From Clostridiales bacterium (GTDB taxonomy: Bacteria > Bacillota > Clostridia > Saccharofermentanales > Saccharofermentanaceae): 64,000 nt of DNA. Position 1 is the first letter of the stretch. Each line of letters opens with the position of its first letter. The notes under the pieces were generated by a model, which worked only from the letters and a program-made list of their open reading frames with translations, made no database searches and was not told the origin of the DNA. This document shows, in pieces, positions 1 to 64,000 of the stretch. The stretch lies in the NCBI GenBank assembly GCA_017513085.1, contig JAFWDK010000027.1:128001-192000 (forward strand), given 5' to 3'. Made by a program: the position numbers and the translations under genes.

Positions 1-252
1 CTCCCAGACCACCGTGACCGTGCCATGTGAAAGGCCGGTCGGGTGACAGTTTTCCTTGCCGAACACGGACATGACTTCCTCCGGCTCCGCACTGGTTGCC
101 ACATCAAAATCGTAGGGTTCTTTTCCCAAGAAAATATCGCGGACTGCTCCGCCGACGATATAGGCTTCAAAGCCGTGTGATTCCAGGCACTCCAGAAGTT
201 TCTGAAGTTTTTCCGGAACGATATATCTGTTCTTAATATCCGTAGAAGGCAT
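1..252 (-). CDS. cca: CCA tRNA nucleotidyltransferase, N-terminal part (continues beyond window start)
   Basis: Manual translation from ATG at 252: MPSTDIKNRY...HGFEAYIVGGAVRDIFLGKEPYDFDVATSA...HGTVTV; VGGAVRD and DxD motifs of class II nucleotidyltransferases. Confidence 0.9.
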   Translation of the reverse strand, partial: MPSTDIKNRYIVPEKLQKLLECLESHGFEAYIVGGAVRDIFLGKEPYDFDVATSAEPEEVMSVFGKENCHPTGLSHGTVTVVWE

Positions 253-306
253 GCGATCCGAGAAGAAAACTCTTCCTATCCCCCGTTTATTTCCTGTATT
301 TGACGG

Positions 307-1479
307 TCATCTCAATCTGCGAAGGATCGAAAGAAGCATGCGGTTATTCAGTTTCACCGGGCATCCCCAGTTCTTCACATCAAGAAGCACCATTTCCATG
401 ATGCCATTATAATCTTCGGCTTTCAAGCACGTAAGCGTATCCGGAATATTCACCCTTCGAAGAAGGCTTCTGATACCATCAATAAACGACCGGGCCGCCT
501 CATCCTGCGTTGCTTTTGCCGAGCAAAGATGCGAAGCGCGGGCCAACTCGGCCAGCTGGGCGGATATGACGTCGAACTCCATTTCCAGGATCAAAGGCAG
601 CACTGCTGCGCATGCGCGGCCTTGCGGAATTCCGTATTTCTCGGCGATCCGCATCGAGATACAGTGCGCAGGACCGAATCCGATCCGTCTTGACGCCACT
701 CCGGCATAGTACGGAGCCATCATCATCTGTAGATATTTTTCATTCGAAACACTGTGTTTGTAGCAAGGTTCCAGATATGAGAAAAAGATCGGAACGGCTA
801 CCATGACATTGGCACGATCTGCCGGGAACAGTGGCGAAACCGAGCTGACATAAGCTTCAATCGCGTGAGTCAGAGCCAGCATCGATGCCGACAGGAAACT
901 GTCGGTCGGAAGACGAAGCACCAGGTTCGGGTCCAGTACCACGGTCTTCGGCACCAGGTGTTCGCTGAAGAAAAAGCACATCTGCTGTTCATACTGGATA
1001 AAAGATACCGCCGAGCTCTCCGCTCCGCATCCCGTAGTCGCCACGGCATACAGATCCACGCCCGGATTCGGGATCATACCGACCCCGCGTAGCTGATATA
1101 ACGACTTAGTGGCATTTGTCACCCAGACTGAAACCATCTTGGCCACGTCGATCACGGTGCCGCCGCCAAAAGCAACTACCGCTTCACAGTTATACGTCTG
1201 GCACTGCGCCGCGCAACGTTCCACCGTTCGCGCGTCCGGGATCTTATCCACTTCCGAGTAGATGAAACAGCGCACGCCGGCCAGCGTCAAAGTCTCTATA
1301 AAAGCATCATAGAGTTTCAGTTTTTTCGTTTGTTTTCCGGAGATCAGATAGATACGCTTCACTTCACGCTGCGTCAGGAGCCTTGTCAATTCGGCAAAAG
1401 CACCCTCGTCCGCCATCACTTCCTGACGGCAGTCGTTCATTTTCCTTGCATAATGAAGAATCTCCCGATTCGCGCCCAT
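307..1479 (-). CDS. Iron-containing alcohol dehydrogenase family protein (two metal ligands substituted)
   Basis: GGGTVIDVAK, LTHAIEAY, GIPQG motifs; start placed at ATG 1479 behind a GGAGAAGG RBS. Confidence 0.85.
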   Translation of the reverse strand: MGANREILHYARKMNDCRQEVMADEGAFAELTRLLTQREVKRIYLISGKQTKKLKLYDAFIETLTLAGVRCFIYSEVDKIPDARTVERCAAQCQTYNCEAVVAFGGGTVIDVAKMVSVWVTNATKSLYQLRGVGMIPNPGVDLYAVATTGCGAESSAVSFIQYEQQMCFFFSEHLVPKTVVLDPNLVLRLPTDSFLSASMLALTHAIEAYVSSVSPLFPADRANVMVAVPIFFSYLEPCYKHSVSNEKYLQMMMAPYYAGVASRRIGFGPAHCISMRIAEKYGIPQGRACAAVLPLILEMEFDVISAQLAELARASHLCSAKATQDEAARSFIDGIRSLLRRVNIPDTLTCLKAEDYNGIMEMVLLDVKNWGCPVKLNNRMLLSILRRLR

Positions 1480-1673
1480 ATCCAAGCCTTCTCCTTCTCC
1501 CCCAAGAGGGCACCACCCTCTACTGAATAAATTAAGTATACCATGAAGAAGTGCTTTTCGGGCGGAAAAATCGCGAGACGGATCCACAAAGGAAATGGCA
1601 TATCCTTTTTCAGATCATGTCTGTTATAATGTTAATTGGACAAGTTTTTCACAGAAAGACGAGGTAAAGGCAT

Positions 1674-4103
1674 ATGAAGTTTACGGATGGTCTATGGATA
1701 GCAAAAGATGGTTTTAAGATCGAAACACCGAAAGAGATCGCCGATATCGGCCATTCCGACTCCGGCATCACGCTTTTCGCGCCTTACGAGGAGCAGAACT
1801 CCAAGCTCGATTCCATCGGTTGCGGTCTGCTGTCCGTCAAGATCAGCGCACCGGCAGCCAATATGCTTTCTGTTAAGATCACAAATTTCAAGGGACGCCG
1901 GGAAGCTAAAGCGTTTTTTGAATTGAACCGTGCTTCCGTGACTCCTGTCAGCAGTGAGAACGAAGAGGCATATATCTATGCATCCAGTCTTTTGGAAGCC
2001 CGTATCAGTAAAGACGGTTCCTGGGGCATCTCGTTCTTCTTCTCCGGAAATTACCTGACATCCACCAATCTCGGTGGAATGGCCCACATCATCGGGCCGG
2101 ACGGTCGTTCGTACATCCGTGAGCAGCTTGACTTAAGTGATGACGAATATATCTATGGTCTGGGTGAACTCCCGGGGAATTTCATCAGAAACGGCGGATC
2201 CTATACCGTCTGGAACGAAGATGCAGGCATAGATTACGGCAAGTCATCCAAATGCGTGCCTTTTATTCTTTCTTCCAATAACTATGGTGTTCTTGTCAAC
2301 AGCACCGGCCGTGTGGAGTTTGAAATCGCGAATGACGCCACCACCGGAACAGGTGAATCCGGCAACTTCTCCCGCGCCCAGTTCTCTGTGGAAGGCGAGA
2401 CAATGGAATACATTCTTATCGGCGGCGCTTCTCCGAAGCATGTCCTGAACCTTTATACCGAACTGGTAGGTAATCCGGCTCTTCCGCCGGCCTGGTCCTT
2501 CGGTCCTTGGTTCTCCACCTCCATGCTGGCCGATTATGACGAAGAGACCATCATCGATACAGTGGAAAGATACCGCTCTCAGGGCATCCCGCTTTCGGTA
2601 CTTCACTTTTCTCCTTTCTGGATGAAGGAATTTGAGTGGACAAGTTTCCTTTGGGACAGCGAGCGTTTCCCGAACCCTTCCCAGATGATCCGTAAACTGC
2701 ACGAGAAGGGCGTACGTGTCTGTCTGTGGATCAGTCCGTATATTGCGCAGAGATCTCCTTTGTTCCGTGAAGGAATGGAGGGCAACTACTTTATCAATAC
2801 AGGTGATGGAAATCCTTGGCAGAGTGATTATCGTCAGGCCGGGGCCGCTATGATCGACTTCAGTCTTCCTGTCGTGCGCGCCTGGTACCAGAAATTTCTC
2901 GACGAACTGATCCGTATGGGCGTGGATTCCTTCCAGCTGGACTATGGTGCTGACGCGCCTATCGCCGATCCTTCCTTCGGCGCATATGCCAGCAAGCTCG
3001 GTATCACCTATAAGAACAAATTTGATGCGGAGAGTATGCATAATTACTATGCCTACCTCTTCAGCGATACAGTATTTGAGATCCTGGAGAAGAGATACGG
3101 ACAGAATAACGCTTGTATCCTCTCCCACGCCGGCACGGTCGGTTCTCAAAAATTCCCGTTCCTTTCTTTGGATAACACGGCTACTTCCTATGACGCCATG
3201 AAGACTGTCATCCAAAGCGGACTGAATCTATCCATCAGCGGCTTCCCGTTCTGGAGCCAGAATATCGGAGGTCTAGGCGACGATTGCACACCGGATCTTT
3301 TCATGCGTTGGCATGCAGCAGCTACGTTTGCGCCACATGCAAATGCCATCGGCGTGAATATCCCGAAGGATCCTTGGAATTTCGGAGCGGATGCTATTTC
3401 CGAGGTCATGCTTTTCTCGAAACTGAAACTCGGTCTGATGCCGTACATCTTCTCTTCTGCGGTTGAATCCAGCACGATGGGCACACCTTTGGTCCGTCCA
3501 ATGCTTCTGGAATTCCCGGGAGATCCGAATACATATACATTGGATCAGCAGTATATGCTGGGTGGCAATCTTCTCGTTGCGCCGATCACGCAGGCAGACG
3601 GCATCGTCCGTTACTACGTTCCTTCCGGCGTCTGGACCAACCTTCTTACCCGTGAGCGCGTGGAAGGTCCGATCTGGAAGAACGAGCAGCACGACTATAC
3701 ATCCATGCCGATCCTCGCCAGACCGGGAACGATCCTGGTTGCCGGCACGACGGATGAAACGCCGCTCTATAACTATATGGAAAATGTCACCATCACATTG
3801 TTTGAGATTCCGGAAAACAAAGAGATCACTGCAGATGTCTATTCCGCCGATCTGAAGAACATGGGACTTGTACGCGTCATGAAAAAAGGAGACCGTCTGG
3901 GTCTGATGACACAGGGTATCGTCGGACAGATCCGACTTCTTCTGGCCAACGTATTTAACGTCAGTTCCGTTTCTTCCGGTTTCCCTGAGCTCAACGAGTG
4001 GGGTACTATGGTCGTTTATGACGGAGACCGTATCGAGATCACGCTTATGTCGGACGGCACAGAGCAGCCGGCAGACCAGGCACCGGAACAGCCGGAGCAG
4101 TAA
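1674..4103 (+). CDS. Glycoside hydrolase family 31 protein, alpha-xylosidase YicI-like (active site looks degenerate)
   Basis: MKFTDGLW N-terminus, PALPPAWSFG, VCLWISPYIAQRS, PLVRPMLLEFP, QYMLGGNLLVAP match YicI. Confidence 0.9.
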   Translation: MKFTDGLWIAKDGFKIETPKEIADIGHSDSGITLFAPYEEQNSKLDSIGCGLLSVKISAPAANMLSVKITNFKGRREAKAFFELNRASVTPVSSENEEAYIYASSLLEARISKDGSWGISFFFSGNYLTSTNLGGMAHIIGPDGRSYIREQLDLSDDEYIYGLGELPGNFIRNGGSYTVWNEDAGIDYGKSSKCVPFILSSNNYGVLVNSTGRVEFEIANDATTGTGESGNFSRAQFSVEGETMEYILIGGASPKHVLNLYTELVGNPALPPAWSFGPWFSTSMLADYDEETIIDTVERYRSQGIPLSVLHFSPFWMKEFEWTSFLWDSERFPNPSQMIRKLHEKGVRVCLWISPYIAQRSPLFREGMEGNYFINTGDGNPWQSDYRQAGAAMIDFSLPVVRAWYQKFLDELIRMGVDSFQLDYGADAPIADPSFGAYASKLGITYKNKFDAESMHNYYAYLFSDTVFEILEKRYGQNNACILSHAGTVGSQKFPFLSLDNTATSYDAMKTVIQSGLNLSISGFPFWSQNIGGLGDDCTPDLFMRWHAAATFAPHANAIGVNIPKDPWNFGADAISEVMLFSKLKLGLMPYIFSSAVESSTMGTPLVRPMLLEFPGDPNTYTLDQQYMLGGNLLVAPITQADGIVRYYVPSGVWTNLLTRERVEGPIWKNEQHDYTSMPILARPGTILVAGTTDETPLYNYMENVTITLFEIPENKEITADVYSADLKNMGLVRVMKKGDRLGLMTQGIVGQIRLLLANVFNVSSVSSGFPELNEWGTMVVYDGDRIEITLMSDGTEQPADQAPEQPEQ

Positions 4104-4159
4104 GCGGAATCAGCAAACCGAAAACAGTAGACCGCAACCGGTGATCTGATCTGTATAGA

Positions 4160-5329
4160 TCAGTATCTTCTGTTACGCACTTTTGAGACGATCATCACGA
4201 TGATAATGATGGCGCTGACTGCAACCAGCAATCCGCCAATGATCGTGCGCGAGGAAAACTCCGAGTCAATAAAGTCCAGGAAACCCGGTTCGGACCCGGG
4301 TGTAGGTGTCGGTGTCGCCGGGACAGGCGTAGGCGTAGGTGTCGGCGTCGGCGTAGCAGTAGGTCTCGGGCCGGGACGGATCGAAACCTCAGAACAGACT
4401 TGCTTTTCGAAACGCACTGTCTGCATGGAAGAAACTTCCTCGACAACACCATCAAAAGGCTCAGCAAGATAAGCATCGTAAAGCGAGAGTTCTTTTGAAG
4501 CAATAGCGGTCTTTCCTGCACGGATCGTAAGTTCGGAAGAGAGGATCGAAATCTCGCCCTCCGGTGCAAATACAGCAGTATGATCCATACCGGAAGAATG
4601 AACGGAAACCTTGCTCCCGTTTTCGATCTGGATATTCTTCGTTCCATAGATCACGCTTTCCGATGCGGAGAGATCCAATACCGAATCTGCTCCTGTGATG
4701 CGGATATTTCCATCCATGGCGACGAGCGCGCGGGATAAGGAGTCTACGGTGATTTTGGAATCCTCGATCATGAGGTCTCCGGAAGTATTGCCGATGGCGC
4801 CTCCGGTTGAGGCAACCTTATCATGGATCGTCAGAGCAGAAGACTGAACCGACAACGGACCATCGCTCATAACCAGATATTCCGTGTTTTCTGTCGCACC
4901 GGTCCCCTCGACCGTGACCGTCGTTTGGGACAGCGAAAGAGAACCGCCCTGCGCATAGAGCGCAGCGTGACATGCAGATGTGGTGAGGGAAAGCGATCCT
5001 TCTCCTTCTATCTTCAAAGAACCGGAAACATGGATCGCCGGAGATTCAAGGTTCGACGCAACCTTATTTTCTCCGGAAAGCTGGATAGTGGCTTCTTCCT
5101 GCGTGCCCAGGTCAATGTAAAGTCCGTCATACCCATCCAGGGAAAGAGTATGTGTTTCGGAATCGAATTTCCAGTTATCGCCTTTGCAGTCACGGCTTAC
5201 GGCAAAGACTTTGCCATCCACTATGATCGTCTTGTTATCTTTCGCCATGACCGGCATGCTGTGAAGCATCAAGATGCACGCAACTATCAACATTCCGATA
5301 AGATGATGTTTTTTTCTGTTTATACCCAT
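4160..5329 (-). CDS. Secreted membrane-anchored protein, probable beta-helix carbohydrate-binding domain (Cthe_2159-like) with Pro/Thr linker and C-terminal TM
   Basis: Signal peptide, repetitive beta-strand pattern (GSLKIEGEGSLSL), PTPTPT linker, hydrophobic helix and basic tail. Confidence 0.6.
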   Translation of the reverse strand: MGINRKKHHLIGMLIVACILMLHSMPVMAKDNKTIIVDGKVFAVSRDCKGDNWKFDSETHTLSLDGYDGLYIDLGTQEEATIQLSGENKVASNLESPAIHVSGSLKIEGEGSLSLTTSACHAALYAQGGSLSLSQTTVTVEGTGATENTEYLVMSDGPLSVQSSALTIHDKVASTGGAIGNTSGDLMIEDSKITVDSLSRALVAMDGNIRITGADSVLDLSASESVIYGTKNIQIENGSKVSVHSSGMDHTAVFAPEGEISILSSELTIRAGKTAIASKELSLYDAYLAEPFDGVVEEVSSMQTVRFEKQVCSEVSIRPGPRPTATPTPTPTPTPVPATPTPTPGSEPGFLDFIDSEFSSRTIIGGLLVAVSAIIIIVMIVSKVRNRRY

Positions 5330-5394
5330 TTCCCGCTCCTTTAGAACACCAAGTTGTCGTACACACTATATCATATCCCGGCCAAAATTTCGCC

Positions 5395-5423
5395 TTGACA
5401 TTTATTGAAGCAACCACGATAAT
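5395..5423 (+). promoter_or_regulatory. SigA-type promoter of the tRNA gene
   Basis: TTGACA-17 nt-GATAAT, 13 nt upstream of tRNA start. Confidence 0.75.
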
Positions 5424-5436
5424 AGGGAAGTGATTC

Positions 5437-5512
5437 GGGGCATTAGCTCAGCTGGGAGAGCGCCAGGTTCGCAATCTGGAGGTCGTGAGTTCGATCCTCA
5501 TATGCTCCACCA
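5437..5512 (+). tRNA. tRNA-Ala (anticodon CGC)
   Basis: 76-nt cloverleaf GGGGCAT...ATGCTCC-ACCA, G3:U70 identity pair, anticodon arm CCAGG-TTCGCAA-TCTGG, TTCGA loop. Confidence 0.97.
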
Positions 5513-5516
5513 AGAG

Positions 5517-5563
5517 AAAGGGCGTCTCAAAGTGATGCAAATCATTTTGAGACGCCTCTTTTT
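5517..5563. terminator. Intrinsic, probably bidirectional, terminator
   Basis: GGCGTCTCAAAGTGAT...ATCATTTTGAGACGCC hairpin followed by a T tract, between convergent genes. Confidence 0.8.
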
Positions 5564-5608
5564 ATGCAGATTTTGAAATGAACATAATCAGATTACGGCT
5601 CCACAGTT

Positions 5609-6610
5609 TTAACATTTCTTCGTTTCTTCGTATTGAATAACCGGGTGCTCAAAATCTATCTTTTTCACTTCCTCGCCCGTCAGGAAAAAGCACTCGATCC
5701 CTGGATAAAGCCATGAATCTTCCGTTCCGTCATCCAGTGTCCATCTTTGCTCGATCATATCTCCTCTGAAACCTACGTATCTTGTCTCGACAGCACCATC
5801 AGAAAAATGCACCGTGATCGTGACCACAACATCTTCAAATATCGCGTTGTAATATTCGACTATTTCTTCATCCGAAGGCGGCATAACTTCTTGCCTTATG
5901 CTGCCATCCGGCATTATGGTTTCATTCAAGACTTCAGGCTCCAGATCATAATACATCTGTTCCAGATCCGGCCGATCGATTATTTCCTTTACAAGAAAGA
6001 ATTCGAAGAACTTCTTATCCGTAAAAGGATAGTTGATCGTATAACTGCCATAATACCTTTGCCCGGGAACATTACGCGGATTATAGTCCGGGATAACTTC
6101 AAAATAATCAGCATAGTACGGCTTGATTTCAATTCCATGAAAATTGTCACTTGGGCCGATTCCTTTATGCTGCACCTCGGCAAATGAATTATAAAATGAG
6201 TATTCTACACTTTTCACATCTTCACCCTGAACATCAAAGCCGAGCGAAAACTCACAGGTTTCGGGGCCACATGAGATTCCCTTCTCTGCCAAAAAGTCAT
6301 TCGGATAAGTTAATGGTAACGATCCTCCATCCTCCATTTCCTGCGCGTTGACCGTTATAGCAAACGGATTCGCTTTTGATTTCTTTCGGGCGAATTGATT
6401 CCTGGCAACGAAAAAGATCAGTGCCGCCGCAGCAGCAGCTGAAGCAAAAGCAACTACCCGGATCAGCATTCTCTTTTTTTTTCTCTTTGTCTCATCGGAA
6501 GACCGCGTCGCGGCCGGCAAGTCCGGAAGATTTGCCAGTACGTCTTCTGCCTTAGTCCGGACAATATCCGGAATGATAATTTCTTTTTGGAATATATTAG
6601 GATTATTCAT
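5609..6610 (-). CDS. Putative anti-sigma factor (single TM, large extracytoplasmic domain)
   Basis: Directly downstream of ECF sigma; short N-terminal cytoplasmic part, TM helix, acidic external domain. Confidence 0.65.
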   Translation of the reverse strand: MNNPNIFQKEIIIPDIVRTKAEDVLANLPDLPAATRSSDETKRKKKRMLIRVVAFASAAAAAALIFFVARNQFARKKSKANPFAITVNAQEMEDGGSLPLTYPNDFLAEKGISCGPETCEFSLGFDVQGEDVKSVEYSFYNSFAEVQHKGIGPSDNFHGIEIKPYYADYFEVIPDYNPRNVPGQRYYGSYTINYPFTDKKFFEFFLVKEIIDRPDLEQMYYDLEPEVLNETIMPDGSIRQEVMPPSDEEIVEYYNAIFEDVVVTITVHFSDGAVETRYVGFRGDMIEQRWTLDDGTEDSWLYPGIECFFLTGEEVKKIDFEHPVIQYEETKKC

Positions 6611-6625
6611 CTTTACACCTCTTTC

Positions 6626-7135
6626 CTATCGAAAATCACCATAGTACTTCGCGAGGATCTCTCTTCCTCTCTGAAGCCTGGTGGTTACAGTGCTTTTGCT
6701 AAGCCCCGCCAATTCCGCGATCTCACTTGTTTTATAATCGTACACGTAGTAAAGAGTCATAACGAGACGATACTTCTCATCCAGTTTACTCATGGCTTCT
6801 TTAAGCTCGATATTGTATTCGTCCTCGGATACCGGCTCTTCCCACTCCGAAAGATCCGTATATCTTTTTCTGTCATTCAGGATGGCGTAACAGTTATTGA
6901 TCAGGATCCGTATCAGCCAGGTACTGAAATACTTCTCTTCGCGCAGTGTCGAGATCTTTTCCCAGCAGTTCAGGATCGAATCCTGTATGGCATCAGCCAC
7001 ATCTTCATCATTCATGAGAATAGAAAGGCTGACTTTATACATTTGTGTCATGTTCCGCCGGATCAGTTCCGCAAAAGCATCTTTGTCTCTGGTTTTGGCC
7101 AAATACACAAGTTGTTCCGTTTCCTTGTTCTTCAT
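6626..7135 (-). CDS. ECF RNA polymerase sigma factor
   Basis: DVADAIQD, FSTWLIRILIN, EIAELAGLSKSTVTTRLQRGR; ATG 7135 has a GGAGG RBS. Confidence 0.92.
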   Translation of the reverse strand: MKNKETEQLVYLAKTRDKDAFAELIRRNMTQMYKVSLSILMNDEDVADAIQDSILNCWEKISTLREEKYFSTWLIRILINNCYAILNDRKRYTDLSEWEEPVSEDEYNIELKEAMSKLDEKYRLVMTLYYVYDYKTSEIAELAGLSKSTVTTRLQRGREILAKYYGDFR

Positions 7136-7301
7136 CAACACCTCCGCAGGAAAATTCAATTTGGATCCCAGCTTTTTCTCCCTACACTCATTAGATAAAG
7201 TTTATAGCATTTTGGTCTCACAAAACAAAAAATCGGCTGTGCCCGCCGAAGATTTGCTTCGTATCCACACAGCCGTTTCTATGATTGCATCTATATATAT
7301 G

Positions 7302-7380
7302 TTTCCCGACTATACAAAAACCCCGTTTTTCACTACGGTGAACCGTCATAAAAAAGGCGGTTTTTATATATGCCGGAAAA
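7302..7380. repeat. ~78-bp imperfect palindrome, copy 1 of a dispersed repeat
   Basis: Arms of ~37 nt around a TGAA loop; similar to 32475-32552. Confidence 0.75.
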
Positions 7381-7410
7381 GTATATAGCAAACCCAAGGG
7401 TCCGCACCAA

Positions 7411-8337
7411 TTACTTCAAGAAGCCGTTGATGATCTGCTCTTCTGCTTCCTGCTCGGTCAGTCCGAATGTCATCAGCTTGATCAGCTGATCGCCGGCGAT
7501 CTTTCCGATTGCCGCCTCATGAACGAGCGCAGCGTCGACATTATTCGCTTCGAGACCAGGAACAGCCAGGATACGGCCGTTATCCATGATGATCGCATCG
7601 CACTCGGTATGACCGGAGCAAGCCGCATTACCTGTCAACACCGCATCGAACTTCTGATAGGAATCATCTCTGGCAACAGAACGGGAAACGACATCTGCCG
7701 AGCTTCTTTCACCGTTGAGATCTACACGGTAGTTGCTGATCGCATTCTGGCTGCCATGAGTCATGAGACGCTCATGAACGACCAGTCTCGCGCCCTTGCC
7801 CAGTTCGGCTTTGGTATCACGGACGGTGTCATCGACGCCCTTGATCTGGGTCATCTCCATCTCCATGTAGCTGTCTTCTTCCATATACACTTCCGTTCCC
7901 GGATTCAGGATACGCTTGCCTGAACCATCGCCGGAACCATAGTGTTTCTCGACATACTTTACCTTCGAACCACGCCCGACAAAGAAGCGATGAATACCAT
8001 CGTGCTCGGAATCCTTCGGCCCGCAGTTATCGATACCGCAACCTGCCACGATCACGACATCACAGTCTTCTCCGATATAAAAGTCGTTATAGACGATCTC
8101 TTTAATGCCACTGGCCGTCATAACTACCGGAATATGCACACTCTCGTTCTTCGTACCCGGCTTGATCTTAATGTCGATGCCGGAACCATTCTCTTTCGGT
8201 GTAATCTCGATATTCGCCGTAGAATTTCTCGCTACAGCCTGACCATTGGCGCGTATGTTAAAAGCACCTACCGGAACTTTATGCAGATCGGCAACTTCTT
8301 CCAAAAGACGATCGGATACAGAATCCAGATTCAACAT
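7411..8337 (-). CDS. sufB: SufB/SufD family Fe-S cluster assembly protein (SmsB-like)
   Basis: VHIPV, GHTECDAII, VHEAAIGKI, GLTEQEAEEQIINGFL; ATG overlaps the sufC stop (TAATG). Confidence 0.88.
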   Translation of the reverse strand: MLNLDSVSDRLLEEVADLHKVPVGAFNIRANGQAVARNSTANIEITPKENGSGIDIKIKPGTKNESVHIPVVMTASGIKEIVYNDFYIGEDCDVVIVAGCGIDNCGPKDSEHDGIHRFFVGRGSKVKYVEKHYGSGDGSGKRILNPGTEVYMEEDSYMEMEMTQIKGVDDTVRDTKAELGKGARLVVHERLMTHGSQNAISNYRVDLNGERSSADVVSRSVARDDSYQKFDAVLTGNAACSGHTECDAIIMDNGRILAVPGLEANNVDAALVHEAAIGKIAGDQLIKLMTFGLTEQEAEEQIINGFLK

Positions 8338-9086
8338 TACTCCTCGCCTCCTTCCAAAGCCCGTTCTTTCTCGCAACGCTTCACGGCCGACATCGTTCCG
8401 GCCAGTTTCGGCAGGATCTCCTCTTTCGGTCCATGCTCAACAAGCTTACCATCGCTTAAGACGATGATCTCATCCGCAATATTCAGGATCCTCTCCTGAT
8501 GCGAAATGATCAGGATCGAACTGTCCTTGATTTCTTTTCTCATACCTTCGAAAACCTTGATGAGGTTCTGGAAACTCCAAAGATCGATACCCGCCTCCGG
8601 CTCATCGAACACGGAAAGCTGGGAAGCCTTGGCCAAAACGGTCGCAATCTCGATACGCTTCAGTTCTCCACCCGAAAGGCTGGCATTTACTTCACGATTG
8701 ATGTAATCTCTCGCGCACAGACCTACAGCAGAAAGATACTTACAAGCATCGACAGATGACAGCTTGGTACCTGTCGCCAGACGGATCAGGTCAAAGACCT
8801 GCAGTCCCTTAAACCTTACCGGCTGCTGGAAAGCAAAACCGATACCGGCTCTAGCGCGGTCCGTGATCGACATATCCGTAATATCCTGACCATTAAACAG
8901 GATCTTACCCGAAGTGGGCTTGATGATGCCCGCGATCAGCTTGGCCATCGTAGACTTACCGCCACCATTCGGTCCGGTGATCACGGTAAGATGCCCGTCC
9001 GGGATCTTAAAACTGATGTCATGCAGGATGCCGATATCCTGCCCTTCCTCATTCACTTCGAATGAGACATGCTGCAATTCAAGCAT
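8337..9086 (-). CDS. sufC: Fe-S cluster assembly ABC ATPase (SufC/SmsC-like)
   Basis: GPNGGGKST, RARAGIGFAFQQP, LSGGELKRIEI, DEPEAGID. Confidence 0.88.
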   Translation of the reverse strand: MLELQHVSFEVNEEGQDIGILHDISFKIPDGHLTVITGPNGGGKSTMAKLIAGIIKPTSGKILFNGQDITDMSITDRARAGIGFAFQQPVRFKGLQVFDLIRLATGTKLSSVDACKYLSAVGLCARDYINREVNASLSGGELKRIEIATVLAKASQLSVFDEPEAGIDLWSFQNLIKVFEGMRKEIKDSSILIISHQERILNIADEIIVLSDGKLVEHGPKEEILPKLAGTMSAVKRCEKERALEGGEE

Positions 9087-9170
9087 GATTATCTCCTTGT
9101 CTAGGGAATTATATTATTTCAGTGCTTTTGGCACGGCAGAAGAAACTGCTTGAGTCCGTGGCGGCACTGA

Positions 9171-10175
9171 TCAAAATTCAACCATGGGATATTGTACCAC
9201 GATTTGGAACCCTTTTCCCGTCTCCGAAGCAACATCCAGGGAAAATTTCATGTCATCCGCCATTTTTTTGACCAGATAAAGGCCCATGCCGGTAGCTTTC
9301 TTTCTCACAGCGCCCGTATCGCCCGTAAAACCGCGTTCAAAAATATAAGGAAGATCGCACTGCTTGACACCGATGCCGTTGTCCGAAATGACCAGTTTGT
9401 CGGGGCCTTCGGGAGCAAACTTCAGTTGAGGATCCTCGGAGGAATACTTGATGGCATTACTCACGATCTGCCCGAGAATAAAATGAAGCGCGCGCCGATC
9501 CGAAAAAACCAGTTCCACACCCAGCTCATTGATCACGGTAAAGTTCTTCTCGGATAGAAGCGGGCGGTAATCCTCGATCACTTCGTCCACGGCCTCTTTC
9601 AAGGAAAGCTTTTCGAAAAGATAATCCTTCCGCTCACCCTTGACGCGTGCATATTGGAGCATCTGCTCCACGGATTCGCTGAGATTACTGCGGATAAATT
9701 CGATTTTGTAGGCCATCTCCGGCGGCATGGTATCCCTGTTATTGTCTAGGATCATGGTCAAAAGCGCGATCGGCGTTTTCGCCTCGTGCGCCCACTTCTC
9801 CACGTACTCCTCATATTCTTCATTCTGGGAGATCAAAGTGCTCTTCTGAGTCTCATTCTTATCCAGAAGGTCCAGCAGCACTTTCATGCGTTCTTTCGAA
9901 AAACCACGATGACGGGAAACCAGTATCTCGGCCTTTGCTTTTTCAGGATCCTGCAGGTAATCGGAAAAAGCTCTTGCGATCCGCTTCTCTCGTCCCCAGA
10001 GGAAAGCGCACACCGCTGCAAAAGAAAGAATGGTAAAGAGCACCAGGGCAAGACTCAGGGTCACCAGGCTTCTGGCGTCCACCACCCAGAGCATACCGAC
10101 AAAAAATGCATCACAAAGAAGGAGATAGATCAGCCAGTGTATGTGTTCGTGGAGAACGAGAAAAAACTTCTTCAT
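9171..10175 (-). CDS. Intramembrane-sensing histidine kinase, BceS/GraS-like
   Basis: Two close TMs, WAHEAKTP H-box, SNAIKYS, DNGIG, GMGLYL; ATGA overlap with the regulator stop. Confidence 0.9.
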   Translation of the reverse strand: MKKFFLVLHEHIHWLIYLLLCDAFFVGMLWVVDARSLVTLSLALVLFTILSFAAVCAFLWGREKRIARAFSDYLQDPEKAKAEILVSRHRGFSKERMKVLLDLLDKNETQKSTLISQNEEYEEYVEKWAHEAKTPIALLTMILDNNRDTMPPEMAYKIEFIRSNLSESVEQMLQYARVKGERKDYLFEKLSLKEAVDEVIEDYRPLLSEKNFTVINELGVELVFSDRRALHFILGQIVSNAIKYSSEDPQLKFAPEGPDKLVISDNGIGVKQCDLPYIFERGFTGDTGAVRKKATGMGLYLVKKMADDMKFSLDVASETGKGFQIVVQYPMVEF

Positions 10176-10858
10176 GCGTCCCCCTCCGTCTCCACGGCGC
10201 AAAGGCGGTATCCCACGCCCCGCTCGGGCACGATGGAAAGCTTCATGGAAAGGCCGTTCATCGTTTTCTTTAATCTCGTCAGGTTCACCTGCAACGCATT
10301 TTCATCGATAAACTCGCTCGTTCCCCAGACCGCTTCGCAGATGGTTTCTTTCGTCACCACATTGCCCATGTCCAGCATCAGGCTTTCCAGGATCTTTCCC
10401 TGATTCTTCGGTAAAAGCACTGACCGGTTGTCGATATAGAGGGTAAATGTCCCGCGGTCCAGAAGAAATCCCGGCCCCTCGAGCATGTTGCTTCTTCCTT
10501 CGTAGCGCTTGAGAACGTTGGCGATCCGGGCCAGAAGGCGCTCTTTCCGGTATGGTTTCGTGATAAATTCATCAGCGCCCAGCTCCAGTGCAAGAAGTTC
10601 ATCACGCAACTGATCCCGGGAGGTCAGGATGACCACCGGGACCGCACTTTTATTCTTCACTTCACGACAGATCTGAAAGCCACTCTTCTCCGGGAGATTG
10701 ATATCCAGAAGCAGAAGATCCGGCGGATCGCTTAGGATGCTCTCCGTCACGCAGGTAAAATCGGAGAGGACGGAAACACTGTACCGTTCCTTTTCGAGCA
10801 TGGTGCGAAGCTCCTCCGCCACCATCTTTTCATCTTCGACTACCGCGATCCGCTTCAT
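10172..10858 (-). CDS. OmpR-family response regulator, BceR-like
   Basis: VVEDE, LLDINLP, GADEFITKP, ENALQVNLTRL, RGVGY. Confidence 0.93.
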   Translation of the reverse strand: MKRIAVVEDEKMVAEELRTMLEKERYSVSVLSDFTCVTESILSDPPDLLLLDINLPEKSGFQICREVKNKSAVPVVILTSRDQLRDELLALELGADEFITKPYRKERLLARIANVLKRYEGRSNMLEGPGFLLDRGTFTLYIDNRSVLLPKNQGKILESLMLDMGNVVTKETICEAVWGTSEFIDENALQVNLTRLKKTMNGLSMKLSIVPERGVGYRLCAVETEGDA

Positions 10859-10935
10859 GAACAGGTCTTCCTTTCTGCACCGCCTGATCCCGCCTCCACC
10901 GCACGGAAAGTCCGGCGGAAGCGCTTCTTGGCGTA

Positions 10936-12981
10936 TTACTCCTCTCTTTCCGGAGTCATCAGGGTCTCCAGGAATCTCGAGCTCGAACGCTTGACGAGGA
11001 ACATATACACATATTCTATCAGACCGAACAAGGCAATCACAATCAGGACCACAGGAATCATGTCCGACATGCTGACTTTTGTCCGACTGGAAAGGATCGC
11101 GTTAAAGAGCGCACGGGTCGCAAAGTACGCACTGGCGCAGGCGACGAATATCGGAATGCCGAAATACCAGTTGATCTGCTTCTTACTACTCTTGTACAGC
11201 GTCTTGTGGTCTGCACCGAGCTTCACCAGTGTACGGTAACGGCGGGCCGAACGCTTCTGTCCCATGAGGAACTGTACCGCCAGGATCGTGTTGGCCACTA
11301 CGAGGAAGATCATGGCCAGATAAAGTGTCACATAGCTGGCGGCAACCAGGTAGAACAGCTGACGGCCCATGTTCTGCAGATAACTTTCGTACACGATCGG
11401 ATAGGTGTCCAGCTTCTCATTGATCTCGGTATAGACTTTGACCTGATCGTCTTTCTTATATCTGGTTCTGTCAAGGATACCGTTAAGATATGTTTCTTCT
11501 TTTCCGTCCACAAACTTGTCGAAATCCGCATCCGGAACGATGAGCGCACCGGAAAGGGTGATGTATCGGTCGGTCACGATCGGCGCGTGCTGCACTTCGC
11601 CCGCCATGACATAGTCCTTATCCACCAGTTTGACATGTGGTCTTCTGGAAAGGATCTCATTGTCCTGCTCGTCGTTCCCGGCATAATCCTGGCTTCGATA
11701 AAGTCCGAGCTCACCCTTCTGCAGTACATAAGGTTCGTATCCCATGGCTTCGATGAGCCTGCAGTAATCCGAGTAGCGGATCATGAACGGGAACCCGTCG
11801 ATTCCGGCTCCCCTATAACGCGGATCCATCATTTCATATTCTTCACTATATATGCGGTTGAATTCGTCTCCGTCAAAAGCACTGTCGAAGTTTTCGTGTC
11901 CGGCAATATACGGGTGACCGAGTTTCAACGTGTCAAGGAAGGCAAATTCGTCTTCGATGCCGGCATCTTTGACATAGAACATCTGATCCTTCTGTTCGTT
12001 GAGGTCTGCAAAGGTATAGTCGACGCGCTTCTGATCGTACATGTTATACGACGTGAATGTACCGAATCCGGATGCCAGGCAGGCCACGGCCACCAGGATC
12101 AGAAGCGAACAGATCGCCAATGTTCCGGACTTGAAGATAACGGTATCTTCCACCTGACGGAAGTTGAAAACATGCAGTTTTTTGCTGCTGCCGATTCGTG
12201 CGATCCGGTCAATGATGACACGAAGTCCACGGAACAGAAGGATCGTTCCAATCAAACCGAGAAGCACTGTTTTACCAAGCGAATTGACGTTTTCCCATGC
12301 ATCGCCGTGGATACCGGAATAATAGGCACAGCACAGGATGACGGTTCCCATAACGAGGAAGATCACGTGCAGGATCGAGTTCTTTTTCATGCGGACATTA
12401 TCCGGGGCATCCTGAAGAAGCGTACCGACTTCTTTCCTGCTCAACTTGATGGCGTGGATGATGAAAGCCAGAAGTTTGACGCCCAGGAAGCCCAGCGCCG
12501 TGTACCCGACTGCTTCAAGGTTAAAGGTGATCTGGTGTCCGAGGAAGCCGATGCCCACCATCTTTACAGTAAGAAGGCTGATCAGTTCGGTGAGGAGTAC
12601 CGACACCGGAAGGCCGATGAGCAGGGCGATGGCACTGCTGCTGATGTCTTCGAGAAGGAGCATGCCAAGAAGTTTCATCCTCTTCATGCCCATCATAATG
12701 TAGACACCGAACTCGTGGCTTCGTCGCTCGATCTGATATTTACTGGCGAAGTAGATCAATGCGAATATGATAAAAAGCGTGAAGCCGTAAAGAACGACGA
12801 TCATGGCGAAAAGTTTCCTGATCGCGTCACTCTCCAGCGTCTGCAGGTAGCGCATGACGTCCTGGCTTGAAAGTGAAAGTACAACGTAAAATGCAATGAT
12901 CGACAGAATCAGAGAACCCATGAAAAGTGCGTTTTCTTTGTGGCTCCGGACGCTGTTGCGGAAGACAAGTTTAAAGAACAT
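10936..12981 (-). CDS. FtsX-like ABC permease, BceB type
   Basis: RRSHEFGVYIMMGM motif, about ten TMs with one large extracellular loop. Confidence 0.9.
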   Translation of the reverse strand: MFFKLVFRNSVRSHKENALFMGSLILSIIAFYVVLSLSSQDVMRYLQTLESDAIRKLFAMIVVLYGFTLFIIFALIYFASKYQIERRSHEFGVYIMMGMKRMKLLGMLLLEDISSSAIALLIGLPVSVLLTELISLLTVKMVGIGFLGHQITFNLEAVGYTALGFLGVKLLAFIIHAIKLSRKEVGTLLQDAPDNVRMKKNSILHVIFLVMGTVILCCAYYSGIHGDAWENVNSLGKTVLLGLIGTILLFRGLRVIIDRIARIGSSKKLHVFNFRQVEDTVIFKSGTLAICSLLILVAVACLASGFGTFTSYNMYDQKRVDYTFADLNEQKDQMFYVKDAGIEDEFAFLDTLKLGHPYIAGHENFDSAFDGDEFNRIYSEEYEMMDPRYRGAGIDGFPFMIRYSDYCRLIEAMGYEPYVLQKGELGLYRSQDYAGNDEQDNEILSRRPHVKLVDKDYVMAGEVQHAPIVTDRYITLSGALIVPDADFDKFVDGKEETYLNGILDRTRYKKDDQVKVYTEINEKLDTYPIVYESYLQNMGRQLFYLVAASYVTLYLAMIFLVVANTILAVQFLMGQKRSARRYRTLVKLGADHKTLYKSSKKQINWYFGIPIFVACASAYFATRALFNAILSSRTKVSMSDMIPVVLIVIALFGLIEYVYMFLVKRSSSRFLETLMTPEREE

Positions 12982-13735
12982 TGGCGCTTCCTCCTCCCAG
13001 CTGAGCCAGTACGTTCAGGATACGCTCGTAGAAATCCTGGCGGCTCTCCCCGTCATCTTTTCTGATCTCGTGGAAAAGCTTGCCATCCTGGATGAACATG
13101 ATCCGGTTGCAGAAACTTGCGGCATTGGAATCGTGGGTGACCATGAGGATCGTCGCACCATCCTCCTTGTTCAGGCCCTCAAGTTTCGTCATCAGTGCTT
13201 TTGCATTCTTAGAATCAAGAGCACCCGTCGGCTCATCGCAAAGGATCAGGCCAGGATTCAGGATCAGGGCACGTGCCGCGGCGATACGCTGCTTCTCACC
13301 ACCCGACATCTGGGACGGGAACTTATTTAAGATCTCGTTGATCTCCAGATAGGAAGTCAGCTTGTTCAATCGCTCGTCATCAACCTTGGCGCCGTGCAGG
13401 GAAACCGGAAGCAGGATGTTTTCCTTACCCGTCAGATTATCGATCAGTTCAAAGCTCTGAAAGAGATAACCCATCTGCTGGCCTCTGTATTTCGCCAGCG
13501 CCGAGCCGGAGAGCTTGTTGATCGCTGTCCCCTCCATCTCGATCGTACCCGCCGACGGCGAGATCACCGCTGCAATACAATTCAGGAGCGTGGACTTACC
13601 GGAACCTGATGCACCCATGATGCCCAGGAACTCACCCGGCATAACTTCAAATGAAATTCCATCGATCGCCTTTGTCTGGCTCTCGCCTTTTCCATAGTAT
13701 TTCTTCAACGACTCAATCTTCAAAACGGGTTGCAT
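12971..13735 (-). CDS. ABC ATP-binding protein, BceA type
   Basis: GASGSGKST, MSGGEKQR, DEPTGALD, VTHD. Confidence 0.93.
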   Translation of the reverse strand: MQPVLKIESLKKYYGKGESQTKAIDGISFEVMPGEFLGIMGASGSGKSTLLNCIAAVISPSAGTIEMEGTAINKLSGSALAKYRGQQMGYLFQSFELIDNLTGKENILLPVSLHGAKVDDERLNKLTSYLEINEILNKFPSQMSGGEKQRIAAARALILNPGLILCDEPTGALDSKNAKALMTKLEGLNKEDGATILMVTHDSNAASFCNRIMFIQDGKLFHEIRKDDGESRQDFYERILNVLAQLGGGSANVL

Positions 13736-13793
13736 AACAGAACCTCCCTTTCTTTCTTGAGTACATCGTAAAACAAGGGAGGCGGAAATACCA

Positions 13794-13810
13794 CTTACAT
13801 TGCGTGTAAG
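13794..13810. promoter_or_regulatory. Putative BceR-type binding palindrome upstream of the ABC operon
   Basis: CTTACA-TTGCG-TGTAAG ~60 nt upstream of the ATPase start; resembles TNACA-N4-TGTAA but with a 5-nt spacer. Confidence 0.55.
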
Positions 13811-13836
13811 GAAAATGGAAATAGCTAGACGGAAGA

Positions 13837-14454
13837 CTATATTGTCTGGAAAAACATGACAAAGCGGTATGTTCCGTCTTCATATTCATTGATATAGTAT
13901 TTCCTTGGGCAACCGAGAGAATATGGTCCGTATTTTCTTGAAACTTCATCCTCACTGATAATCGGAAGAAGATCATTTCTTACCTCATATTGTTTCACTT
14001 TCACTCCACGGATATCTTCGGTTTCCTCCGGAGCAGATCCGTGTGCCTGTAAGATGGCTGCTTCACATTCTTCCGGTAGATCACTACACATATCTTCGAT
14101 GCTTTTGTAAGCCAATGTCTCAACCATATATGCAGGATCACGATTACCGCGATTGGAATACAATTCGAAACAGTGCTTGGCCTCGGGAAGAAACATATAA
14201 TAGCTCCATCGCGTTTTATCTTCGGAAGAAAGACTTGTCTGTGCATACCATCTCGTATCCGTTTTAATGAAAGAAGCAAGGCAACTGTACATGCAGAAGC
14301 CGATAAATAAAAGAACGCAGATGCTCACAGACAGGAACCATTGTAGGCAGCCTTTTTTCATATCATACTCATCGTCCTGTCTTGCATGTCCTATTACAAA
14401 AATAAGAATTATGGCAAGCAATCCAACTCCCAAAACCGCCAAAAACATATTCAT
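13837..14454 (-). CDS. Hypothetical membrane protein (two N-terminal TMs)
   Basis: 205-aa ORF with RBS, two hydrophobic segments, AT-richer than flanks. Confidence 0.65.
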   Translation of the reverse strand: MNMFLAVLGVGLLAIILIFVIGHARQDDEYDMKKGCLQWFLSVSICVLLFIGFCMYSCLASFIKTDTRWYAQTSLSSEDKTRWSYYMFLPEAKHCFELYSNRGNRDPAYMVETLAYKSIEDMCSDLPEECEAAILQAHGSAPEETEDIRGVKVKQYEVRNDLLPIISEDEVSRKYGPYSLGCPRKYYINEYEDGTYRFVMFFQTI

Positions 14455-14680
14455 CCTTCTTTCTTATTCTTCAATGACCCGCGATTCCTAAAGATTACTG
14501 TATCTGATACGATAATAGCATGGTGCGTATTGAATTGCAATCATTTTTTATCGAAAAACGATATATTTTTGTTCTTTCTTAATATGTAGTTGTCAAGCAC
14601 GAATTAGACTTCCGGCTTGCAATAGAGGAACAAGAAATCTATATACGATCGTTCACTGTCTTACTGGTTTTCGGTCTTCT

Positions 14681-15586
14681 TTACATACGAGGACGACAAT
14701 GCTTTTTCTCCGTGCTACTGAGCACGATTCCCGCAAGTACCAGCAAAACGCCGACCGCCACACTCCAGGTCATGGATTCTCCGAACCAGAGTATTCCGTT
14801 CAATGTCGCGACAACAGGTTCGATCGAGGCAATGATCGAAGCCTGCCCGTTTTCGACTTTTTTCAGACCGATCGTGTAGACCAGATACGGAAGGACCGTC
14901 GAAACCAAAACAAAAGTCACAGCCAAAGCGATGCCCGACCCGGAAAGCGTCACTACGTTCCAGACCTTTTGCGGCTTCGCGAAAAGCACTGTCCCGAAGC
15001 TTGCAAAGAGAAAAGTATAGAAGCTGATCGTGGAGGATTCATATCCTCTTTCCAGCGCATATCGTCCGAATATAGAATATAGCGCGTATCCGAGTCCGGC
15101 GCCCAAACCGATGAGAACGGCTTTCCCTGTCAGACGATCCGTGCCACCGATCACGCCGGTTACAAAGACAAGTCCCAGAAAAGAAAGAAAAAGCGCCACC
15201 AGTTTTCTGCCGGTAAGTTTTTCCTTAAAACAGAATGCCGAGATGACCATTACAAAAGCCGGTGCCGTATAAAGCAGGATCGCCGCTACGGACAAAGATG
15301 TGATCGTGATCTCCGTAAAATAGCAGAGATTGAAAAACACGATACTAAGAAGCCCCGTTCCGAGGAAGCACCAGATATCTTTCCACTTGATGCGGAAGAG
15401 TTTCTTATCCCGAAAAAGAAGGAACAATGCCATGAAGACGGTGGTCCATGAAGCACGGAGAAATACGATATCCCAGGATGAAAGGCCGTTCTTATTCAGT
15501 GGTCGGACAAAAAGCCCCATACATCCCCAGAGGATGCCCGCCAAAAGTATGAGGAGCTTACTCCCAATGTTCTTCTTCGAAGTCAT
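14681..15586 (-). CDS. EamA/DMT family transporter
   Basis: Ten TMs, AAILLYTAP, ASIIASIEPV. Confidence 0.9.
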   Translation of the reverse strand: MTSKKNIGSKLLILLAGILWGCMGLFVRPLNKNGLSSWDIVFLRASWTTVFMALFLLFRDKKLFRIKWKDIWCFLGTGLLSIVFFNLCYFTEITITSLSVAAILLYTAPAFVMVISAFCFKEKLTGRKLVALFLSFLGLVFVTGVIGGTDRLTGKAVLIGLGAGLGYALYSIFGRYALERGYESSTISFYTFLFASFGTVLFAKPQKVWNVVTLSGSGIALAVTFVLVSTVLPYLVYTIGLKKVENGQASIIASIEPVVATLNGILWFGESMTWSVAVGVLLVLAGIVLSSTEKKHCRPRM

Positions 15587-15608
15587 CTAAAGATCACCTT
15601 AGCAAAAA

Positions 15609-16676
15609 TCACCCGACGATCGTCCCTCCTCCCAGGACTTCGTCTCCGTCATAGAAGACAGCGGCCTGGCCGGGAGTGATCGCGCGGATCGGTTCATCAA
15701 ATACAAGACGGACTTTGCCATCTTCCATAGGAACGGCAGTTGCCCACTGCTCTTTCTGGTGATAGCGGAGCTTGGCCTGCACACGAACCGGCTCGGCCGG
15801 AATCTCTCCCGAGATCCAGTTGACATCGTCGATCAGGGCTTCGGTATTCCGTAGATCTTCGTCGTAGACAAGGATGACACGGTTGTTTTCCACGTCGAGG
15901 CGGGATACATACATTGGAGCAGGAAGGGCTAATCCGAGGCCTCTACGCTGTCCCGGTGTGTACGCAACGATTCCTTTGTGCGTACCCAAAACCTTCCCGT
16001 CTTTATCTACAAAATCACCGCTCGGGTATTCTTTGCCGGTAGTCTTCTTCAGGAAGGAAACATAGTCTCCGTCAGGCACAAAGCAGATGTCCTGGCTCTC
16101 ACGTTTTTCTGCATTGATCATGCCGGCTTCGCGGGCCTTCTCACGGACTTCGCTTTTTTGCAGATCGCCAAGCGGGAAGACTGTGTGTGCCAACTGTTCC
16201 TGCGTTAAGGTATACAGAACATAACTCTGGTCTTTCGAATCATCCAGTGCTTTTAGCAAATGATAACGTCCGTCACGTTCTTCGATACGGGCGTAGTGAC
16301 CGGTCACGATCACATCGCACTTCAAGACCTGGGCACGCTCATAGAGCTTGCCGAATTTAAGATAGCGGTTGCAGTCGATGCACGGATTCGGGGTGCGGCC
16401 ATGCTCATAGCAGTCGACGAATTTGCCGATCACTTTCTCTTTGAACTCATCTTTGAAGTTGAAAACATAATACGGAATGCCCAGATGACGGCAAACACTG
16501 GCCGCATCCTCGACATCATCGAGTGAACAGCAGGTCTTGGGATTCGCCACGACGATATCTTCGTTGCTGTATAGCTTCATGGTGCAGCCGATACAGGAAT
16601 AGCCACGTTCCAGCATGATCTTGGCAGCCAGGGAAGAATCCACGCCACCGCTCATTGCGATCAGTGCACTGCTCAT
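15609..16676 (-). CDS. mnmA: tRNA 2-thiouridylase MnmA
   Basis: SGGVDS, TPNPCIDCN, TGHYA, KDQSY, ESQDICF, TPGQ. Confidence 0.97.
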   Translation of the reverse strand: MSSALIAMSGGVDSSLAAKIMLERGYSCIGCTMKLYSNEDIVVANPKTCCSLDDVEDAASVCRHLGIPYYVFNFKDEFKEKVIGKFVDCYEHGRTPNPCIDCNRYLKFGKLYERAQVLKCDVIVTGHYARIEERDGRYHLLKALDDSKDQSYVLYTLTQEQLAHTVFPLGDLQKSEVREKAREAGMINAEKRESQDICFVPDGDYVSFLKKTTGKEYPSGDFVDKDGKVLGTHKGIVAYTPGQRRGLGLALPAPMYVSRLDVENNRVILVYDEDLRNTEALIDDVNWISGEIPAEPVRVQAKLRYHQKEQWATAVPMEDGKVRLVFDEPIRAITPGQAAVFYDGDEVLGGGTIVG

Positions 16677-17590
16677 TTTCCAAGCCTCAGCATCTCATCG
16701 ATACATCTTCTGGAAGATGTGATCAAATCGTCGCTCATGACGATCTCCTCGCCACCGATTCCCAGCACGGTTCGGTAAACATCCACCAGTGTCGTGGCCT
16801 GCATATTATGGCAGACACAGTCTTTCGACAGAGCGTAGAAGCTCTTGTCCGGACAATCAAACTGAAGGTGTTCCACAATACTGTTCTCCGTAGCGATGAT
16901 GAATTCTTTCTTATCGCTCTTCTTGGCATAACTCATGATCTCGGTCGTGCTTCCGACGAAATCCGCATGTGCCACGATCTCCGGACGGCTCTCCGGATGC
17001 ATCAGGATCTCCGCGTCAGGATGTGCTGCGCGCGCAGTTTCAATATCGTTCATGGTAAAACGCAGATGTGTCGGACATCCGCCATGTATCAGTTGCAGTT
17101 TCTTCTCAGGAACCTGCTTGGCGATCCAATCGCCGAGGTTACAATCCGGAACGAAAAGGATCTTATCGTTATCGATATTGCGGATGATCTTGACTGCCGA
17201 CGACGAAGTCACGCAGACATCGCACTTTGTCTTCAGTTCCGCAGTAGTATTGATATACGCCACGACCGTGTGGTCAGGGTATTCTTTCTTCAGCGCAGCA
17301 AGCATCTCAGGATCCAGCTGCTCCGCCATCGGACAGCCGGCTGTGGCATTGGCCAGATAAACGTTTTTCGAAGGAGACAAAGTCTTCACAGTCTCCGCCA
17401 TAAAACGCACACCGCACATGATCACCTTATCCTGCGGGACTTTGGCCGCTTCCTGCGAAAGACCAAAAGAATCGCCGATAAAATCGGCGACTTCCCAGAT
17501 ATCGTGGCGCTGGTAGGCATGCGCCAGGATACAGATCCCGCGTGCCTTCTTCTCCTTTATGATCGCATCTTGAAGTTCCCGAACTGTCAT
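16673..17590 (-). CDS. nadA: Quinolinate synthase NadA
   Basis: LAHAYQ, GDSFGLS, CGVRFMAE, AGCPMA, YINT, GCPTH, HPE, CHNM. Confidence 0.96.
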   Translation of the reverse strand: MTVRELQDAIIKEKKARGICILAHAYQRHDIWEVADFIGDSFGLSQEAAKVPQDKVIMCGVRFMAETVKTLSPSKNVYLANATAGCPMAEQLDPEMLAALKKEYPDHTVVAYINTTAELKTKCDVCVTSSSAVKIIRNIDNDKILFVPDCNLGDWIAKQVPEKKLQLIHGGCPTHLRFTMNDIETARAAHPDAEILMHPESRPEIVAHADFVGSTTEIMSYAKKSDKKEFIIATENSIVEHLQFDCPDKSFYALSKDCVCHNMQATTLVDVYRTVLGIGGEEIVMSDDLITSSRRCIDEMLRLGK

Positions 17591-17614
17591 ACTCCACTCC
17601 CCTTGCGTGATCCG

Positions 17615-18274
17615 TCAACCTTCGATAAACATCGGGAAATAACTCTCGATATCGTCGAAGAATTTTTTCAGGTGGATAAGGTCCGTCGCCGCCCGATGTA
17701 CCGTGATGGCGATCGGAAGATACTTTCTTCCGTTCTCTTCCACGACCTTGCACATATCGACAGTCGGGAAGAAATAATCCTTCATGTCGTGAAGATCAAC
17801 AGAAAAACCGTCAAAAGAAAACCACGGATTAAAGCACACGTTATAGCTGTTCGTCGGCGGCATACCCTTCATGGCAAACACACCCTTGCTGTTGCCGTAT
17901 TTTTCCAGATCAGAAAGGAACTTCTCATTGAAAACGGCGAAGTCCTCATCGTACTCTGTCCAAAGGATCGTACTCGTTTCATCATCTTCATGGAAGACCG
18001 GATAAGCAGGATTCAGATAGTTCCACCAGCCGATCTGACCATCCTTATACGCCACACTCAACTCACCCTGATTGTTGATCGCACGGGTCACCATGTAATA
18101 GAACACCACATCCTGGCGGTAACCCTTCTTCTCGATCGCCGGAAGAAGATCCGTAACGTCGATCTTACGGTTCAAAGAGATATTGTACGGAAACATCTTC
18201 GCATAGTAGTGAAAATGCTGGGCTCTGGCCCATGTAGCCTGGTCATACGTGAAAAACTGCGATTTCATAAACAC
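17615..18274 (-). CDS. Chloramphenicol acetyltransferase (CatA) fold protein lacking the catalytic His
   Basis: WARAQHF, YPVFH, PWFSF, LPIAITVHRAATD (canonical VHHAVCDG). Confidence 0.8.
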   Translation of the reverse strand: MFMKSQFFTYDQATWARAQHFHYYAKMFPYNISLNRKIDVTDLLPAIEKKGYRQDVVFYYMVTRAINNQGELSVAYKDGQIGWWNYLNPAYPVFHEDDETSTILWTEYDEDFAVFNEKFLSDLEKYGNSKGVFAMKGMPPTNSYNVCFNPWFSFDGFSVDLHDMKDYFFPTVDMCKVVEENGRKYLPIAITVHRAATDLIHLKKFFDDIESYFPMFIEG

Positions 18275-18783
18275 TCCTCAATATGGTCGACGGACATCAC
18301 CTGCGCATAGCGGTGATTCCAGATTTCGTAGCTATAGTAATGGTAGAGCTCCTCGCCGGAAAGATAACGGTTATCGAAAGTCGTATGGCCGCCTCGCGGA
18401 ACGATGACCTCATAACCATATTCAAAAGCAACCTTGATCGTCGCATCCACACAAAAATCCGTCTGCATGCCGGTCACGATCAATCTGGTCACCCCGCGTT
18501 CATCAAGATATTCCCGAAGTTCCGTCTCGCGAAAAGCACTGTTGTACTTCTTGTTGATGATCTTCTCTCCCGGCTTCGGTGCCACGGAAGAGCAGATCTC
18601 AAATCCATTCTCCCCAGGAACAAGAGTATTGTCCTCATGGCGGATAAAGATCACTTCAATGCCTCTTGACCTGCAGATCTCCTGCATTTTGGAGATCGTC
18701 TTGACCAGACGTTTCTCATCGTAAGGATGCTCGAGGATCAGAGCATTCTGCATATCTACTACCAACATTGCAGTCTTTCCCAT
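18265..18783 (-). CDS. Cysteine hydrolase, isochorismatase family
   Basis: VVDMQN, KKYNSAF, GMQTDFCVDAT give the Asp-Lys-Cys triad. Confidence 0.9.
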   Translation of the reverse strand: MGKTAMLVVDMQNALILEHPYDEKRLVKTISKMQEICRSRGIEVIFIRHEDNTLVPGENGFEICSSVAPKPGEKIINKKYNSAFRETELREYLDERGVTRLIVTGMQTDFCVDATIKVAFEYGYEVIVPRGGHTTFDNRYLSGEELYHYYSYEIWNHRYAQVMSVDHIEECL

Positions 18784-18913
18784 AAAGAATACTTCCTTTC
18801 TAAGGGGCTCGATTTTTCTACGCACTTACTATACCACATTTTTCCCAACTATTCTCGCGTTTTCAGGGAATCTTCGAAAGAGATTTTGCCCTGGCGAAAA
18901 AAGTCAAAAAAAT

Positions 18914-18946
18914 GAGGCTGCACCACATTATTTCGGGTACAGCCTC
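18914..18946 (-). terminator. Probable intrinsic terminator after the epimerase gene
   Basis: GAGGCTG...CAGCCTC hairpin with an A-run on the left (U-tail on the minus strand). Confidence 0.55.
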
Positions 18947-18992
18947 CAGGAACAAGGAAGTAGAGGATTAATCGGGGGTAAATGCTTTGCTG

Positions 18993-20051
18993 TCAACCAT
19001 TGCTGGCTTTCTTTCCGTCTTTTCCTTTGTCAGAGGTTAGCATTGTTTTGCTTTCGATGGGTTTATTATTCTCTACCCAGCTGACCGTGTCTTCCAAAGA
19101 GGCACGAAGATCTCTCGGATTGTAATGGAGCTCATTACTGGCACGCTCATTTGCATAAAGAGGTTCCGGCGAAGTAAATGGTCCGAATTTATTTTTCGGA
19201 TTCTCTTTTCGGGTGATCTTATAGTACAGTTGCGCGATTCCTTTTCCGCTCAGAAGCCAGTTCGGAACTGTCTTCGTCACTTCTTCTCTGCCCGTGATCT
19301 CATGCAGACTATGCAGGAAATCCTGGGTACTCATGTACGAGTTGGAAAGGATATAGCAGGTTCCCTTCGCACCACCGTGTTCCGCCGCTTCAAGAACGCC
19401 GGCTGCCACGTCACGTACATCTGTAAAATCGCCGCCACCCGGGATCGTAACTTTCAGATCTCCGGACAGGTAATCACGGATCAGACTGATGATATCCGAG
19501 TTACCGTACTCGTAAGGTCCCAAAACCAAGGACGGAAGCAGGATCACGGCATTCAAACCATTCAGTGAAACTTTATCCAGAATATACTGTGTCGCCTCGG
19601 CTTTTGATTTCGCATAGTCTCCGACTACACGGTTTCTGTCAAAGTACGTCACTTCTTTTACCGGTTCAGCTTTCTCTGTAAGCGGGATCGCTCTTGCGGA
19701 ACCGATATAGATCAGTTTGCCGATTTTTTTCTTCACGCAGGTGTCCGTGATATTCATGGTACCGTGCACATTCACACGACGCACCATAAGATCGGTCTTT
19801 TCCGAGATCACGTTTCTCTCCTGGGCGTGAATCAGGATCGCATTTCGAGGATCCTCAAGATCAAAGAAATCCTTCAAGGAATCTTTGACAAGAATGTCGC
19901 CATATGAAACTTCTACAGGAAGTCCCGCCAACGGCGTGGTATCCTCATCGGGTGTTACAAGAACACGTACTTTCTTCTGGTTATCCAAAAGCATCCTGAC
20001 TATGGTGTTGCCTATCTGACCTGTAGCGCCTGTTACTAGATACTGGGTCAT
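18993..20051 (-). CDS. NAD-dependent epimerase/dehydratase (dihydroflavonol-reductase-like SDR)
   Basis: VTGATGQIG, YAKSK, FTDVRDVA. Confidence 0.9.
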   Translation of the reverse strand: MTQYLVTGATGQIGNTIVRMLLDNQKKVRVLVTPDEDTTPLAGLPVEVSYGDILVKDSLKDFFDLEDPRNAILIHAQERNVISEKTDLMVRRVNVHGTMNITDTCVKKKIGKLIYIGSARAIPLTEKAEPVKEVTYFDRNRVVGDYAKSKAEATQYILDKVSLNGLNAVILLPSLVLGPYEYGNSDIISLIRDYLSGDLKVTIPGGGDFTDVRDVAAGVLEAAEHGGAKGTCYILSNSYMSTQDFLHSLHEITGREEVTKTVPNWLLSGKGIAQLYYKITRKENPKNKFGPFTSPEPLYANERASNELHYNPRDLRASLEDTVSWVENNKPIESKTMLTSDKGKDGKKASNG

Positions 20052-20261
20052 CCTCTTCGCCTCCCCTCTTGGGCTATCGGGATAGTTTCCTTATTCCCAT
20101 CAAAACCTCTTGTACTCATTATGGAGAACAAATTTGAACAATTTTTGCGAATCAAAAAAACAAGCGGGCAGTTTTACGAATAATCCATGTCCGTTTTGTT
20201 AACATCGCGGTTTTTATGTCGGAAAGCTTTGAGAAATAGGCTTTTTCCACGAAAAAAGCAC

Positions 20262-20957
20262 TTAGGTCACGATCGATTCTTCGATCCATGGCAGGATCTT
20301 TTCCAGACGTTTTTCATTAAAGAACGGCGCAGAAGACACCGCGCAGTTCAAGAGCAGCCACTGCGTCAACACATCCGGATGGACAGTAAGCGTCGCGGCA
20401 ATCGAGGGATAAAGAAGGCTTCGTCCCACCGGACGGCACTTCCCGCTCTGCTCATCCTCATCCGGATCGATCAGTACCGGAACCACACGGTAGAGTTCTT
20501 TTTCACTAACCGCTCTGGAATCCAGAAGGATATCTGCCAGAATGCATGCGCAATCTTCTGCGATGGTCGGATCCTTTCCGGCCGGTACTTTGGCAAACCT
20601 CGTATCATAGCGGTCCCACTCGATGTGTTCTTTTCCTTTATGAAGGATAACAAGGATCAGGTCATCCGCAATAGCCAGGAAATCCACGCAGGCCGTTCCG
20701 ACCTCGCTTCTCAGCGCCACATTGTAATAAAGCTGAAGCGGCAATTGTGACGCAAGTATCGACGAAGCCGTCTTCTGGTGCTTCTTCACTTCCTCGGCCA
20801 GCTCCGCCCAGGCAGACAAAAAGACCTTCTTCATCTCTTTCGGCGCGCTCTCCGACTTGTCCCGAAGCCGCAGGATCTCATCCATCCTTGCATCGAATGG
20901 TTTGATCCATGTCAGGTTTCGTTCCGCGGGAACTTGCGCCCGATGAAAAAGGTCCAT
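20262..20957 (-). CDS. Hypothetical protein with possible degenerate NERD-like fold
   Basis: ACVDFLAIADDLILVILHKG resembles the NERD QIDxxxx...xIExK motif. Confidence 0.5.
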   Translation of the reverse strand: MDLFHRAQVPAERNLTWIKPFDARMDEILRLRDKSESAPKEMKKVFLSAWAELAEEVKKHQKTASSILASQLPLQLYYNVALRSEVGTACVDFLAIADDLILVILHKGKEHIEWDRYDTRFAKVPAGKDPTIAEDCACILADILLDSRAVSEKELYRVVPVLIDPDEDEQSGKCRPVGRSLLYPSIAATLTVHPDVLTQWLLLNCAVSSAPFFNEKRLEKILPWIEESIVT

Positions 20958-20981
20958 ATTGTTTTACTCCTTTACGAGGAG

Positions 20982-22589
20982 TCAGCCGTTCAGTGATTCG
21001 TACTTTCTGACCCCGTAGTGAGTAATTATAGCATAAGCACCCACACTCAGTCCCAGAAGGAAGACGATTTCTCCCAAAACGATACCATAAGAGATCATGG
21101 CGGTATCTTTCAAGAACAGTGCTACGATGAGAAAAGCACCCGTGATCAGTCCGATCAGCATATTCACGATCATAGAGAGCGTAACGCCAAATCCACTCTT
21201 AATGACCTGCGCCTCATTCTTCCAGTCAAGCTTGGCAAAGACAAGACCAAAGATCATGCCTACCAGAGAAGCCGTAAGCTGGAACAGGAACGTAATCAGG
21301 AGAAGAAGAAGGATGTCCAGGATCCCGCATCCTACTCGGAGACTCATGGCAACCGCGCTCAAAACGGCAAACGGAGCAAATATCATAACACTGACCAGGA
21401 TCTTCGCATTCAGAATATCCTTTGTCGCGATCGGAAGAGTCTTGGAGATCCAGATACGCTTTCCTTCAACAGAAACAGACGGCGGAGTTGTTGTGGTGAT
21501 CGAGCCGAAGGCATTGATGATCAGAGCGAAAATACAAAGCCATGCAACACTCGGCAGGTCAAGCAAGATCTGTTTTCCGTCGACGGTGATATCTTTCATA
21601 AAAGACAGGCCATCCGGTCCTTTTACTACGAAAAAGCCTGCAATGAAAACCAGGAAGACCACACCGAAGATCGTATTCATAATGTAGTTGGCAGAAGAAA
21701 AATATCTGGAAAACTCCATCTTAAATACAGCCTTACGGACACTGGAAGAACGATAAACACGTGCCTTCTTGGAGTGATCGGCATGGAGCTGTACGGCTGT
21801 CAGAGACCGTGCATGAATATAAATAGCCAGTCCCAGAGGGATCAGTGTCATCGCCAGAGCCAGGATCACACAGATCATATCTCCCGAATAGATCGCATCA
21901 GTAAGCCAGAACAGTGGCGGGATCTTCTTCATGATCGAGACAGACTCAGCCGTGTTGACTTTCAAGCTTTCTGCATAGGATGTCATGTTCGGAACGACGA
22001 ACATATAAAGGAGCATCACAAGCAAAGAAATTATTGTGGAGAAGATCGAACCGAATTTGGTGACTCTCTTCAGGAAAGAGATCAGCGCACTAATGATCAA
22101 AGATATAAACAGCGGGATCGCCGGGATCAGAAGGGCAAACAACAGGCCACGGACAAGGACCATGACAGATCCTCCTCCCACCAAAACCACGATGAGCAGA
22201 GAAGGTACCAGAAGCACCAATGAACAGAGCACATCCAGGAGGTACATGCCCAAGAGTTTCGATACAACGATATGTGACTTCGGGATCGGCATGGCCAGAA
22301 GCATATCGGTATCCGACCCTTTGGCATCACGTGTCGAATTCGTTACACCAAACATCAGGGCAACGACTAACCCCATGCCGATGGAGATATAGATCGCGAA
22401 TTCACCAAGGCCTTTTTCGACCAGGATGAAAGCCGTGGAAGCGCCGATAATACCGAACATTCCGATGAGAAACAATCCCAGAATGATAAGTCCGACAGCA
22501 GCGGCAATTACGCTCGTCTTTCCTTTCTTGCGGAAAGAACCGACCAACTCAAGAAAATTGGTACGCAAAAGTATCCATAAAGTACGCAT
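20982..22589 (-). CDS. ABC-2 type exporter permease
   Basis: Many TMs, DMLLAMPIP, SVEGKRIWISKTLP, NAKI. Confidence 0.85.
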   Translation of the reverse strand: MRTLWILLRTNFLELVGSFRKKGKTSVIAAAVGLIILGLFLIGMFGIIGASTAFILVEKGLGEFAIYISIGMGLVVALMFGVTNSTRDAKGSDTDMLLAMPIPKSHIVVSKLLGMYLLDVLCSLVLLVPSLLIVVLVGGGSVMVLVRGLLFALLIPAIPLFISLIISALISFLKRVTKFGSIFSTIISLLVMLLYMFVVPNMTSYAESLKVNTAESVSIMKKIPPLFWLTDAIYSGDMICVILALAMTLIPLGLAIYIHARSLTAVQLHADHSKKARVYRSSSVRKAVFKMEFSRYFSSANYIMNTIFGVVFLVFIAGFFVVKGPDGLSFMKDITVDGKQILLDLPSVAWLCIFALIINAFGSITTTTPPSVSVEGKRIWISKTLPIATKDILNAKILVSVMIFAPFAVLSAVAMSLRVGCGILDILLLLLITFLFQLTASLVGMIFGLVFAKLDWKNEAQVIKSGFGVTLSMIVNMLIGLITGAFLIVALFLKDTAMISYGIVLGEIVFLLGLSVGAYAIITHYGVRKYESLNG

Positions 22590-22590
22590 A

Positions 22591-23307
22591 TCAGTTGGCC
22601 TCCTCGGTGATCTCCAGGAAGACTTCCTCGAGAGACGCATTTCCCTTCACTTCTTCCATGGTACCGGCAGCGATCAGACGTCCGTCTTTGATAATAGCGA
22701 TCTTGTCGCAGAGCTTCTCCGCCACTTCAAGGACATGTGTGGAAAAGAAGATAGCGGAGCCTTTATCACAAAATTCACGCATCATGCCTTTTACCGTAAA
22801 AGCAGCCTTCGGATCCAGACCGACGAACGGCTCATCCATGACCAGAAGTTTCGGTTCATGTAAAAAAGCGGCGATGATCGCCAGTTTCTGTTTCATACCA
22901 TGTGAATAGGAGGCAACCTGGTTATTCAGTACTGAAGAAATCTCCAATAGCTCGGCATATTTCTCCACGCGTTCTTTTCTGACACTCTTCGGGACCTTGA
23001 AAACATCGGCTACAAAGTTGATGAACTGCATTCCGGTAAGATTATCGTAAAGCTCCGGATTATCCGGAATATATGCTGTGACACTCTTGGCACGAAGCGG
23101 GTCCGCGGTAACCGAGATCCCGTCGATAGTGATCGAACCTTTCTCAAAATCATGGAGTCCGACGACAGCCTTGATGGTCGTTGTCTTTCCGGCTCCGTTG
23201 TGTCCGATGAATCCATAGATCTCACCGGGTTTAACTTCCAGTGAAAGATCCGCCACGCCGACCTTTCCTCCCGGATATGTTTTTGTAAGGTTCTCAATTT
23301 TCAACAT
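22591..23307 (-). CDS. ABC ATP-binding protein
   Basis: GHNGAGKTT, YSHGMKQK, DEPFVGLDP, STH. Confidence 0.93.
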   Translation of the reverse strand: MLKIENLTKTYPGGKVGVADLSLEVKPGEIYGFIGHNGAGKTTTIKAVVGLHDFEKGSITIDGISVTADPLRAKSVTAYIPDNPELYDNLTGMQFINFVADVFKVPKSVRKERVEKYAELLEISSVLNNQVASYSHGMKQKLAIIAAFLHEPKLLVMDEPFVGLDPKAAFTVKGMMREFCDKGSAIFFSTHVLEVAEKLCDKIAIIKDGRLIAAGTMEEVKGNASLEEVFLEITEEAN

Positions 23308-23615
23308 AGTTCGTTCCTCCTTGATCTCATGGTTGTCATTTTAGAGTTCTTTTGCCAACGAAACGCAAAGCAATTATTAAGAAATGTTAAAACCATGATC
23401 TCGGGCTCTATCATACCATATTCCCGTATTTTTTCCGTGTCATTCTGCTGTTCTTTTCGTTCTCGAAACGTTCTTCTTTTGCCAGTTGAAATTTTTGAAC
23501 AGATTGCACAAATAACCACTTGATTTCTATGTATCGATATGTGAAAATAGGAACAATGATTTTCATAATCCCATAATAGGGGATTATGGTTTTCGAAAGG
23601 GGTTCTTAGGGTATT

Positions 23616-23930
23616 ATGGCATCTGAACAAGTCAATCGGATCATTGAAGCAGAAAAGAAAGCTTCTGATATCGAAGCAGAAGGACGTACCAAGGCAGACG
23701 AGATCCTGGCACAAGCACAGAAAAAAGCCCAGAATGAGTATCAGGAAGCCCTTTCCGCAGCTAGAAAAAAAGTCTCCGATCTTTACGAGAAGCATAAGAC
23801 CGATGGTTCTGATGAAGAGCAGGCCAGTGATGAAGCAGCTGAGAAAGCTGCCGAAAAGCTTCGTGACGATGCGGAACCGAACCGTGAGGCAGCCATTACT
23901 GCTGCCATGAATATTCTGATGGGACGGTAA
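23616..23930 (+). CDS. ntpF: V/A-type ATPase subunit G/H (peripheral stalk)
   Basis: First gene of operon, charged coiled coil RIIEAEKKA...ILAQAQKKA. Confidence 0.75.
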   Translation: MASEQVNRIIEAEKKASDIEAEGRTKADEILAQAQKKAQNEYQEALSAARKKVSDLYEKHKTDGSDEEQASDEAAEKAAEKLRDDAEPNREAAITAAMNILMGR

Positions 23931-23936
23931 TCACGC

Positions 23937-26009
23937 ATGGCAATCCTTCCGATGAAACACATAGAGGTCATTGCCCTGCAGAAGGACGTGAAGAAGATCG
24001 TAGAGCTTCTCCAGCGTCTGGGGACCGTTGACGTTACCGAGCGTTATGAAGAAGACATCACCGACGACCTGGCGCTTTTTCCGTCGAAAACCAGTTTGAC
24101 GCAATTGGAGAAATCCTCCCAGACCGTGGATCATGCCATCTCTCTTGTTGAAGGTTATTCCACCGAGAAGAAGCCTTTCCTTTCCGGGTTTGCCGGACGC
24201 AAGGAAATGACATCCGAAGAATTCGATGCCCGGGTCGAGAAAATTGACGAGACCATGAAGATCGTCTATGATATCGAATCTCTGGATCGTAAGATCAATT
24301 CGGAAAAGACCGTCTCTACCCATACACTTCATCAGCTGGATGCGATCCTTCCTTGGGAAAAACTGGATATACCGATGCAGTACACCGGCTCGGCCAAGAC
24401 TACCTGTATCGTAGGAAATTTCCCGGATACATATACGGAAGCATCTTTTCATGATGCTTTTACTACACAATATGCCGCTATGAAGCAGAGCGAAGCTGTA
24501 CTGAACGGCCGCGAATTCGAGCCGGAGAATCTGGAGTTCCCGGAATTCTATACCGAGATCGTCTCCTCCGCTTCGGATCAGACCTGTGCCTGCTTTATTG
24601 TCCATAAGAAAGATTATCAGGACGTCATGAATACACTGCGCCGTATGTCTTTCACCTCTCCGGCTGATCCGACCAAGCATCCGCCGGAAGTCCGCATCGG
24701 ACGACTGAAGAAGCGTATGGAGGAAGCTACGGCCACGATCGCGGAATCGCGCGAGAAGCTTCGTCAATATGCAGGTAAGCTCGACGATCTGTATTTCCTC
24801 TCGGATTACCTGATCATGAGAAAAGAAAAATATGAAATGCTCGGAAGTCTTCTCTTCTCAAAGAAGACATTCATCCTGGACGGTTTTGTTGCCGCGGAAG
24901 ACTGTGATAAAGTCGTCAAGGCTCTCGAGTCCAGCTTCGATCTTTTCGTGGAGACAAGAGATCCTAAGGATGATGAAGAAGTTCCGGCCAAGTTTAAGAA
25001 CAATGCTTTTGTATCTCCGGTGGAAGATATCGTCGAGTCTTATAGCGCGCCAAGCAAGTTCGACATTGACCCGAATCCGGTCATGAGTTTCTTCTACTAC
25101 TTCTTCTTTGGCATGATGCTCTCCGATGCCGGTTACGGTATCCTGTTGTGCCTGGGTACTCTTTTTGTTCTGAAGAAAAGAAAACCTGAAGGCAACAATA
25201 AGAAGAATATGATGAAGTTCTTCTACTGCGGACTGGCCACCACCTTCTGGGGATTCATGTACGGCAGTTTCTTCGGCGATCTCGTCGGCGCCGTTTCAAG
25301 AGGTTTCTTCGATGGTTCCGTGGAGCTTCCGCCGATCTGGTTCGATCCGAGTAAGGATCCGATGAAGCTTCTGATATTGAGCTTCCTTCTGGGGTTCCTG
25401 CATATTTGCATCGGTCTCGGCGCCAACTTCTACAAACTGTGGAAGAACGGTGACAAGGTCGGAGCGATCTGTGATGTCGGTTTCTGGCATCTGACGTTTG
25501 CCGGAATCGCGATCCTCGTTTTCCCGATGGTTGCTCCGATGATGGCTCCGATCACGATCCCGGATTCGGTTCCTCTTTCTGACATAGGTAAATATGTAGC
25601 TCTGGCCGGCGTGGCCGGACTGGTCCTGACCGGCGGCAGAAAGGCCAAGGGCATCGTCGGAAAGATCATCGGCGGTGTCGGCACGATCTACGGCGTCACC
25701 GGATATTTCAGTGATCTTCTTTCCTATTCCCGTCTTATGGCTTTAGGCCTCGTTACGGGTATCATCGGCAGCGTAGCCAACATGATCGGCACACTCTTCG
25801 GATCAGGAATCGTGAAGCTTGCTATCTTCATTTTCGTATTCCTGTTCTTCCATGCGATTAATCTGGGCATCAGCGCACTTGGCGCCTATGTCCATGTTAA
25901 TAGACTTCAGTATGTAGAATTTTTCGCGAAGTTCTACGAAGGCGGCGGAACGATGTTCCACCCCTTTACTGGTAACACCAAACACTTCAAAATTAAGGAG
26001 GACAATTAA
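23937..26009 (+). CDS. ntpI: V/A-type ATPase subunit I
   Basis: FFGMMLSDAGYG, SDLLSYSRLMALGL, RLQYVEFF. Confidence 0.96.
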   Translation: MAILPMKHIEVIALQKDVKKIVELLQRLGTVDVTERYEEDITDDLALFPSKTSLTQLEKSSQTVDHAISLVEGYSTEKKPFLSGFAGRKEMTSEEFDARVEKIDETMKIVYDIESLDRKINSEKTVSTHTLHQLDAILPWEKLDIPMQYTGSAKTTCIVGNFPDTYTEASFHDAFTTQYAAMKQSEAVLNGREFEPENLEFPEFYTEIVSSASDQTCACFIVHKKDYQDVMNTLRRMSFTSPADPTKHPPEVRIGRLKKRMEEATATIAESREKLRQYAGKLDDLYFLSDYLIMRKEKYEMLGSLLFSKKTFILDGFVAAEDCDKVVKALESSFDLFVETRDPKDDEEVPAKFKNNAFVSPVEDIVESYSAPSKFDIDPNPVMSFFYYFFFGMMLSDAGYGILLCLGTLFVLKKRKPEGNNKKNMMKFFYCGLATTFWGFMYGSFFGDLVGAVSRGFFDGSVELPPIWFDPSKDPMKLLILSFLLGFLHICIGLGANFYKLWKNGDKVGAICDVGFWHLTFAGIAILVFPMVAPMMAPITIPDSVPLSDIGKYVALAGVAGLVLTGGRKAKGIVGKIIGGVGTIYGVTGYFSDLLSYSRLMALGLVTGIIGSVANMIGTLFGSGIVKLAIFIFVFLFFHAINLGISALGAYVHVNRLQYVEFFAKFYEGGGTMFHPFTGNTKHFKIKEDN

Positions 26010-26489
26010 ATGAACTGGGGTATGTTACTGGCATTATTAGGAGCAGGACTGGCAGTTACGACAAACTGTTTCGGCTCGTCCAAAGGTGTAGGAATGGTTG
26101 CGGAGGCTTCTTCTCCGGTCATTGCAGAGGATTCAAGCAAATTCAGTAAGCTTCTGATCCTCATGCTTCTTCCGGGTTCCCAGGGCCTTTATGGTCTGGT
26201 TATCGCAATCCTGACACTGACACAGATCGGTATCCTCGGCGGAACTCCGGTAACGACTTTCTCAAATGGTCTTCTGTACTTCATTTCCTGTCTGCCAATG
26301 GCGATCGGTGGTCTGGTTTCTGCTTTGTTCCAGGCTCGCGTTGCTTTGACAGGTGTTAACCTGATCTCCAAGAGACCTCAGGATTCCGGTAAAGCGGTTA
26401 CTTCCGCTTCTCTCGTTGAGCTCTACGCTCTTCTGAGCCTGGTTACTTCTCTCCTGATGGTCATGAACGTCAGCAGTCTCGGACTGTAA
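26010..26489 (+). CDS. ntpK: V/A-type ATPase proteolipid subunit K (four TM)
   Basis: GSSKGVG, LPGSQGLYG, LVELYALL. Confidence 0.95.
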   Translation: MNWGMLLALLGAGLAVTTNCFGSSKGVGMVAEASSPVIAEDSSKFSKLLILMLLPGSQGLYGLVIAILTLTQIGILGGTPVTTFSNGLLYFISCLPMAIGGLVSALFQARVALTGVNLISKRPQDSGKAVTSASLVELYALLSLVTSLLMVMNVSSLGL

Positions 26490-26504
26490 TATTAAGGAGA
26501 ACAT

Positions 26505-27095
26505 ATGGCAGGTATAGATTCCATTATCGACCGGATCTTAAAAGATGCGAGAGAAAGCGCGGATGCTCGTGTAGCCCGTGCGGAGAAAGATGCCGGAAAA
26601 CTGATCGAGAAGAAAAAGGCACAGGCGAAGGAAGAAGAAGCGCGTATGCTCAAGGAGGCCGAGGCGGTTATCGCTTCCCAGGCCAAGCAGCAGCGGGCGA
26701 CTCAGAATACCAAGTCACAGCGCCGTATCCTCACCGAGCGTGTCGCCATGATCGATGAGATCATCGGCGAGGCGAAAAAGCGGATCCGCAATCTCTCTTC
26801 CGAAGAGCGACTGGCTATGGTCAAGAGTTTTGTCCTTTCCAACAGCGAAGGGCAGGACGGCGAACTGATCCTGTCTTCTTCCGATAAGGCAGCTCTCCCG
26901 GGTTCTTTTCTCGGAGAACTATCCAAAGAGACAGGCTCGACGATCACGCTTTCTGATAGGACAGGGGATTTTGAGGCCGGATGTATCCTGATCTGTGGAG
27001 ATTATGAATACAACGGGACACTCGATGCCATTGTCGCTGATAAAGAAAACGAGATCCGCGACACGATCAACCAAGTGCTTTTTGCGAAGAAATAA
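26505..27095 (+). CDS. ntpE: V/A-type ATPase subunit E
   Basis: MAGIDSIIDRILKDA coiled coil, AGCIL, operon position. Confidence 0.9.
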   Translation: MAGIDSIIDRILKDARESADARVARAEKDAGKLIEKKKAQAKEEEARMLKEAEAVIASQAKQQRATQNTKSQRRILTERVAMIDEIIGEAKKRIRNLSSEERLAMVKSFVLSNSEGQDGELILSSSDKAALPGSFLGELSKETGSTITLSDRTGDFEAGCILICGDYEYNGTLDAIVADKENEIRDTINQVLFAKK

Positions 27096-27143
27096 GCAAA
27101 AGCCGATAAGACACTACATCGATACGAAAGGATAACGAAGGTC

Positions 27144-28130
27144 ATGGGACCAGGTGTTTCAAAATACGCATATGCCGTTTCCGGTGCGCATGTCTACGAA
27201 AAGTCGTTCTTTACCAAGAGCGATATGGACAAGCTTCTTACCGCGCCTTCTTATGACGCGGTGGTAAGCATGCTCGCGGACCGTGGCTGGCCGATGCCGG
27301 ACGACACCCGTGACAGCGGTAAGATCCTGGATAACGAGATGCAGCGGGCATGGGCATGGGTCAAGGAATCCGCGCCGGATCCGGATCTGTTCTCGGTCCT
27401 GATCCTGAAAAATGATTATCACAATCTGAAAGCCGGCATCAAGTGCCTGCTGAGTGATTTTGATGTGGACCTGCATTTCGTGACACCGAGCAATATCGAT
27501 CCGCAACTCATGAAGGAAGCTATCGAGACACATGATTTCGAGAAACTTCCCGAGCCGTTTGCATCTCTTGGCAAAGAGGTCTACGACCTGCTCGTCCGTA
27601 CGGGTGACGGTCAGTTAGCGGATATTCAGATCGACAGAAAGTGTCTGGACGAGATCTCCAAGGCGGCAAATGCCACCGGTATCGATCTTCTTAAAGAAGA
27701 GATGGAGATCTATACTGCTACAACGAATATCAAGACAGCCTTCCGCGCCATTAAGACCGGAAAAGATTCCGATTTCCTGGAGCGTGCGCTGTCTGACGGA
27801 TGCACCACGGTTTCTAAAGAGAAACTCGTTTCTTGTGCCGCATCCGAAAAGAAAATGGAGGATCTTCTTTCCTACCTGGATTCGACTTCCTACCGTTCGG
27901 GGACTAAATACTTGTCCTCTTCCCCGGCGGAATATGAAAAATGGGTAGACGATAAGATGATCTCTCTTCTTCTGCCGACCCGGCACAGCCCTCTCGGACC
28001 GGAACCGTTGATCGGTTTCTATCTGGGAAAAGAAGCCGAGGTCAGAAATGCAAGGATCATCATGGCCGCGAAGCAGAACGATCTGCCGCTGGACGTGGTT
28101 GCCAAGAGATTAAGGAGGCTGTATGAGTAA
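27144..28130 (+). CDS. ntpC: V/A-type ATPase subunit C
   Basis: DYHNLK, GPEPLIGFYLGKEAEVRNARII, RLRRLY. Confidence 0.92.
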   Translation: MGPGVSKYAYAVSGAHVYEKSFFTKSDMDKLLTAPSYDAVVSMLADRGWPMPDDTRDSGKILDNEMQRAWAWVKESAPDPDLFSVLILKNDYHNLKAGIKCLLSDFDVDLHFVTPSNIDPQLMKEAIETHDFEKLPEPFASLGKEVYDLLVRTGDGQLADIQIDRKCLDEISKAANATGIDLLKEEMEIYTATTNIKTAFRAIKTGKDSDFLERALSDGCTTVSKEKLVSCAASEKKMEDLLSYLDSTSYRSGTKYLSSSPAEYEKWVDDKMISLLLPTRHSPLGPEPLIGFYLGKEAEVRNARIIMAAKQNDLPLDVVAKRLRRLYE

Positions 28131-28440
28131 AATTGCCGCCATGGGCGATAGAGACAGTATATACGGCTTTGCTTCCATCGGACTGGATATCTTTCCTTTG
28201 GACCGTATCGATAATCCGGCGACCACACTTCACAATCTGGCGCAGGGCGAATATGCCGTGATCCTGATTACAGAGTCGTTGGCCAAAAAACTGGAAACAG
28301 AAATAGATAAATACAGCGATAAGCCGCTTCCCGTGATCCTGCCGATCCCGGGCGTGACCGGAAACGAGGGTATGGGTATGAAAGCCATTTCCAAGTCCGT
28401 GGAAAAAGCAGTCGGAAGCGATATTTTGAAAGAACAGTAA
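28123..28440 (+). CDS. ntpG: V/A-type ATPase subunit F
   Basis: [28 protein letters not shown]. Confidence 0.95.
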
Positions 28441-28454
28441 GCATTAAAGGAGCG

Positions 28455-30227
28455 ATGAAAATGAGTAAGGGATCGATCGTCAAGGTCTCCGGACCACTGG
28501 TAATTGCAGAAGGCATGCGTGATGCAAACCTTTTCGACGTTGTTCGTGTAAGTAACGAGCGTCTGATCGGCGAGATCATCGAAATGCACGGCGACCGTGC
28601 TTCCATCCAGGTCTACGAGGAAACCGCAGGTCTTAAAGCCGGCGAGCCGGTAGAATCTACAGGTTCTCCTCTTTCCGTAGAACTCGGGCCTGGTCTGATC
28701 GGTGGTATCTTCGATGGTATCCAGAGACCTCTGGAATCCATTATGGAGAAGATTGGAAATAACCTTTCACGTGGTATCGAAGTGCCTTCCCTTTCCCGCG
28801 ATTCCATCTGGAAATTCGAAGCAACCAAGAATGCCGGCGACAGTGTGATCGGTGGCGATACGATCGGTATCGTAAAGGAAACCGAGACCGTTAAGCACAA
28901 GATCCTGGTACCTCCGGGAGTAAGCGGAACCATCGTTTCCATTGCCAGTGGTGAATATAAACTTGAGGATCCGATCGGAAAACTCAGGACAGATAAGGGC
29001 GAAGAGATCCCGTTGATGCTCTATCAGCGTTGGCCGGTACGTAAAGGCCGTCCGTATGTCAAGAAGCATGCCCCGACCATGCCGCTTGTTACCGGACAGC
29101 GAGTCATCGACTGCATGTTCCCGATCGCCAAGGGCGGTGTAGCCGCTATCCCGGGGCCTTTCGGTTCCGGTAAGACCGTTACCCAGCACCAGCTGGCTAA
29201 GTGGGCGCAGGCCGATATCGTCGTCTACATCGGTTGTGGTGAGCGTGGTAACGAGATGACAGACGTTTTGAACGAATTCCCGGAACTCATCGACCCGTAC
29301 ACCGGAGAGAGCTTGATGAAGCGAACCGTACTCATCGCCAACACTTCGGATATGCCGGTTGCAGCTCGTGAGGCTTCCATTTATACAGGTATTACCATTG
29401 CCGAGTATTTCCGTGACATGGGTTACTCCGTAGCTCTCATGGCCGACTCCACTTCCCGTTGGGCAGAGGCGCTCCGTGAGATGTCCGGTCGTCTCGAGGA
29501 AATGCCTGGTGAAGAAGGTTACCCGGCTTACCTCGGTTCCCGACTGGCGCAGTTCTATGAGCGTGCCGGCCGTGTAACGACACTTGGTTCCGAAGGTCTG
29601 GAAGGTTCTCTTTCCGCTATCGGCGCCGTATCTCCTCCGGGTGGTGATATTTCCGAGCCGGTATCCCAGGCTACCCTTCGTATCGTTAAAGTATTCTGGG
29701 GCTTGGATGCAGGTCTTGCTTATAAGCGTCACTTCCCGGCCATCAACTGGCTGACCAGTTATTCGCTTTATACCGATTCTCTCGCAGGATGGTTCGATGA
29801 AAACGTCTCTCCTGAGTGGAACGCGAATCGTGCCCGCATGATGCTCATCCTGCAGGAAGAAGCGGAACTCGAGGAAATCGTAAAACTCGTTGGTATGGAC
29901 GCCCTCTCTTCTACTGACCGTCTGAAGATGGAAGTAGCAAGATCCATTCGTGAGGACTTCCTGCACCAGCTGGCTTTCCATGAAGTCGATACGCATACTT
30001 CATTGAAGAAGCAGGACTACATGATGAAACTGATCCTGGATTACTACGACAAAGCTACCGGCGCACTGGAAATGGGCGCAGGTATCGAAGCTCTGGTTGC
30101 CCTTCCTGTCCGTGAAAAGATCGGACGTTTCAAGTATATTGCCGAAGACGATGCGGAGAATGAATTCATCTCCATCGGCGCGCAGCTCGCTTTTGAACTT
30201 TCCGAGCTGTTTAGTGAGGAGGAATAA
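28455..30227 (+). CDS. ntpA: V/A-type ATPase catalytic subunit A
   Basis: [33 protein letters not shown]. Confidence 0.98.
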
Positions 30228-30230
30228 GAC

Positions 30231-31604
30231 ATGGCCAAAGAATACCGTACTATATCGGAAGTTGCCGGACCGCTGATGATGGTCCGTGGCGTCTCGGACG
30301 TCAGCTATAACGAACTGGGTGAGATCGAGCTCAGTAATGGCGAGAAGCGTCGTTGCCGTGTTCTCGAGATCGACGGCAGCAATGCCCTGGTTCAGCTCTT
30401 CGAGAGTGGCGCCGGCATCAACCTTGCCGACAGTAAGGTAAGATTTTCCGGAAAACAGATGGAACTTCCGGTAAGCAAAGATATGCTGGGCCGTGTTTTC
30501 GATGGTCTTGGCCGTCCGATCGACGATGGTCCGGAGATCATCCCGGAGAAGAGAATGGACGTTAATGGTCTGCCGATGAACCCGGCAGCCAGAAACTTCC
30601 CGAACGAGTTTATCCAGACCGGTGTTTCCGCGATCGATGGTCTGAACACTCTGGTTCGTGGCCAGAAGCTCCCGATCTTCTCTGCTTCCGGTCTTCCGCA
30701 CGCTAACCTTGCTGCGCAGATCGCCCGTCAGGCAAAAGTACGTGGCACCGACGAGAACTTCGCCGTTGTATTCGCCGCTATCGGTATTACGTTTGAGGAA
30801 GCAAACTTCTTCATGGATAGTTTCCGTGAAACCGGCGCGATCGATCGTACTGTTCTCTTTATCAACCTTGCTAACGACCCGGCTGTTGAGCGTATCGCAA
30901 CTCCGCGAATGGCGCTGACTGCTGCTGAATATCTGGCATTTGAACTGGATATGCACGTACTGGTAATCCTTACCGATATCACGAACTACGCCGATGCGCT
31001 CCGTGAGGTTTCCGCCGCACGTAAAGAGGTTCCGGGCCGTCGTGGTTATCCGGGTTACATGTACACCGACCTGGCTTCTCTTTACGAGAGAGCCGGCCGC
31101 CAGAAGGGCAAGAAAGGATCCATCACGATGATCCCGATCCTGACCATGCCTGAGGACGATAAGACCCACCCGATCCCTGACCTTACCGGATACATCACAG
31201 AGGGACAGATCATCCTCTCCCGTGACCTCTACCGTAAGGGCGTCATGCCTCCGATCGATGTTCTCCCTTCCCTTTCCCGTCTGAAAGATAAGGGTATCGG
31301 CGAAGGTAAGACACGTGAGGACCACAGTAACACCATGAACCAGCTCTTCTCCGCTTATGCCCGTGGTAAGGAGGCAAAAGAACTTATGGTCATCCTTGGT
31401 GAGGCGGCTCTTACTGATATGGATAAGCTCTACGCGAAGTTCTCGGATGCTTTTGAAAAAGAATATGTATCCCAGGGCTTCAACAAGGATAGAGATATCG
31501 AGGAGACCCTCGACCTTGGCTGGAAGCTTCTCCGTATCCTCCCGAGATCCGAGCACAAGCGTATCAGCGATAAACTCCTGGATAAGTACTACGACGAGAA
31601 ATAA
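30231..31604 (+). CDS. ntpB: V/A-type ATPase subunit B
   Basis: [36 protein letters not shown]. Confidence 0.98.
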
Positions 31605-31621
31605 GAAAGTGATCTGAAAGA

Positions 31622-32317
31622 ATGGCTACCGCTAATGTAAATCCAACCAGAATGGAACTCACACGCTTGAAGAAGCGTCTGATTACTGCGCGCCGCGGAC
31701 ACAAACTCCTGAAGGACAAGCGTGATGAACTCATGCGTCAGTTCCTCGAAGCCGTCCGCGAAAACAAGCGTGTGCGCCGTGAAGTGGAAGCCAAACTGGA
31801 AGTGGCCAACCAGCACATGTCGGTTGCCCGCTCTCTGATGTCGAACCAGGCGATCTCTGTCGCCATGATGTACCACAAGCAGAGCATGTCTCTGGAAGTG
31901 TCCGAGAAGAACGTCATGAGCGTCAAGGTGCCGGTATTTAAGGCACAGTATAAGACCGCAGATGAAGGCGACATTTATTCGTATGGTTATTCTTTCACGC
32001 CGATCGATCTCGATGACGCGATCCTGGCTTTGTCGGATATTATGCCGGACCTCATTGCACTTGCTGAGATCGAGAAAAAGTGTCAGCTCATGGCTTCTGA
32101 AATCGAGAAAACACGTCGTCGTGTTAATGCTCTTGAGCACGTCATGATCCCGGATTACGAGGAAAAGATCCGCTACATCACCATGAAGCTCGATGAGAGC
32201 GAACGTTCCGCTACGACCCGTCTCATGAAGGTCAAGGACATGATGATCGAAAAGACCATCCGCGAGCGTCAGGCGCGTGAGCAGGAACTGGATGTCAAGC
32301 TGGCTGAGGAAGCCTGA
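31622..32317 (+). CDS. ntpD: V/A-type ATPase subunit D
   Basis: NPTRMEL, GHKLLKDKRD, KTRRRVNALE. Confidence 0.97.
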   Translation: MATANVNPTRMELTRLKKRLITARRGHKLLKDKRDELMRQFLEAVRENKRVRREVEAKLEVANQHMSVARSLMSNQAISVAMMYHKQSMSLEVSEKNVMSVKVPVFKAQYKTADEGDIYSYGYSFTPIDLDDAILALSDIMPDLIALAEIEKKCQLMASEIEKTRRRVNALEHVMIPDYEEKIRYITMKLDESERSATTRLMKVKDMMIEKTIRERQAREQELDVKLAEEA

Positions 32318-32474
32318 GGATTTCTGAGACAATCTGAGGGATTCTGACAATTTATTTGTTTAGTATGCAGAAATGTGATATTTGTTTTTCCTATTATATG
32401 ATTTTTCTTTTTCATTCTGCTTTGTAGATATCTTTGTTGCGCTTTGCAATTGTTACACAGCTTGAGATATCTAC

Positions 32475-32552
32475 TTTTCGGACTATATAAAAAGCCCGAA
32501 AAATACTACGGTCAACCGATATAAAAAACGGGGTTTTTATATATGCCGGAAA
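32475..32552. repeat. ~78-bp imperfect palindrome, copy 2 of a dispersed repeat
   Basis: Arms around a TCAA loop; shares GACTATA, CTACGGT.AACCG and GGTTTTTATATATGCCGGAAA with 7302-7380. Confidence 0.75.
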
Positions 32553-32751
32553 GAGGATAATCATGCTGATCAACGGGCTTTTCCCAGGTGTTTTGCTGGT
32601 GATGAGCGGAATCAACCATGATGACCGGATCTTGCGCAAAGCCGAGCAGGCTGCGATTCCGGAGCTTCTGAGATTCAGAATTATCGAGCCTGATGTGCGT
32701 CACGACGTTTGGGATGATGAATATAGTATGGATCTTTCTCAGCAGTAAGTT

Positions 32752-33960
32752 TCATTTCTTCCCGAGAAGCGGTGCAGAGACGCGTGGGAGGATGCCTTGC
32801 ATGTGAGCGAGGATGACGCCGTAATTAGTGATCGGCACGCCGGCGCTCTGGCAGATGCGGATGCGGTGCATCATCTCTCTGGGATTGAGCATGCAGCCGC
32901 CGCAGTGGATCACGAGATCAAACTCGGAAAGATTGTCCGGGAAAGAATCGCCGGAAGACCACTCAAAGTGGAAGTTTTTACCGGTTGTCCTGGTAATCAT
33001 CTTCGGAAGCTTCACGGTTCCGATATCGTTGCACTGACGATGGTGTGTGCACCCCTCCGAAATCAGGATATGAGCACCATCTTCAAGAGAATCCAGTGTT
33101 TTGGCAGAAAGGATCGCTTCACCAAGATCTCCTTTGTATCTAGCAAACAGCATGGAGAATGAGGTCAACGGAATCTCCTGCGGGACAATCTCATTAACTT
33201 CCTTGAAGGCCTGACTGTCTGTAACGACCAACTTCGGCGGTTTGCCAAGAGACTCCAGAACCTTAGAGAGCTCAGGGACCTGCGTAACTACCGCGATGGC
33301 GCTGCTGTCCAGGACATCTCGAAGTGTCTGCTGCTGCGGAAGGATCAGGCGTCCTTTTGGCGCGGATTCATCGATCGGCGTAACCAGAACTACAATATCG
33401 CCTTCGGATATCAGATCCGCGATGATCTTTCGGCCGTTTGTCGGATCGACCACCAGATGGCCGACCATTTCTTTCAGATCGTTAATGTTGATCTTGTCGG
33501 AAGCGGACACCCAGATACTATCTTGCGCCACCTCTTTCGTGCGGCCTTTTCCTATACGCTGCTGGACAAGGTCGAGTTTGTTATATACCGTGATGTACGG
33601 AAGATTTCTGTCTTTGAACATTTTCATCAGCATGCGGTCGCCATCAGTAAGACCGATCGTGCCGTCTACCACGTGGATCGCGATGTCGACTTTCGCCATG
33701 ACCTCTTTGCACTTGGTCACACGAAGGGCACCCAATTCACCCTCATCGTCGATACCGGGCGTGTCCACGATCATGACCGGGCCCAGAGGGAGGAGTTCCA
33801 TTGCCTTATAGACCGGATCTGTCGTTGTCCCTTTTACATCTGAAACGATCGCGATCTCCTGGTTGGTAAAAGCATTTACAACACTGGATTTTCCGGCATT
33901 ACGCATACCAAAGAATCCGATATAGATACGCTCTCCGCGTGGTGTTGATGAAAGGCTCAT
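32752..33960 (-). CDS. hydF: [FeFe]-hydrogenase H-cluster maturation GTPase HydF
   Basis: GMRNAGKSS, GTTTDPV, DTPG, NKLD, APKGRLILPQ, CTHH, HCGGC. Confidence 0.96.
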   Translation of the reverse strand: MSLSSTPRGERIYIGFFGMRNAGKSSVVNAFTNQEIAIVSDVKGTTTDPVYKAMELLPLGPVMIVDTPGIDDEGELGALRVTKCKEVMAKVDIAIHVVDGTIGLTDGDRMLMKMFKDRNLPYITVYNKLDLVQQRIGKGRTKEVAQDSIWVSASDKININDLKEMVGHLVVDPTNGRKIIADLISEGDIVVLVTPIDESAPKGRLILPQQQTLRDVLDSSAIAVVTQVPELSKVLESLGKPPKLVVTDSQAFKEVNEIVPQEIPLTSFSMLFARYKGDLGEAILSAKTLDSLEDGAHILISEGCTHHRQCNDIGTVKLPKMITRTTGKNFHFEWSSGDSFPDNLSEFDLVIHCGGCMLNPREMMHRIRICQSAGVPITNYGVILAHMQGILPRVSAPLLGKK

Positions 33961-34046
33961 AAGCGTATTTCCCCTCTTCTCAAGATATGTTTATTGTACT
34001 AGAAGAGTAACATCTTTCTCAAGTAGTGAAAGTCTCCTCTTATTGC

Positions 34047-35333
34047 TTAAGAAGCGGAATACTGAAGTTTATACAATTCTAACAAAGCGTACAAATACAT
34101 ATCTTCTTGTGTTTCAATTAAGCATTCTGAATCACCCAAACTGATGTCCGTGATATCCTCTTCATAGGGTTTCGATAAATCAATAACTCTATCGTACAGA
34201 TATTTGCATGTAGTAATTATCATCATTGAAACCCAAAATGTAACATCATACTCCATCGTATCTACATGAGAACAATAAGCCCATACCTCATCAAGCGGTG
34301 GATTGATTTCTCCCTTAGGAGTCTCCATTTCTAAATAATCACGAATAGTGGTATCGAGACTGCATTTTTCATCATTTGAAACGATTATTGAAACCTGCTT
34401 ATTCAGTCTAGTAAAAACCAGCGGATCAAATTCAACTCGGTAGTTCGAATATTCATTAAATCCCCTGTGAAAATACTTTGCTCCATCATAGAGGAAGCTG
34501 ACAGAACATAACTGTTTTTCATGTGTTTTTTCGTCAAACATCTTTATACTTTTGTTGATCCAATCAGAATCTGAGAAAGACATGACAGAGAATTTCTTTA
34601 ACTCAAGTATTTTCTTCCTTATAGTTTTATTGCATTTACAAAAAGCCGTATACATTGGTCGAACAAAGTTATGCAACGGATCTATAAATGAAGCTATCTG
34701 GCACAATGGAAGAAGCCCTATTTCTTTCTCATATGTAATACAAAATTCCTGCGCTTCTCTATATATAGAGTCTTTATTCTTCGATGGCACGAGTCCTGCA
34801 TTTTTACGTGATTTGCCCATTCGTTTTTCTATTTGAGAAAAGAATTTCTCATTAAGCTCATGAACATTCTTTTCAGCGTTAGAATTATCATTAGATTTTA
34901 AAACATACAAAAATACTCCAGCCAAAAATACATCCTCAGCTACACTTTTTTCTCGAATATCTTTCTTAGTGATTGGGGTTATAACATCAACTTTACATTC
35001 GTCATTTGTTTCATCATCGTTCTCTATTAGCTTATATAAAGCCTCCATCAAAACTGGCATTTTGTTCTGATCAATTAACGGGATTACTTCTTCTGTAAAA
35101 TGAGATATCAACTTAGGATAATTATTCGAAGTATAACTTAAACCATCTTCAACAACATAGTCCGGGGGATTCTTCCTACCAGCAACTAAATTAGATATAA
35201 GGCTATCGTCAGTCTCATCAAATTGATTGGAGTGAAAATGCATAATCGTTCCAACCAGACGCTTTTGTGTACAAGATTTTGATTTGTAACGAACCAGAAT
35301 TGTCAAATATGTTCCCAAACACAATTTGCTCAT
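34047..35333 (-). CDS. Hypothetical protein (428 aa), possible N-terminal HTH-like region
   Basis: Long AT-rich ORF with purine-rich RBS; QKRLV...DSLISNLVAGRKNP resembles a cro/XRE recognition helix. Confidence 0.75.
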   Translation of the reverse strand: MSKLCLGTYLTILVRYKSKSCTQKRLVGTIMHFHSNQFDETDDSLISNLVAGRKNPPDYVVEDGLSYTSNNYPKLISHFTEEVIPLIDQNKMPVLMEALYKLIENDDETNDECKVDVITPITKKDIREKSVAEDVFLAGVFLYVLKSNDNSNAEKNVHELNEKFFSQIEKRMGKSRKNAGLVPSKNKDSIYREAQEFCITYEKEIGLLPLCQIASFIDPLHNFVRPMYTAFCKCNKTIRKKILELKKFSVMSFSDSDWINKSIKMFDEKTHEKQLCSVSFLYDGAKYFHRGFNEYSNYRVEFDPLVFTRLNKQVSIIVSNDEKCSLDTTIRDYLEMETPKGEINPPLDEVWAYCSHVDTMEYDVTFWVSMMIITTCKYLYDRVIDLSKPYEEDITDISLGDSECLIETQEDMYLYALLELYKLQYSAS

Positions 35334-35491
35334 ATCCTTTCCCCCTGTCTACCCTAGATTATACGGCTTTTCACGAAACAAGTCTCGGGAAAGTTTCAGT
35401 CATGTTTTTCAATTCAGACACAATTTAAAATGTTGGCAATAACACCAGGATCCTTGTGTTTATATTTCTTTTTTCAGGAGGATAAACACAC

Positions 35492-36214
35492 ATGAAAAGT
35501 GTTAATAATCGGCCGCCTCGAAAAGGCTGCAAAGACATTTGGAATGCATTTATGGTTAAAGATGCGTCATTCGATGTTGGTACAGATATGCCAATTTGTA
35601 TTTCAACTGACATTATACCTGTATCGCTCATTTCGTTCGAGGATGCAAAAACCATTTATAAAAAGGAGATGAAACTTAAGCATAATAATTTCTTTATCAA
35701 TACCTTCATACATTTCTACATCGATGATCAGAAATTTGATGGGAAACGCACAAGCATTTGGACGTATCCAAATCAGGCACTTAAGATCATACGCCATTTT
35801 GCCGGCATAATAACACCTGATTTTTCAACATATGCAGATTTCCCCAAACCCGTCAAATACTTTAACACTTATCGCATGCGAGCATTTGGATGCTGGATGA
35901 ACGTGTTAGAAATCCCTGCTATTAACAATGTTCGTTGGGGAACATATGAAACCTGGGAATATTGCTTTGCTGGTATTCCAAAAGGAAGCACTGTTGCAAT
36001 CGGTTCAGTGGCAAGCGGTATCAGAAAACTAAACAATCGCCCGCTTTTTGAAGAAGGGCTAAAGAAAATGGTATCCGTCATATCTCCAAAACGCATAATC
36101 GTCTATGGCTCTTCAAATTACCCCTGTCTTCAGAATCTTCGAAAAACCGGCATAGAGATAGTTTCCATTCCGAGCAAGACAAGTCTGGCGTATAAGGAGG
36201 TGTCTAATGAGTAA
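35492..36214 (+). CDS. DUF4417 domain protein
   Basis: HFYIDDQKF, ITPDFSTYADFP, NTYR, NVRWG, GIPKGSTVAI, PKRIIVYG. Confidence 0.88.
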   Translation: MKSVNNRPPRKGCKDIWNAFMVKDASFDVGTDMPICISTDIIPVSLISFEDAKTIYKKEMKLKHNNFFINTFIHFYIDDQKFDGKRTSIWTYPNQALKIIRHFAGIITPDFSTYADFPKPVKYFNTYRMRAFGCWMNVLEIPAINNVRWGTYETWEYCFAGIPKGSTVAIGSVASGIRKLNNRPLFEEGLKKMVSVISPKRIIVYGSSNYPCLQNLRKTGIEIVSIPSKTSLAYKEVSNE

Positions 36215-36782
36215 ATCTAACAGTGGGCTTTTCTCTGGTACGAACGGAGACAAACTGACACGTTATACTCGCACTGTAGGAAATCTCAGGCAAAAGATTC
36301 CGGAAAGTGATATTATAGCAAGTAGAGTAGCGGGCCTTGATCTTCATGAGCATCCTTTGAAATATAAGCAGTTATCTTCCAAAAAGATGAAACAGTTAAG
36401 CAAGAAAGTTGCTACACGCACGTTGACACAGCACGAGTATAAATCATATGATTCGAATATGCGATTATTGAAAAGACGTGAAAAAGGTGTGGATTCCTTT
36501 TGGAAGCAAGAGACACAACGAATCATTGCAGGCGCTCCCACCACAAGAAACTGGAGTCCGGAGCAAAGAAATGACATAATTCATAATCGTCGGCCGAAAG
36601 AGAATGGAAAAACTCTGCAAGGTCACCATACCTATAGTGTCGCTAAGTATCCGCACTTGGCAAATCGTGGAGAAGTAGTATTTCCTGCAACTTTTAATGA
36701 ACACTTATATGGATGGCACGGAGGTAATATCAAGAAGTCATTGCCGGGTCAACCAATAAACCCTAGTAAACTTCGTAGATAG
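36207..36782 (+). CDS. Small polymorphic-toxin-like nuclease with Tox-GHH (HNH/EndoVII fold) domain
   Basis: FWKQE...RNWSPEQR...LQGHHTYSVAKYPHLA...NEHLYGWHGG; AAGGAGG RBS; start overlaps the DUF4417 stop. Confidence 0.82.
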   Translation: MSKSNSGLFSGTNGDKLTRYTRTVGNLRQKIPESDIIASRVAGLDLHEHPLKYKQLSSKKMKQLSKKVATRTLTQHEYKSYDSNMRLLKRREKGVDSFWKQETQRIIAGAPTTRNWSPEQRNDIIHNRRPKENGKTLQGHHTYSVAKYPHLANRGEVVFPATFNEHLYGWHGGNIKKSLPGQPINPSKLRR

Positions 36783-36795
36783 TAGGAGGAAAAAA

Positions 36796-37155
36796 ATGCA
36801 AAACATAGATGTTATGGATAACATAGGAATTAAGATTACTCATTTTACTTCCCTCTCAAAAACCATCGGGATTTTAAGAAAGTATCGAAATGACTCTATG
36901 AGTACTATCAAATCTGATATCGAGTCAAGTGATTTTGTCTTTGCATGTGATTATACCGATGATGAAGGACTTGTAAAACTCATCAATTGTTATGATGAGC
37001 TTGTAGCATGTGGTTGTAATGTAGTCATATATGATCTTGGTCGTATTGGCTCTAGAGAATTACTTTGCAATCTGCATGAGTCTCACGAAATAACACATAT
37101 GGAAACATTAGCAGAGATAGATGCTGAGTTAAATGATGCTGAAAATGACGAATGA
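36796..37155 (+). CDS. Putative cognate immunity protein
   Basis: Small acidic protein 13 nt after the toxin stop, strong AGGAGG RBS. Confidence 0.6.
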   Translation: MQNIDVMDNIGIKITHFTSLSKTIGILRKYRNDSMSTIKSDIESSDFVFACDYTDDEGLVKLINCYDELVACGCNVVIYDLGRIGSRELLCNLHESHEITHMETLAEIDAELNDAENDE

Positions 37156-37181
37156 CAGCATATCGGGAAGATTACCTTGGC

Positions 37182-37220
37182 AAAGGGTGTATAGGCGTTA
37201 TAGATACCTATACACCCTTT
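37182..37220. terminator. Hairpin terminator closing the toxin operon
   Basis: AAAGGGTGTATAGG-11 nt-CCTATACACCCTTT perfect 14-bp inverted repeat. Confidence 0.7.
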
Positions 37221-37273
37221 CTTGAAAATGTGGTACATTAAATGTAGTTTTCGAGGGTTCCCAGGGGGTGGGT

Positions 37274-38413
37274 ATGAAGATACGTTTTGACGGGTTGACG
37301 AAGCGTTTTCCCAATCGTAATAAGAAGATCAAGTCCGAGGTCGTGGCAGTAGATAATTTCTGCTTTGAGATCCCGGATGGTAAGCTGGTGGGCCTTCTCG
37401 GTCCTTCCGGTTGTGGTAAGAGTACAGCGCTGAACCTGATCTGCGGCCTGGAGACACCGACGGAGGGAAAGATCTTTTTCGACGATGACGATGTCACCGA
37501 TCTTCCTGCAGAGAACCGTGGTGTCGGTATGGTCTTTCAGAGTTACGCCCTCTACCCTCACCTGACCGTGAAGAAAAATATCATGTTCCCTCTTCAGAAC
37601 TTGAAGGGCGAACAGAAAATGACAAAAGAGCAGATGGAGGCCAAGGCTCTGGAAGCAGCGAAGATCGTACAGATTGAAGAACTGATGGACAGAAAGCCAA
37701 GTGAAATGAGCGGAGGTCAGCAGCAGCGTGTAGCTATAGCCCGTGCTCTGGTCAAGATGCCTCGCGTGTTGCTTCTGGACGAACCTCTTTCCAACCTGGA
37801 CGCACGTCTCCGTATCCAGACAAGAGAAGAGATCAAGCGCATCCAAAACACCACAAAGATCACGACCGTATTTGTTACGCATGACCAGGAAGAAGCTATG
37901 AGCATTTCCGACCTGATCGTGGTCATGAAGGACGGCGCCGTGCACCAGATCGGCAAGCCCCAGGAAGTATATGACGCGCCGGTCAATCTGTTCGTGGCAA
38001 AATTCCTTGGCACGCCGCCGATCAACGTCTTTACCGGGAAAATCAAGGACGGAAAGCTTATTCTTGGAGAGGATACCATCCTGGGGAAAGACTATGTGAA
38101 GGATACAAAGGATCAGGAAGTCTTCATCGGCATCCGTCCGGAAGGCTTCATTCTCCGCGAGAATAAAGAGAAAAAAGATAATCTGGACGGAAAAAACGGC
38201 GTATTCCATGCCGATCTTCTGGCTATCGAAGTCATGGGCAGAGATACCAGCGTTGTCTTCTCTCACTGTTCTTCCGAAATTGAAGGAACAAGACTTCGTG
38301 CTATCGTATCTTCTGACAACCAGATCGATCCGGAAAGCAAGAAAGTCGCCTTTGATGTGAATCCGAAGAAAGTCTTTGTTTTCTCAAAAGAAACGCAGGA
38401 GCGTCTGCTATGA
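37274..38413 (+). CDS. CUT1 ABC importer ATP-binding protein (MsmX/UgpC-like)
   Basis: GPSGCGKST, VFQSYALYPHL, MSGGQQQR, DEPLSNLDA, VTHDQEEA. Confidence 0.95.
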   Translation: MKIRFDGLTKRFPNRNKKIKSEVVAVDNFCFEIPDGKLVGLLGPSGCGKSTALNLICGLETPTEGKIFFDDDDVTDLPAENRGVGMVFQSYALYPHLTVKKNIMFPLQNLKGEQKMTKEQMEAKALEAAKIVQIEELMDRKPSEMSGGQQQRVAIARALVKMPRVLLLDEPLSNLDARLRIQTREEIKRIQNTTKITTVFVTHDQEEAMSISDLIVVMKDGAVHQIGKPQEVYDAPVNLFVAKFLGTPPINVFTGKIKDGKLILGEDTILGKDYVKDTKDQEVFIGIRPEGFILRENKEKKDNLDGKNGVFHADLLAIEVMGRDTSVVFSHCSSEIEGTRLRAIVSSDNQIDPESKKVAFDVNPKKVFVFSKETQERLL

Positions 38414-39363
38414 GCGTGCAGCAGGATACAAAACTACAACCGGCCAAAGCCAGGAGCAACGCGAAGTTACTGAAGAAACTGAACGCTTTCAAAGCATGGC
38501 TGTACCTTCTCCCCGCGCTGGTCTTCCTCGGCATCTTTATGGTCTACCCTCTGATCGACGTTCTGGTCTATTCTTTTGAAGAGGGATACAATTCCGCGTC
38601 CCAGACCTCTTTCGGCACAGGATGGTTCAATTATGCCTATGTCCTGCACGACCCGTATTTTCTACAGGCCGTGAAGAATACGTTCATCATCGTAATCATC
38701 ACAGTGCCGCTTTCGACACTTCTGGCACTTCTCATTTCCTTGGCACTGAATTCCATCAAGAAACTCAAGGAAGTCTTCCAGACGATCTTCTTTCTTCCCT
38801 ACGTGACCAATACGCTGGCTGTAGGTCTTGTCTTTATGATCATGTTCAAAAAGACCCCGTACACGGATGGCCTCATCAACATGATCCTCGCCATCTTTAA
38901 GCGCGGTCCTGTCGACTTTATCGATGGTCCGTACTGGGCCAAGATGTTCGTCATGTGCTTCTATACGATCTGGGTCGTACTTCCCTTTAAAGTCCTGATC
39001 CTGACGTCGGCTCTTGCTTCCGTTGACGAGGTCTACTACAAAGCCGCCAAGATCGACGGCACTTCCCGCTTCCGTATGTTTACACATATCACGCTTCCGA
39101 TGATCTCCCCCATGATCTTCTATCTTGTGATCACCGGCTTCATCGGTGCTTTTAAAGCATATAGTGACGAGGTGGCCATCTTCGGTACGAACCTCAATTC
39201 TGCCGGCATGAATACCATCGTCGGATACGTTTATGACATGCTCTACGGTGACTCAGGCGGATACCCGTCTTACGCCGCCGCAGCTGCGCTGATCCTCTTT
39301 GCCATCGTCTTTACGATCACGGTGGTCAACCTTCTGATCAGCAAAAAAACTTCCATACGGTGA
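38410..39363 (+). CDS. CUT1 ABC importer permease (UgpA/MalF-like)
   Basis: FFLPYVT, YKAAKIDG EAA-like loop, ITLPMISP. Confidence 0.92.
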   Translation: MSVQQDTKLQPAKARSNAKLLKKLNAFKAWLYLLPALVFLGIFMVYPLIDVLVYSFEEGYNSASQTSFGTGWFNYAYVLHDPYFLQAVKNTFIIVIITVPLSTLLALLISLALNSIKKLKEVFQTIFFLPYVTNTLAVGLVFMIMFKKTPYTDGLINMILAIFKRGPVDFIDGPYWAKMFVMCFYTIWVVLPFKVLILTSALASVDEVYYKAAKIDGTSRFRMFTHITLPMISPMIFYLVITGFIGAFKAYSDEVAIFGTNLNSAGMNTIVGYVYDMLYGDSGGYPSYAAAAALILFAIVFTITVVNLLISKKTSIR

Positions 39364-39379
39364 AAGGGGGGCGTGATGT

Positions 39380-40246
39380 ATGAGTGATTATGATCAGATC
39401 AGCAAACAGGCCCGCACCGCAAGGATCGTGCGCAAGACCGTCACCTATGCCCTCCTGACCTTGTGGGGGATCATAGTGCTTTTCCCGTTCTACTGGATGA
39501 TCCTTTCTTCCATTAAGAGTTACGGCAGCTATAATGCGGAGTTTACGCCGAAGTTCATCACGACCGAACCGACGATGCAGAACTACATCGATGCGTTTAC
39601 GAAGGTGAACCTGGGAAGATATTTTTTCAATACCATCGTCTTCACAGTCGTCACCACGGCTCTCATGATGCTTGTCATCGTATTCGCCGCTTTCGCGTTC
39701 TCGAGGCTTCAGTTCCGTGGAAAGAACCTGGTGTTTACTCTTTTTCTTTCTCTCATGATGATCCCGTCGGAACTGGTGATCATCACTAACTTTGTCACGA
39801 TTACGAACTGGGGACTTCGGAATACTTTTACAGGTCTGATCCTGCCGTCCGTCACTTCAGTCTTTTATATTTATCTTTTGAAAGAAAACTTTGAGCAGAT
39901 CCCAGACGATCTTTATAAAGCCGCGAAAGTAGATGGCACATCGGACATGAAGTACCTTTTCAAAGTCATGGTGCCGATCTGCTCGCCAACGATCGTGACC
40001 GTTGTGATCCTCAAGGTCATCGAGTGCTGGAACGCTTATGTATGGCCGCGTCTCATCACGGACAACCCCAAGTACTTCCTGGTCAGTAATGGTATCTCGG
40101 AGATCCGTGAGAACGGCTTTGGCCGTGAAAACATTCCCGCCATGATGGCCGCCGTTGTGGTCATCTCGATCCCGTTGATCGTATTGTTCCTGATCTTCCA
40201 TAAGAAGATCATGGCCGGCGTAAGCAGAGGAGGTACGAAAGGATGA
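39380..40246 (+). CDS. CUT1 ABC importer permease (UgpE/MalG-like)
   Basis: FPFYWMI, LMMIP, YKAAKVDG, WNAYVWP. Confidence 0.92.
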   Translation: MSDYDQISKQARTARIVRKTVTYALLTLWGIIVLFPFYWMILSSIKSYGSYNAEFTPKFITTEPTMQNYIDAFTKVNLGRYFFNTIVFTVVTTALMMLVIVFAAFAFSRLQFRGKNLVFTLFLSLMMIPSELVIITNFVTITNWGLRNTFTGLILPSVTSVFYIYLLKENFEQIPDDLYKAAKVDGTSDMKYLFKVMVPICSPTIVTVVILKVIECWNAYVWPRLITDNPKYFLVSNGISEIRENGFGRENIPAMMAAVVVISIPLIVLFLIFHKKIMAGVSRGGTKG

Positions 40247-41853
40247 AACGTCTTATGTCACGCATTCTCTCCTCTGTGCTTCTTGCAGTCATCCTGATAG
40301 CCTGCGCCCTACCGCTCGCATCGTGCCACGGCTCGACCGCCCTCGCCGCTTTTGACGTACCGGACGATTTCGACATGAACAAGCAGTATGAGATCACCTT
40401 CTGGGCAAAAAACGATACTAATGTCACGCAGACAAAAGTCTACAGCAAGGCCGTCGAAGACTTTCAGAAACTTTACCCGAATATCCATGTCAACCTGCGC
40501 TTCTACACGGATTATAACAAGATCTATAACGACGTCATCACGAACATCGCAACGAAGACGACACCGAATATCTGCATCACGTACCCGGACCATATCGCGA
40601 CCTACATGACCGGCGATAACGTGGTGGTACCGCTGGATGCGCTTTTTAAGGATAAGAAATACGGACTCGGTGGAAGCGAGGTGCGCTTTGACAGTCCGAA
40701 ATTAAACGAAGTGGTTCCGCAATTTCTGGAAGAGTGCCGGATCGGCAATGAACACTACGCGATCCCCTTCATGCGTTCGACTGAAGCCTGCTATGTGAAT
40801 AAGGATTTTGTGGAGAAACTGGGTTACACTCTTCCGGAAGTTTTGACCTGGGATTTCGTGTGGGAAGTCTCGGAAGCGGCAACGAAGAAGAATCCGGACG
40901 GGACTTTTGCCATCAATGGCCAAAAGACCATGATTCCTTTCATCTACAAATCGTCTGACAACATGATGATCCATATGCTTTTCCAGAAAGATGCCGGTTA
41001 CTCCACACCTTCCGGTGAGATCAACATCTTTAACGACACCACACAGGAACTCCTCGAGGAAATCGCAGGACACGCCGGGACAGGTGCTTTTTCCACATTC
41101 AAGATCAGCAGCTATCCGGCAAATTTTCTGAATGCAGGACAATGCATTTTCGCCATCGACTCTACTGCGGGTTCCACCTGGATGGGTACCAAAGCTCCGA
41201 ATATCGATATCAGCAAAGACAAGCTCGTGGATTTTGAAACCGTGGTCTACCCGGTTCCGCAATACGATCCGTCCGAACCGAAGATGATCTCCCAGGGGCC
41301 GTCGATCTGTTTGTTTAACAAAGAAGATAAAGGCGAGGTCCTGGCCAGTTGGCTATTCGCATCGTATCTTCTGACAAACGATGTGCAGATCGCTTATTCG
41401 GAAACGGAAGGATATGTTCCGGTCACGACCAAAGCACAGACTTCAAAAGCCTATCAGGAATACCTTTCAGGCAGGAATATCGGCGACGACTTGCATTACA
41501 GCGTAAAACTGGATGCTTGCGAACTGCTGATCTCACACGTTTCCGACACCTTTGTCACGCCGGTTTTTAACGGGTCCACTTCTCTACGAAACGCCGCCGG
41601 TGAACTGATCGAGAACGTGACCAAATCTGCCAGAAGAAAGCAGACTATCGACAAAGCCTACTACGAGAAGCTTTACGCGGACACAACGTCCCTCTACCGT
41701 TTGGACCAGATCGTCAAAACTGACGCCGTAAATATAAAAGATCTTGGCAAATTGCCGAATACTGCCGTGATTTTGCTGGTAAGTCTGGCTGTTTCTTGGG
41801 TTTTGATTGGTACATATGTAGTTTCTCGTCAAATCCGCAAGAAAAAAACGTGA
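40243..41853 (+). CDS. Extracellular solute-binding lipoprotein with extra C-terminal TM helix
   Basis: LASC lipobox, AIPFMRSTE, QGPSIC, TEGYVPV; C-terminal hydrophobic helix then RKKKT. Confidence 0.88.
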   Translation: MKRLMSRILSSVLLAVILIACALPLASCHGSTALAAFDVPDDFDMNKQYEITFWAKNDTNVTQTKVYSKAVEDFQKLYPNIHVNLRFYTDYNKIYNDVITNIATKTTPNICITYPDHIATYMTGDNVVVPLDALFKDKKYGLGGSEVRFDSPKLNEVVPQFLEECRIGNEHYAIPFMRSTEACYVNKDFVEKLGYTLPEVLTWDFVWEVSEAATKKNPDGTFAINGQKTMIPFIYKSSDNMMIHMLFQKDAGYSTPSGEINIFNDTTQELLEEIAGHAGTGAFSTFKISSYPANFLNAGQCIFAIDSTAGSTWMGTKAPNIDISKDKLVDFETVVYPVPQYDPSEPKMISQGPSICLFNKEDKGEVLASWLFASYLLTNDVQIAYSETEGYVPVTTKAQTSKAYQEYLSGRNIGDDLHYSVKLDACELLISHVSDTFVTPVFNGSTSLRNAAGELIENVTKSARRKQTIDKAYYEKLYADTTSLYRLDQIVKTDAVNIKDLGKLPNTAVILLVSLAVSWVLIGTYVVSRQIRKKKT

Positions 41854-41879
41854 ATCTTGCAAAAAATGACTTATAATAT

Positions 41880-41922
41880 GGACTGACCAAAGCGAAAGCT
41901 GCTGGTCAGTCCTTTTTATTTT
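41880..41922 (+). terminator. Intrinsic terminator after the ABC operon
   Basis: GGACTGACCA...TGGTCAGTCC stem with GAAA loop followed by TTTTTATTTT. Confidence 0.75.
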
Positions 41923-41948
41923 GAATGAAAAGAATAGGAGAGAACATT

Positions 41949-42881
41949 ATGAAGAAAAGTATAGCATGCATCGCGGCTCTTTCTTTGATCCTGGCTATGG
42001 CCGGCTGCAACAGCAAGAAAGAGACTGAAAAGAGATGGACACCACCGTCCGGTACAGGAGAGGAATCTGCTCCTTCTGAAGAAACAACCACTACAGAAGA
42101 GACAACAGAGGAGACAACAACAGCTGAAGAGACAACGACAGCGGCTGAATCTTCCAAGGAGACATCTGCTGATGCTTCCGAAACATCTGCTGACGCTTCC
42201 GAGACTTCTGCTGACGCTTCCGAGACTTCTGCCGAGTCCGGAAAAGTTATGTCTTACAAGGAGTACAAGGACGCAGCTCTTGATTCCGAGGTAACGATCG
42301 AGGCTTATGTACAGGCTAAGCAGTCCTGGTGGGATAACAAAGCTACCGTATATCTTCAGGACGAAGATGGTGCTTATTTCGCCTACAACATGGCTTGCAC
42401 CGAAGAAGATTATGCGAAGCTCACAGATGGCCAGAAGATCCGCGTGAAGGGCTTCAAGTCCGAGTGGTCCGGCGAAGTGGAGATCGTTGACGCAACTTTC
42501 GAAGTGATTGAAGGCACATGGACAGCTACTCCGGTAGATGTAACAGCTGAGCTGGGTACAGATGCTCTGATCGACAAGCAGAACCAGAAAGTTTCTTTCA
42601 CCGGTATGAAGGTAGAAGCTTCCAAGGACGCAGACGGCAAGGAAGTTGCTTTCCTTTACAAGTATGACGGATCCGGTGCTGAGGGCGATGACCTCTACTT
42701 CCAGGTTTCCGCTAACGACAAGACCTACACATTCACAGTTGAGTCCTACCTCTGCGATAAGGATTCCGAAGTGTACAAGGCTGTAAAAGAACTGAAGGTC
42801 GGCGACACAGTAGATATGGAAGGTTTCCTCTACTGGTATGAGGGTGCTAACCCGCACATCACAAAGGTAACCGTTAAGTAA
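41949..42881 (+). CDS. Lipoprotein with Ser/Thr/Glu stalk and two OB-fold-like domains
   Basis: MAGC lipobox, EETTT/SADASET stalk, VYLQDEDGA...GQKIRVKG and LKVGDTVDMEGFL OB patterns. Confidence 0.75.
   Translation: MKKSIACIAALSLILAMAGCNSKKETEKRWTPPSGTGEESAPSEETTTTEETTEETTTAEETTTAAESSKETSADASETSADASETSADASETSAESGKVMSYKEYKDAALDSEVTIEAYVQAKQSWWDNKATVYLQDEDGAYFAYNMACTEEDYAKLTDGQKIRVKGFKSEWSGEVEIVDATFEVIEGTWTATPVDVTAELGTDALIDKQNQKVSFTGMKVEASKDADGKEVAFLYKYDGSGAEGDDLYFQVSANDKTYTFTVESYLCDKDSEVYKAVKELKVGDTVDMEGFLYWYEGANPHITKVTVK
42165..42227 (+). repeat. In-frame 21-bp tandem repeat x3 (SADASET)
   Basis: TCTGCTGAYGCTTCCGARACW repeated three times. Confidence 0.9.
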
Positions 42882-42942
42882 TAACAGTTACCGCCCGGAT
42901 CCGTACGGCGGCGCCGGTGGGATCTGACCGAATAAGTTGATA

Positions 42943-42978
42943 AAAAGAGGGAAGTCTCAAGTGAGGCCTCCCTCTTTT
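42943..42978. terminator. Bidirectional intrinsic terminator
   Basis: AAAAGAGGGA...TCCCTCTTTT hairpin between convergent genes. Confidence 0.75.
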
Positions 42979-43053
42979 CAGTTCGGAAAAAACGCAAGAA
43001 AAGGCGCACCCGGGAAGATCCCGAATACGCCTTTAAATGAGGAGTCAATGACT

Positions 43054-43365
43054 TCAGCCGTCTTCTCTGTATTCAAAGTCGAAGGTGTCGATGCGCTCTG
43101 ACGGGTCGGAAAGATCCGATCCGAAGTGCTGGAACTGGAAAAGGAATTTTTGTCTTTTCGCACGTGGAACGACCATGGCAACTTGTGCTGTCAGAAGAGC
43201 GGAAAAAAGAATATCCAATCCGATGACAAGAAGTCCTGCGTAAAGCAACGGGTGGAAAAAGATACATCCGATAAACAGAAGGACCGCCATCACCAACAAA
43301 TATCGGAAATACCCGAAAAACGTAAGCAAGAAACAAGCACAAGCACTTCTCATTCCTTTTTTCAT
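43054..43365 (-). CDS. Small hypothetical membrane protein
   Basis: 103 aa, AGGAGG RBS, hydrophobic segments. Confidence 0.6.
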   Translation of the reverse strand: MKKGMRSACACFLLTFFGYFRYLLVMAVLLFIGCIFFHPLLYAGLLVIGLDILFSALLTAQVAMVVPRAKRQKFLFQFQHFGSDLSDPSERIDTFDFEYREDG

Positions 43366-43660
43366 GACACCCTCCTACTCCTCTTTTCCCATCGTTTTTA
43401 GACCAGGATTCGAAAATATCGGCTTTGATTTTTTAATTTTTTGGTCAGGAACTCAGGTAAAGCAAATGATGATCTATTAGATCAATATATTGTATGCCTC
43501 GTAATTGAAAACCCCTATATATTCATCTTAACACTCTTTTTTGAAAATAACGCAAGTGTTTTTCACACTTTGCAAAAAATTTTTGCATTTTTCTTTTTTT
43601 GCAGATAAGTCGAGTGGTTTTTTGTCGCGGGAAATGACTTCTCCGGCAAGGAAAAAGCGT

Positions 43661-43686
43661 AAAAAAGAGGGCCGCTAAGCCCTCTT
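43661..43686 (-). terminator. Intrinsic terminator after the PBP gene
   Basis: AAGAGGG...CCCTCTT hairpin with A-run on the left. Confidence 0.65.
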
Positions 43687-43708
43687 CAGATTGTTTCCGA
43701 TCAGCCGG

Positions 43709-46201
43709 TCAACCGCCCGGAATCATCGGTCCGCCATGATCCGTCGGTGGCGGTGGCGGAGCCGGCGTCGGTGTCGCCTTATGGAACTGACACTCTGTCT
43801 GCGGATTCAAGTAGGAATCCGCGATAAAGTAATCTTCCACCACAGAACCTGCCTCCTGACAGAACTGTGTGGCCTTTTGGCCGGACGACGAACATACCGA
43901 AGCGCGTACAATATTATCCGGCACCTCAAATTTCGCGCCGGGAAGATCCTTATGGATCCTCTGCATGACTTCATTCCAGATACGCTGCGCATTGTTTCTG
44001 TCGCCTTTCGGGATCTCCGTGGTACGAAGGCGGTTAACGTATCCATACCAGACGGCCGCCGAGTAGTAAGGCGTGAATCCGCAGAACCACTTATCGACGT
44101 TATCGTCTGTTGTACCGGTCTTACCGGCTACAGCGATCGATTCGCCATCTGCATTCTCGATCGGCAATACTTTATTCTTCGCCGTACCATAAGTAATTAC
44201 ATCCTGAAGCATGCTGGTCATCAGGAACGAAGTATCCTCGCGATAGACACGATGAGAGGTTACCTCGTGCGTCAGGATCTCGTTGTTATCACTGTCTAAT
44301 ACCTTTGTGTACGCATAAGGTTCGGTGTAGATTCCTCCGGTTGCGAATGTGTTATAAGCGGCAGCCATCTCCAACGGTGACATACCCAGGTTAAAACCAC
44401 CGACCGCCGTTGACGGATACTGCTCCGTCAATCGGTTGATGCCTACTTCATTGAGAAACCAGAGCGCCATTTCCGCGCCAACATCAAACCAGACCATAAC
44501 TGCGATCGTATTTCTTGATGACGCCACAGCCTGCCGGATCGTGATCGGGCCTTTGTATGCGTTATCCGAGTTTTTCGGCCATACTGCATTAGGATTAGAC
44601 GGATCAAGATGTGATTCTTTATCGTCATAGACCATGGACGGCGTGATCAGACGCAGTTCCAATGCCGGACCGTATGCGATCAACGGCTTGATCGAAGAAC
44701 CCGGCTGACGATGCGCATCTACTGCAAGGTTGGTACCCAGGTTAATGGTCTTTTCGCCGTAACCTCCCTGCATACCGGCAATAGCTCCGGTATCCACGTT
44801 TATGACCACCATGCCGGCCTGCGGTTTTTCCGGATAATCCTCAAGCGCTTCAGGATCCGTCTGGAATAGATCTCTATTCTTAAAGGCATCATCCATAACC
44901 GCCTGAACATCGGATTCCATTGTGGTATAGATATGATAACCCCGGTTATATACTGTTGTAGCCGCCAGAGAACGGCTGATCTTTCTCTTCTGCTGAAGAT
45001 CCGAGATAACCTCGGAAACAGCATACTCTACAAAATACGAGTTGATCTTGGTAGCCGAAGATGTATTTGCCGTTCTGAATACCAGTTCCGTATTCAGAGC
45101 ATTGTCATACTCTTCCTGCGTAATGAAGCCAAGTTCCAGCATCTTACTTAATACGATACGCATACGGCGCATCGCATTTCTTCTACCGGATTCACGAAGC
45201 GGGTTATAGTAAGACGGGCTCTTCGGAAGTCCTGCCAGAAAAGCACACTCCGCCAGGGAAAGTTCTTTTGCATTCTTACCGAAATAGTTCTGCGCGCCGG
45301 CTTCTACACCTACATAGTTATTTCCCATCGGAGCAAGGTTGATGTAAAGCTGCATGATCTCATCTTTGCTGGCCTGCTGCTCGAGCGTCATAGCGGAAAA
45401 CCACTCCTGAACTTTTCTCTGTGTGGAGCGCTGGTCCTGACCGGAGATAAGCTTGACCGTCTGCTGGGTAATCGTCGAACCGCCATGGGAGGCAGTACCG
45501 CCATTAGCCAATGCGGAAAGAACGGCGCTTCCGATTCTCTGGACGTCGATACCGGAGTGTTCCAGAAAACGTTCATCTTCGATTGCCATGATGGCTTCGT
45601 CAATATATGTATCTTTAACTTCCGTAAATGCCACGTAAATGCGGTCCACGTTCTCACTACCGGTCAGCTTGGCTAACACCGTGCCGTTGGAGTCGTAGAC
45701 AAAAGACGTCTCTACCGAGTCTGTCATGGTGATATCCGTCACGGAAAGCGGTGTAGTGGTGGAAATATAGCCGATGAGCATACCTCCGCCAAAACCTCCG
45801 GCCATAAAGCATACACAAAGCAGGATAACCAGTGCGGTCTTCAGGATGTCCATGACTCCGTGGAAAACCTCCATATACCAGTGACGCTCGTGTGCAGCAC
45901 GTGTCGGTTTACCACTCAGGCGGGAACGGAGTTCGTCTGCAAGCGCACTGTTTTCCGGCGCAATCGGTCTTGTCGAGCGCTGTTGTGGATCTCTGACTTC
46001 GTTATCCTTCTCATACGCCTGAGACCTGGAATAGCTTCCTTGCGCCGTCATGCCGGATACAGTCTGACCGTGCGGCTTCGTGGACTGGTCAATGGTAGCA
46101 TCCGTCACCACACGCTTCTTCTTCGGCTTCGCGGCAGAACCGTTTTCTTTATTATTCTTACCGGAAGGCCGAAAAGAGCCTCCCTGGTTTTGATTTGACA
46201 T
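43709..46201 (-). CDS. Class A penicillin-binding protein (PBP1A family)
   Basis: EDERF, GSTITQQ, RKVQE transglycosylase motifs; SSIK, SRN, KTGT transpeptidase motifs. Confidence 0.95.
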   Translation of the reverse strand: MSNQNQGGSFRPSGKNNKENGSAAKPKKKRVVTDATIDQSTKPHGQTVSGMTAQGSYSRSQAYEKDNEVRDPQQRSTRPIAPENSALADELRSRLSGKPTRAAHERHWYMEVFHGVMDILKTALVILLCVCFMAGGFGGGMLIGYISTTTPLSVTDITMTDSVETSFVYDSNGTVLAKLTGSENVDRIYVAFTEVKDTYIDEAIMAIEDERFLEHSGIDVQRIGSAVLSALANGGTASHGGSTITQQTVKLISGQDQRSTQRKVQEWFSAMTLEQQASKDEIMQLYINLAPMGNNYVGVEAGAQNYFGKNAKELSLAECAFLAGLPKSPSYYNPLRESGRRNAMRRMRIVLSKMLELGFITQEEYDNALNTELVFRTANTSSATKINSYFVEYAVSEVISDLQQKRKISRSLAATTVYNRGYHIYTTMESDVQAVMDDAFKNRDLFQTDPEALEDYPEKPQAGMVVINVDTGAIAGMQGGYGEKTINLGTNLAVDAHRQPGSSIKPLIAYGPALELRLITPSMVYDDKESHLDPSNPNAVWPKNSDNAYKGPITIRQAVASSRNTIAVMVWFDVGAEMALWFLNEVGINRLTEQYPSTAVGGFNLGMSPLEMAAAYNTFATGGIYTEPYAYTKVLDSDNNEILTHEVTSHRVYREDTSFLMTSMLQDVITYGTAKNKVLPIENADGESIAVAGKTGTTDDNVDKWFCGFTPYYSAAVWYGYVNRLRTTEIPKGDRNNAQRIWNEVMQRIHKDLPGAKFEVPDNIVRASVCSSSGQKATQFCQEAGSVVEDYFIADSYLNPQTECQFHKATPTPAPPPPPTDHGGPMIPGG

Positions 46202-46328
46202 AGTTTACACCTTCAGAATCACTTGTCGGGGACTTATAAAAATCCACGATAATAATACCAGTATTCGGAAGAATTGGAAAGAGAGCCACAAGTGCGCTAT
46301 AATGTTGCTGAATATTTAGGGGCGGTAA

Positions 46329-48020
46329 ATGGGCATTTTCGAAGAAAAAACATATCAGGTCAAGTGTAGCGGTCTTTCCAACGAAGGACAGGGTGTCGCG
46401 CGTATTGAGAGCGACCGTGAAAAAGATAACGGACTAAAGGTATTTGTGGACGATCTCTTACCCGGAGAGGTCGCTAAGATCCGTATTACTTCGCGTGAGA
46501 AGAACCTGGCTCACGGAGAAAAGATCGAAACCGTATCCGAATCGCCCAACCGTGTTGTGCCTGTCTGCTCCGAGTTCACCAAGTGTGGTGGATGTCAGAT
46601 TCAGCATGCCGACTATGCCTGCCAGCTCAAAATGAAGGAAGACATGGTCCGCTCTTGCCTGCACCGTATCGGGCATATTTCCCTTTCCGACCTTCACTCG
46701 GTCAGCGAGCCCATCTTAGGCGCCCCGGACCAGTTCTTTTACCGCAATAACGTTCAGTATCCGATCGAATACAGTCATGCCAAGAAGAGCGTGAATATCG
46801 GTCTTTACGAGAAGAAGAGCCACAAGATCGTGGAACATGAGAAGTGTTACCTCGTTCATCCGTCAGCCGAAGTGATCCGTGGTGTGGCGCAGATCTATTT
46901 CAGCGACCACTCCCGTGCCAATATTGCTAAATATCTCCGGCAACTCATTGTTCGTGTGGGTTTTTTCAGCAAGGAAATGATGGTCGTTCTCGTCTGCACA
47001 CGTCCTATCAAGCTCGATGCGGAAGAATTCGTCCAGACTTGCGAGAGAGCCATGTCACAGGCACAGATCGGTATGCACATCTCCAGTATCTGGACACAGG
47101 AAACCAAGGACCGTGCCAAGAAGGGGGCTTCCGATTGTTGGACCAATGTCTGGGGGAAACCCTATATTCATGAATTCCTGGAACACCGGGTATTCCGCAT
47201 CTCGCCGGATGCTTTTTTCCAGGTCAACAGTAAACAGACGATCCATCTGTATTCCAAAGTTAAAGAATATCTCCGCTACGACGGAGCGCTTCCCCGTCTT
47301 CTTGTGGATCTTTACTGTGGCACCGGCAGTATCGGCATCTTCTGCTCCAGTGTCTGCCATCACCTGGTCGGTATCGAGTCAGTCGAGTCTGCCGTAATCG
47401 ATGCGCGCGCCAATGCTACAGCTAATTATCTTGAAAACGCCGAGTTTTTCTGTGGTAAAGCAGAGGACTACGATTTCGGCGCAATGATGCCGGACGCGGT
47501 CGTCATCGATCCTCCTCGCAAAGGCTGCGACGAAAAACTGCTCCGCGAACTACTGCATCTGGCCCCTACCCGGATCGTTTACGTTTCCTGTAACCCTTCC
47601 ACATTAGCGCGGGACCTTCACCGTCTCTTCCAGATCCAGGAAGAGGGCGACACACGCTACGGCATCAGCCGTATCTGCCCGGTGGATATGTTCCCGAATA
47701 CGTCTCATGTCGAGACTGTTGTCTTGCTTTCCAAGGAAAACATATCGACAAAACATGTTCGGGTTGAGTTTAATCTTGAAGAGATGGATATGTCAGGATT
47801 CAAGGTCGGTGCTACTTATGAAGAGATAATCGCATGGGTTCAGGAGAAATACGGTTTCCATGTTACTCATCTTAATATTGCTCAGGTCAAGCGCAAGTGC
47901 GGGATCGTTGAAAGAGAGAACTACAATCTTCCAAAATCACCGGACTCAAGACAACCGAATACTCCTAAGGAAAAAGAGGATGCGATCAAGGATGCGTTCA
48001 AGCATTTTAATATGATCTGA
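46329..48020 (+). CDS. rlmD: 23S rRNA m5U1939 methyltransferase RlmD with ~100-aa element-derived C-terminus
   Basis: TRAM domain, CSEFTKCGGC, AFFQVN, DLYCGTG, DPPRKG, YVSCNP, DMFPNTSHVE; extension follows ETVVLLSK. Confidence 0.95.
   Translation: MGIFEEKTYQVKCSGLSNEGQGVARIESDREKDNGLKVFVDDLLPGEVAKIRITSREKNLAHGEKIETVSESPNRVVPVCSEFTKCGGCQIQHADYACQLKMKEDMVRSCLHRIGHISLSDLHSVSEPILGAPDQFFYRNNVQYPIEYSHAKKSVNIGLYEKKSHKIVEHEKCYLVHPSAEVIRGVAQIYFSDHSRANIAKYLRQLIVRVGFFSKEMMVVLVCTRPIKLDAEEFVQTCERAMSQAQIGMHISSIWTQETKDRAKKGASDCWTNVWGKPYIHEFLEHRVFRISPDAFFQVNSKQTIHLYSKVKEYLRYDGALPRLLVDLYCGTGSIGIFCSSVCHHLVGIESVESAVIDARANATANYLENAEFFCGKAEDYDFGAMMPDAVVIDPPRKGCDEKLLRELLHLAPTRIVYVSCNPSTLARDLHRLFQIQEEGDTRYGISRICPVDMFPNTSHVETVVLLSKENISTKHVRVEFNLEEMDMSGFKVGATYEEIIAWVQEKYGFHVTHLNIAQVKRKCGIVERENYNLPKSPDSRQPNTPKEKEDAIKDAFKHFNMI
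47712..47735 (+). repeat. Left attachment junction of the IME
   Basis: GAG ACT GTT GTC TTG CTT TCC AAG (ETVVLLSK). Confidence 0.85.
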
Positions 48021-48159
48021 TTGAAGATACTTTAGTTAATCACGCCGTGGGTAGTTGGAGCAATCCAATGTCCTGCGGCGGTTTTATTATGCCTGAAGGT
48101 ATTGTGTCCGATGGTATAATTGAAGCAGATGGATTCAATAGGCAACGGGAGGTGTGGCA

Positions 48160-48735
48160 ATGAACATAAGAAAAATAACATCTCTGGTACTTGTCTTTGT
48201 ATTTGTGTTCTCATTTACCGCCTGCAAGAAAACTGATGTCCCCGAGCTGGATAGAATCTTGAATTATTCAGTTGAACAGTTTGATGATCTGGCAAGCAGC
48301 GTTGATGAGAAGGATTTGATCAAAGCATGGGGTGAACCGCAAGCATTAGGCAGCCGCAGATTCTGGAGAATCAGTGTTGAGGGCGAGACGACAAAGTTTG
48401 TTGTGGCATGGGTTGAGAACGGAAACGTAACATCTATTCACGTTTCCAAGCCTCTGTTTATCAATGTTGCAGCTATAGAAAACGGCGTAGCTTACTGCGT
48501 ATTTGGTTGGAATTACTATTCTACTGATGCAGCTAATCTTGCATTTATGCCAACACAGGACTGTTTTGGCAATGAGATTGCATGTGAGGTTGGTGATCAA
48601 TTCATATTCCAATTTGACGGTATGATCATGGAGTCTTATCCGGCACAGATCAACGCTCCATACTCGGCTGTTCGGATGGGACACCTGTCTGACGAAGAAA
48701 TCTCCGAGATGGCAAGTAACATTGTATTACCGTAG
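48160..48735 (+). CDS. Hypothetical lipoprotein
   Basis: FTAC lipobox, GGAGG RBS, upstream TGGTATAAT extended -10. Confidence 0.75.
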   Translation: MNIRKITSLVLVFVFVFSFTACKKTDVPELDRILNYSVEQFDDLASSVDEKDLIKAWGEPQALGSRRFWRISVEGETTKFVVAWVENGNVTSIHVSKPLFINVAAIENGVAYCVFGWNYYSTDAANLAFMPTQDCFGNEIACEVGDQFIFQFDGMIMESYPAQINAPYSAVRMGHLSDEEISEMASNIVLP

Positions 48736-48764
48736 CGATTATCTTTGATCGTTATTTCGACGGA

Positions 48765-49682
48765 TCAATACACAAGCAGTCCGTTTTCCATTTTGAGTAA
48801 TCGATCATCTACAAAGACAATTGGTACTATCTCGGAGTCGTTATTTTCTGCACAGTTGAAATCCACAATATATTTTAAAGCCTGCTCTTCGCCGGGAAAT
48901 ATAATCAATTGATATGGAAAGTTATAATCCAGCTTTTCTAATAACATAACACCTTCGGATTTTGTATGAATCAGGACAGCCGCGTGACCGCAATGCAAAA
49001 TGTACTGATCACTATCATCATAAATATCAGATCCGTTAAACCATATAGAAATCAAGCTGATGTTATTGTTTCCCTGGAAACTAATGCCGGTCTGTCTCCA
49101 ATACTCATTTATTTGCTCCGCCTGTTCAGACACACTGATGTTTTCGGACGATTCTATACCGTTGAATAATAATGTGAATTGTCTGATATCTGAATCAGAC
49201 TGAAAAACGGATGAATCGTTGATTTCAACAAGCATCATCGGCTCTGTCACTTGGGAAGCTGTGTCGTATGAAATAAGCGAACCCATAGCTTCAAATGCAG
49301 TTAATCGGCAGTTTCTTCTGCCGGTTAGATTCCCATATTTACTCTTCCATTTTCTTTCTAGCTTTGTTGAATCATATGCGGATGCAGCGTTTTCAGTAAA
49401 AACCGCAAATCCGCTTTGTACTGGTAAAATATCTCCTGTAGCAGCATTGTACTGAATGATGTTTTCGAGCAAGGCATCTATATAAGGCTTTTGAACGCCT
49501 GCTTCTTCCAAAGCTGTCCTTAGAACATCCTGCGATTCCAGATCAACAAGGTTACTGTATACTGCATCATACGGAGAACCCTGTGACTCTGTCTTGCTGT
49601 TTTGCGTTCCACAGCCTGTAACAAGTAGTATTAAACATAATGTTGTTACGAAGGTTAATACGCTATTTAATGATTTATTCAC
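48765..49682 (-). CDS. DUF4300-like lipoprotein
   Basis: VTGC lipobox, YSNLVD, NCRLTAF, GHAAVL, LLEKL...PYQ. Confidence 0.7.
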   Translation of the reverse strand: MNKSLNSVLTFVTTLCLILLVTGCGTQNSKTESQGSPYDAVYSNLVDLESQDVLRTALEEAGVQKPYIDALLENIIQYNAATGDILPVQSGFAVFTENAASAYDSTKLERKWKSKYGNLTGRRNCRLTAFEAMGSLISYDTASQVTEPMMLVEINDSSVFQSDSDIRQFTLLFNGIESSENISVSEQAEQINEYWRQTGISFQGNNNISLISIWFNGSDIYDDSDQYILHCGHAAVLIHTKSEGVMLLEKLDYNFPYQLIIFPGEEQALKYIVDFNCAENNDSEIVPIVFVDDRLLKMENGLLVY

Positions 49683-49700
49683 TCTTTATAATCCTTTCCA

Positions 49701-50516
49701 TCAATTCGGAATATATGTATTAGTTTCCTGATTGAAGAAGGAATAATAATCGAACCCATCAACTAAACCTTCAAACTCGGCAAAATCCATAAATCGATAG
49801 ATTTTGTTATCAGGTGTAACTATAGCTTCCATATCTCCATAATATAAGTATACCAGCTGTTGTCCAGCATGCTGTTGTAGAAAACTGTTGTACTGGGAAT
49901 ACCATGATCCACCGAAAGCAATGCCATACCAAAGGCCATTCTCATCTTTTGATACGGATATAACGGATATAAGATCTTCGTCGTTATAGACTAGAAAATC
50001 TCTCCAATTGACAGCTACAGAATTATCATTTGTTCTGTAATGTCCATACCCCGTTTCGCTGATGACCATATTCTGAGCATTAACACCAGATGCCTCAAGA
50101 CTGTTTTTGATGCCTGCATAGTTTTCCATTAGAAATGCATAGGCTTCTTCATTTGTTAACCAATAATCTACACCCGTTAAATGAACACAAGCTCTATCCG
50201 TGATAATTACGCCTTCTTCTCCGCATCCGTCAGGAACTGTTTCGTTAGTTGATCCATGAGATGTCTGAAGCGTTTCCTCTGTAGCCGTAGAACTTATAGA
50301 TTCTGAAATCAAGGTATTCTCAGTTGTGAACGTATCCTTCCTAGGTAATAACTTTATAACCATAACTGCAATACCTGCTACTATCAAGACTGATGCAGCG
50401 ATCCCAATGTATCGAACCCAAGCCGCATTTTTCTTTGCCTTTTGAAATGTCTTCGCTTCCTCAATAAATCTATCGTCTATGATTTCGAATGTATCCAATA
50501 TGAATTCTCTTCTCAT
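49701..50516 (-). CDS. Putative anti-sigma factor
   Basis: IDDRFIEEA N-terminus and IAASVLIV TM; overlaps the ECF sigma stop. Confidence 0.75.
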   Translation of the reverse strand: MRREFILDTFEIIDDRFIEEAKTFQKAKKNAAWVRYIGIAASVLIVAGIAVMVIKLLPRKDTFTTENTLISESISSTATEETLQTSHGSTNETVPDGCGEEGVIITDRACVHLTGVDYWLTNEEAYAFLMENYAGIKNSLEASGVNAQNMVISETGYGHYRTNDNSVAVNWRDFLVYNDEDLISVISVSKDENGLWYGIAFGGSWYSQYNSFLQQHAGQQLVYLYYGDMEAIVTPDNKIYRFMDFAEFEGLVDGFDYYSFFNQETNTYIPN

Positions 50517-51073
50517 AATTCGAACCCCCTTGCTAACAGATAATCGCGGAGTTTGATCCTGATGCGACGAATTGATGTGGATATATTATTCTCACTTGTT
50601 CCTAGTCTTAAGGCAATTGACTTGATATCATCAGCGTACCAATACCGACGTACTATCATTACTCTTTTCTCCAACGGGAGATCATAAAGAAAATCGTTAA
50701 TTGCCTTTGCCAGATCATTGCGGACAACATCATCTTCGGGACTGGGATTATCTGACGCAATTTCACCGATTTCATCCAGTAGAGCCGGAATCACATTGCC
50801 GCCGCGCTTTTCTGCTAAGTTCTTACGATATCGATCCAAGGAAATGTTTCGAACGATGCGTCCGATAAAAGCAGAGAAGACGGATGGTTTCTGTGGCGGA
50901 ATGGTATTCCATACCCTGGAATATGTATCATTCACACATTCTTCTGAATCCTCATTGTTATAGAGGATGTTGTAGGCAATGGAAAAGCAGTAGTTGCCGT
51001 ACTTTCGCGAAGTCTCAGTAATTGCCGATTCGTCGCGATTCCAATATAAGCGAATTATTGCATCATCATTCAT
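50513..51073 (-). CDS. ECF RNA polymerase sigma factor
   Basis: RDESAI, DSEECVND, RIVRNISLDRYR, RRYWY; AAGGAGG RBS before ATG 51073. Confidence 0.92.
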   Translation of the reverse strand: MNDDAIIRLYWNRDESAITETSRKYGNYCFSIAYNILYNNEDSEECVNDTYSRVWNTIPPQKPSVFSAFIGRIVRNISLDRYRKNLAEKRGGNVIPALLDEIGEIASDNPSPEDDVVRNDLAKAINDFLYDLPLEKRVMIVRRYWYADDIKSIALRLGTSENNISTSIRRIRIKLRDYLLARGFEL

Positions 51074-51092
51074 CAAGATGACCTCCTTCACT

Positions 51093-51125
51093 TATATAGA
51101 CGTATTCCTCACATGAATCTGACAG
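51093..51125 (-). promoter_or_regulatory. Putative autoregulated ECF promoter
   Basis: Minus strand reads TGTCAGATT...CGTCTATATA just before the sigma RBS; CGTC is the typical ECF -10. Confidence 0.5.
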
Positions 51126-51144
51126 TTATTATTCTACCATTTTG

Positions 51145-52869
51145 TCAATCATCAGTTTCATCTATCCTTCTAAATACAGCAACTACATCTGGTTCGTAAT
51201 ACAAGGTCTCATAATCATCGTTTAAGTAATCATCAACACTGTACTTGTCGTTTTCCTGTCGAAGATCTACGACATAATACTCAGTCTTGTTGTCCGTTCG
51301 TTCCAGTTCATAAACAACATCGTGATCCGAGAAGTCGGCTACAAAGAAAGCTGTAGCCGTAACAGATGCATCTTCAGGCACAAGGGAGACAGCGTAGTTT
51401 ATCTTTGCACGTTTTTCCGCCGAACGGTTAAAGAAATCTATGTACCCCAGGTGGTCATAATTGATGCTTGAACATAATACTATCGTACAGCACGCACCAT
51501 ATAGAAGCAGTTTATCTCGATGTTTTTCTTTAAGGTCGGCATAGTTGAGTACTGCCAGATATACGAGAATAGCACATGTACCAAAGCAGTATTGATATCT
51601 CATATCATATTGGTAATGGTAATTCGGCATCAGGTTAATCAATATCCATGGGAGCATAAGAATAGCTCTTTTAAAATCCTTTGTTATTATTGGCAGGAAT
51701 CCCATCGGCATCAGAGTCAGGAACATAAACTTCAGTTTATCTGCCACTGAAATCTGACTTATAACGTAGACAGGATCTGAGATTGCGGTTGATAGGATCG
51801 ACAATGTTCCTTCTCCGTCCTGCAAATAATTGTTATAACGATACAACATTACCCCGTCGCCGTATGTGGACAGATAGCGCGTGATACCCACGAAGTATGC
51901 AATAGATACTATAAAAATGCATAAATTACATTTGTAGTTTTTATGGGTAAATAAAAAGTACAAAGCAATAACAGCAACATATACGGCCGCATCTTCTTTG
52001 ACTGCAAGCAATAATATAGAGAAAAGCGCCTGACCATACCATAATTCTTTTTCACAGAAATATATAAGCCACAAAACAAGCGGTGCAAGGAAACAGTTCT
52101 CATGAAGATGGTAGAAACAACCACCGACAAATCCCGGAAAGAATAGATATATCAGTGAGAAGATGATCATTGAGGCTTTCCCTAACGAGTGCTTTCTCAT
52201 GATCAACGCCAAGGGTATTATTCCGGACATTACGATCAAACTTTGCATAAGTTCCAGAGTTATAGGACTTGGGAAAAGATAATAGAATGGAAGAATAAGA
52301 TAGTAGATGGGTGACATATGAACAGAGAAATGTGACATTAAAACATCTCTTTCACAAGTCGTAAATGGTATGCCTGTCTCTTTCATATAATGAAACATTT
52401 GAGAAAATATCCCAAAGTCATAACAGGCAGTCCAATGGTTTATATAGATCAGGCAACAGTTCCCTCCAACCAGTACGACAAAAAGGAGACATAGGAATAG
52501 AATAGAACGTCGGAATGTTTTATTCCCTATTCGCGGTCGGATATCCTTGATATCGGTACTCAGAATAATAATCCCAAGAACTACACACAGTCCTATTGCG
52601 AAATACTGTTCACGATTGATTACTGCCGCAGCTGTAAAGTAGAGGGTCGAAAAGACAATCATGGCAAGTTTGACAACTCTCTGATCTTTCAATCTGTTGA
52701 TCAGTAACCAGATCGAGAATACTGCAACTATGAAGAGAATGATCGCCAAGTATTTCACTGAGTGTAAATTGACCAGATCCATTTGTTTATTGGCAAAATA
52801 TAATACAGAGACGAGAATCCAGCTTAGTGCAAGATTATATGCTTTGTTAGAATCTAGTTTAGCGAACAT
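51145..52869 (-). CDS. DUF2079 family polytopic membrane protein (GT-C-like)
   Basis: YDFGIFSQ, SHFSVHMSPI, LHENCF, VKED, YQY, LVPEDASV. Confidence 0.8.
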   Translation of the reverse strand: MFAKLDSNKAYNLALSWILVSVLYFANKQMDLVNLHSVKYLAIILFIVAVFSIWLLINRLKDQRVVKLAMIVFSTLYFTAAAVINREQYFAIGLCVVLGIIILSTDIKDIRPRIGNKTFRRSILFLCLLFVVLVGGNCCLIYINHWTACYDFGIFSQMFHYMKETGIPFTTCERDVLMSHFSVHMSPIYYLILPFYYLFPSPITLELMQSLIVMSGIIPLALIMRKHSLGKASMIIFSLIYLFFPGFVGGCFYHLHENCFLAPLVLWLIYFCEKELWYGQALFSILLLAVKEDAAVYVAVIALYFLFTHKNYKCNLCIFIVSIAYFVGITRYLSTYGDGVMLYRYNNYLQDGEGTLSILSTAISDPVYVISQISVADKLKFMFLTLMPMGFLPIITKDFKRAILMLPWILINLMPNYHYQYDMRYQYCFGTCAILVYLAVLNYADLKEKHRDKLLLYGACCTIVLCSSINYDHLGYIDFFNRSAEKRAKINYAVSLVPEDASVTATAFFVADFSDHDVVYELERTDNKTEYYVVDLRQENDKYSVDDYLNDDYETLYYEPDVVAVFRRIDETDD

Positions 52870-52895
52870 GACAAGAAGAATCCTTTCAAGAATCT

Positions 52896-52909
52896 ACTAC
52901 AAATGTAGT
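52896..52909. promoter_or_regulatory. BlaI/MecI/CopY-type operator upstream of the DUF2079 gene
   Basis: Palindrome ACTACA-AA-TGTAGT (TACA-NN-TGTA consensus). Confidence 0.75.
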
Positions 52910-52927
52910 TTATTGGGGTAAAAAAAT

Positions 52928-54142
52928 TTATTCGCTTGGATAAGCGGTCATAGAGGTTGTTGTTTCTGTAATAGCAGTGGTAGTCGTTGGGATTGTTTCA
53001 TCGCCGAAATACTGCACATACGAAGTTTCTTCCACTTCCATGTTGTCAATATCCATATAATACGTCGTGACTTCAGTCATATCTTCTTCACCTATCCAAT
53101 ATGTTGTCTCCGCACTAGATTCGGGAGTGTTCATGATGGTCGTAGTTACAGACGGGTAGGAGTCATTGTATGAAGAATCCTGAGAAGAGATATCTTTAGA
53201 TGCAATAGCAAATCCCGATATGCACGTAAGAAGAATAATCGCAATCAATGTACCTATAAATAGTCTACGAGATCCTGATAGGATCAATTGAAGTCTGTGC
53301 TTAAGGCTTTGTTTAGGAGAATAAAAGTTGGTCGTTATAGCTGGTGTGGGGCTAACTGAAAACGTAGATCTGGTTGCTGAGACTGTATTAAGGATCGACT
53401 CACAATATACTTTTCGCATTTGTGCATCCTCATCAGAGGTGACGGCCATATCACAATAATATTCGCATTCCTGTTCGAGTTTCCTGCTTATCACTATCAT
53501 CAAGGGATTGAACCAGTGCATGGTGCGACATACCGTGATGAAAAGCTTAATCCAAAGGTCATGATGTTTATAATGTGTAAGCTCGTGCTTAATGATTAAT
53601 CTCAGTTCGTTATAACCATAACTTCTGCAGGGGATAAGGATTATCGGATTGATAAGCCCGGTCATCATTGGTGACGAGATGCATTCGGATGTATACACCT
53701 CTATTGGTCTTTTTATCTTGAGTGCTTTAGATACTTCACTTGTCAATTCCTGTATATCAGAAGGCGCCGATTTTGCAAATCGCATAACTGTTTTATTCCA
53801 TGCAGTACTACGTATAATGTAGAAAAGAATAAATGATACCGCTCCGATAAGATAAATGGCAGTTACAACAGACATAGGATTAATCAGTGATGTCGTACTA
53901 GTATGGACTGTATTTGTAGCAACAACAGGATTTGCTGGTGCTGTATTCTCTAAAGTAACCAATGCACTTCCCCAATGGGGTCTGATTGGAATGAGAAATC
54001 CGATAATAACGACAAGCCAAGAATAGTATCTGATCGATGGAGACTGTTTATTGCTAAGAACGCGTGAGACTATCAGATAGATTACTGCGACTATGGACAT
54101 GTTCATTGAGCAAATGAGAATATTAAGCATTGCACACCTCAC
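52928..54142 (-). CDS. BlaR1/MecR1-like peptidase M56 without penicillin-binding domain
   Basis: SPMMTGLINPIILIP, HELTH, HWFNP, EYYCD; short Thr/Glu-rich C-terminus. Confidence 0.9.
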   Translation of the reverse strand: MRCAMLNILICSMNMSIVAVIYLIVSRVLSNKQSPSIRYYSWLVVIIGFLIPIRPHWGSALVTLENTAPANPVVATNTVHTSTTSLINPMSVVTAIYLIGAVSFILFYIIRSTAWNKTVMRFAKSAPSDIQELTSEVSKALKIKRPIEVYTSECISSPMMTGLINPIILIPCRSYGYNELRLIIKHELTHYKHHDLWIKLFITVCRTMHWFNPLMIVISRKLEQECEYYCDMAVTSDEDAQMRKVYCESILNTVSATRSTFSVSPTPAITTNFYSPKQSLKHRLQLILSGSRRLFIGTLIAIILLTCISGFAIASKDISSQDSSYNDSYPSVTTTIMNTPESSAETTYWIGEEDMTEVTTYYMDIDNMEVEETSYVQYFGDETIPTTTTAITETTTSMTAYPSE

Positions 54143-54510
54143 ATATCATTAAGCCAGTTCTTGAGTTCACTAATATCTTCGTCAGATATCTCGCCATCAC
54201 TATATAAGGCCTTCACAAAACCTGACATCTTATTTGCACCGAATCTACTTTTCAGTGATTCTGCCTCAATGTTCATATATTGTGACTCGCTGATAACAGC
54301 ATAATATCCACGCTCTTTGCCATTCTTTTCGGAATGCAGAAAGCCTTTCTTTTCCAACCTGACAAGCATAGTCATGACGGTTTGCTGTTTCCAATCACGA
54401 TCATGAAGATCCCTGCTTAAGATTACCGTGAGGGCTGGAGAAGTTACAGGCTGCTCGATATGCCAAATAGCCTTCATTATTTCAAATTCTGCATCCGGTA
54501 GTTTTTTCAT
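54139..54510 (-). CDS. BlaI/MecI/CopY family repressor
   Basis: LPDAEFEIMKAIW, TVMTMLVRLEKKG. Confidence 0.93.
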   Translation of the reverse strand: MKKLPDAEFEIMKAIWHIEQPVTSPALTVILSRDLHDRDWKQQTVMTMLVRLEKKGFLHSEKNGKERGYYAVISESQYMNIEAESLKSRFGANKMSGFVKALYSDGEISDEDISELKNWLNDM

Positions 54511-54531
54511 TGCACGAATAATCTTTCATAA

Positions 54532-54545
54532 ATTACATTTGTAGT
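54532..54545. promoter_or_regulatory. BlaI-type autoregulatory operator
   Basis: ATTACA-TT-TGTAGT ~22 nt upstream of the repressor start. Confidence 0.75.
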
Positions 54546-54640
54546 TTATCTAATGATAAGTCAATAATTCCGTGTTGTCAATTTGAAATATGAGAAAACG
54601 GCAGTCATCGATAAACAAGACTATATCCCTTAGGTTACTA

Positions 54641-54686
54641 AGGGCGCACTTCTATACATACCCTACGGGATGTATCAGTGCGCTCT
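54641..54686. other. MOBQ-type origin of transfer (oriT)
   Basis: AGGGCGCACTT is the reverse complement of AAGTGCGCCCT, the RSF1010/pIP501-type nic motif; lies in an inverted repeat with AGTGCGCTCT. Confidence 0.75.
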
Positions 54687-54783
54687 CCGAGGGCAGGTAA
54701 TGCAACTTCGCTTCAGATGCATTAATCTTCGTCACGTTCGTTCCGGACAAGAGGCTCAGCCTCTTGCGCCACTATGGTGGCTA

Positions 54784-56145
54784 TCACCAATCCCGCCACT
54801 TCAGGCGGTCGTATTCATGGAACCTTATATGAGGATATTGAGCCGCATACCGCTCACAGTAATCAGCGGGTCTGCATCTGACATAGATGTTGATGATCGA
54901 CTCATATAACGGGGCAAACTTCTTCGCGGCATATTCGATCTTTTCAAGATCGTTCCGATCAAAGCGTCGATCCGTATCTCGGACTATTTTGACGAAAAGC
55001 ATTTTGCCATCGTATGGAATTACGCTTTCAAAGTGATAAACAAAACCTTTCTCGATAACATCAGATGGTCTTATGCTGCAAAGCGGATTCCCCGTATACA
55101 AGTCATCCAGCCCGAAATCAATGTTCAGTGCGTGAAGGTGACATGCCTTTTCGTATTCCTGTTCAGATAATCTTGTAACCGCTTTAATGTAGTCATCGGT
55201 AATTTCCGGAAATTGCTGAGGTCGAGCCAATCGCATTTTTTCTTTGATCAGGAAGGAATAGTATAGCTCCATATATATGTTTCGGAAGTAATAGCATTTC
55301 CCGGAATGTTTAAGTATCCGAACATCAACAAGGGAGCGAAGATACTTCTCACATTTATTATATGCATATCCTGTTACGGAACCGATCTCGCTTATACGAG
55401 TATTATCCTCTGCAATGACAGTAAGTAGTTCATTATATATCTCCGGTTTGCGGAAATAATGATCCATCAGATGCGGCATATAATTCATCAACGGCGAATC
55501 AATGCGGGTCAGGTTCCAAGCCGCATCTTTGAAATTTTCATATTCAGAAAAAAGCCGGACAAGTTCCGGTATTCCTCCGGTTGCCGTGCTTACCAGGAGA
55601 GAATTCTGCGCATCCATCTTCGGAAGCATCTTATGAACGTCGGAAAGTGCCAGATGATTCACAGTGCAAGGGAATATGTTTTTGCCCATCCCCGTGGGAA
55701 GCCGTTCTCCGACAAGACAGATAAAAATGTTATTGCGATCCGGATCGAACCTAAACTTTTCGAAAGCATCGATAAACCCAATATAATCTTCTGTTTTCTG
55801 GATATCGTCAAGGATAAAGATCTTATAATGCCAGCCTGACAGATGCTTCATCGTTTCAAAGATATCACTCCAATTATCACTTGCCGCTTTGATGCCGGTG
55901 TACCTTTCAACACGCTCGGCTAACAGCTTCTGTGCGCAATTCTCCGACTGACCTTTAAATGAAAAATAGCACAGATCGGCTCGGTTCTCATAAGCCTTTA
56001 AAACAAGAGATGTCTTGCCGCAGTGAGGCTCTCCCAAAACGGCAAGTATCTCCCGCGGTTCACCCCAACCGTTCTTGTCATGGAGGTTTTCCTTGAACAG
56101 CCCTTTTAACTCATTAACGTAAATCGTTCTCGGCGCGAATAACAT
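54784..56145 (-). CDS. P-loop ATPase (archaeal-type AAA, winged helix, DUF234-like tail)
   Basis: GEPHCGKT Walker A, FILDD Walker B, TGGIP, YLRSLV HTH region. Confidence 0.75.
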   Translation of the reverse strand: MLFAPRTIYVNELKGLFKENLHDKNGWGEPREILAVLGEPHCGKTSLVLKAYENRADLCYFSFKGQSENCAQKLLAERVERYTGIKAASDNWSDIFETMKHLSGWHYKIFILDDIQKTEDYIGFIDAFEKFRFDPDRNNIFICLVGERLPTGMGKNIFPCTVNHLALSDVHKMLPKMDAQNSLLVSTATGGIPELVRLFSEYENFKDAAWNLTRIDSPLMNYMPHLMDHYFRKPEIYNELLTVIAEDNTRISEIGSVTGYAYNKCEKYLRSLVDVRILKHSGKCYYFRNIYMELYYSFLIKEKMRLARPQQFPEITDDYIKAVTRLSEQEYEKACHLHALNIDFGLDDLYTGNPLCSIRPSDVIEKGFVYHFESVIPYDGKMLFVKIVRDTDRRFDRNDLEKIEYAAKKFAPLYESIINIYVRCRPADYCERYAAQYPHIRFHEYDRLKWRDW

Positions 56146-56408
56146 ATTTCACCTTCTCAGTAAATAATCAACTTATAAGTTGATAAAAGTGCTTTCATTA
56201 TACATCAAACGGCATTTTGATTCATTGTTGACAATTTTCGTTCTGAACAAAATGCCCATAAAATAAGGCTCTTTAAAAAGTTTACAAAATAATTTCGATC
56301 ATTTGTCTACCAACTGCCCGGAAAACCACTAACAAAAAGTAGAAGCACCTGAAAGGGCAAGAATGTCTTTTTCGAAGGTTTCAATAATCAAATTTGCAGG
56401 AGGTAAGA

Positions 56409-56735
56409 ATGAAAAAACAAACAGTCGAAGACATCAGGAAGGAGATCATATCCACAGAAAAGGACAAGGTGATCATCGTACATCAGATCAAAAGGCTGGA
56501 GAACCGGGCAAACTATTACACCAAAGCTGAGAAGCGAAAAAGAACGCATCACCTGTGTAATATCGGCGGTGCAATCGAGGCTCTTTTCCCTATTTCGAAG
56601 ACACTTTCAAAGACAGAATTCTTCGAATTTATGGAGAAGATTTCAGCATTGCCGGATGTTGTTTCCTTGGTAAAAGAGACAGAGAACAGAATTATGATAA
56701 ACACCGCTGACGATCACGGGAAGGATGTGGTCTGA
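56409..56735 (+). CDS. DUF3847-like mobilization accessory protein
   Basis: KRKRTHHLCNIGGAIE motif, coupled to the relaxase. Confidence 0.75.
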   Translation: MKKQTVEDIRKEIISTEKDKVIIVHQIKRLENRANYYTKAEKRKRTHHLCNIGGAIEALFPISKTLSKTEFFEFMEKISALPDVVSLVKETENRIMINTADDHGKDVV

Positions 56736-58174
56736 TGGCGCTCTATCATTTTTCCGTAACACAGGTTAAGCGAAGTGCAGGACAAAGCGCGATTGCCTGC
56801 GCATCGTATCGTGCAGGGGAACGTCTTTACAGTCAATATTACGATGAGGTCAGTGATTACTCCAAGAAAGGGGGCGTGATCTATAGTGAGATCATGCTTC
56901 CAGAGAATGCACCTAAGGAATATGCGGATCGGGAAACACTCTGGAACGCTGTCGAAGATGTGGAGAAACACCCCAAGGCACAGCTGGCATATAGCTTTGA
57001 TATTGCTCTTCAGAACGAATTATCCCAAGAAGAAAATATCGATCTGGCTAGAAGATTTGTGAAGGAATATCTTGTGGCAGATGGTATGATCGCTGATCTT
57101 GCCGTTCACAATCCTGAACGTGACGGGAACCCCAATCCTCATATTCATATCCTTACAACGATGCGGCCTCTTAATCCTGACGGAAGCTGGGGATCTAAGC
57201 AGCATCGTGAATATCTTTTTGATGATCAGGGGAATCCCGTAAAGGATGAGAAAGGTAATCAGAAATATAAAGCGGTACCGAATACCGATTGGGGAACACC
57301 CGAGAAACTTCAGCAATGGCGCGAGGATTGGGCAAACCTCGTTAATTCCAAATTCGAAGAGAAAGGTCTTCCCTGTCGAATAGACCACAGATCTTATGAG
57401 AATCAGGGCATTCATGAACTTCCGACAGTTCACGAAGGTCCGACTGTCCGTGCGATGGAACTGAAAGGCATTCCAACGGAAAAGGGCGAGTATAACCGAT
57501 GGATACGAAAGACAAATGCGATGATCAGGGGTCTTCTCTCTAAGATTAAAGAAATGGTCGCCGCTATCAAAGACATGCGCGAAGAAATCAAGAGAATCGA
57601 GGAAGAACCTTCTCTCGCAGATCTGTTGATGGCAGGTCGAACCCCAGCAAAATCATCGTTACAGGATCTGAAATTCCTCTCGGCGGATATTCTCTTCCTT
57701 CAGAAACATTCTATCTATCGAATCGATGATCTTGAGAACTATCTTGAAAAGATGGAGTCTCTTAAGCAGTCGCAGAAAGATCGTCTGGATAAATGCAATG
57801 CCCGGAGAAAAGAAGTGAAAGAACTTATCTCCTTGCTTGATATCTATCACGAGACCAAGCCGATCTACGAAGAAGGCATGAAGAAATTCTTCGGCAAAGA
57901 GAAGTATATGCAAGAAAACGAAGGCAGGATCAAACAATATCAGATGGCAAAGAGAAAACTCGCCAAAGCATCAAAGTCTCGCGGCGGAAAACTCACAAAG
58001 AAAATGCTCGAAAAGGAACTTGCAGCATTGGATTCGGAGTATTCCGCTATCCGCGATGAATTCGTCAAGAGTCGAGACGAAGTCCAAACGGTAAGCAGGA
58101 TCCAGTATTCGATACAGCGCGGGCTCGAAGCAAAACATCCTCATAAAACCAGAGCTACAGATCTATCACTTTAA
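56735..58174 (+). CDS. mobA: MobA/MobL family (MOBQ) relaxase
   Basis: MALYHF, SAIACASYRAG, LWNAVE, NPHIHIL, IDHRSY, PTVHEG. Confidence 0.93.
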   Translation: MALYHFSVTQVKRSAGQSAIACASYRAGERLYSQYYDEVSDYSKKGGVIYSEIMLPENAPKEYADRETLWNAVEDVEKHPKAQLAYSFDIALQNELSQEENIDLARRFVKEYLVADGMIADLAVHNPERDGNPNPHIHILTTMRPLNPDGSWGSKQHREYLFDDQGNPVKDEKGNQKYKAVPNTDWGTPEKLQQWREDWANLVNSKFEEKGLPCRIDHRSYENQGIHELPTVHEGPTVRAMELKGIPTEKGEYNRWIRKTNAMIRGLLSKIKEMVAAIKDMREEIKRIEEEPSLADLLMAGRTPAKSSLQDLKFLSADILFLQKHSIYRIDDLENYLEKMESLKQSQKDRLDKCNARRKEVKELISLLDIYHETKPIYEEGMKKFFGKEKYMQENEGRIKQYQMAKRKLAKASKSRGGKLTKKMLEKELAALDSEYSAIRDEFVKSRDEVQTVSRIQYSIQRGLEAKHPHKTRATDLSL

Positions 58175-58196
58175 AAATACGGAGGTATATAAATAT

Positions 58197-58451
58197 ATGA
58201 AAAAGTATTATAACAATCCCAAATATGATGCGGCATTTGATCGTTGCGTCAATATATTGGCAACCCTTATGGTGAAGTACGGCCCGAGAGTGCTTCTGAA
58301 GCAGGCCGTTGAAAGAATACTTGGTAAGGGACGCCTGAGTATCTACAATCCTGAAAGTCCTAAGATCAAGAAAGAACGTCTTATCGCGTATCAGAAAGAG
58401 TACGGCAAGATCAGTTCTTCCGCTAAGGATGTAAAAGATAAAGCCGCATAA
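58197..58451 (+). CDS. Small hypothetical protein of the IME
   Basis: 84 aa, GGAGG RBS, basic, between relaxase and regulator. Confidence 0.6.
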   Translation: MKKYYNNPKYDAAFDRCVNILATLMVKYGPRVLLKQAVERILGKGRLSIYNPESPKIKKERLIAYQKEYGKISSSAKDVKDKAA

Positions 58452-58529
58452 GACACAAATCTACAATTTGTGCGTTGCACATGATATGATTATTAGTTAT
58501 TATTAGTGCAACGCATAGATAAGGAGATT

Positions 58530-58742
58530 ATGATCATGGACTGCAAGACAAAGATAAAAGAACTTCGTGAGATGACAGGAATGAACAGAACGGAGTTTTG
58601 TGAGTACTTCCAGATTCCATACGGAACAGTTACCGATTGGGAACGTGATTACCGTCATGCACCGGAATATGTTCTCCGCCTTCTGGAATACTACATCCGT
58701 ATGGAGAATCTCATAAAAGACAATAAGGACGAAACGAAGTAA
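58530..58742 (+). CDS. XRE-family HTH protein
   Basis: IKELREMTGMNRTEFCEYFQIPYGTVTDWE. Confidence 0.85.
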   Translation: MIMDCKTKIKELREMTGMNRTEFCEYFQIPYGTVTDWERDYRHAPEYVLRLLEYYIRMENLIKDNKDETK

Positions 58743-58781
58743 CCGCATCGAATTACATACGGTTAGAAAGGAAAAGATAAT

Positions 58782-59642
58782 ATGGCTAACAAACCCATTA
58801 AAGATACTATTCATGCTAAAGGATTTGATATCGGTATATATACCACCGATTACGAGAATGAATTTATATCATTGACGGATATCGCAAGATATAAGAGCGA
58901 TATGCCTCATGATGTGGTCAAAAACTGGATGAGGAGCCGAGAAACAATAGAGTTTCTTGGAATCTGGGAGAGTCTGCACAATCCGAATTTTAAACAGGTC
59001 GAATTCGACCTGTTTAGAAAGGAAGCAGGATTGAACGCATTCACAATGTCACCTACAAAGTGGATCGAAAGTACAAATGCTATCGGCATCGTTACAAAAG
59101 CCGGACGTTATGGCGGAACTTATGCGCATTCCGATATTGCACTCGAGTTTGCATCTTGGGTATCTGCCGAATTCAAACTTTATATCATGAAGGACTATCA
59201 GAGACTAAGGCGTGATGAAAGTAGCAGGCTGTCTCTTGCATGGAACCTTCACCGCGAGATTGCCAAGCTTAATTACCGTGTTCATACCGATGCGATCAAG
59301 GATAATCTGATTCCACCGGAACTGACATCAACGCAGATCTCATATAAGTATGCAAGTGAAGCAGATATGCTTAATGTCGCACTTTTCGGTAAGACTGCTA
59401 AAGAATGGCGGGATGAGAATCCTGATAAAAACGGCAATATGAGAGATTATGCTACTCTGAATCAACTCCTTGTTCTGGCTAACATGGAAAGCTATAACGC
59501 AATTCTTATTGAACAAGGAAAGCGGATGTCAGAACGTCTTGTTCTCATTAGAAAGCAAGCTATTAAACAACTTCAGACACTTGATCTGGTAAGTCTGGAC
59601 AATCTGCCCAAGCTCCCGGGAGGAGATAATAATGAAGAATAA
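58782..59642 (+). CDS. KilA-N domain DNA-binding protein
   Basis: FISLTDIARYK, TIEFLGIWE, GRYGGTYAHSDIALEFASW. Confidence 0.9.
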   Translation: MANKPIKDTIHAKGFDIGIYTTDYENEFISLTDIARYKSDMPHDVVKNWMRSRETIEFLGIWESLHNPNFKQVEFDLFRKEAGLNAFTMSPTKWIESTNAIGIVTKAGRYGGTYAHSDIALEFASWVSAEFKLYIMKDYQRLRRDESSRLSLAWNLHREIAKLNYRVHTDAIKDNLIPPELTSTQISYKYASEADMLNVALFGKTAKEWRDENPDKNGNMRDYATLNQLLVLANMESYNAILIEQGKRMSERLVLIRKQAIKQLQTLDLVSLDNLPKLPGGDNNEE

Positions 59643-61320
59643 TAAAAAGAAATGTTATATCTATACCCGTGTCTCCACGATGATGCAAGTCGATGGATTC
59701 AGCCTTGATGCCCAGAAAGATAAACTCCGCAAGTATGCTGATTATCAAGATTGGGAGGTCGCTGCTGAGTATTCCGACGAAGGATGCTCCGGTAAGAATA
59801 TCCAAGGCAGACCTGAGTTCTCGCGCATGATGTCAGATATTGAGGATTGCAAAGATGGAGTCAGTTATGTTCTCGTCTTTAAGCTTTCACGTTTCGGTCG
59901 TAATGCCGCAGATGTTCTGAATTCCTTGCAGATCATGCAGGATTTCGGGGTGAATCTCATCTGTGTGGAAGATGGTATCGACAGTTCCAAGGATGCAGGT
60001 AAGCTCATGATATCCGTCCTTTCCGCTGTTGCTGAGATTGAGAGGGAGAATATCCGTACTCAGACCATGGCAGGACGTGAGCAGAAAGCTCGCGAAGGCA
60101 AATGGAACGGAGGCTTTGCTCCTTATGGTTATAAGCTTGAAAATGGAGAACTCCTTATTGCCGATGATGAAGTTGAGATCATCAATATCATATTTGATCG
60201 CTATATACATACGAAGGACGGGATTAACGGCGTAGCAAGCTACCTGAATTCGCATGGCTATACAAAGAAGTTACGTCAGAATAATACTATTCCGGGGTTT
60301 TCCTCTTCATTTGTTAAGGCAGTAATAGATAATCCGATATATATGGGGAAGATAGCATACGGGCGTCGAAAGACAGAAAAGAAGATCGGTACCCGTAATG
60401 AAATGCACGTTGTGGAGCAATCTGTATTCCCTGTTTATGAAGGTGCACATGAGGCGATAATCTCTGAAGTGGACTGGAATCTTGCGCAGGAGAAGAGAAA
60501 ACTTAATGCTTACAAACGCCAGAAGGTTCATGATATCGATCACGCACATATACTTTCGGGAATCCTTAAGTGTCCTTGTTGTGGGAAGAGTCTATACGGA
60601 AATATCGCCAAGGCACACAGCAAGGATAACAAGACGCGATTCTACTACTATTGCAAGAACACCTTAGGGGCGACCGGACATCGTTGCACATTTAGACATA
60701 ATATAGAACAGACAGAGATCAACCAGATGGTTGCATCTATAATATCTGCAATGGTTACAAGACCGGACTTCAAGGAAGCGATCACCGAAAAGATAGGATC
60801 CGCTGTTGATACCAAGGATATGGAAAAACAGAAGGAAGCCTTGCAGGATAAACTCAGGCAGACTCTGGGAACCAAATCCAAGCTTGAGCATCAGATGGAC
60901 AGTCTAGATGTCCTTGATCCGCACTATGACAGGAAGATGCTGGATCTTCAAAGAAGATATGATCAGCAGTACGACATCCTTGCCGATATAGAGAATCAAA
61001 TCGAGGACCTGAAAGAACAGATTCGTCATATTCAACATGAAAATATAACCGGTAATAATATCTATCAGTTGCTTCTAACTTTCGATGAATTGTATGATGA
61101 ATTCAACGAAGCAGAGAAAAAGGATTTCATGAGATCATTCGTAGAGCGTATCGACATATATCCCGAAAAGCCTGAAAACGGCTGCTGGATAAAGAATATC
61201 GTGTTTAACTTCCCCATTCCGATGAATGGGGAAGACATCACGGAATTGCCCTTGGAATCTCAAAAGACCGCTGAGACGGTAGTTCTTCTGTCCAAACTAT
61301 CCAGCACAGCCAGGCTGTAA
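59632..61320 (+). CDS. Large serine recombinase (integrase) ending in the host RlmD tail
   Basis: YTRVST catalytic Ser, SRFGRN, APYGY, HEAII, CPCCG zinc ribbon, coiled coil; last 15 aa ETVVLLSKLSSTARL. Confidence 0.95.
   Translation: MKNNKKKCYIYTRVSTMMQVDGFSLDAQKDKLRKYADYQDWEVAAEYSDEGCSGKNIQGRPEFSRMMSDIEDCKDGVSYVLVFKLSRFGRNAADVLNSLQIMQDFGVNLICVEDGIDSSKDAGKLMISVLSAVAEIERENIRTQTMAGREQKAREGKWNGGFAPYGYKLENGELLIADDEVEIINIIFDRYIHTKDGINGVASYLNSHGYTKKLRQNNTIPGFSSSFVKAVIDNPIYMGKIAYGRRKTEKKIGTRNEMHVVEQSVFPVYEGAHEAIISEVDWNLAQEKRKLNAYKRQKVHDIDHAHILSGILKCPCCGKSLYGNIAKAHSKDNKTRFYYYCKNTLGATGHRCTFRHNIEQTEINQMVASIISAMVTRPDFKEAITEKIGSAVDTKDMEKQKEALQDKLRQTLGTKSKLEHQMDSLDVLDPHYDRKMLDLQRRYDQQYDILADIENQIEDLKEQIRHIQHENITGNNIYQLLLTFDELYDEFNEAEKKDFMRSFVERIDIYPEKPENGCWIKNIVFNFPIPMNGEDITELPLESQKTAETVVLLSKLSSTARL
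61273..61296 (+). repeat. Right attachment junction of the IME (displaced native rlmD 3' end)
   Basis: GAG ACG GTA GTT CTT CTG TCC AAA (ETVVLLSK). Confidence 0.85.
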
Positions 61321-61328
61321 ATACGTAT

Positions 61329-64000
61329 TCAGAACTGAACCTTAACTTCGTGCACGGCGCCGTCGGTAAAGATCGGCACGGCCGCGCCCTCGATCGGCGA
61401 ACCATCAACCGTGATCGTAACACCATCCTTCGTTCTGGCAAATCCCTCCGGCTTAGAGACCGTTATGTGATACTGCGCTTTACCGGATGTCACAATGATG
61501 TCTTCCGACGTATCTTCCGGACGAAGGATCGGTTCCACGATCAGAGCATCGCTGGTAAAGTCGACGCCAAAACTCGTGAAGAGGCACAGCAGGAGCCATG
61601 TGGATGTACCGGACAAAGTCGGTCCGATATTCTCGCCTGTTTCGGAGTTGTTATACTGCGTGCAAAGTCTCGGATTGCCGCAAACGGTAAAAGGCGAAGT
61701 CAACGTACGATACGGCAGGATACGGTCGATGACCCAGAATGCCGTCTTCGCCAGACGCTCAGCCAACGCCTTGTCGTTTACCGCCTTGCTGGCCTTCAGC
61801 ATCGCAGCAGCCGCCATCATGTTGGCGTGCTTAAATACCGCACCATTCTCACGGTCGCCGGCATAATACAGCGCTACGTCGATCTTCGGCGCGATCTGCG
61901 GATAATCCACACCTGTGCAAAGGCGGAAACCGAATGGTGTCTTCAGGTTCTTGTCCAGGCTATCAAGCATCGTGCTGATCTGTTCTTCAGAAGCACAATC
62001 CGCCAATACAGCCCAGCTGAAAGAATTGAGGAAGTAAGTACCGACCTTACCCTCTTCGATCACGAGCCCGTCGCCCTTAGCGCCCAGATAAGAAAGGTTC
62101 GGCTTATCCTTCCGATTAAAAAGCACTCGTGCGAAGTAGTCTTCTTTCCAGGCATACTCGTTGATGCGCTTTTTCAGGTCAACGGAAGCACCTTCCAGAT
62201 AGGAAGCATACTCTTCATCTCCAAAGTGTCTGTACATACCGATCGCAGCGTCCACGGCAACCTTCAGCAGGCATGCATTCATGACAGATTCACTGTATTC
62301 CGACTCATACGGAACTTCACCGTACTTTTTGCCGGAAGATGCCAACTGCTCCTTGTAGTTTTCGATCTTCGTCGGACCATTTACGCAATCCGGGTCGACA
62401 CGCAGGCAATCATTCCAGTCCGCACGGTCAATAAGCGGAAGTCCGTGACCACCGACGGAAATCTTATAAGAATACGTGAACACTGCCTTGATGGTCTCCA
62501 GAACAGAACGCTTCTGTCCTTCTGTCCCGGCGATCGGGAGCTCTTCCTTCAGGAAATCATAGTCACCGGTCAGGCTGATAAAGCGATCCAGCGCCTGAAG
62601 CAGCCACAGTGCATCGTCCGACCACCAGCCCGGCTCCTTGCCCTTCCAGTAGAAGTTATGGTTCGCGTAGCCTTCCTCGTAGATGTTGGAGATCCATTCG
62701 CGGAGAAGTTTCTTTACAAACTCGACTTCACCCATTCCGGCAAAGTAATACATCGATGCAAAGATATCCTGGATCTCACGGAAGCCGATCTCACGGTATC
62801 CCTTCTGCGTCCAGTCAAGAGAACGGGATACGAAAGTCTGATAGAATACCTGGAACGGCAAGTTGTTATTCACATATGCTTCGAAGTTTTTGTCTTCGTG
62901 CTTGATCTGCATGTAAGAGGCATACTTCTTGGTAAAAGAGATTACCTTATCCAGACAGGATGGCAAAGCGGCCGCGTCGGTGAAACGCTCGATCAAAGCC
63001 TCCAGTTCTTGTTTCATGGTGATGTCTTCCTTGTAGTCCGGATTGACGCAATCGGAAGACAAGCAAGTAAAGTTATCGATCTGAACTTTTGCACCGGATG
63101 CCACGGAGAACGGAGCGGAAACAGCAAAGAATCCAGGACCTTTTCTGGAATGGGCATTCGACAGCACAGAGACAAACTGCGGATCCTCCAGTGTGCCAGC
63201 ACCGACGAAATCAGCATATCTGGCGCAGAACTGGTCCGGGAAGACGACCTTGTCGCCCTCGTGAACCATCAATGTGTTGTAACGGATATTACCCTTTGTC
63301 CACTTCGGATTCGGGTTAAATGAGATCGCTCGGATCTCGTCATTGTCGCCATAGAAAACTTCGGACTGGGCAACGACAGTCGAGAAGATAACATCCTCAC
63401 GAAGCGCGTGCACTTCCTGCGTACCGAACATTCCTGTATATACGATGCGGAGATGGCGGTTGCGGTTTCCGGAGTTCGTGATCTCGATCAACTGGGCTTC
63501 TGTTGCAACAGGAAGTCCTTGCTCCTGCGGAACGATAAAGATCGTACGGCGGACAGCAAGTCCGTCCTTAAGTGTATATTCGATCACTGTACGGTTCTGG
63601 GCATGACGGCACTCTGCTTTTTCCACCGAATCCTGCTTGGCTGATCCGGAATAGAAAATGACTTTTCCGTTCTCGACGAGATAGAACTGACGGTTTGCCG
63701 GGAAACCATTCTGCTCAGGCAGATAGTCCCAACGTGTCGCCAGGACCTGCGTGTCCGCATGGGAACGGAAGCATCCGCCGCCCAGACGGTCGATCGCGCT
63801 CTTCGGCGTGCTCTGAAGCGGGTGATCGAAACCGATGCGGTTACCGATCAGAAGGTTTGTATAGTAGTGCGGTCCAGGAGCCGGAGAAGCGAGATCACAG
63901 ATCAGCTCGCCGCCTTCATCAAGTTTTCCGCCCCACTCGGAAGCATAGTCTATGATCGGAGCTGCTGCAGAAAGTATCTTCTTTCCTTCCTCTTCTTCAG
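61329..64000 (-). CDS. GH94 cellodextrin phosphorylase (N-terminus beyond window end)
   Basis: Frame is open to the window edge: GPHYYTNLLIGNR, FRSHADTQVLATRWD, GFPANRQFYL; also GFREIQD, ADWNDCL, ENGAVFKHA, resembling Clostridium thermocellum CdP. Confidence 0.88.
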   Translation of the reverse strand, partial: EEEEGKKILSAAAPIIDYASEWGGKLDEGGELICDLASPAPGPHYYTNLLIGNRIGFDHPLQSTPKSAIDRLGGGCFRSHADTQVLATRWDYLPEQNGFPANRQFYLVENGKVIFYSGSAKQDSVEKAECRHAQNRTVIEYTLKDGLAVRRTIFIVPQEQGLPVATEAQLIEITNSGNRNRHLRIVYTGMFGTQEVHALREDVIFSTVVAQSEVFYGDNDEIRAISFNPNPKWTKGNIRYNTLMVHEGDKVVFPDQFCARYADFVGAGTLEDPQFVSVLSNAHSRKGPGFFAVSAPFSVASGAKVQIDNFTCLSSDCVNPDYKEDITMKQELEALIERFTDAAALPSCLDKVISFTKKYASYMQIKHEDKNFEAYVNNNLPFQVFYQTFVSRSLDWTQKGYREIGFREIQDIFASMYYFAGMGEVEFVKKLLREWISNIYEEGYANHNFYWKGKEPGWWSDDALWLLQALDRFISLTGDYDFLKEELPIAGTEGQKRSVLETIKAVFTYSYKISVGGHGLPLIDRADWNDCLRVDPDCVNGPTKIENYKEQLASSGKKYGEVPYESEYSESVMNACLLKVAVDAAIGMYRHFGDEEYASYLEGASVDLKKRINEYAWKEDYFARVLFNRKDKPNLSYLGAKGDGLVIEEGKVGTYFLNSFSWAVLADCASEEQISTMLDSLDKNLKTPFGFRLCTGVDYPQIAPKIDVALYYAGDRENGAVFKHANMMAAAAMLKASKAVNDKALAERLAKTAFWVIDRILPYRTLTSPFTVCGNPRLCTQYNNSETGENIGPTLSGTSTWLLLCLFTSFGVDFTSDALIVEPILRPEDTSEDIIVTSGKAQYHITVSKPEGFARTKDGVTITVDGSPIEGAAVPIFTDGAVHEVKVQF

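Follow-up and report, generated by a model that had tools for sequence, protein, structure and literature searches.

T6SS adaptors are encoded by a conserved gene directly upstream of an interchangeable effector and its immunity gene, and they recognize the effector by a conserved stretch at its N-terminus. In phage T4, the internal proteins and Alt carry an N-terminal capsid-targeting sequence that is cleaved by the prohead protease, and this cargo is injected with the DNA. Packaging of Alt into the virion is described in one account (PMC5512222), and the adaptor/chaperone genes DUF4123, DUF1795 and DUF2169 are reported as markers of variable effector-immunity pairs of the T6SS (PMC7714669). 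MuF phage-capsid toxins, in the accounts of Zhang et al. (2012, PMC3482391) and Jamet et al. (2017, PMC5576092), possess variable C-terminal toxin domains and small downstream immunity ORFs, and their packing into phage heads is predicted. Among enzymes that act on DNA, the preQ0 insertase DpdA is described as having a structural Zn site (CxCx2Cx22H) and as working with the ParB-like ATPase DpdB (PMC10164549).

The locus analyzed here, in a 64,000-nt window of the genome of a Clostridiales bacterium, probably represents an undescribed class of polymorphic toxins in which a DUF4417 protein would recognize the leader peptide of the toxin encoded beside it. The core operon (35492-37155) consists of the three genes that a preliminary description had listed, as the ORFs and Pfam matches confirm. 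The first (35492-36214, + strand) encodes a 240-aa protein of the family DUF4417 (PF14386; E 2.5e-40, bit score 138.4 with a gathering cut-off of 28.9), which also matches PHROGs 8680 (8e-43) and 940; its motifs HFYIDDQ, PDFST and NVRWG, proposed earlier as conserved, are kept in 22 relatives. The second (36207-36782, + strand), whose start, as previously noted, overlaps the end of DUF4417, here measured as 8 nt up to its stop, encodes a 191-aa short-form polymorphic toxin (pI 10.4, 9 His) composed of a leader, a variable spacer, a conserved pre-toxin linker (~residues 35-85) and a Tox-GHH HNH/EndoVII nuclease domain (PF15636; residues 87-156; 36465-36674, + strand; E 4.5e-11, bit score 43 with a gathering cut-off of 25). 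It is predicted to be a DNA-cutting toxin. The GHH signature corresponds to G139, H140 and H141, and the additional His residues pointed out in the preliminary description are also present; H140, H141, H150, H166 and H171 do not vary among 27 sequences. The third gene (36796-37155, + strand) encodes an acidic protein (119 aa, pI 4.4), the putative cognate immunity protein of the GHH toxin. Pfam, PHROGs, NCBIfam and PADLOC gave no match for this protein; in the 50 loci selected by their toxin, phmmer identified 47 homologous ORFs, which follow GHH toxins of the short form as well as of the LXG-type long form.

LXG/T7SS Tox-GHH toxins resemble the window toxin in having the same pre-toxin linker and GHH tip (~50-60% identity over residues 35-184) followed by a homologous immunity gene. 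They differ in that the tip is attached to a 200-residue LXG carrier, to which PT-TG or PT-HINT may be added; their hosts are Bacillus, Streptococcus and Enterococcus, and no DUF4417 gene or MSK leader was found at these loci. The occurrence of the same tip on LXG carriers, like the phage connection described below, had escaped the preliminary description. Its statement that the toxin has no carrier or signal peptide and that secretion genes are absent agrees with the Pfam matches, the hydrophobicity profile and the ORFs: Tox-GHH is the sole Pfam match of the toxin, no known trafficking domain (T2, T5, T6, T7, PVC, PrsW or MuF) is found in it, and no TM helix or signal peptide is detected, the top Kyte-Doolittle mean over 19 residues being 0.17. 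As regards the features by which Zhang et al. (2012) define polymorphic toxins, a constant N-terminus with diverse tips and tip-specific downstream immunity are both present, and a known trafficking domain is absent.

The Gly/Ser-rich leader MSKSNSGLFSGTNG (toxin codons 1-14; 36207-36248, + strand), to which the preliminary description had drawn attention, is conserved across the family as M-S-K-x-x-S-G-x-F-x-G-T-x-G. M1, S2, K3, S6, F9, T12 and G14 are invariant in 21 short-form toxins, and 99 of the 101 effectors adjacent to DUF4417 fit the motif MSKxxSGxFxGTxG. Translated in six frames, the complete 3.06-Mb genome contains the motif only twice, both times after a DUF4417 gene. Synonymous codons differ at the conserved positions and are all used at G11, T12 and G14; judging from these codons, the leader is under selection at the peptide level. 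Its maintenance as an RNA element or through the gene overlap was also considered and is ruled out by the shortness of the overlap (4-8 nt) and the free choice of synonymous codons.

The leader is found where DUF4417 is found. DUF4417 lies directly upstream in 25 of the 26 genome loci that carry a GHH toxin of the short form, intact or as a remnant, the contig of the 26th (L006) ending 113 nt upstream, and in none of the long-form GHH loci. In 80 metagenome loci selected by similarity to DUF4417 alone, a leader ORF abuts DUF4417 in 75, with a GHH body in 39 and another body in 36. Taken over all close DUF4417 genes, 101 of 108 have a leader ORF beside them, and the seven that lack one include three at contig ends, one degraded copy and two with a variant leader; among the 101 pairs, an overlap of 8 nt is seen 63 times and one of 4 nt 23 times. 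Where the body behind the leader can be assigned, it is of a genuine toxin type and matches GHH, LHH (7e-27), YwqJ deaminase (~1e-5), Prok-JAB (JAB-like; 1.6e-4) or PBECR1 (PBECR1-like; 1.2e-4); other bodies belong to no known family, and the same leader is present on at least 10 body clusters having a complete member. The immunity gene changes as well, being SUKH_5 (3.7e-28) after the LHH tip and CdiI_4-like (5e-5) after the tip of locus L088. Three such systems, with differing tips or specificities, are present in the genome of the window, and the third has an EndoU tip (2.2e-13). DUF4417 and the leader are a conserved pair, and the body and the downstream immunity gene are freely swapped. 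The expectation of the preliminary description, namely a shared Gly-rich N-terminus followed by varying tips and immunity genes, is therefore borne out.

Searching 5.8 billion proteins with a profile of the leader retrieved 69 proteins, all of 73-191 aa, comprising 3 GHH, 4 YwqJ deaminase and 1 LHH proteins and 61 that match no Pfam family. A short peptide tag may thus flag small toxins or injected effectors that are missed by domain searches. No description of the pairing of DUF4417 with the leader was found in a literature search whose range mostly stopped short of subscription journals and some supplements. The pairing provides a first functional context for DUF4417, in the form of a compact two-part system of a helper protein and a 14-residue tag. 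The recurrence of the same helper and tag with many toxins in gut bacteria and phages suggests an undescribed mode of toxin handling or delivery.

Orphan tip-immunity cassettes are described as common in polymorphic toxin loci (PMC3482391), and degraded copies of the short form exist (L043, L044, L046 and L047). On this basis the 191-aa ORF could be a displaced or orphan tip, serving as a silent cassette for recombination into a full-length toxin and standing beside DUF4417 by accident, a reading that deserves hardly any credence. The 117 homologues, almost all 179-212 aa long, make the short form a conserved family of full-length proteins with its own start codon, its leader and its coupling to DUF4417 in more than 60 loci; the catalytic His residues are invariant, and the ORF list and Pfam reveal no gene for a full-length GHH carrier in the window. 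An orphan or truncated tip, which the preliminary description had named as one outcome that would overturn its proposal, is ruled out by the full-length family and its linkage to DUF4417.

Recognition of the leader by DUF4417 may also be reflected in structure prediction. The predicted complex of DUF4417 with residues 1-40 of the toxin gave an ipSAE of 0.60 (0.60, 0.56 and 0.60 in individual runs), the best of three controls being 0.00; at least 73% of the contacts agree between runs, and the pLDDT of the partner is at least 61. Of 157 solved complexes, 116 reach the ipSAE mark, as do 2 of 215 mismatched pairs; those that reach it at 0.60 or under are just 18 of the 157 solved complexes together with both passing mismatches. 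The models lend weak support to a DUF4417-leader complex. Of the earlier proposal that DUF4417 recognizes or modifies the leader, the conserved pair stands and the complex is weakly supported; modification, packaging or tethering of the toxin by DUF4417, be it for competition or for defense, is inferred.

The AF2 model of DUF4417 is a TIM barrel (pLDDT 83.7, pTM 0.82). Its conserved residues are D79, D110, S112, W149, F159 and G161, and the model and alignment together place the conserved Asp, Ser and Trp after beta-strands. DUF4417 is thus predicted to be a cytoplasmic TIM-barrel enzyme, which favors the first term of the earlier suggestion of an "enzyme or chaperone". T6SS adaptors follow the same logic of an upstream accessory gene; they are, however, unrelated proteins, the present locus has no T6SS, and DUF4417 is enzyme-like in its model and not a chaperone fold. 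Among 48,161 chains, the four best solved-structure matches are all of the TGT family, namely QTRT2 (Z 9.4), archaeosine TGT (8.9), TGT (8.2) and the DNA preQ0 insertase DpdA (8.1), superposed with rmsd 3.5-4.0 A over 180-184 residues, and generic TIM barrels follow directly behind at Z 7.8 or less. The likeness to TGT/DpdA is weak and at the level of the fold only. Foldseek, proposed earlier as a check along with the complex prediction, gave nothing against the PDB at E <= 0.001, and a profile search of PDB sequences returned chance-level matches only (best E 0.034). A sequence relationship to TGT was rejected, hhalign of alignment A2 with eight bacterial TGTs giving a probability of 0.06%, and Pfam shows no TGT (PF01702) match in DUF4417. 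An ESM Atlas search returned DUF4417 clusters only.

These fold matches bear on the possibility that DUF4417 is an enzyme acting on DNA or RNA (a DpdA/TGT-like base exchange enzyme, a glycosylase or a nuclease) that has nothing to do with the leader, the toxin and immunity genes being an addiction module that stabilizes the islet and its defense cargo, and the adjacency resulting from co-mobilization. Phage models annotated as queuine tRNA-ribosyltransferase recur among the weak BFVD matches of DUF4417, the islet moves as a whole and has no integrase, and ParB_N-DUF4417 fusions in phages mirror the partnering of DpdA with the ParB-like ATPase DpdB as it is described for that pair (PMC10164549). 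In its predicted TIM-barrel fold DUF4417 resembles DpdA and TGT, its best structural neighbors, and in its ParB-like NTPase partner, which is fused to it in phages, it resembles DpdA/DpdB. It differs from them in lacking TGT profile similarity, the Zn subdomain and the large insertions, and in being 240 aa long as against ~400; alignment A8 contains one nearly invariant Cys (C158) and no Zn-binding Cys/His cluster, and no preQ0 pathway gene was seen in the islet. Addiction alone would leave unexplained the constancy of a 14-residue motif over at least 10 unrelated bodies, only beside DUF4417, as well as the weakly predicted contact of the leader with DUF4417. This alternative is quite unlikely. 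Fainter still, and very doubtful, is the idea that DUF4417 is a TGT/DpdA-like glycosyl-transfer enzyme acting on the leader, which would couple the N-terminus of the effector to DNA or modify it at packaging, so that the effector rides the genome into the capsid and is injected. The candidate nucleophiles would be the Ser/Gly amine set free when Met is removed, or else K3, S6 or T12, which are invariant. If true, it would amount to a ninth trafficking mode of polymorphic toxins, common to cluster A mycobacteriophages (genes 1-2) and gut Firmicutes, and phages that reside in or infect the cell would have their particles armed by stand-alone islets.

DUF4417 is encoded in 491 of 50,697 deposited phage records. 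In all seven sampled stand-alone cases, the phage DUF4417 gene lies beside terminase genes and is followed by a gene whose product begins with MGGRG, MGKRG or MGRGR. Their products either bear the annotation VIP2-like ART toxin or resemble Gln_amidase (PF15644, 1.1e-13). Genes 1-2 of cluster A mycobacteriophages exemplify the pair, DUF4417 being gene 1 in many of them. Scans of viral contigs were poorer than the annotated phage collection (three loci with the toxin profile and four with the DUF4417 profile), and in two of the four IMG/VR viral loci (L052 and L054) the DUF4417 gene is flanked by that of the large terminase subunit on one side and by portal or Phage_min_cap2 genes on the other. 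The pair of DUF4417 and an MGGRG-type leader is thus located in DNA-packaging/head modules of phages, with cargo of the ART or deamidase type. Downstream of the ParB_N-DUF4417 fusions of phages (L055 and L056) a leader gene is missing, so that DUF4417 must also act independently of the leader, probably on DNA, a point that weighs against the preferred reading.

On the preferred reading, that of a polymorphic toxin whose leader is recognized by DUF4417, translation of the toxin, with its 14-residue leader, linker and Tox-GHH DNase, would be coupled to that of DUF4417. DUF4417 would recognize the leader by binding and possibly also by enzymatic modification, and would in this way stand in for the large carrier domains (LXG, RHS or MuF) of other polymorphic toxins. 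The acidic immunity protein would protect the producer and its kin by neutralizing the DNase. More speculatively, phages or phage-like particles may carry the effector out of the cell, which is also the proposal for MuF-fused toxins. Because neither the islet nor the DNA adjoining it encodes a phage structural protein, a secretion component or a signal peptide (ORF list, Pfam, hydrophobicity profile), the export route is a matter of pure inference, and export from the window islet would have to borrow the particles of a resident or infecting phage.

The resemblance to MuF toxins consists in the variable tips with immunity ORFs, in the terminase/portal/head module location of the phage relatives and in an overlapping cargo (Tox-PL1/Gln_amidase, ART and PBECR/EndoU-like nucleases). 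In contrast to MuF toxins, the toxin and the scanned effectors beside DUF4417 have no fused MuF/Phage_min_cap2, the constant part comprises just ~14 residues plus a separate conserved DUF4417 gene, and many cassettes, that of the window included, lie outside any prophage; the head/packaging-module location is absent for the window cassette and present for the phage relatives of the pair. As in T4 internal proteins and Alt, a short N-terminal peptide may serve as a cargo mark, but the T4 signal has a different sequence, is cleaved by the prohead protease and needs no DUF4417-like partner. Should the tag direct cargo into virions, the packaging of carrier-less phage effectors would be accounted for, and proteins of choice could be loaded into phage particles by means of it.

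The operon is part of an inserted AT-rich islet of ~3.1 kb (34040-37167, ends approximate within ~30 nt) between hydF and an ABC transporter. The distance between hydF and the ABC-ATPase gene is ~3.17 kb in the window as against 33 nt between the two matches in a congener (G413), which lacks the insertion and has an empty site to which the junctions were aligned, and the GC content is 0.32-0.42 over 34000-37250 compared with ~0.50 in the flanks. The islet is likely to be a horizontally acquired cassette. No integrase was found among the window ORFs and no long terminal (inverted) repeats at the islet ends; a candidate imperfect 11-nt direct repeat (GAAAGTCTCCT at 34029-34039 and GAAGATTACCT at 37168-37178, 7 of 11 positions equal) is not convincing as a target-site duplication.

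The islet contains a fourth gene, overlooked when the three genes were taken as its whole content. It is divergent (34047-35333, - strand) and encodes an all-helical protein of 428 aa (AF2, pLDDT 86.2), residues 1-167 of which match positions 1-166 of the 490-position PADLOC HamA1 profile (E 6.5e-19), that is, only the N-terminal third of the HamA1 model. No Pfam family, DUF1837 included, is matched; fold searches were empty (Foldseek best E 2.1, VIA best Z 3.9), and the ESM Atlas offered nothing usable. Hachiman HamA has a full-length DUF1837 nuclease domain and an adjacent HamB helicase. Both are absent for the 428-aa gene, no helicase being found in the islet or among the scanned neighbors of related loci. 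A true Hachiman HamA is ruled out by the partial match, the missing DUF1837 and the all-alpha model.

The main rival to the toxin-export reading, which is possible although fairly unlikely, is an anti-phage role by abortive infection, in which toxin and immunity protein act as a toxin-antitoxin effector of a cassette in a defense island and DUF4417 is the sensor or trigger that frees the leader-bearing nuclease, the cue being, for example, phage DNA packaging or phage DNA modification. The divergent neighbor of DUF4417 is a HamA1-N-like gene in 45 of 76 evaluable loci, ThsA (with ThsB) in 12 and XRE-HTH in 7, and genes for type I and HaeIII R-M, RloB, WYL and Thoeris ThsA/ThsB lie close to the loci. 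Distant cassettes stand behind XRE and Peptidase_M78 regulators, like many inducible mobile-element modules, and a host copy of DUF4417 could mimic or intercept the packaging step in whose module the phage gene is found. Effector swapping is also typical of defense systems. On the other hand, the SUKH_5 and CdiI_4-like immunity genes, and the sharing of GHH tip and immunity gene with secreted LXG/T7SS toxins, are the signature of inter-bacterial toxins; PADLOC has no model matching the three genes; phages carry the same pair, which would be odd for a host sensor; and three systems with different tips or specificities in one genome are as in polymorphic toxin loci. The defense-island context in itself fits an anti-phage role equally well.

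The divergent intergenic region (35334-35491) is presumed to contain the promoters of both transcription units. A single weak promoter-like site (35439-35466, + strand) has 9 of 12 matches, no better than in shuffled sequences. Transcription of the islet is supported by two short contigs from four RNA runs, for which DNA carry-over is possible, one of them, itself weak evidence, being a 231-nt contig that spans 35358-35588. A perfect 14-bp hairpin with an 11-nt loop (37182-37220; 37182-37195 pairs with 37207-37220, 100% complementary) starts 27 nt past the immunity stop codon. The consensus scan called no intrinsic terminator, the hairpin remaining unscored because of its 11-nt loop and the lack of a following T-run, and since its sequence aligns weakly and in part with the empty site of the congener, it may belong to the flank instead of the islet. 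Of the AT-rich islet closed by this hairpin in the preliminary description, the GC dip and the exact hairpin are retained, and its role as the closing element is questionable. Among 401 sampled genomes of the phylum to which the window belongs, DUF4417 is present in 10.

DUF4417 and the leader, the first 14 residues of the toxin (family motif MSKxxSGxFxGTxG), form a conserved pair with interchangeable toxin and immunity genes, which is found both in bacteria and in phage packaging modules. In the window, the pair lies on an insertion. In the closest sampled congener, the flanks of which are 88% identical, the matches to hydF and the ABC-ATPase gene are spaced by 33 nt, as against ~3.17 kb in the window; the same gap is ~100-800 nt in other congeners. 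Junction alignments place the limits of the insert at roughly 34040-37167, which is exactly four genes, and GC is 0.32-0.42 over 34000-37250 compared with ~0.50 outside. Neither an integrase nor long inverted repeats were found at the islet, and the sole candidate direct repeat at its ends (11 nt) is doubtful. The three ORFs of the preliminary description were all confirmed: the DUF4417 gene (35492-36214, + strand; PF14386, E = 2.5e-40), the 191-aa toxin (36207-36782, +; pI 10.4), in which residues 87-156 match Tox-GHH (PF15636, E = 4.5e-11), and a putative immunity protein of 119 aa (36796-37155, +; pI 4.4), which matched no family in four libraries (Pfam, PHROGs, NCBIfam and PADLOC). The stop codon of DUF4417 and the ATG of the toxin overlap by 8 nt. 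That description was incomplete in taking the islet for a three-gene unit, as a fourth gene of 428 aa lies on the opposite strand (34047-35333, -). The 14-bp hairpin described as closing the islet (37182-37220) is perfectly paired but is not regarded as a canonical terminator, because the terminator scan called none; its sequence aligns weakly with the empty site of the congener. The islet is present in animal-gut metagenome runs from 13 studies, and its expression is barely documented: only two short contigs of RNA-library origin map to it. On either side lie what seem to be common housekeeping genes: a 402-aa protein (32752-33960, -) is the [FeFe]-hydrogenase maturase HydF by Pfam, and a 231-aa ORF (31622-32317, +), to judge from the look of its sequence, may be a V-type ATPase subunit D.

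To judge from its homologues, the toxin represents a classical polymorphic-toxin tip in a short form that is itself conserved. Among 5.8 billion proteins searched there were 117 homologues, nearly all of 179-212 aa with a query coverage of 96-100%, which consist of an N-terminal MSKPxSGHFxGTxG, a variable spacer, a conserved linker and the GHH domain, and in which H140, H141, H150, H166 and H171 are invariant. When one genome per species was scanned, 47 toxin loci of two kinds were obtained. The short kind, which aligns from residue 1 onward, comes from Lachnospiraceae, other Clostridia and Eggerthellales; the long kind, present in Bacillus, Streptococcus, Enterococcus and others, aligns from about residue 35, within proteins of 435-1126 aa that carry LXG, PT-TG or PT-HINT domains. 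A homologous immunity gene occurs in loci of both kinds (47 ORFs over 50 loci by phmmer); therefore, toxin and immunity gene make up a genuine module, which T7SS carriers employ as well. The LXG/T7SS toxins thus share the tip and the immunity gene with the short form but have a long carrier, and DUF4417 was absent from every long-form locus examined. In five loci (L043, L044, L046, L047 and L019 7450-7725), the GHH toxin ORF is degraded or fragmentary and the immunity gene is intact; orphans of this type are common at polymorphic toxin loci.

DUF4417 lies directly upstream in 25 of 26 short-form or remnant loci, and the 26th ends at a contig edge. The preliminary description had proposed testing whether DUF4417 neighbourhoods share a Gly-rich N-terminal motif and differ in the toxin tip and immunity gene, and this proved to be so: among 80 metagenome loci drawn with a DUF4417 alignment profile (A2), an abutting leader-bearing ORF was present in 75, with 39 GHH and 36 other tips. 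A leader ORF adjoins 101 of 108 close DUF4417 genes; the seven exceptions comprise three contig ends, one degraded locus, two variant leaders and one unexplained case. The two ORFs are coupled: of the 101 pairs, 63 have an overlap of 8 nt and 23 an overlap of 4 nt. At least 10 unrelated body clusters with a complete member occur behind the leader. One is an LHH nuclease (Pfam, 7e-27) followed by a SUKH_5 immunity gene (3.7e-28), and an unnamed body is followed by a CdiI_4-like gene (Pfam); YwqJ-like deaminase, JAB-like and weak PBECR1 matches account for the other bodies named by Pfam. Of 401 genomes drawn from the phylum without bias, 10 encode DUF4417, and all eight stand-alone copies above the cut-off (L057-L062, L065 and L066) are followed by a protein with a Gly/Ser-rich leader.

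The leader itself is a specific signal at the peptide level. In a set of 84 distinct leaders, M1 and K3 are present in 84, S2 in 80, S6 and F9 in 81, G11 in 75, and T12 and G14 in 82; the search rule partly fixed positions 1-6, and positions 9-14 were unconstrained. All four codons for Gly and for Thr are in use at G11, T12 and G14, and therefore selection acts on the peptide; an RNA element at this position was ruled out by the same codon variation. A six-frame translation of the entire 3.06-Mb genome (6.1 million residues) contains two occurrences of the strict motif, each right behind a DUF4417 gene, and the relaxed motif adds a third occurrence behind the third DUF4417 gene. A profile of 25 leaders was run against the 5.8-billion set in 'longer' mode, in which only the 8000 candidates with most words in common were scored. 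Among these, 69 proteins matched, all of 73-191 aa and none a long carrier: 3 GHH, 4 YwqJ deaminase, 1 LHH and 61 without a Pfam family.

The genome thus harbors three DUF4417 systems. The second (contig C14, ~46216-49400; L065/L177) has the same four-gene layout as the window, with identities of 58%, 53%, 44% and 27.5%, and appears to be a diverged second copy of the whole cassette. The third (contig C11, ~57300-60200; L066) consists of XRE and Peptidase_M78 genes, DUF4417, an EndoU toxin (2.2e-13) led by MGTSKSGRYLNTKG, and an acidic ORF. The divergent neighbour of DUF4417 varies: in 76 evaluable loci it is most commonly the 428-aa family (45), followed by ThsA with ThsB-TIR (12), XRE-HTH (7), M78 peptidase (1) and others (11). 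In L005, L015, L022, L038, L041 and L042, a divergent Thoeris-like pair (ThsA with a Macro domain and ThsB-TIR) replaces the 428-aa gene. Restriction-modification systems, RloB and WYL genes also lie near the cassettes, and such gene neighbourhoods suggest that the defence genes accompanying the DUF4417 operon as it moves can be exchanged. This defence-island context is what recommends the main rival explanation, that the cassette is an abortive-infection defence module; the SUKH and CdiI-type immunity genes, the tip in common with secreted LXG toxins and the three DUF4417 systems within one genome argue against it. The 428-aa protein may belong to the system as its fourth component or act in defence on its own. 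It matches just the N-terminal third of the PADLOC HamA1 model, its own model is all-helical with two domains, and fold searches found no solved structural neighbour. The family is uncommon, with members in 4 of the 398 genomes from the class, and three of its five sites adjoin DUF4417.

DUF4417-leader copies are also borne by phages, a further point against abortive infection. By tblastn, DUF4417 is present in 491 of 50,697 phage records, including 384 Mycobacterium, 57 Streptococcus and 28 Gordonia phages. In all seven phages sampled for stand-alone DUF4417 (Baehexic, XianYue, AnnaL29, JoeDirt, Epsocamisio, Dorea DO134P1 and Javan88), the next gene begins with MGGRG, MGKRG or MGRGR and lies just ahead of HNH and terminase genes or adjoins the portal gene. 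The leader MGGGYSNKFTGTRG of locus L059 bridges the MGGRG and MSK forms. Several of the phage leader genes were annotated by depositors as 'VIP2-like ADP-ribosyltransferase toxin'; Baehexic gp3 matches PF15644, a papain-fold glutamine deamidase toxin (1.1e-13), and one metagenomic phage leader protein matches an ART PHROG (2e-4). In Mycobacterium phage AnnaL29 gp2 (L173), Gordonia phage Epsocamisio gene 2 (L175) and Streptococcus phage Javan88_0033 (L176), the annotated start is downstream of an in-frame MGGRG/MGKRG start that overlaps or abuts the DUF4417 gene, and the deposited models probably cut off the leader. Head packaging has been predicted for effectors, ARTs among them, whose genes lie next to those of the terminase (PMC9503650, PMC5512222); the searchable parts of the literature on terminase-adjacent, head-packaged effectors mention neither DUF4417 nor the leader.

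The AF2 model of DUF4417 (pLDDT 83.7, pTM 0.82) has seven beta/alpha units in a TIM-type barrel. The residues invariant over 18 distant members (D79, W149, F159 and G161) or nearly so (D110 and S112 of the PDFS motif) are placed after beta-strands, where active sites of TIM barrels usually sit. Foldseek found no match in the PDB at E <= 0.001. In an exhaustive structure search (VIA), the top four were of the TGT family (QTRT2, Z 9.4; archaeosine TGT, 8.9; bacterial TGT, 8.2; DNA preQ0 insertase DpdA, 8.1), ahead of generic TIM barrels (Z <= 7.8); because models without a clear match commonly reach a best Z of 7-8 too, the TGT/DpdA-like fold should be taken as a lead rather than as a finding. 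The weak matches in a viral structure library repeatedly include phage models named 'queuine tRNA-ribosyltransferase'. Profile comparison with eight TGTs by hhalign yielded a probability of 0.06%, and the DUF4417 alignment shows no cluster of Zn-site residues. Phage forms of DUF4417 often carry a fused ParB N-terminal NTPase fold, as also reported in bioRxiv 10.1101/2025.10.10.680097, and this recalls the requirement of DpdA for the ParB-like ATPase DpdB (PMC10164549). When the complex was predicted from the DUF4417 alignment and leader residues 1-40, ipSAE was 0.60 (runs 0.60, 0.56 and 0.60), compared with 0.00 for the best of three controls, contacts agreed between runs by at least 73% and partner pLDDT was at least 61. 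Of 157 solved complexes, 116 attained the ipSAE mark, as did 2 of 215 mismatched pairs; the band at or below 0.60 contained 18 of the 157 and both passing mismatches. The prediction weakly supports a contact between DUF4417 and the leader.

We infer recognition of the leader by DUF4417, which would act either as an adaptor or as a modifying enzyme and thereby substitute for the large carriers of other polymorphic toxins; export of the toxin in phage particles is a more tentative extension. The GHH tip, the immunity gene and the logic of polymorphic toxins are already known. As far as searched, the carrier-less 14-residue leader with its obligate DUF4417 partner is new, as is the link to phage genes such as genes 1-2 of cluster A mycobacteriophages. 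The system would be categorically new if DUF4417 chemically modifies the leader or tethers it to DNA.

The leader position seems not always to be the very N-terminus. No gene with an N-terminal leader follows the ParB-fused DUF4417 genes of L055 and L056. In pneumococcal phage phiARI0378 of Streptococcus (gene 26; L171, 3955-4701), the next protein behind such a fusion has an internal GGGRG ~65 residues in (~10 if counted from an alternative Met) and, beyond it, a JAB-like HNHPNG...S..D motif. A viral contig (L051) carries a DUF4417 fragment (783-1157) and a full DUF4417 gene (3917-4696) ~2.8 kb apart, each followed by an ORF with a Gly-rich leader and with a Fic-domain fragment in between, and may be a tandem array of cassettes.

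Follow-up and report, generated by a model that had tools for sequence, protein, structure and literature searches.

The 64,000-nucleotide window, a stretch of a Clostridiales bacterium contig, contains a 13.56-kb integrative mobilizable element that was inserted by its own large serine recombinase into the last codons of rlmD, and in this integrated state the element encodes a recombinase of 562 amino acids (aa) closed by the native 15 C-terminal residues of RlmD (Table 1). The arrangement is widespread and is already described in streptococci, this element being a further case. The attP site lies within the recombinase gene, and integration swaps the 3' ends of the two genes. In the explanation that we consider probable, the long recombinase would integrate and the short one excise, and the domain detached in the process would be an HTH-like module affecting activity.

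Table 1. Features of the rlmD-integrated element, in window coordinates
Feature	Position	Strand	Evidence
Promoter-like site upstream of rlmD, TTGGAA-18-TATAAT	46274..46303	+	Consensus scan 10/12; sequence match alone
Host part of rlmD, codons 1-461	46329..47711	+	TIGR00479 rumA; TRAM + tRNA_U5-meth_tr
attL core GAGAC	47712..47716	+	Only junction identity; empty site L007; dyad scores
Element-encoded TVVLLSK completing the conserved RlmD C-terminus	47715..47735	+	PRK13168; same peptide at attR
Integrative mobilizable element body, about 13.56 kb	47717..61272		GC, Pfam content, L007, X7/X8
Linker part of tail, tail residues 1-22	47736..47801	+	pLDDT <50 modelled alone; equivalent P0102 551-583 <50
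Three-helix C-terminal recombinase domain, fused to RlmD (with stop)	47802..48020	+	AF2, alignment A2, dN/dS, phrog_27283
Cargo: DUF4300 protein	48765..49682	-	Pfam 4e-44
Cargo: ECF-type sigma factor	50513..51091	-	Sigma70_r2/ECF/r4_2
Cargo: DUF2079 membrane protein	51145..52869	-	Pfam 1.4e-50
Cargo: BlaR1-type M56 sensor peptidase	52928..54142	-	Pfam 1.3e-46
Cargo: BlaI-type (Penicillinase_R) repressor	54139..54510	-	Pfam 1e-24
DUF3847 protein, upstream of relaxase	56394..56735	+	Pfam 2.2e-18
MobA/MobL relaxase	56735..58174	+	Pfam 9.2e-85
KilA-N domain protein; 11-nt overlap with recombinase start	58782..59642	+	Pfam 5e-19
Large serine recombinase core, codons 1-547	59632..61272	+	Pfam domains (see text); phrog_95 integrase
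attR core GAGAC	61273..61277	+	Junction comparison; empty site L007; X7/X8 contigs
Native 3' end of rlmD, now ending the recombinase ORF (with stop)	61278..61320	+	L007 match right of core

The pentamer GAGAC is the only sequence identity between the two junctions, and by itself it carries no weight, since it occurs 109 times in the window against 139 expected. As the initial annotation had it, the core is in frame in both genes, at codon 462 of rlmD ((47712-46329)/3 = 461, frame 0) and at codon 548 of the recombinase gene ((61273-59632)/3 = 547, frame 0), within open reading frames found at 46329..48020 (563 aa) and 59632..61320 (562 aa). The composition that it gave for the integrated state (461+102 = 563 aa for RlmD and 547+15 = 562 aa for the recombinase) is correct, as are, by arithmetic, the 476 aa of RlmD and the 649 aa of the recombinase in the reciprocal forms. 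After GAGAC both junctions encode TVVLLSK using different codons, with 7 mismatches in 21 nt that are all synonymous and 6 of which are at third positions (hypergeometric P = 8.5e-4 for at least 6 of 7).

The empty site was provided by the closest relative (L007), which belongs to the same genus and has an RlmD 93% identical to that of the window. In blastn against the window, L007 3-2913 aligns to 44840-47740 and L007 3246-4407 to 61329-62490, placing the insertion at about 47740/61329, a position that the junction comparison narrows to GAGAC, with L007 being attL-like to the left of the core and attR-like to its right. The exact crossover point is somewhere within GAGAC, with GA at 47712-47713 slightly preferred by the dyad scores. 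GC content falls from about 0.51 outside to about 0.40 within the element. Contigs from two other studies (X7 and X8) are identical to the window over 47709-58829 and 58989-61275 (0 differences). In them the element ends at 47709 and 61275 and is followed by other flanks, the host flanks of the window being nearly uncovered (left flank at depth 0-0.4, right flank at about 1). The presence of this identical copy in other flanks indirectly supports mobility of the element. Together, the in-frame core, the empty site and these element ends bear out the placement of attP inside the recombinase gene.

On the host side, RlmD matches TIGR00479 rumA with 326.4 bits (cut-off 183.55), model positions 1-432 corresponding to residues 16-462, and the crossover residue 462 is thus the end of the model, which with L007 confirms integration in the 3' end of rlmD/rumA. 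The PRK13168 RlmD model extends to residue 469, and the translation contains the Cys cluster CSEFTKCGGC and the motif VSCNP, which we take to be catalytic motifs of RlmD, the 23S rRNA m5U1939 methyltransferase. Since TVVLLSK is encoded anew by the element, the conserved fold of RlmD remains complete, and in the integrated state the protein gains a 94-aa linker plus domain. At the other end of the element, a convergent GH94 gene ends at 61329.

The element combines its own integrase and a MobA/MobL relaxase without a conjugation pore, as is proper to integrative mobilizable elements: VirB4, T4CP and other pore families were absent from its 12 ORFs (16 ORFs scanned, E up to 0.001), and no recombination directionality factor (RDF) was identified within it. 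The integrase is a large serine recombinase, with a resolvase catalytic domain (PF00239, 8.1e-39, residues 9-158) carrying the nucleophile serine, followed by Recombinase (PF07508, 4.4e-17) and zinc-ribbon (Zn_ribbon_recom, PF13408, 1.6e-9) domains. In an alignment of recombinases (A4), Q19 and four Cys are invariant, and R13, V14 and S15 nearly so. We used the AF2 model of P0102, a natural 655-aa relative 50% identical to the recombinase of the window, in which long helices at 401-488 would be the coiled coil. This model is confident to residue 546, has pLDDT <50 over 551-583, a stretch that contains the junction VETVCLLSK, and shows confident helices again at 589-651. As modelled, the attP coding stretch is therefore a flexible linker between the recombinase core and a small three-helix C-terminal domain. 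The order of resolvase, recombinase and zinc-ribbon domains is shared with canonical large serine integrases, whose coiled coil may correspond to the long helices of the P0102 model; the present recombinase differs from them by an extra C-terminal domain that is gained or lost with the recombination state.

The tail had been described as a compact basic HTH-like domain, and its quoted peptide, ATYEEIIAWVQEKYGFHVTHLNIAQVKRKCG, was found in the translation. AF2 predicts helices at 28-39, 45-54 and 78-90 in the tail modelled alone, and in P0102 a domain of three confidently modelled helices spanning about 65 aa. The basic character of the tail domain is mild (pI 8.8 for residues 22-94, 6.5 for the whole 94 aa), and a helix-turn-helix is weakly supported. 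VIA-align superposed the tail on LacI-family headpieces with Z of 5.0, 4.9, 4.0, 4.0, 4.0, 3.7, 3.5 and 2.7 (46-48 residues aligned, rmsd 2.3-2.9), all below the meaningful level, as according to the tool Z <8 may reflect a common arrangement, and the top Z of 5.4 was to an unrelated enzyme. Foldseek returned nothing at E <= 0.001 for the tail (best row E 4.9) and no Pfam or NCBIfam model matches it; phrog_27283, which comprises stand-alone homologues, does (E 4e-4). The domain is conserved: the tail alignment (A2) has 30 invariant columns, and dN/dS (median 0.16, 911 pairs) indicates purifying selection.

The arrangement is very common. Searches found 3443 tail-bearing proteins, and sorting the best 120 of these by fusion partner gave 86 fused to RlmD, 23 fused to a recombinase and 11 others. 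Natural full-length recombinases of 651-666 aa with the tail account for 6 of these 23, and the tail is present in 18 of 150 representatives of the recombinase family (50% identity), which upholds the proposal that it is the own C-terminus of the recombinase. The RlmD fusions, in turn, are products of integration, given that the tail is missing from RlmD of the closest relative without the element and that the recombinase ends in an RlmD-like stub in both tail-bearing genomes of the genus whose contigs extend far enough downstream; the recombinases of L026 and L027, of the same genus, are 87.5% and 52% identical and end in AETVLLLSRV and VETVVLLSKVK, respectively. Of 299 genomes sampled evenly across the class, 26 have a match reaching the helical domain (1 genome unscored). 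The best 80 of 346 confirmed genome loci hold 83 tails, 53 fused to RlmD, 4 to a recombinase and the remaining 26 in ORFs that are short or of another kind; many copies may thus be in decay. On long contigs (L065, L077), the full-length recombinase genes are flanked by two element-like gene sets and are therefore probably junctions of tandem arrays, not free circles. Consequently, databases contain many chimeras of about 540-570 aa listed as "RlmD", and many of their "recombinase" entries show the truncated form of the integrated state; cloning recombinases for genome engineering from integrated copies yields the short form, which may not be the one competent for integration.

Serine-integrase ICEs, IMEs and prophages that target rumA are known from streptococci (PMC4701971; Coluzzi et al. 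2017, PMC5357655; phi-m46.1, PMC4288039), two streptococcal IMEs being integrated in rumA, and the initial annotation rightly named rumA as a serine-integrase target. According to Ambroset et al. 2016 (PMC4701971), these elements show reciprocal 3'-end exchange with the integrase gene and the two integrase forms were speculated to differ, so that neither the exchange nor the two-form idea of the initial annotation is new. The present element agrees with them in its target (3' end of rumA/rlmD), in the exchange itself and in having a short direct repeat that is found once in rumA and once in the integrase gene (here both copies of GAGAC lie within ORFs). The repeat is 5 bp here compared to 2-21 bp in ICEs and 18 bp in phi-m46.1, which inserts at the 3' end of rum and also exists as free circles (PMC4288039), and whereas the exchange changes the translation frame according to the 2016 paper, both ORFs stay in frame here. 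Streptococcal prophages with resistance genes carry this tail too, and in the Streptococcus suis prophage record OP662530.1 a homologous tail (49% identity, E 2e-19) lies on the rum methyltransferase CDS at the same junction (HVETVALLSK). The homology to streptococcal elements seen here is that of the tail. The present element differs from them in its host, a Clostridia-class genome from animal gut, and in its BlaI/BlaR1-like, ECF sigma, DUF2079 and DUF4300 cargo.

Because attP lies in the linker-coding stretch of the recombinase gene, recombination at GAGAC exchanges the 3' ends reciprocally and in frame. A newly transferred circle makes the 649-aa form only, so by logic the long form must be the one that integrates, while a cell with a single integrated copy makes the 562-aa form only, so excision would fall to the short form unless the domain is supplied by the RlmD fusion. 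The switch of mycobacteriophage BPs reportedly works by removal of a degradation tag, and no such tag is evident here. BPs also has attP in a coding gene and changes the C-terminus of a protein upon integration, but it splits its repressor and the element described here its recombinase, the likeness being in logic only (PMC4557955). In myxophage Mx8, attP is inside int and integration replaces 112 C-terminal integrase residues by 13 (cited in PMC4701971), the prophage form being described as less active (PMC4701971) and as changed in specificity, not inactivated (PMC6070905). Mx8 IntP/IntX shares the state-dependent logic of an integrase C-terminus swapped on integration with a change in activity; it is, however, a tyrosine recombinase of unrelated fold and chemistry, and no host gene gains the detached part in frame. 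By analogy with Mx8, the most likely role of the detached domain is that of an additional, HTH-like module for binding DNA, which on the long form would increase or bias the activity on attP x attB and whose loss would leave the integrated state less active and more stable. The family offers a natural test of whether a C-terminal module that a serine recombinase itself gains and loses can set its activity or direction, an idea in print since 2016 for which no tests were found in the literature searched.

We regard as rather doubtful that all this is a neutral by-product, in which the linker merely tolerates an rlmD-like att sequence, the 562- and 649-aa forms behave alike, the RlmD fusion is inert and the domain has a minor or state-independent role. 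The position of the junction peptide within the low-confidence linker of P0102 agrees with this, and so does the occurrence of the tail on unrelated or short ORFs (11 of the best 120 proteins, 26 of the 83 tails at genome loci), which shows fusion partners to be incidental; to our knowledge, canonical large serine recombinases work without one. Nevertheless, recombinases that share only 37-50% identity have this domain in strongly conserved form, it is present solely in the form that must integrate, and Mx8, as reported in the sources cited above, is a precedent that such exchanges can change activity.

For the canonical large serine integrases of phiC31, Bxb1, A118/LI and SPbeta, attP is not part of the integrase gene, and a separate RDF protein determines direction. 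That the detachable domain replaces this protein as a built-in directionality switch seems unlikely to us: the last reaction of the recombinase would give it the C-terminus that sets its direction, the attached domain (circle) permitting attP x attB only and its absence (integrated state) allowing attL x attR by the same core, and the copy borne by RlmD might tune excision in trans.

It is quite improbable that the RlmD-fused domain, expressed from the rlmD promoter, acts in trans as the initial annotation suggested, for example as a repressor, as an immunity factor against incoming related elements or as a directionality cofactor for the short recombinase. A promoter-like site does precede rlmD, and from the crossover to the stop of the tail no intrinsic terminator was flagged in the scan, several terminator-like sites being flagged within rlmD upstream of the crossover, including the attL dyad at 47702-47716; the fold is weakly HTH-like and has stand-alone homologues. 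The in-frame fusion is also kept in most cases, both among the best 120 of the 3443 proteins and at the genome loci, but the two genes share the frame in which TVVLLSK is read, and an in-frame fusion is therefore automatic and needs no selection of its own. Moreover, an internal start in the tail is not conserved, MDMS of one tail clade being DELD(V/L)T in the other, and the tandem arrays would make exclusion of related elements at best leaky. Finally, a fixed remnant whose apparent exchange is a chance of reading frames at a dead junction is hardly credible, for although contigs of 4 runs, in which rare forms are dropped, contained no circle junction or empty-site joint, all element ORFs are intact, the element recurs in other flanks without differences over 13.4 kb, and the same architecture is found in thousands of proteins.

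The initial annotation had proposed that integration exchanges C-termini between RlmD and the recombinase, and the ORF coordinates with simple arithmetic bear out its layout: RlmD now comprises 461 residues plus 102 from the element, and the recombinase 547 plus 15 from the host, with products of 476 and 649 residues expected upon excision. The host gene was identified as RlmD by the NCBI equivalog model (score 326 bits, cut-off 183.55), which stops exactly at residue 462, while a second RlmD model extends to residue 469.

Features of the element and of the rlmD region (positions in the window)
Feature	Position	Setting	Details
GAGAC cluster	42021-42226	outside element	seven + strand copies in ~200 bp
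rlmD ORF	46329..48020	host gene	563 aa; TRAM and uracil-5 methyltransferase domains
GTCTC ATGTC GAGAC	47702-47716	across attL core	perfect 5-bp inverted repeat
GAGAC core, attL	47712	rlmD	start of codon 462, in frame
MobA/MobL relaxase		inside element	9.2e-85
DUF3847 gene		inside element	with relaxase
Cargo: BlaI/BlaR1-like pair		inside element	opposite strand
Cargo: ECF sigma factor		inside element	opposite strand
Cargo: DUF2079 protein gene		inside element	opposite strand
Cargo: DUF4300 protein gene		inside element	opposite strand
KilA-N protein gene		inside element	overlaps recombinase start
Recombinase ORF	59632..61320	inside element, up to attR core	562 aa; Resolvase, Recombinase and Zn_ribbon_recom domains
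GAGAC core, attR	61273	recombinase gene	start of codon 548, in frame

At both junctions GAGAC is followed by codons for TVVLLSK, but the codons differ (ACT GTT GTC TTG CTT TCC AAG vs ACG GTA GTT CTT CTG TCC AAA), with all 7 mismatches synonymous and 6 of the 7 in third position (P = 8.5e-4 for this placement). The second RlmD model runs to residue 469, so by re-encoding TVVLLSK the element makes the conserved RlmD fold complete again. The peptide is read in one frame by both genes, and the exchange is therefore in frame both ways. The same architecture was found in two same-genus loci, one with a recombinase 87.5% identical (L026, ORF ending ...AETVLLLSRV) and the other 52% identical (L027, ...VETVVLLSKVK); the contigs of three further tail-bearing relatives stop 2-4 kb downstream.

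The GAGAC pentamer is frequent, with 109 copies in the window, so the case for the boundaries rests on other evidence. In the closest same-genus relative (G013, RlmD 93% identical), rlmD is unbroken and ends ...VETVVLLSRGK; blastn aligned its empty site (L007) at 3-2913 with window 44840-47740 and at 3246-4407 with window 61329-62490, and by eye this site is attL-like before GAGAC and attR-like after it. GC is ~0.40 between the two cores versus ~0.51 outside. Contigs of sequencing runs X7 and X8, from two other studies, showed 0 differences over 47709-58829 and 58989-61275, left the window's host flanks nearly uncovered and continued with kilobases of sequence that does not resemble the window, indicating that the same element sits elsewhere with the same ends. 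Neither the empty-site joint (skipping 47712-61273) nor the circle joint occurs in the contigs of runs X1, X4, X7 and X8, which are uninformative on excision because contigs drop rare forms. Dyad-symmetry scoring for the crossover dinucleotide only slightly favoured the first GA (attB 47/126 at offset 0 vs 45 at offset -6; attP 23/72). The inverted repeat across the attL core, labelled terminator-like by the scan, is more likely part of an att site dyad than a terminator.

Several side observations concern these regions. The GAGAC cluster upstream of rlmD suggests a repeat-coding stretch. The relative carries a 333-bp spacer 3' of rlmD (L007 2913-3246) in which a CACGTGGGTGCCTCGC-like motif occurs twice; in the window, the native rlmD end adjoins a convergent GH94 gene. 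In X1, the loose contig end at 61273 resembles the rlmD end of another organism, and a single, weakly supported X4 contig, anchored on one side by 21 letters only, has 37 other letters in place of 7.8 kb of cargo (window 49360-57208) and may represent a cargo variant of the element.

Scanning of 16 ORFs revealed no conjugation-pore family among the 12 of the element; with a gene set that includes a relaxase and a recombinase, the insertion is an integrative mobilizable element (IME) of 13.56 kb.

The tail itself, the 94 residues after TVVLLSK, is part of the recombinase, namely its own C-terminus. Used as a query among longer proteins it gave 3443 matches, and among the best 120 of these 86 lie on very diverse RlmD proteins, 23 on recombinase C-ends (6 of them full-length, 651-666 aa, with all three large serine recombinase (LSR) domains) and 11 on other proteins, including 6 N6-methylase ends. 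The junction is a [VI]E[TC]V[VC][LQ]LSK-like motif in all 118 rows with a script-detected tail motif (2 of the 120 gave no motif match). In the six methylase cases (P0011, P0028-P0030, P0046, P0052) the tail is joined in frame to an N6 DNA methylase (PF02384) through ...GEIVQLSK, which points to other target genes or secondary sites. An exhaustive profile-free search with P0102, a natural 655-aa recombinase relative, gave 150 representatives at 50% identity, 18 of which carry the tail; judged by their last 60 residues, others end soon after the RlmD-like motif and many have long, unrelated extensions, and those of 700-1136 aa match P0102 in the core alone. A scan of species-representative genomes confirmed 346 tails, and the best 80 loci hold 83 of them: 53 on RlmD, 26 on short or other ORFs and 4 on recombinases. 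When the class was sampled evenly, 26 of 299 scored genomes (the window genome included, 1 genome unscored) had a match that extends into the helical domain.

Two full-length recombinase-plus-tail genes on long contigs (L065, 8306-10306; L077, 3501-9881) are flanked by two element-like gene sets, and L077 has another tail 5.7 kb upstream on a 150-aa non-RlmD ORF. The best reading of these genes is that each formed where one element adjoins another in a tandem array, which makes them attP-like by construction; related elements seem to have accumulated there in tandem.

Modelled alone, the tail is disordered at residues 1-23 and forms helices at 28-39, 45-54, 61-64 and 78-90 (mean pLDDT 69). In the P0102 model the core is confident up to residue 546, pLDDT falls below 50 at 551-583, the stretch holding the VETVCLLSK junction, and the last three helices (589-600, 606-615 and 639-651) are again confident. 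This stretch between confident parts places the crossover, as modelled, in linker-coding sequence, and the RlmD-end peptide seems to be structurally dispensable there for the recombinase. The helical domain has 30 invariant columns among 14 sequences and a median dN/dS of 0.16 (911 pairs from 79 sequences, related and thus descriptive only). Co-folding the recombinase core (1-547, alignment A4) and the tail (A2) gave no verdict either way, both runs scoring 0.00 where the mark is 0.32. Separate translation of the tail from its MDM codons was discounted, the methionines being missing in the second tail clade.

The initial annotation had described this tail as a compact, basic, HTH-like domain; a helical, mildly basic domain (pI 8.8) is indeed predicted, and the HTH label is a lead rather than a finding, given weak structural scores, no Foldseek match and a single family match. 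VIA-align returned Z 5.4 to an unrelated enzyme and 2.7-5.0 to eight LacI-family DNA-binding headpieces, a level the tool rates as a possibly common arrangement, and a Foldseek search of the PDB with the tail model found nothing at E <= 0.001. The sole family match is to phrog_27283 (E 4e-4; 69 profile positions, function unknown), whereas Pfam (E up to 0.1) and NCBIfam (E up to 0.01) yielded none; profile searching of PDB sequences produced chance-level rows only (bacteriocin, E 0.04; AcrIIA15, E 0.47), and the ESM Atlas only unnamed or '23S rRNA methyltransferase' clusters of 73-81 aa.

Both the arrangement and the main hypothesis have been published before, and the element belongs to a described kind. 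For streptococcal ICEs in rumA, Ambroset et al. 2016 (PMC4701971) describe 2-21 bp repeats in rumA and the serine integrase gene, reciprocal exchange of the 3' parts on integration and an attR within the integrase gene. With reference to Mx8, they consider a functional difference between the two integrase forms probable; the attP of Mx8 lies inside int, and its prophage form is altered in activity (PMC4701971 and PMC6070905). Coluzzi et al. 2017 (PMC5357655) found two rumA-inserted IMEs as well as one, specific for snf2, whose site is inside the integrase gene, and for Phi-m46.1 (PMC4288039) integration at the rum 3' end, an 18-bp core and free circles are described. A Streptococcus suis prophage record has a rum CDS bearing a tail homologue (49% identical) at the same junction, two S. 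gallolyticus 'rum' phages carry homologues, and in Anaerococcus prevotii plasmid pAPRE01 (NC_013164.1 43612-45667, L111) a homologue lies 3' of an annotated 606-aa recombinase gene, the match running past the annotated stop. In the literature searched, supplements aside, we found no published test of the two integrase forms. What is added here is that the exchanged part is, as modelled, a conserved domain that folds on its own after a disordered linker, that this domain is widely distributed, that synonymous codons show the element re-encoding the RlmD end, and a probable tandem-array origin for full-length genes in chromosomes.

The initial interpretation was thus supported in part: attP lies in the recombinase gene, which integration splits and whose halves excision would rejoin. 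By logic, a circle entering a new cell can make the long form only, so this form must mediate integration, and a single integrated copy can make the short form only, so excision must fall to the short form, perhaps aided by the domain on RlmD or by another factor. Taking Mx8 as an analogue, we think that the domain would most likely add DNA binding favouring attP x attB; once it is lost, the enzyme would be less active and the insertion stable. We regard this whole account, from in-frame exchange to added DNA binding, as reasonably probable, the doubt falling mostly on the last, Mx8-based step. That the exchange is a neutral by-product seems rather unlikely to us, and the original proposal of an RlmD fusion acting in trans is improbable; that the element is a dead remnant is scarcely credible. 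The tail was also considered as a directionality factor (RDF) and judged unlikely to be one, because the fused form is present exactly when integration is required.

Within the genus, 6 of the 21 rlmD loci listed, each from a different genome, have a full tail. Outside the window, the same genome has another recombinase C-terminus whose tail has diverged (G000:C1:73232-73657, minus strand; junction ...NTVETCVLLG...), cut by the end of contig C1, together with LSR remnants at C1:68610-68825 and two more LSR genes, on C33 and C36. At four same-genus loci (L014, L016, L021 and L023) 'tail-less' RlmD ends resemble the tail start, e.g. ...LSKLSEAKHHIEVKVDMDELD... and ...KPRVEFEF, and are possibly scars of lost elements.
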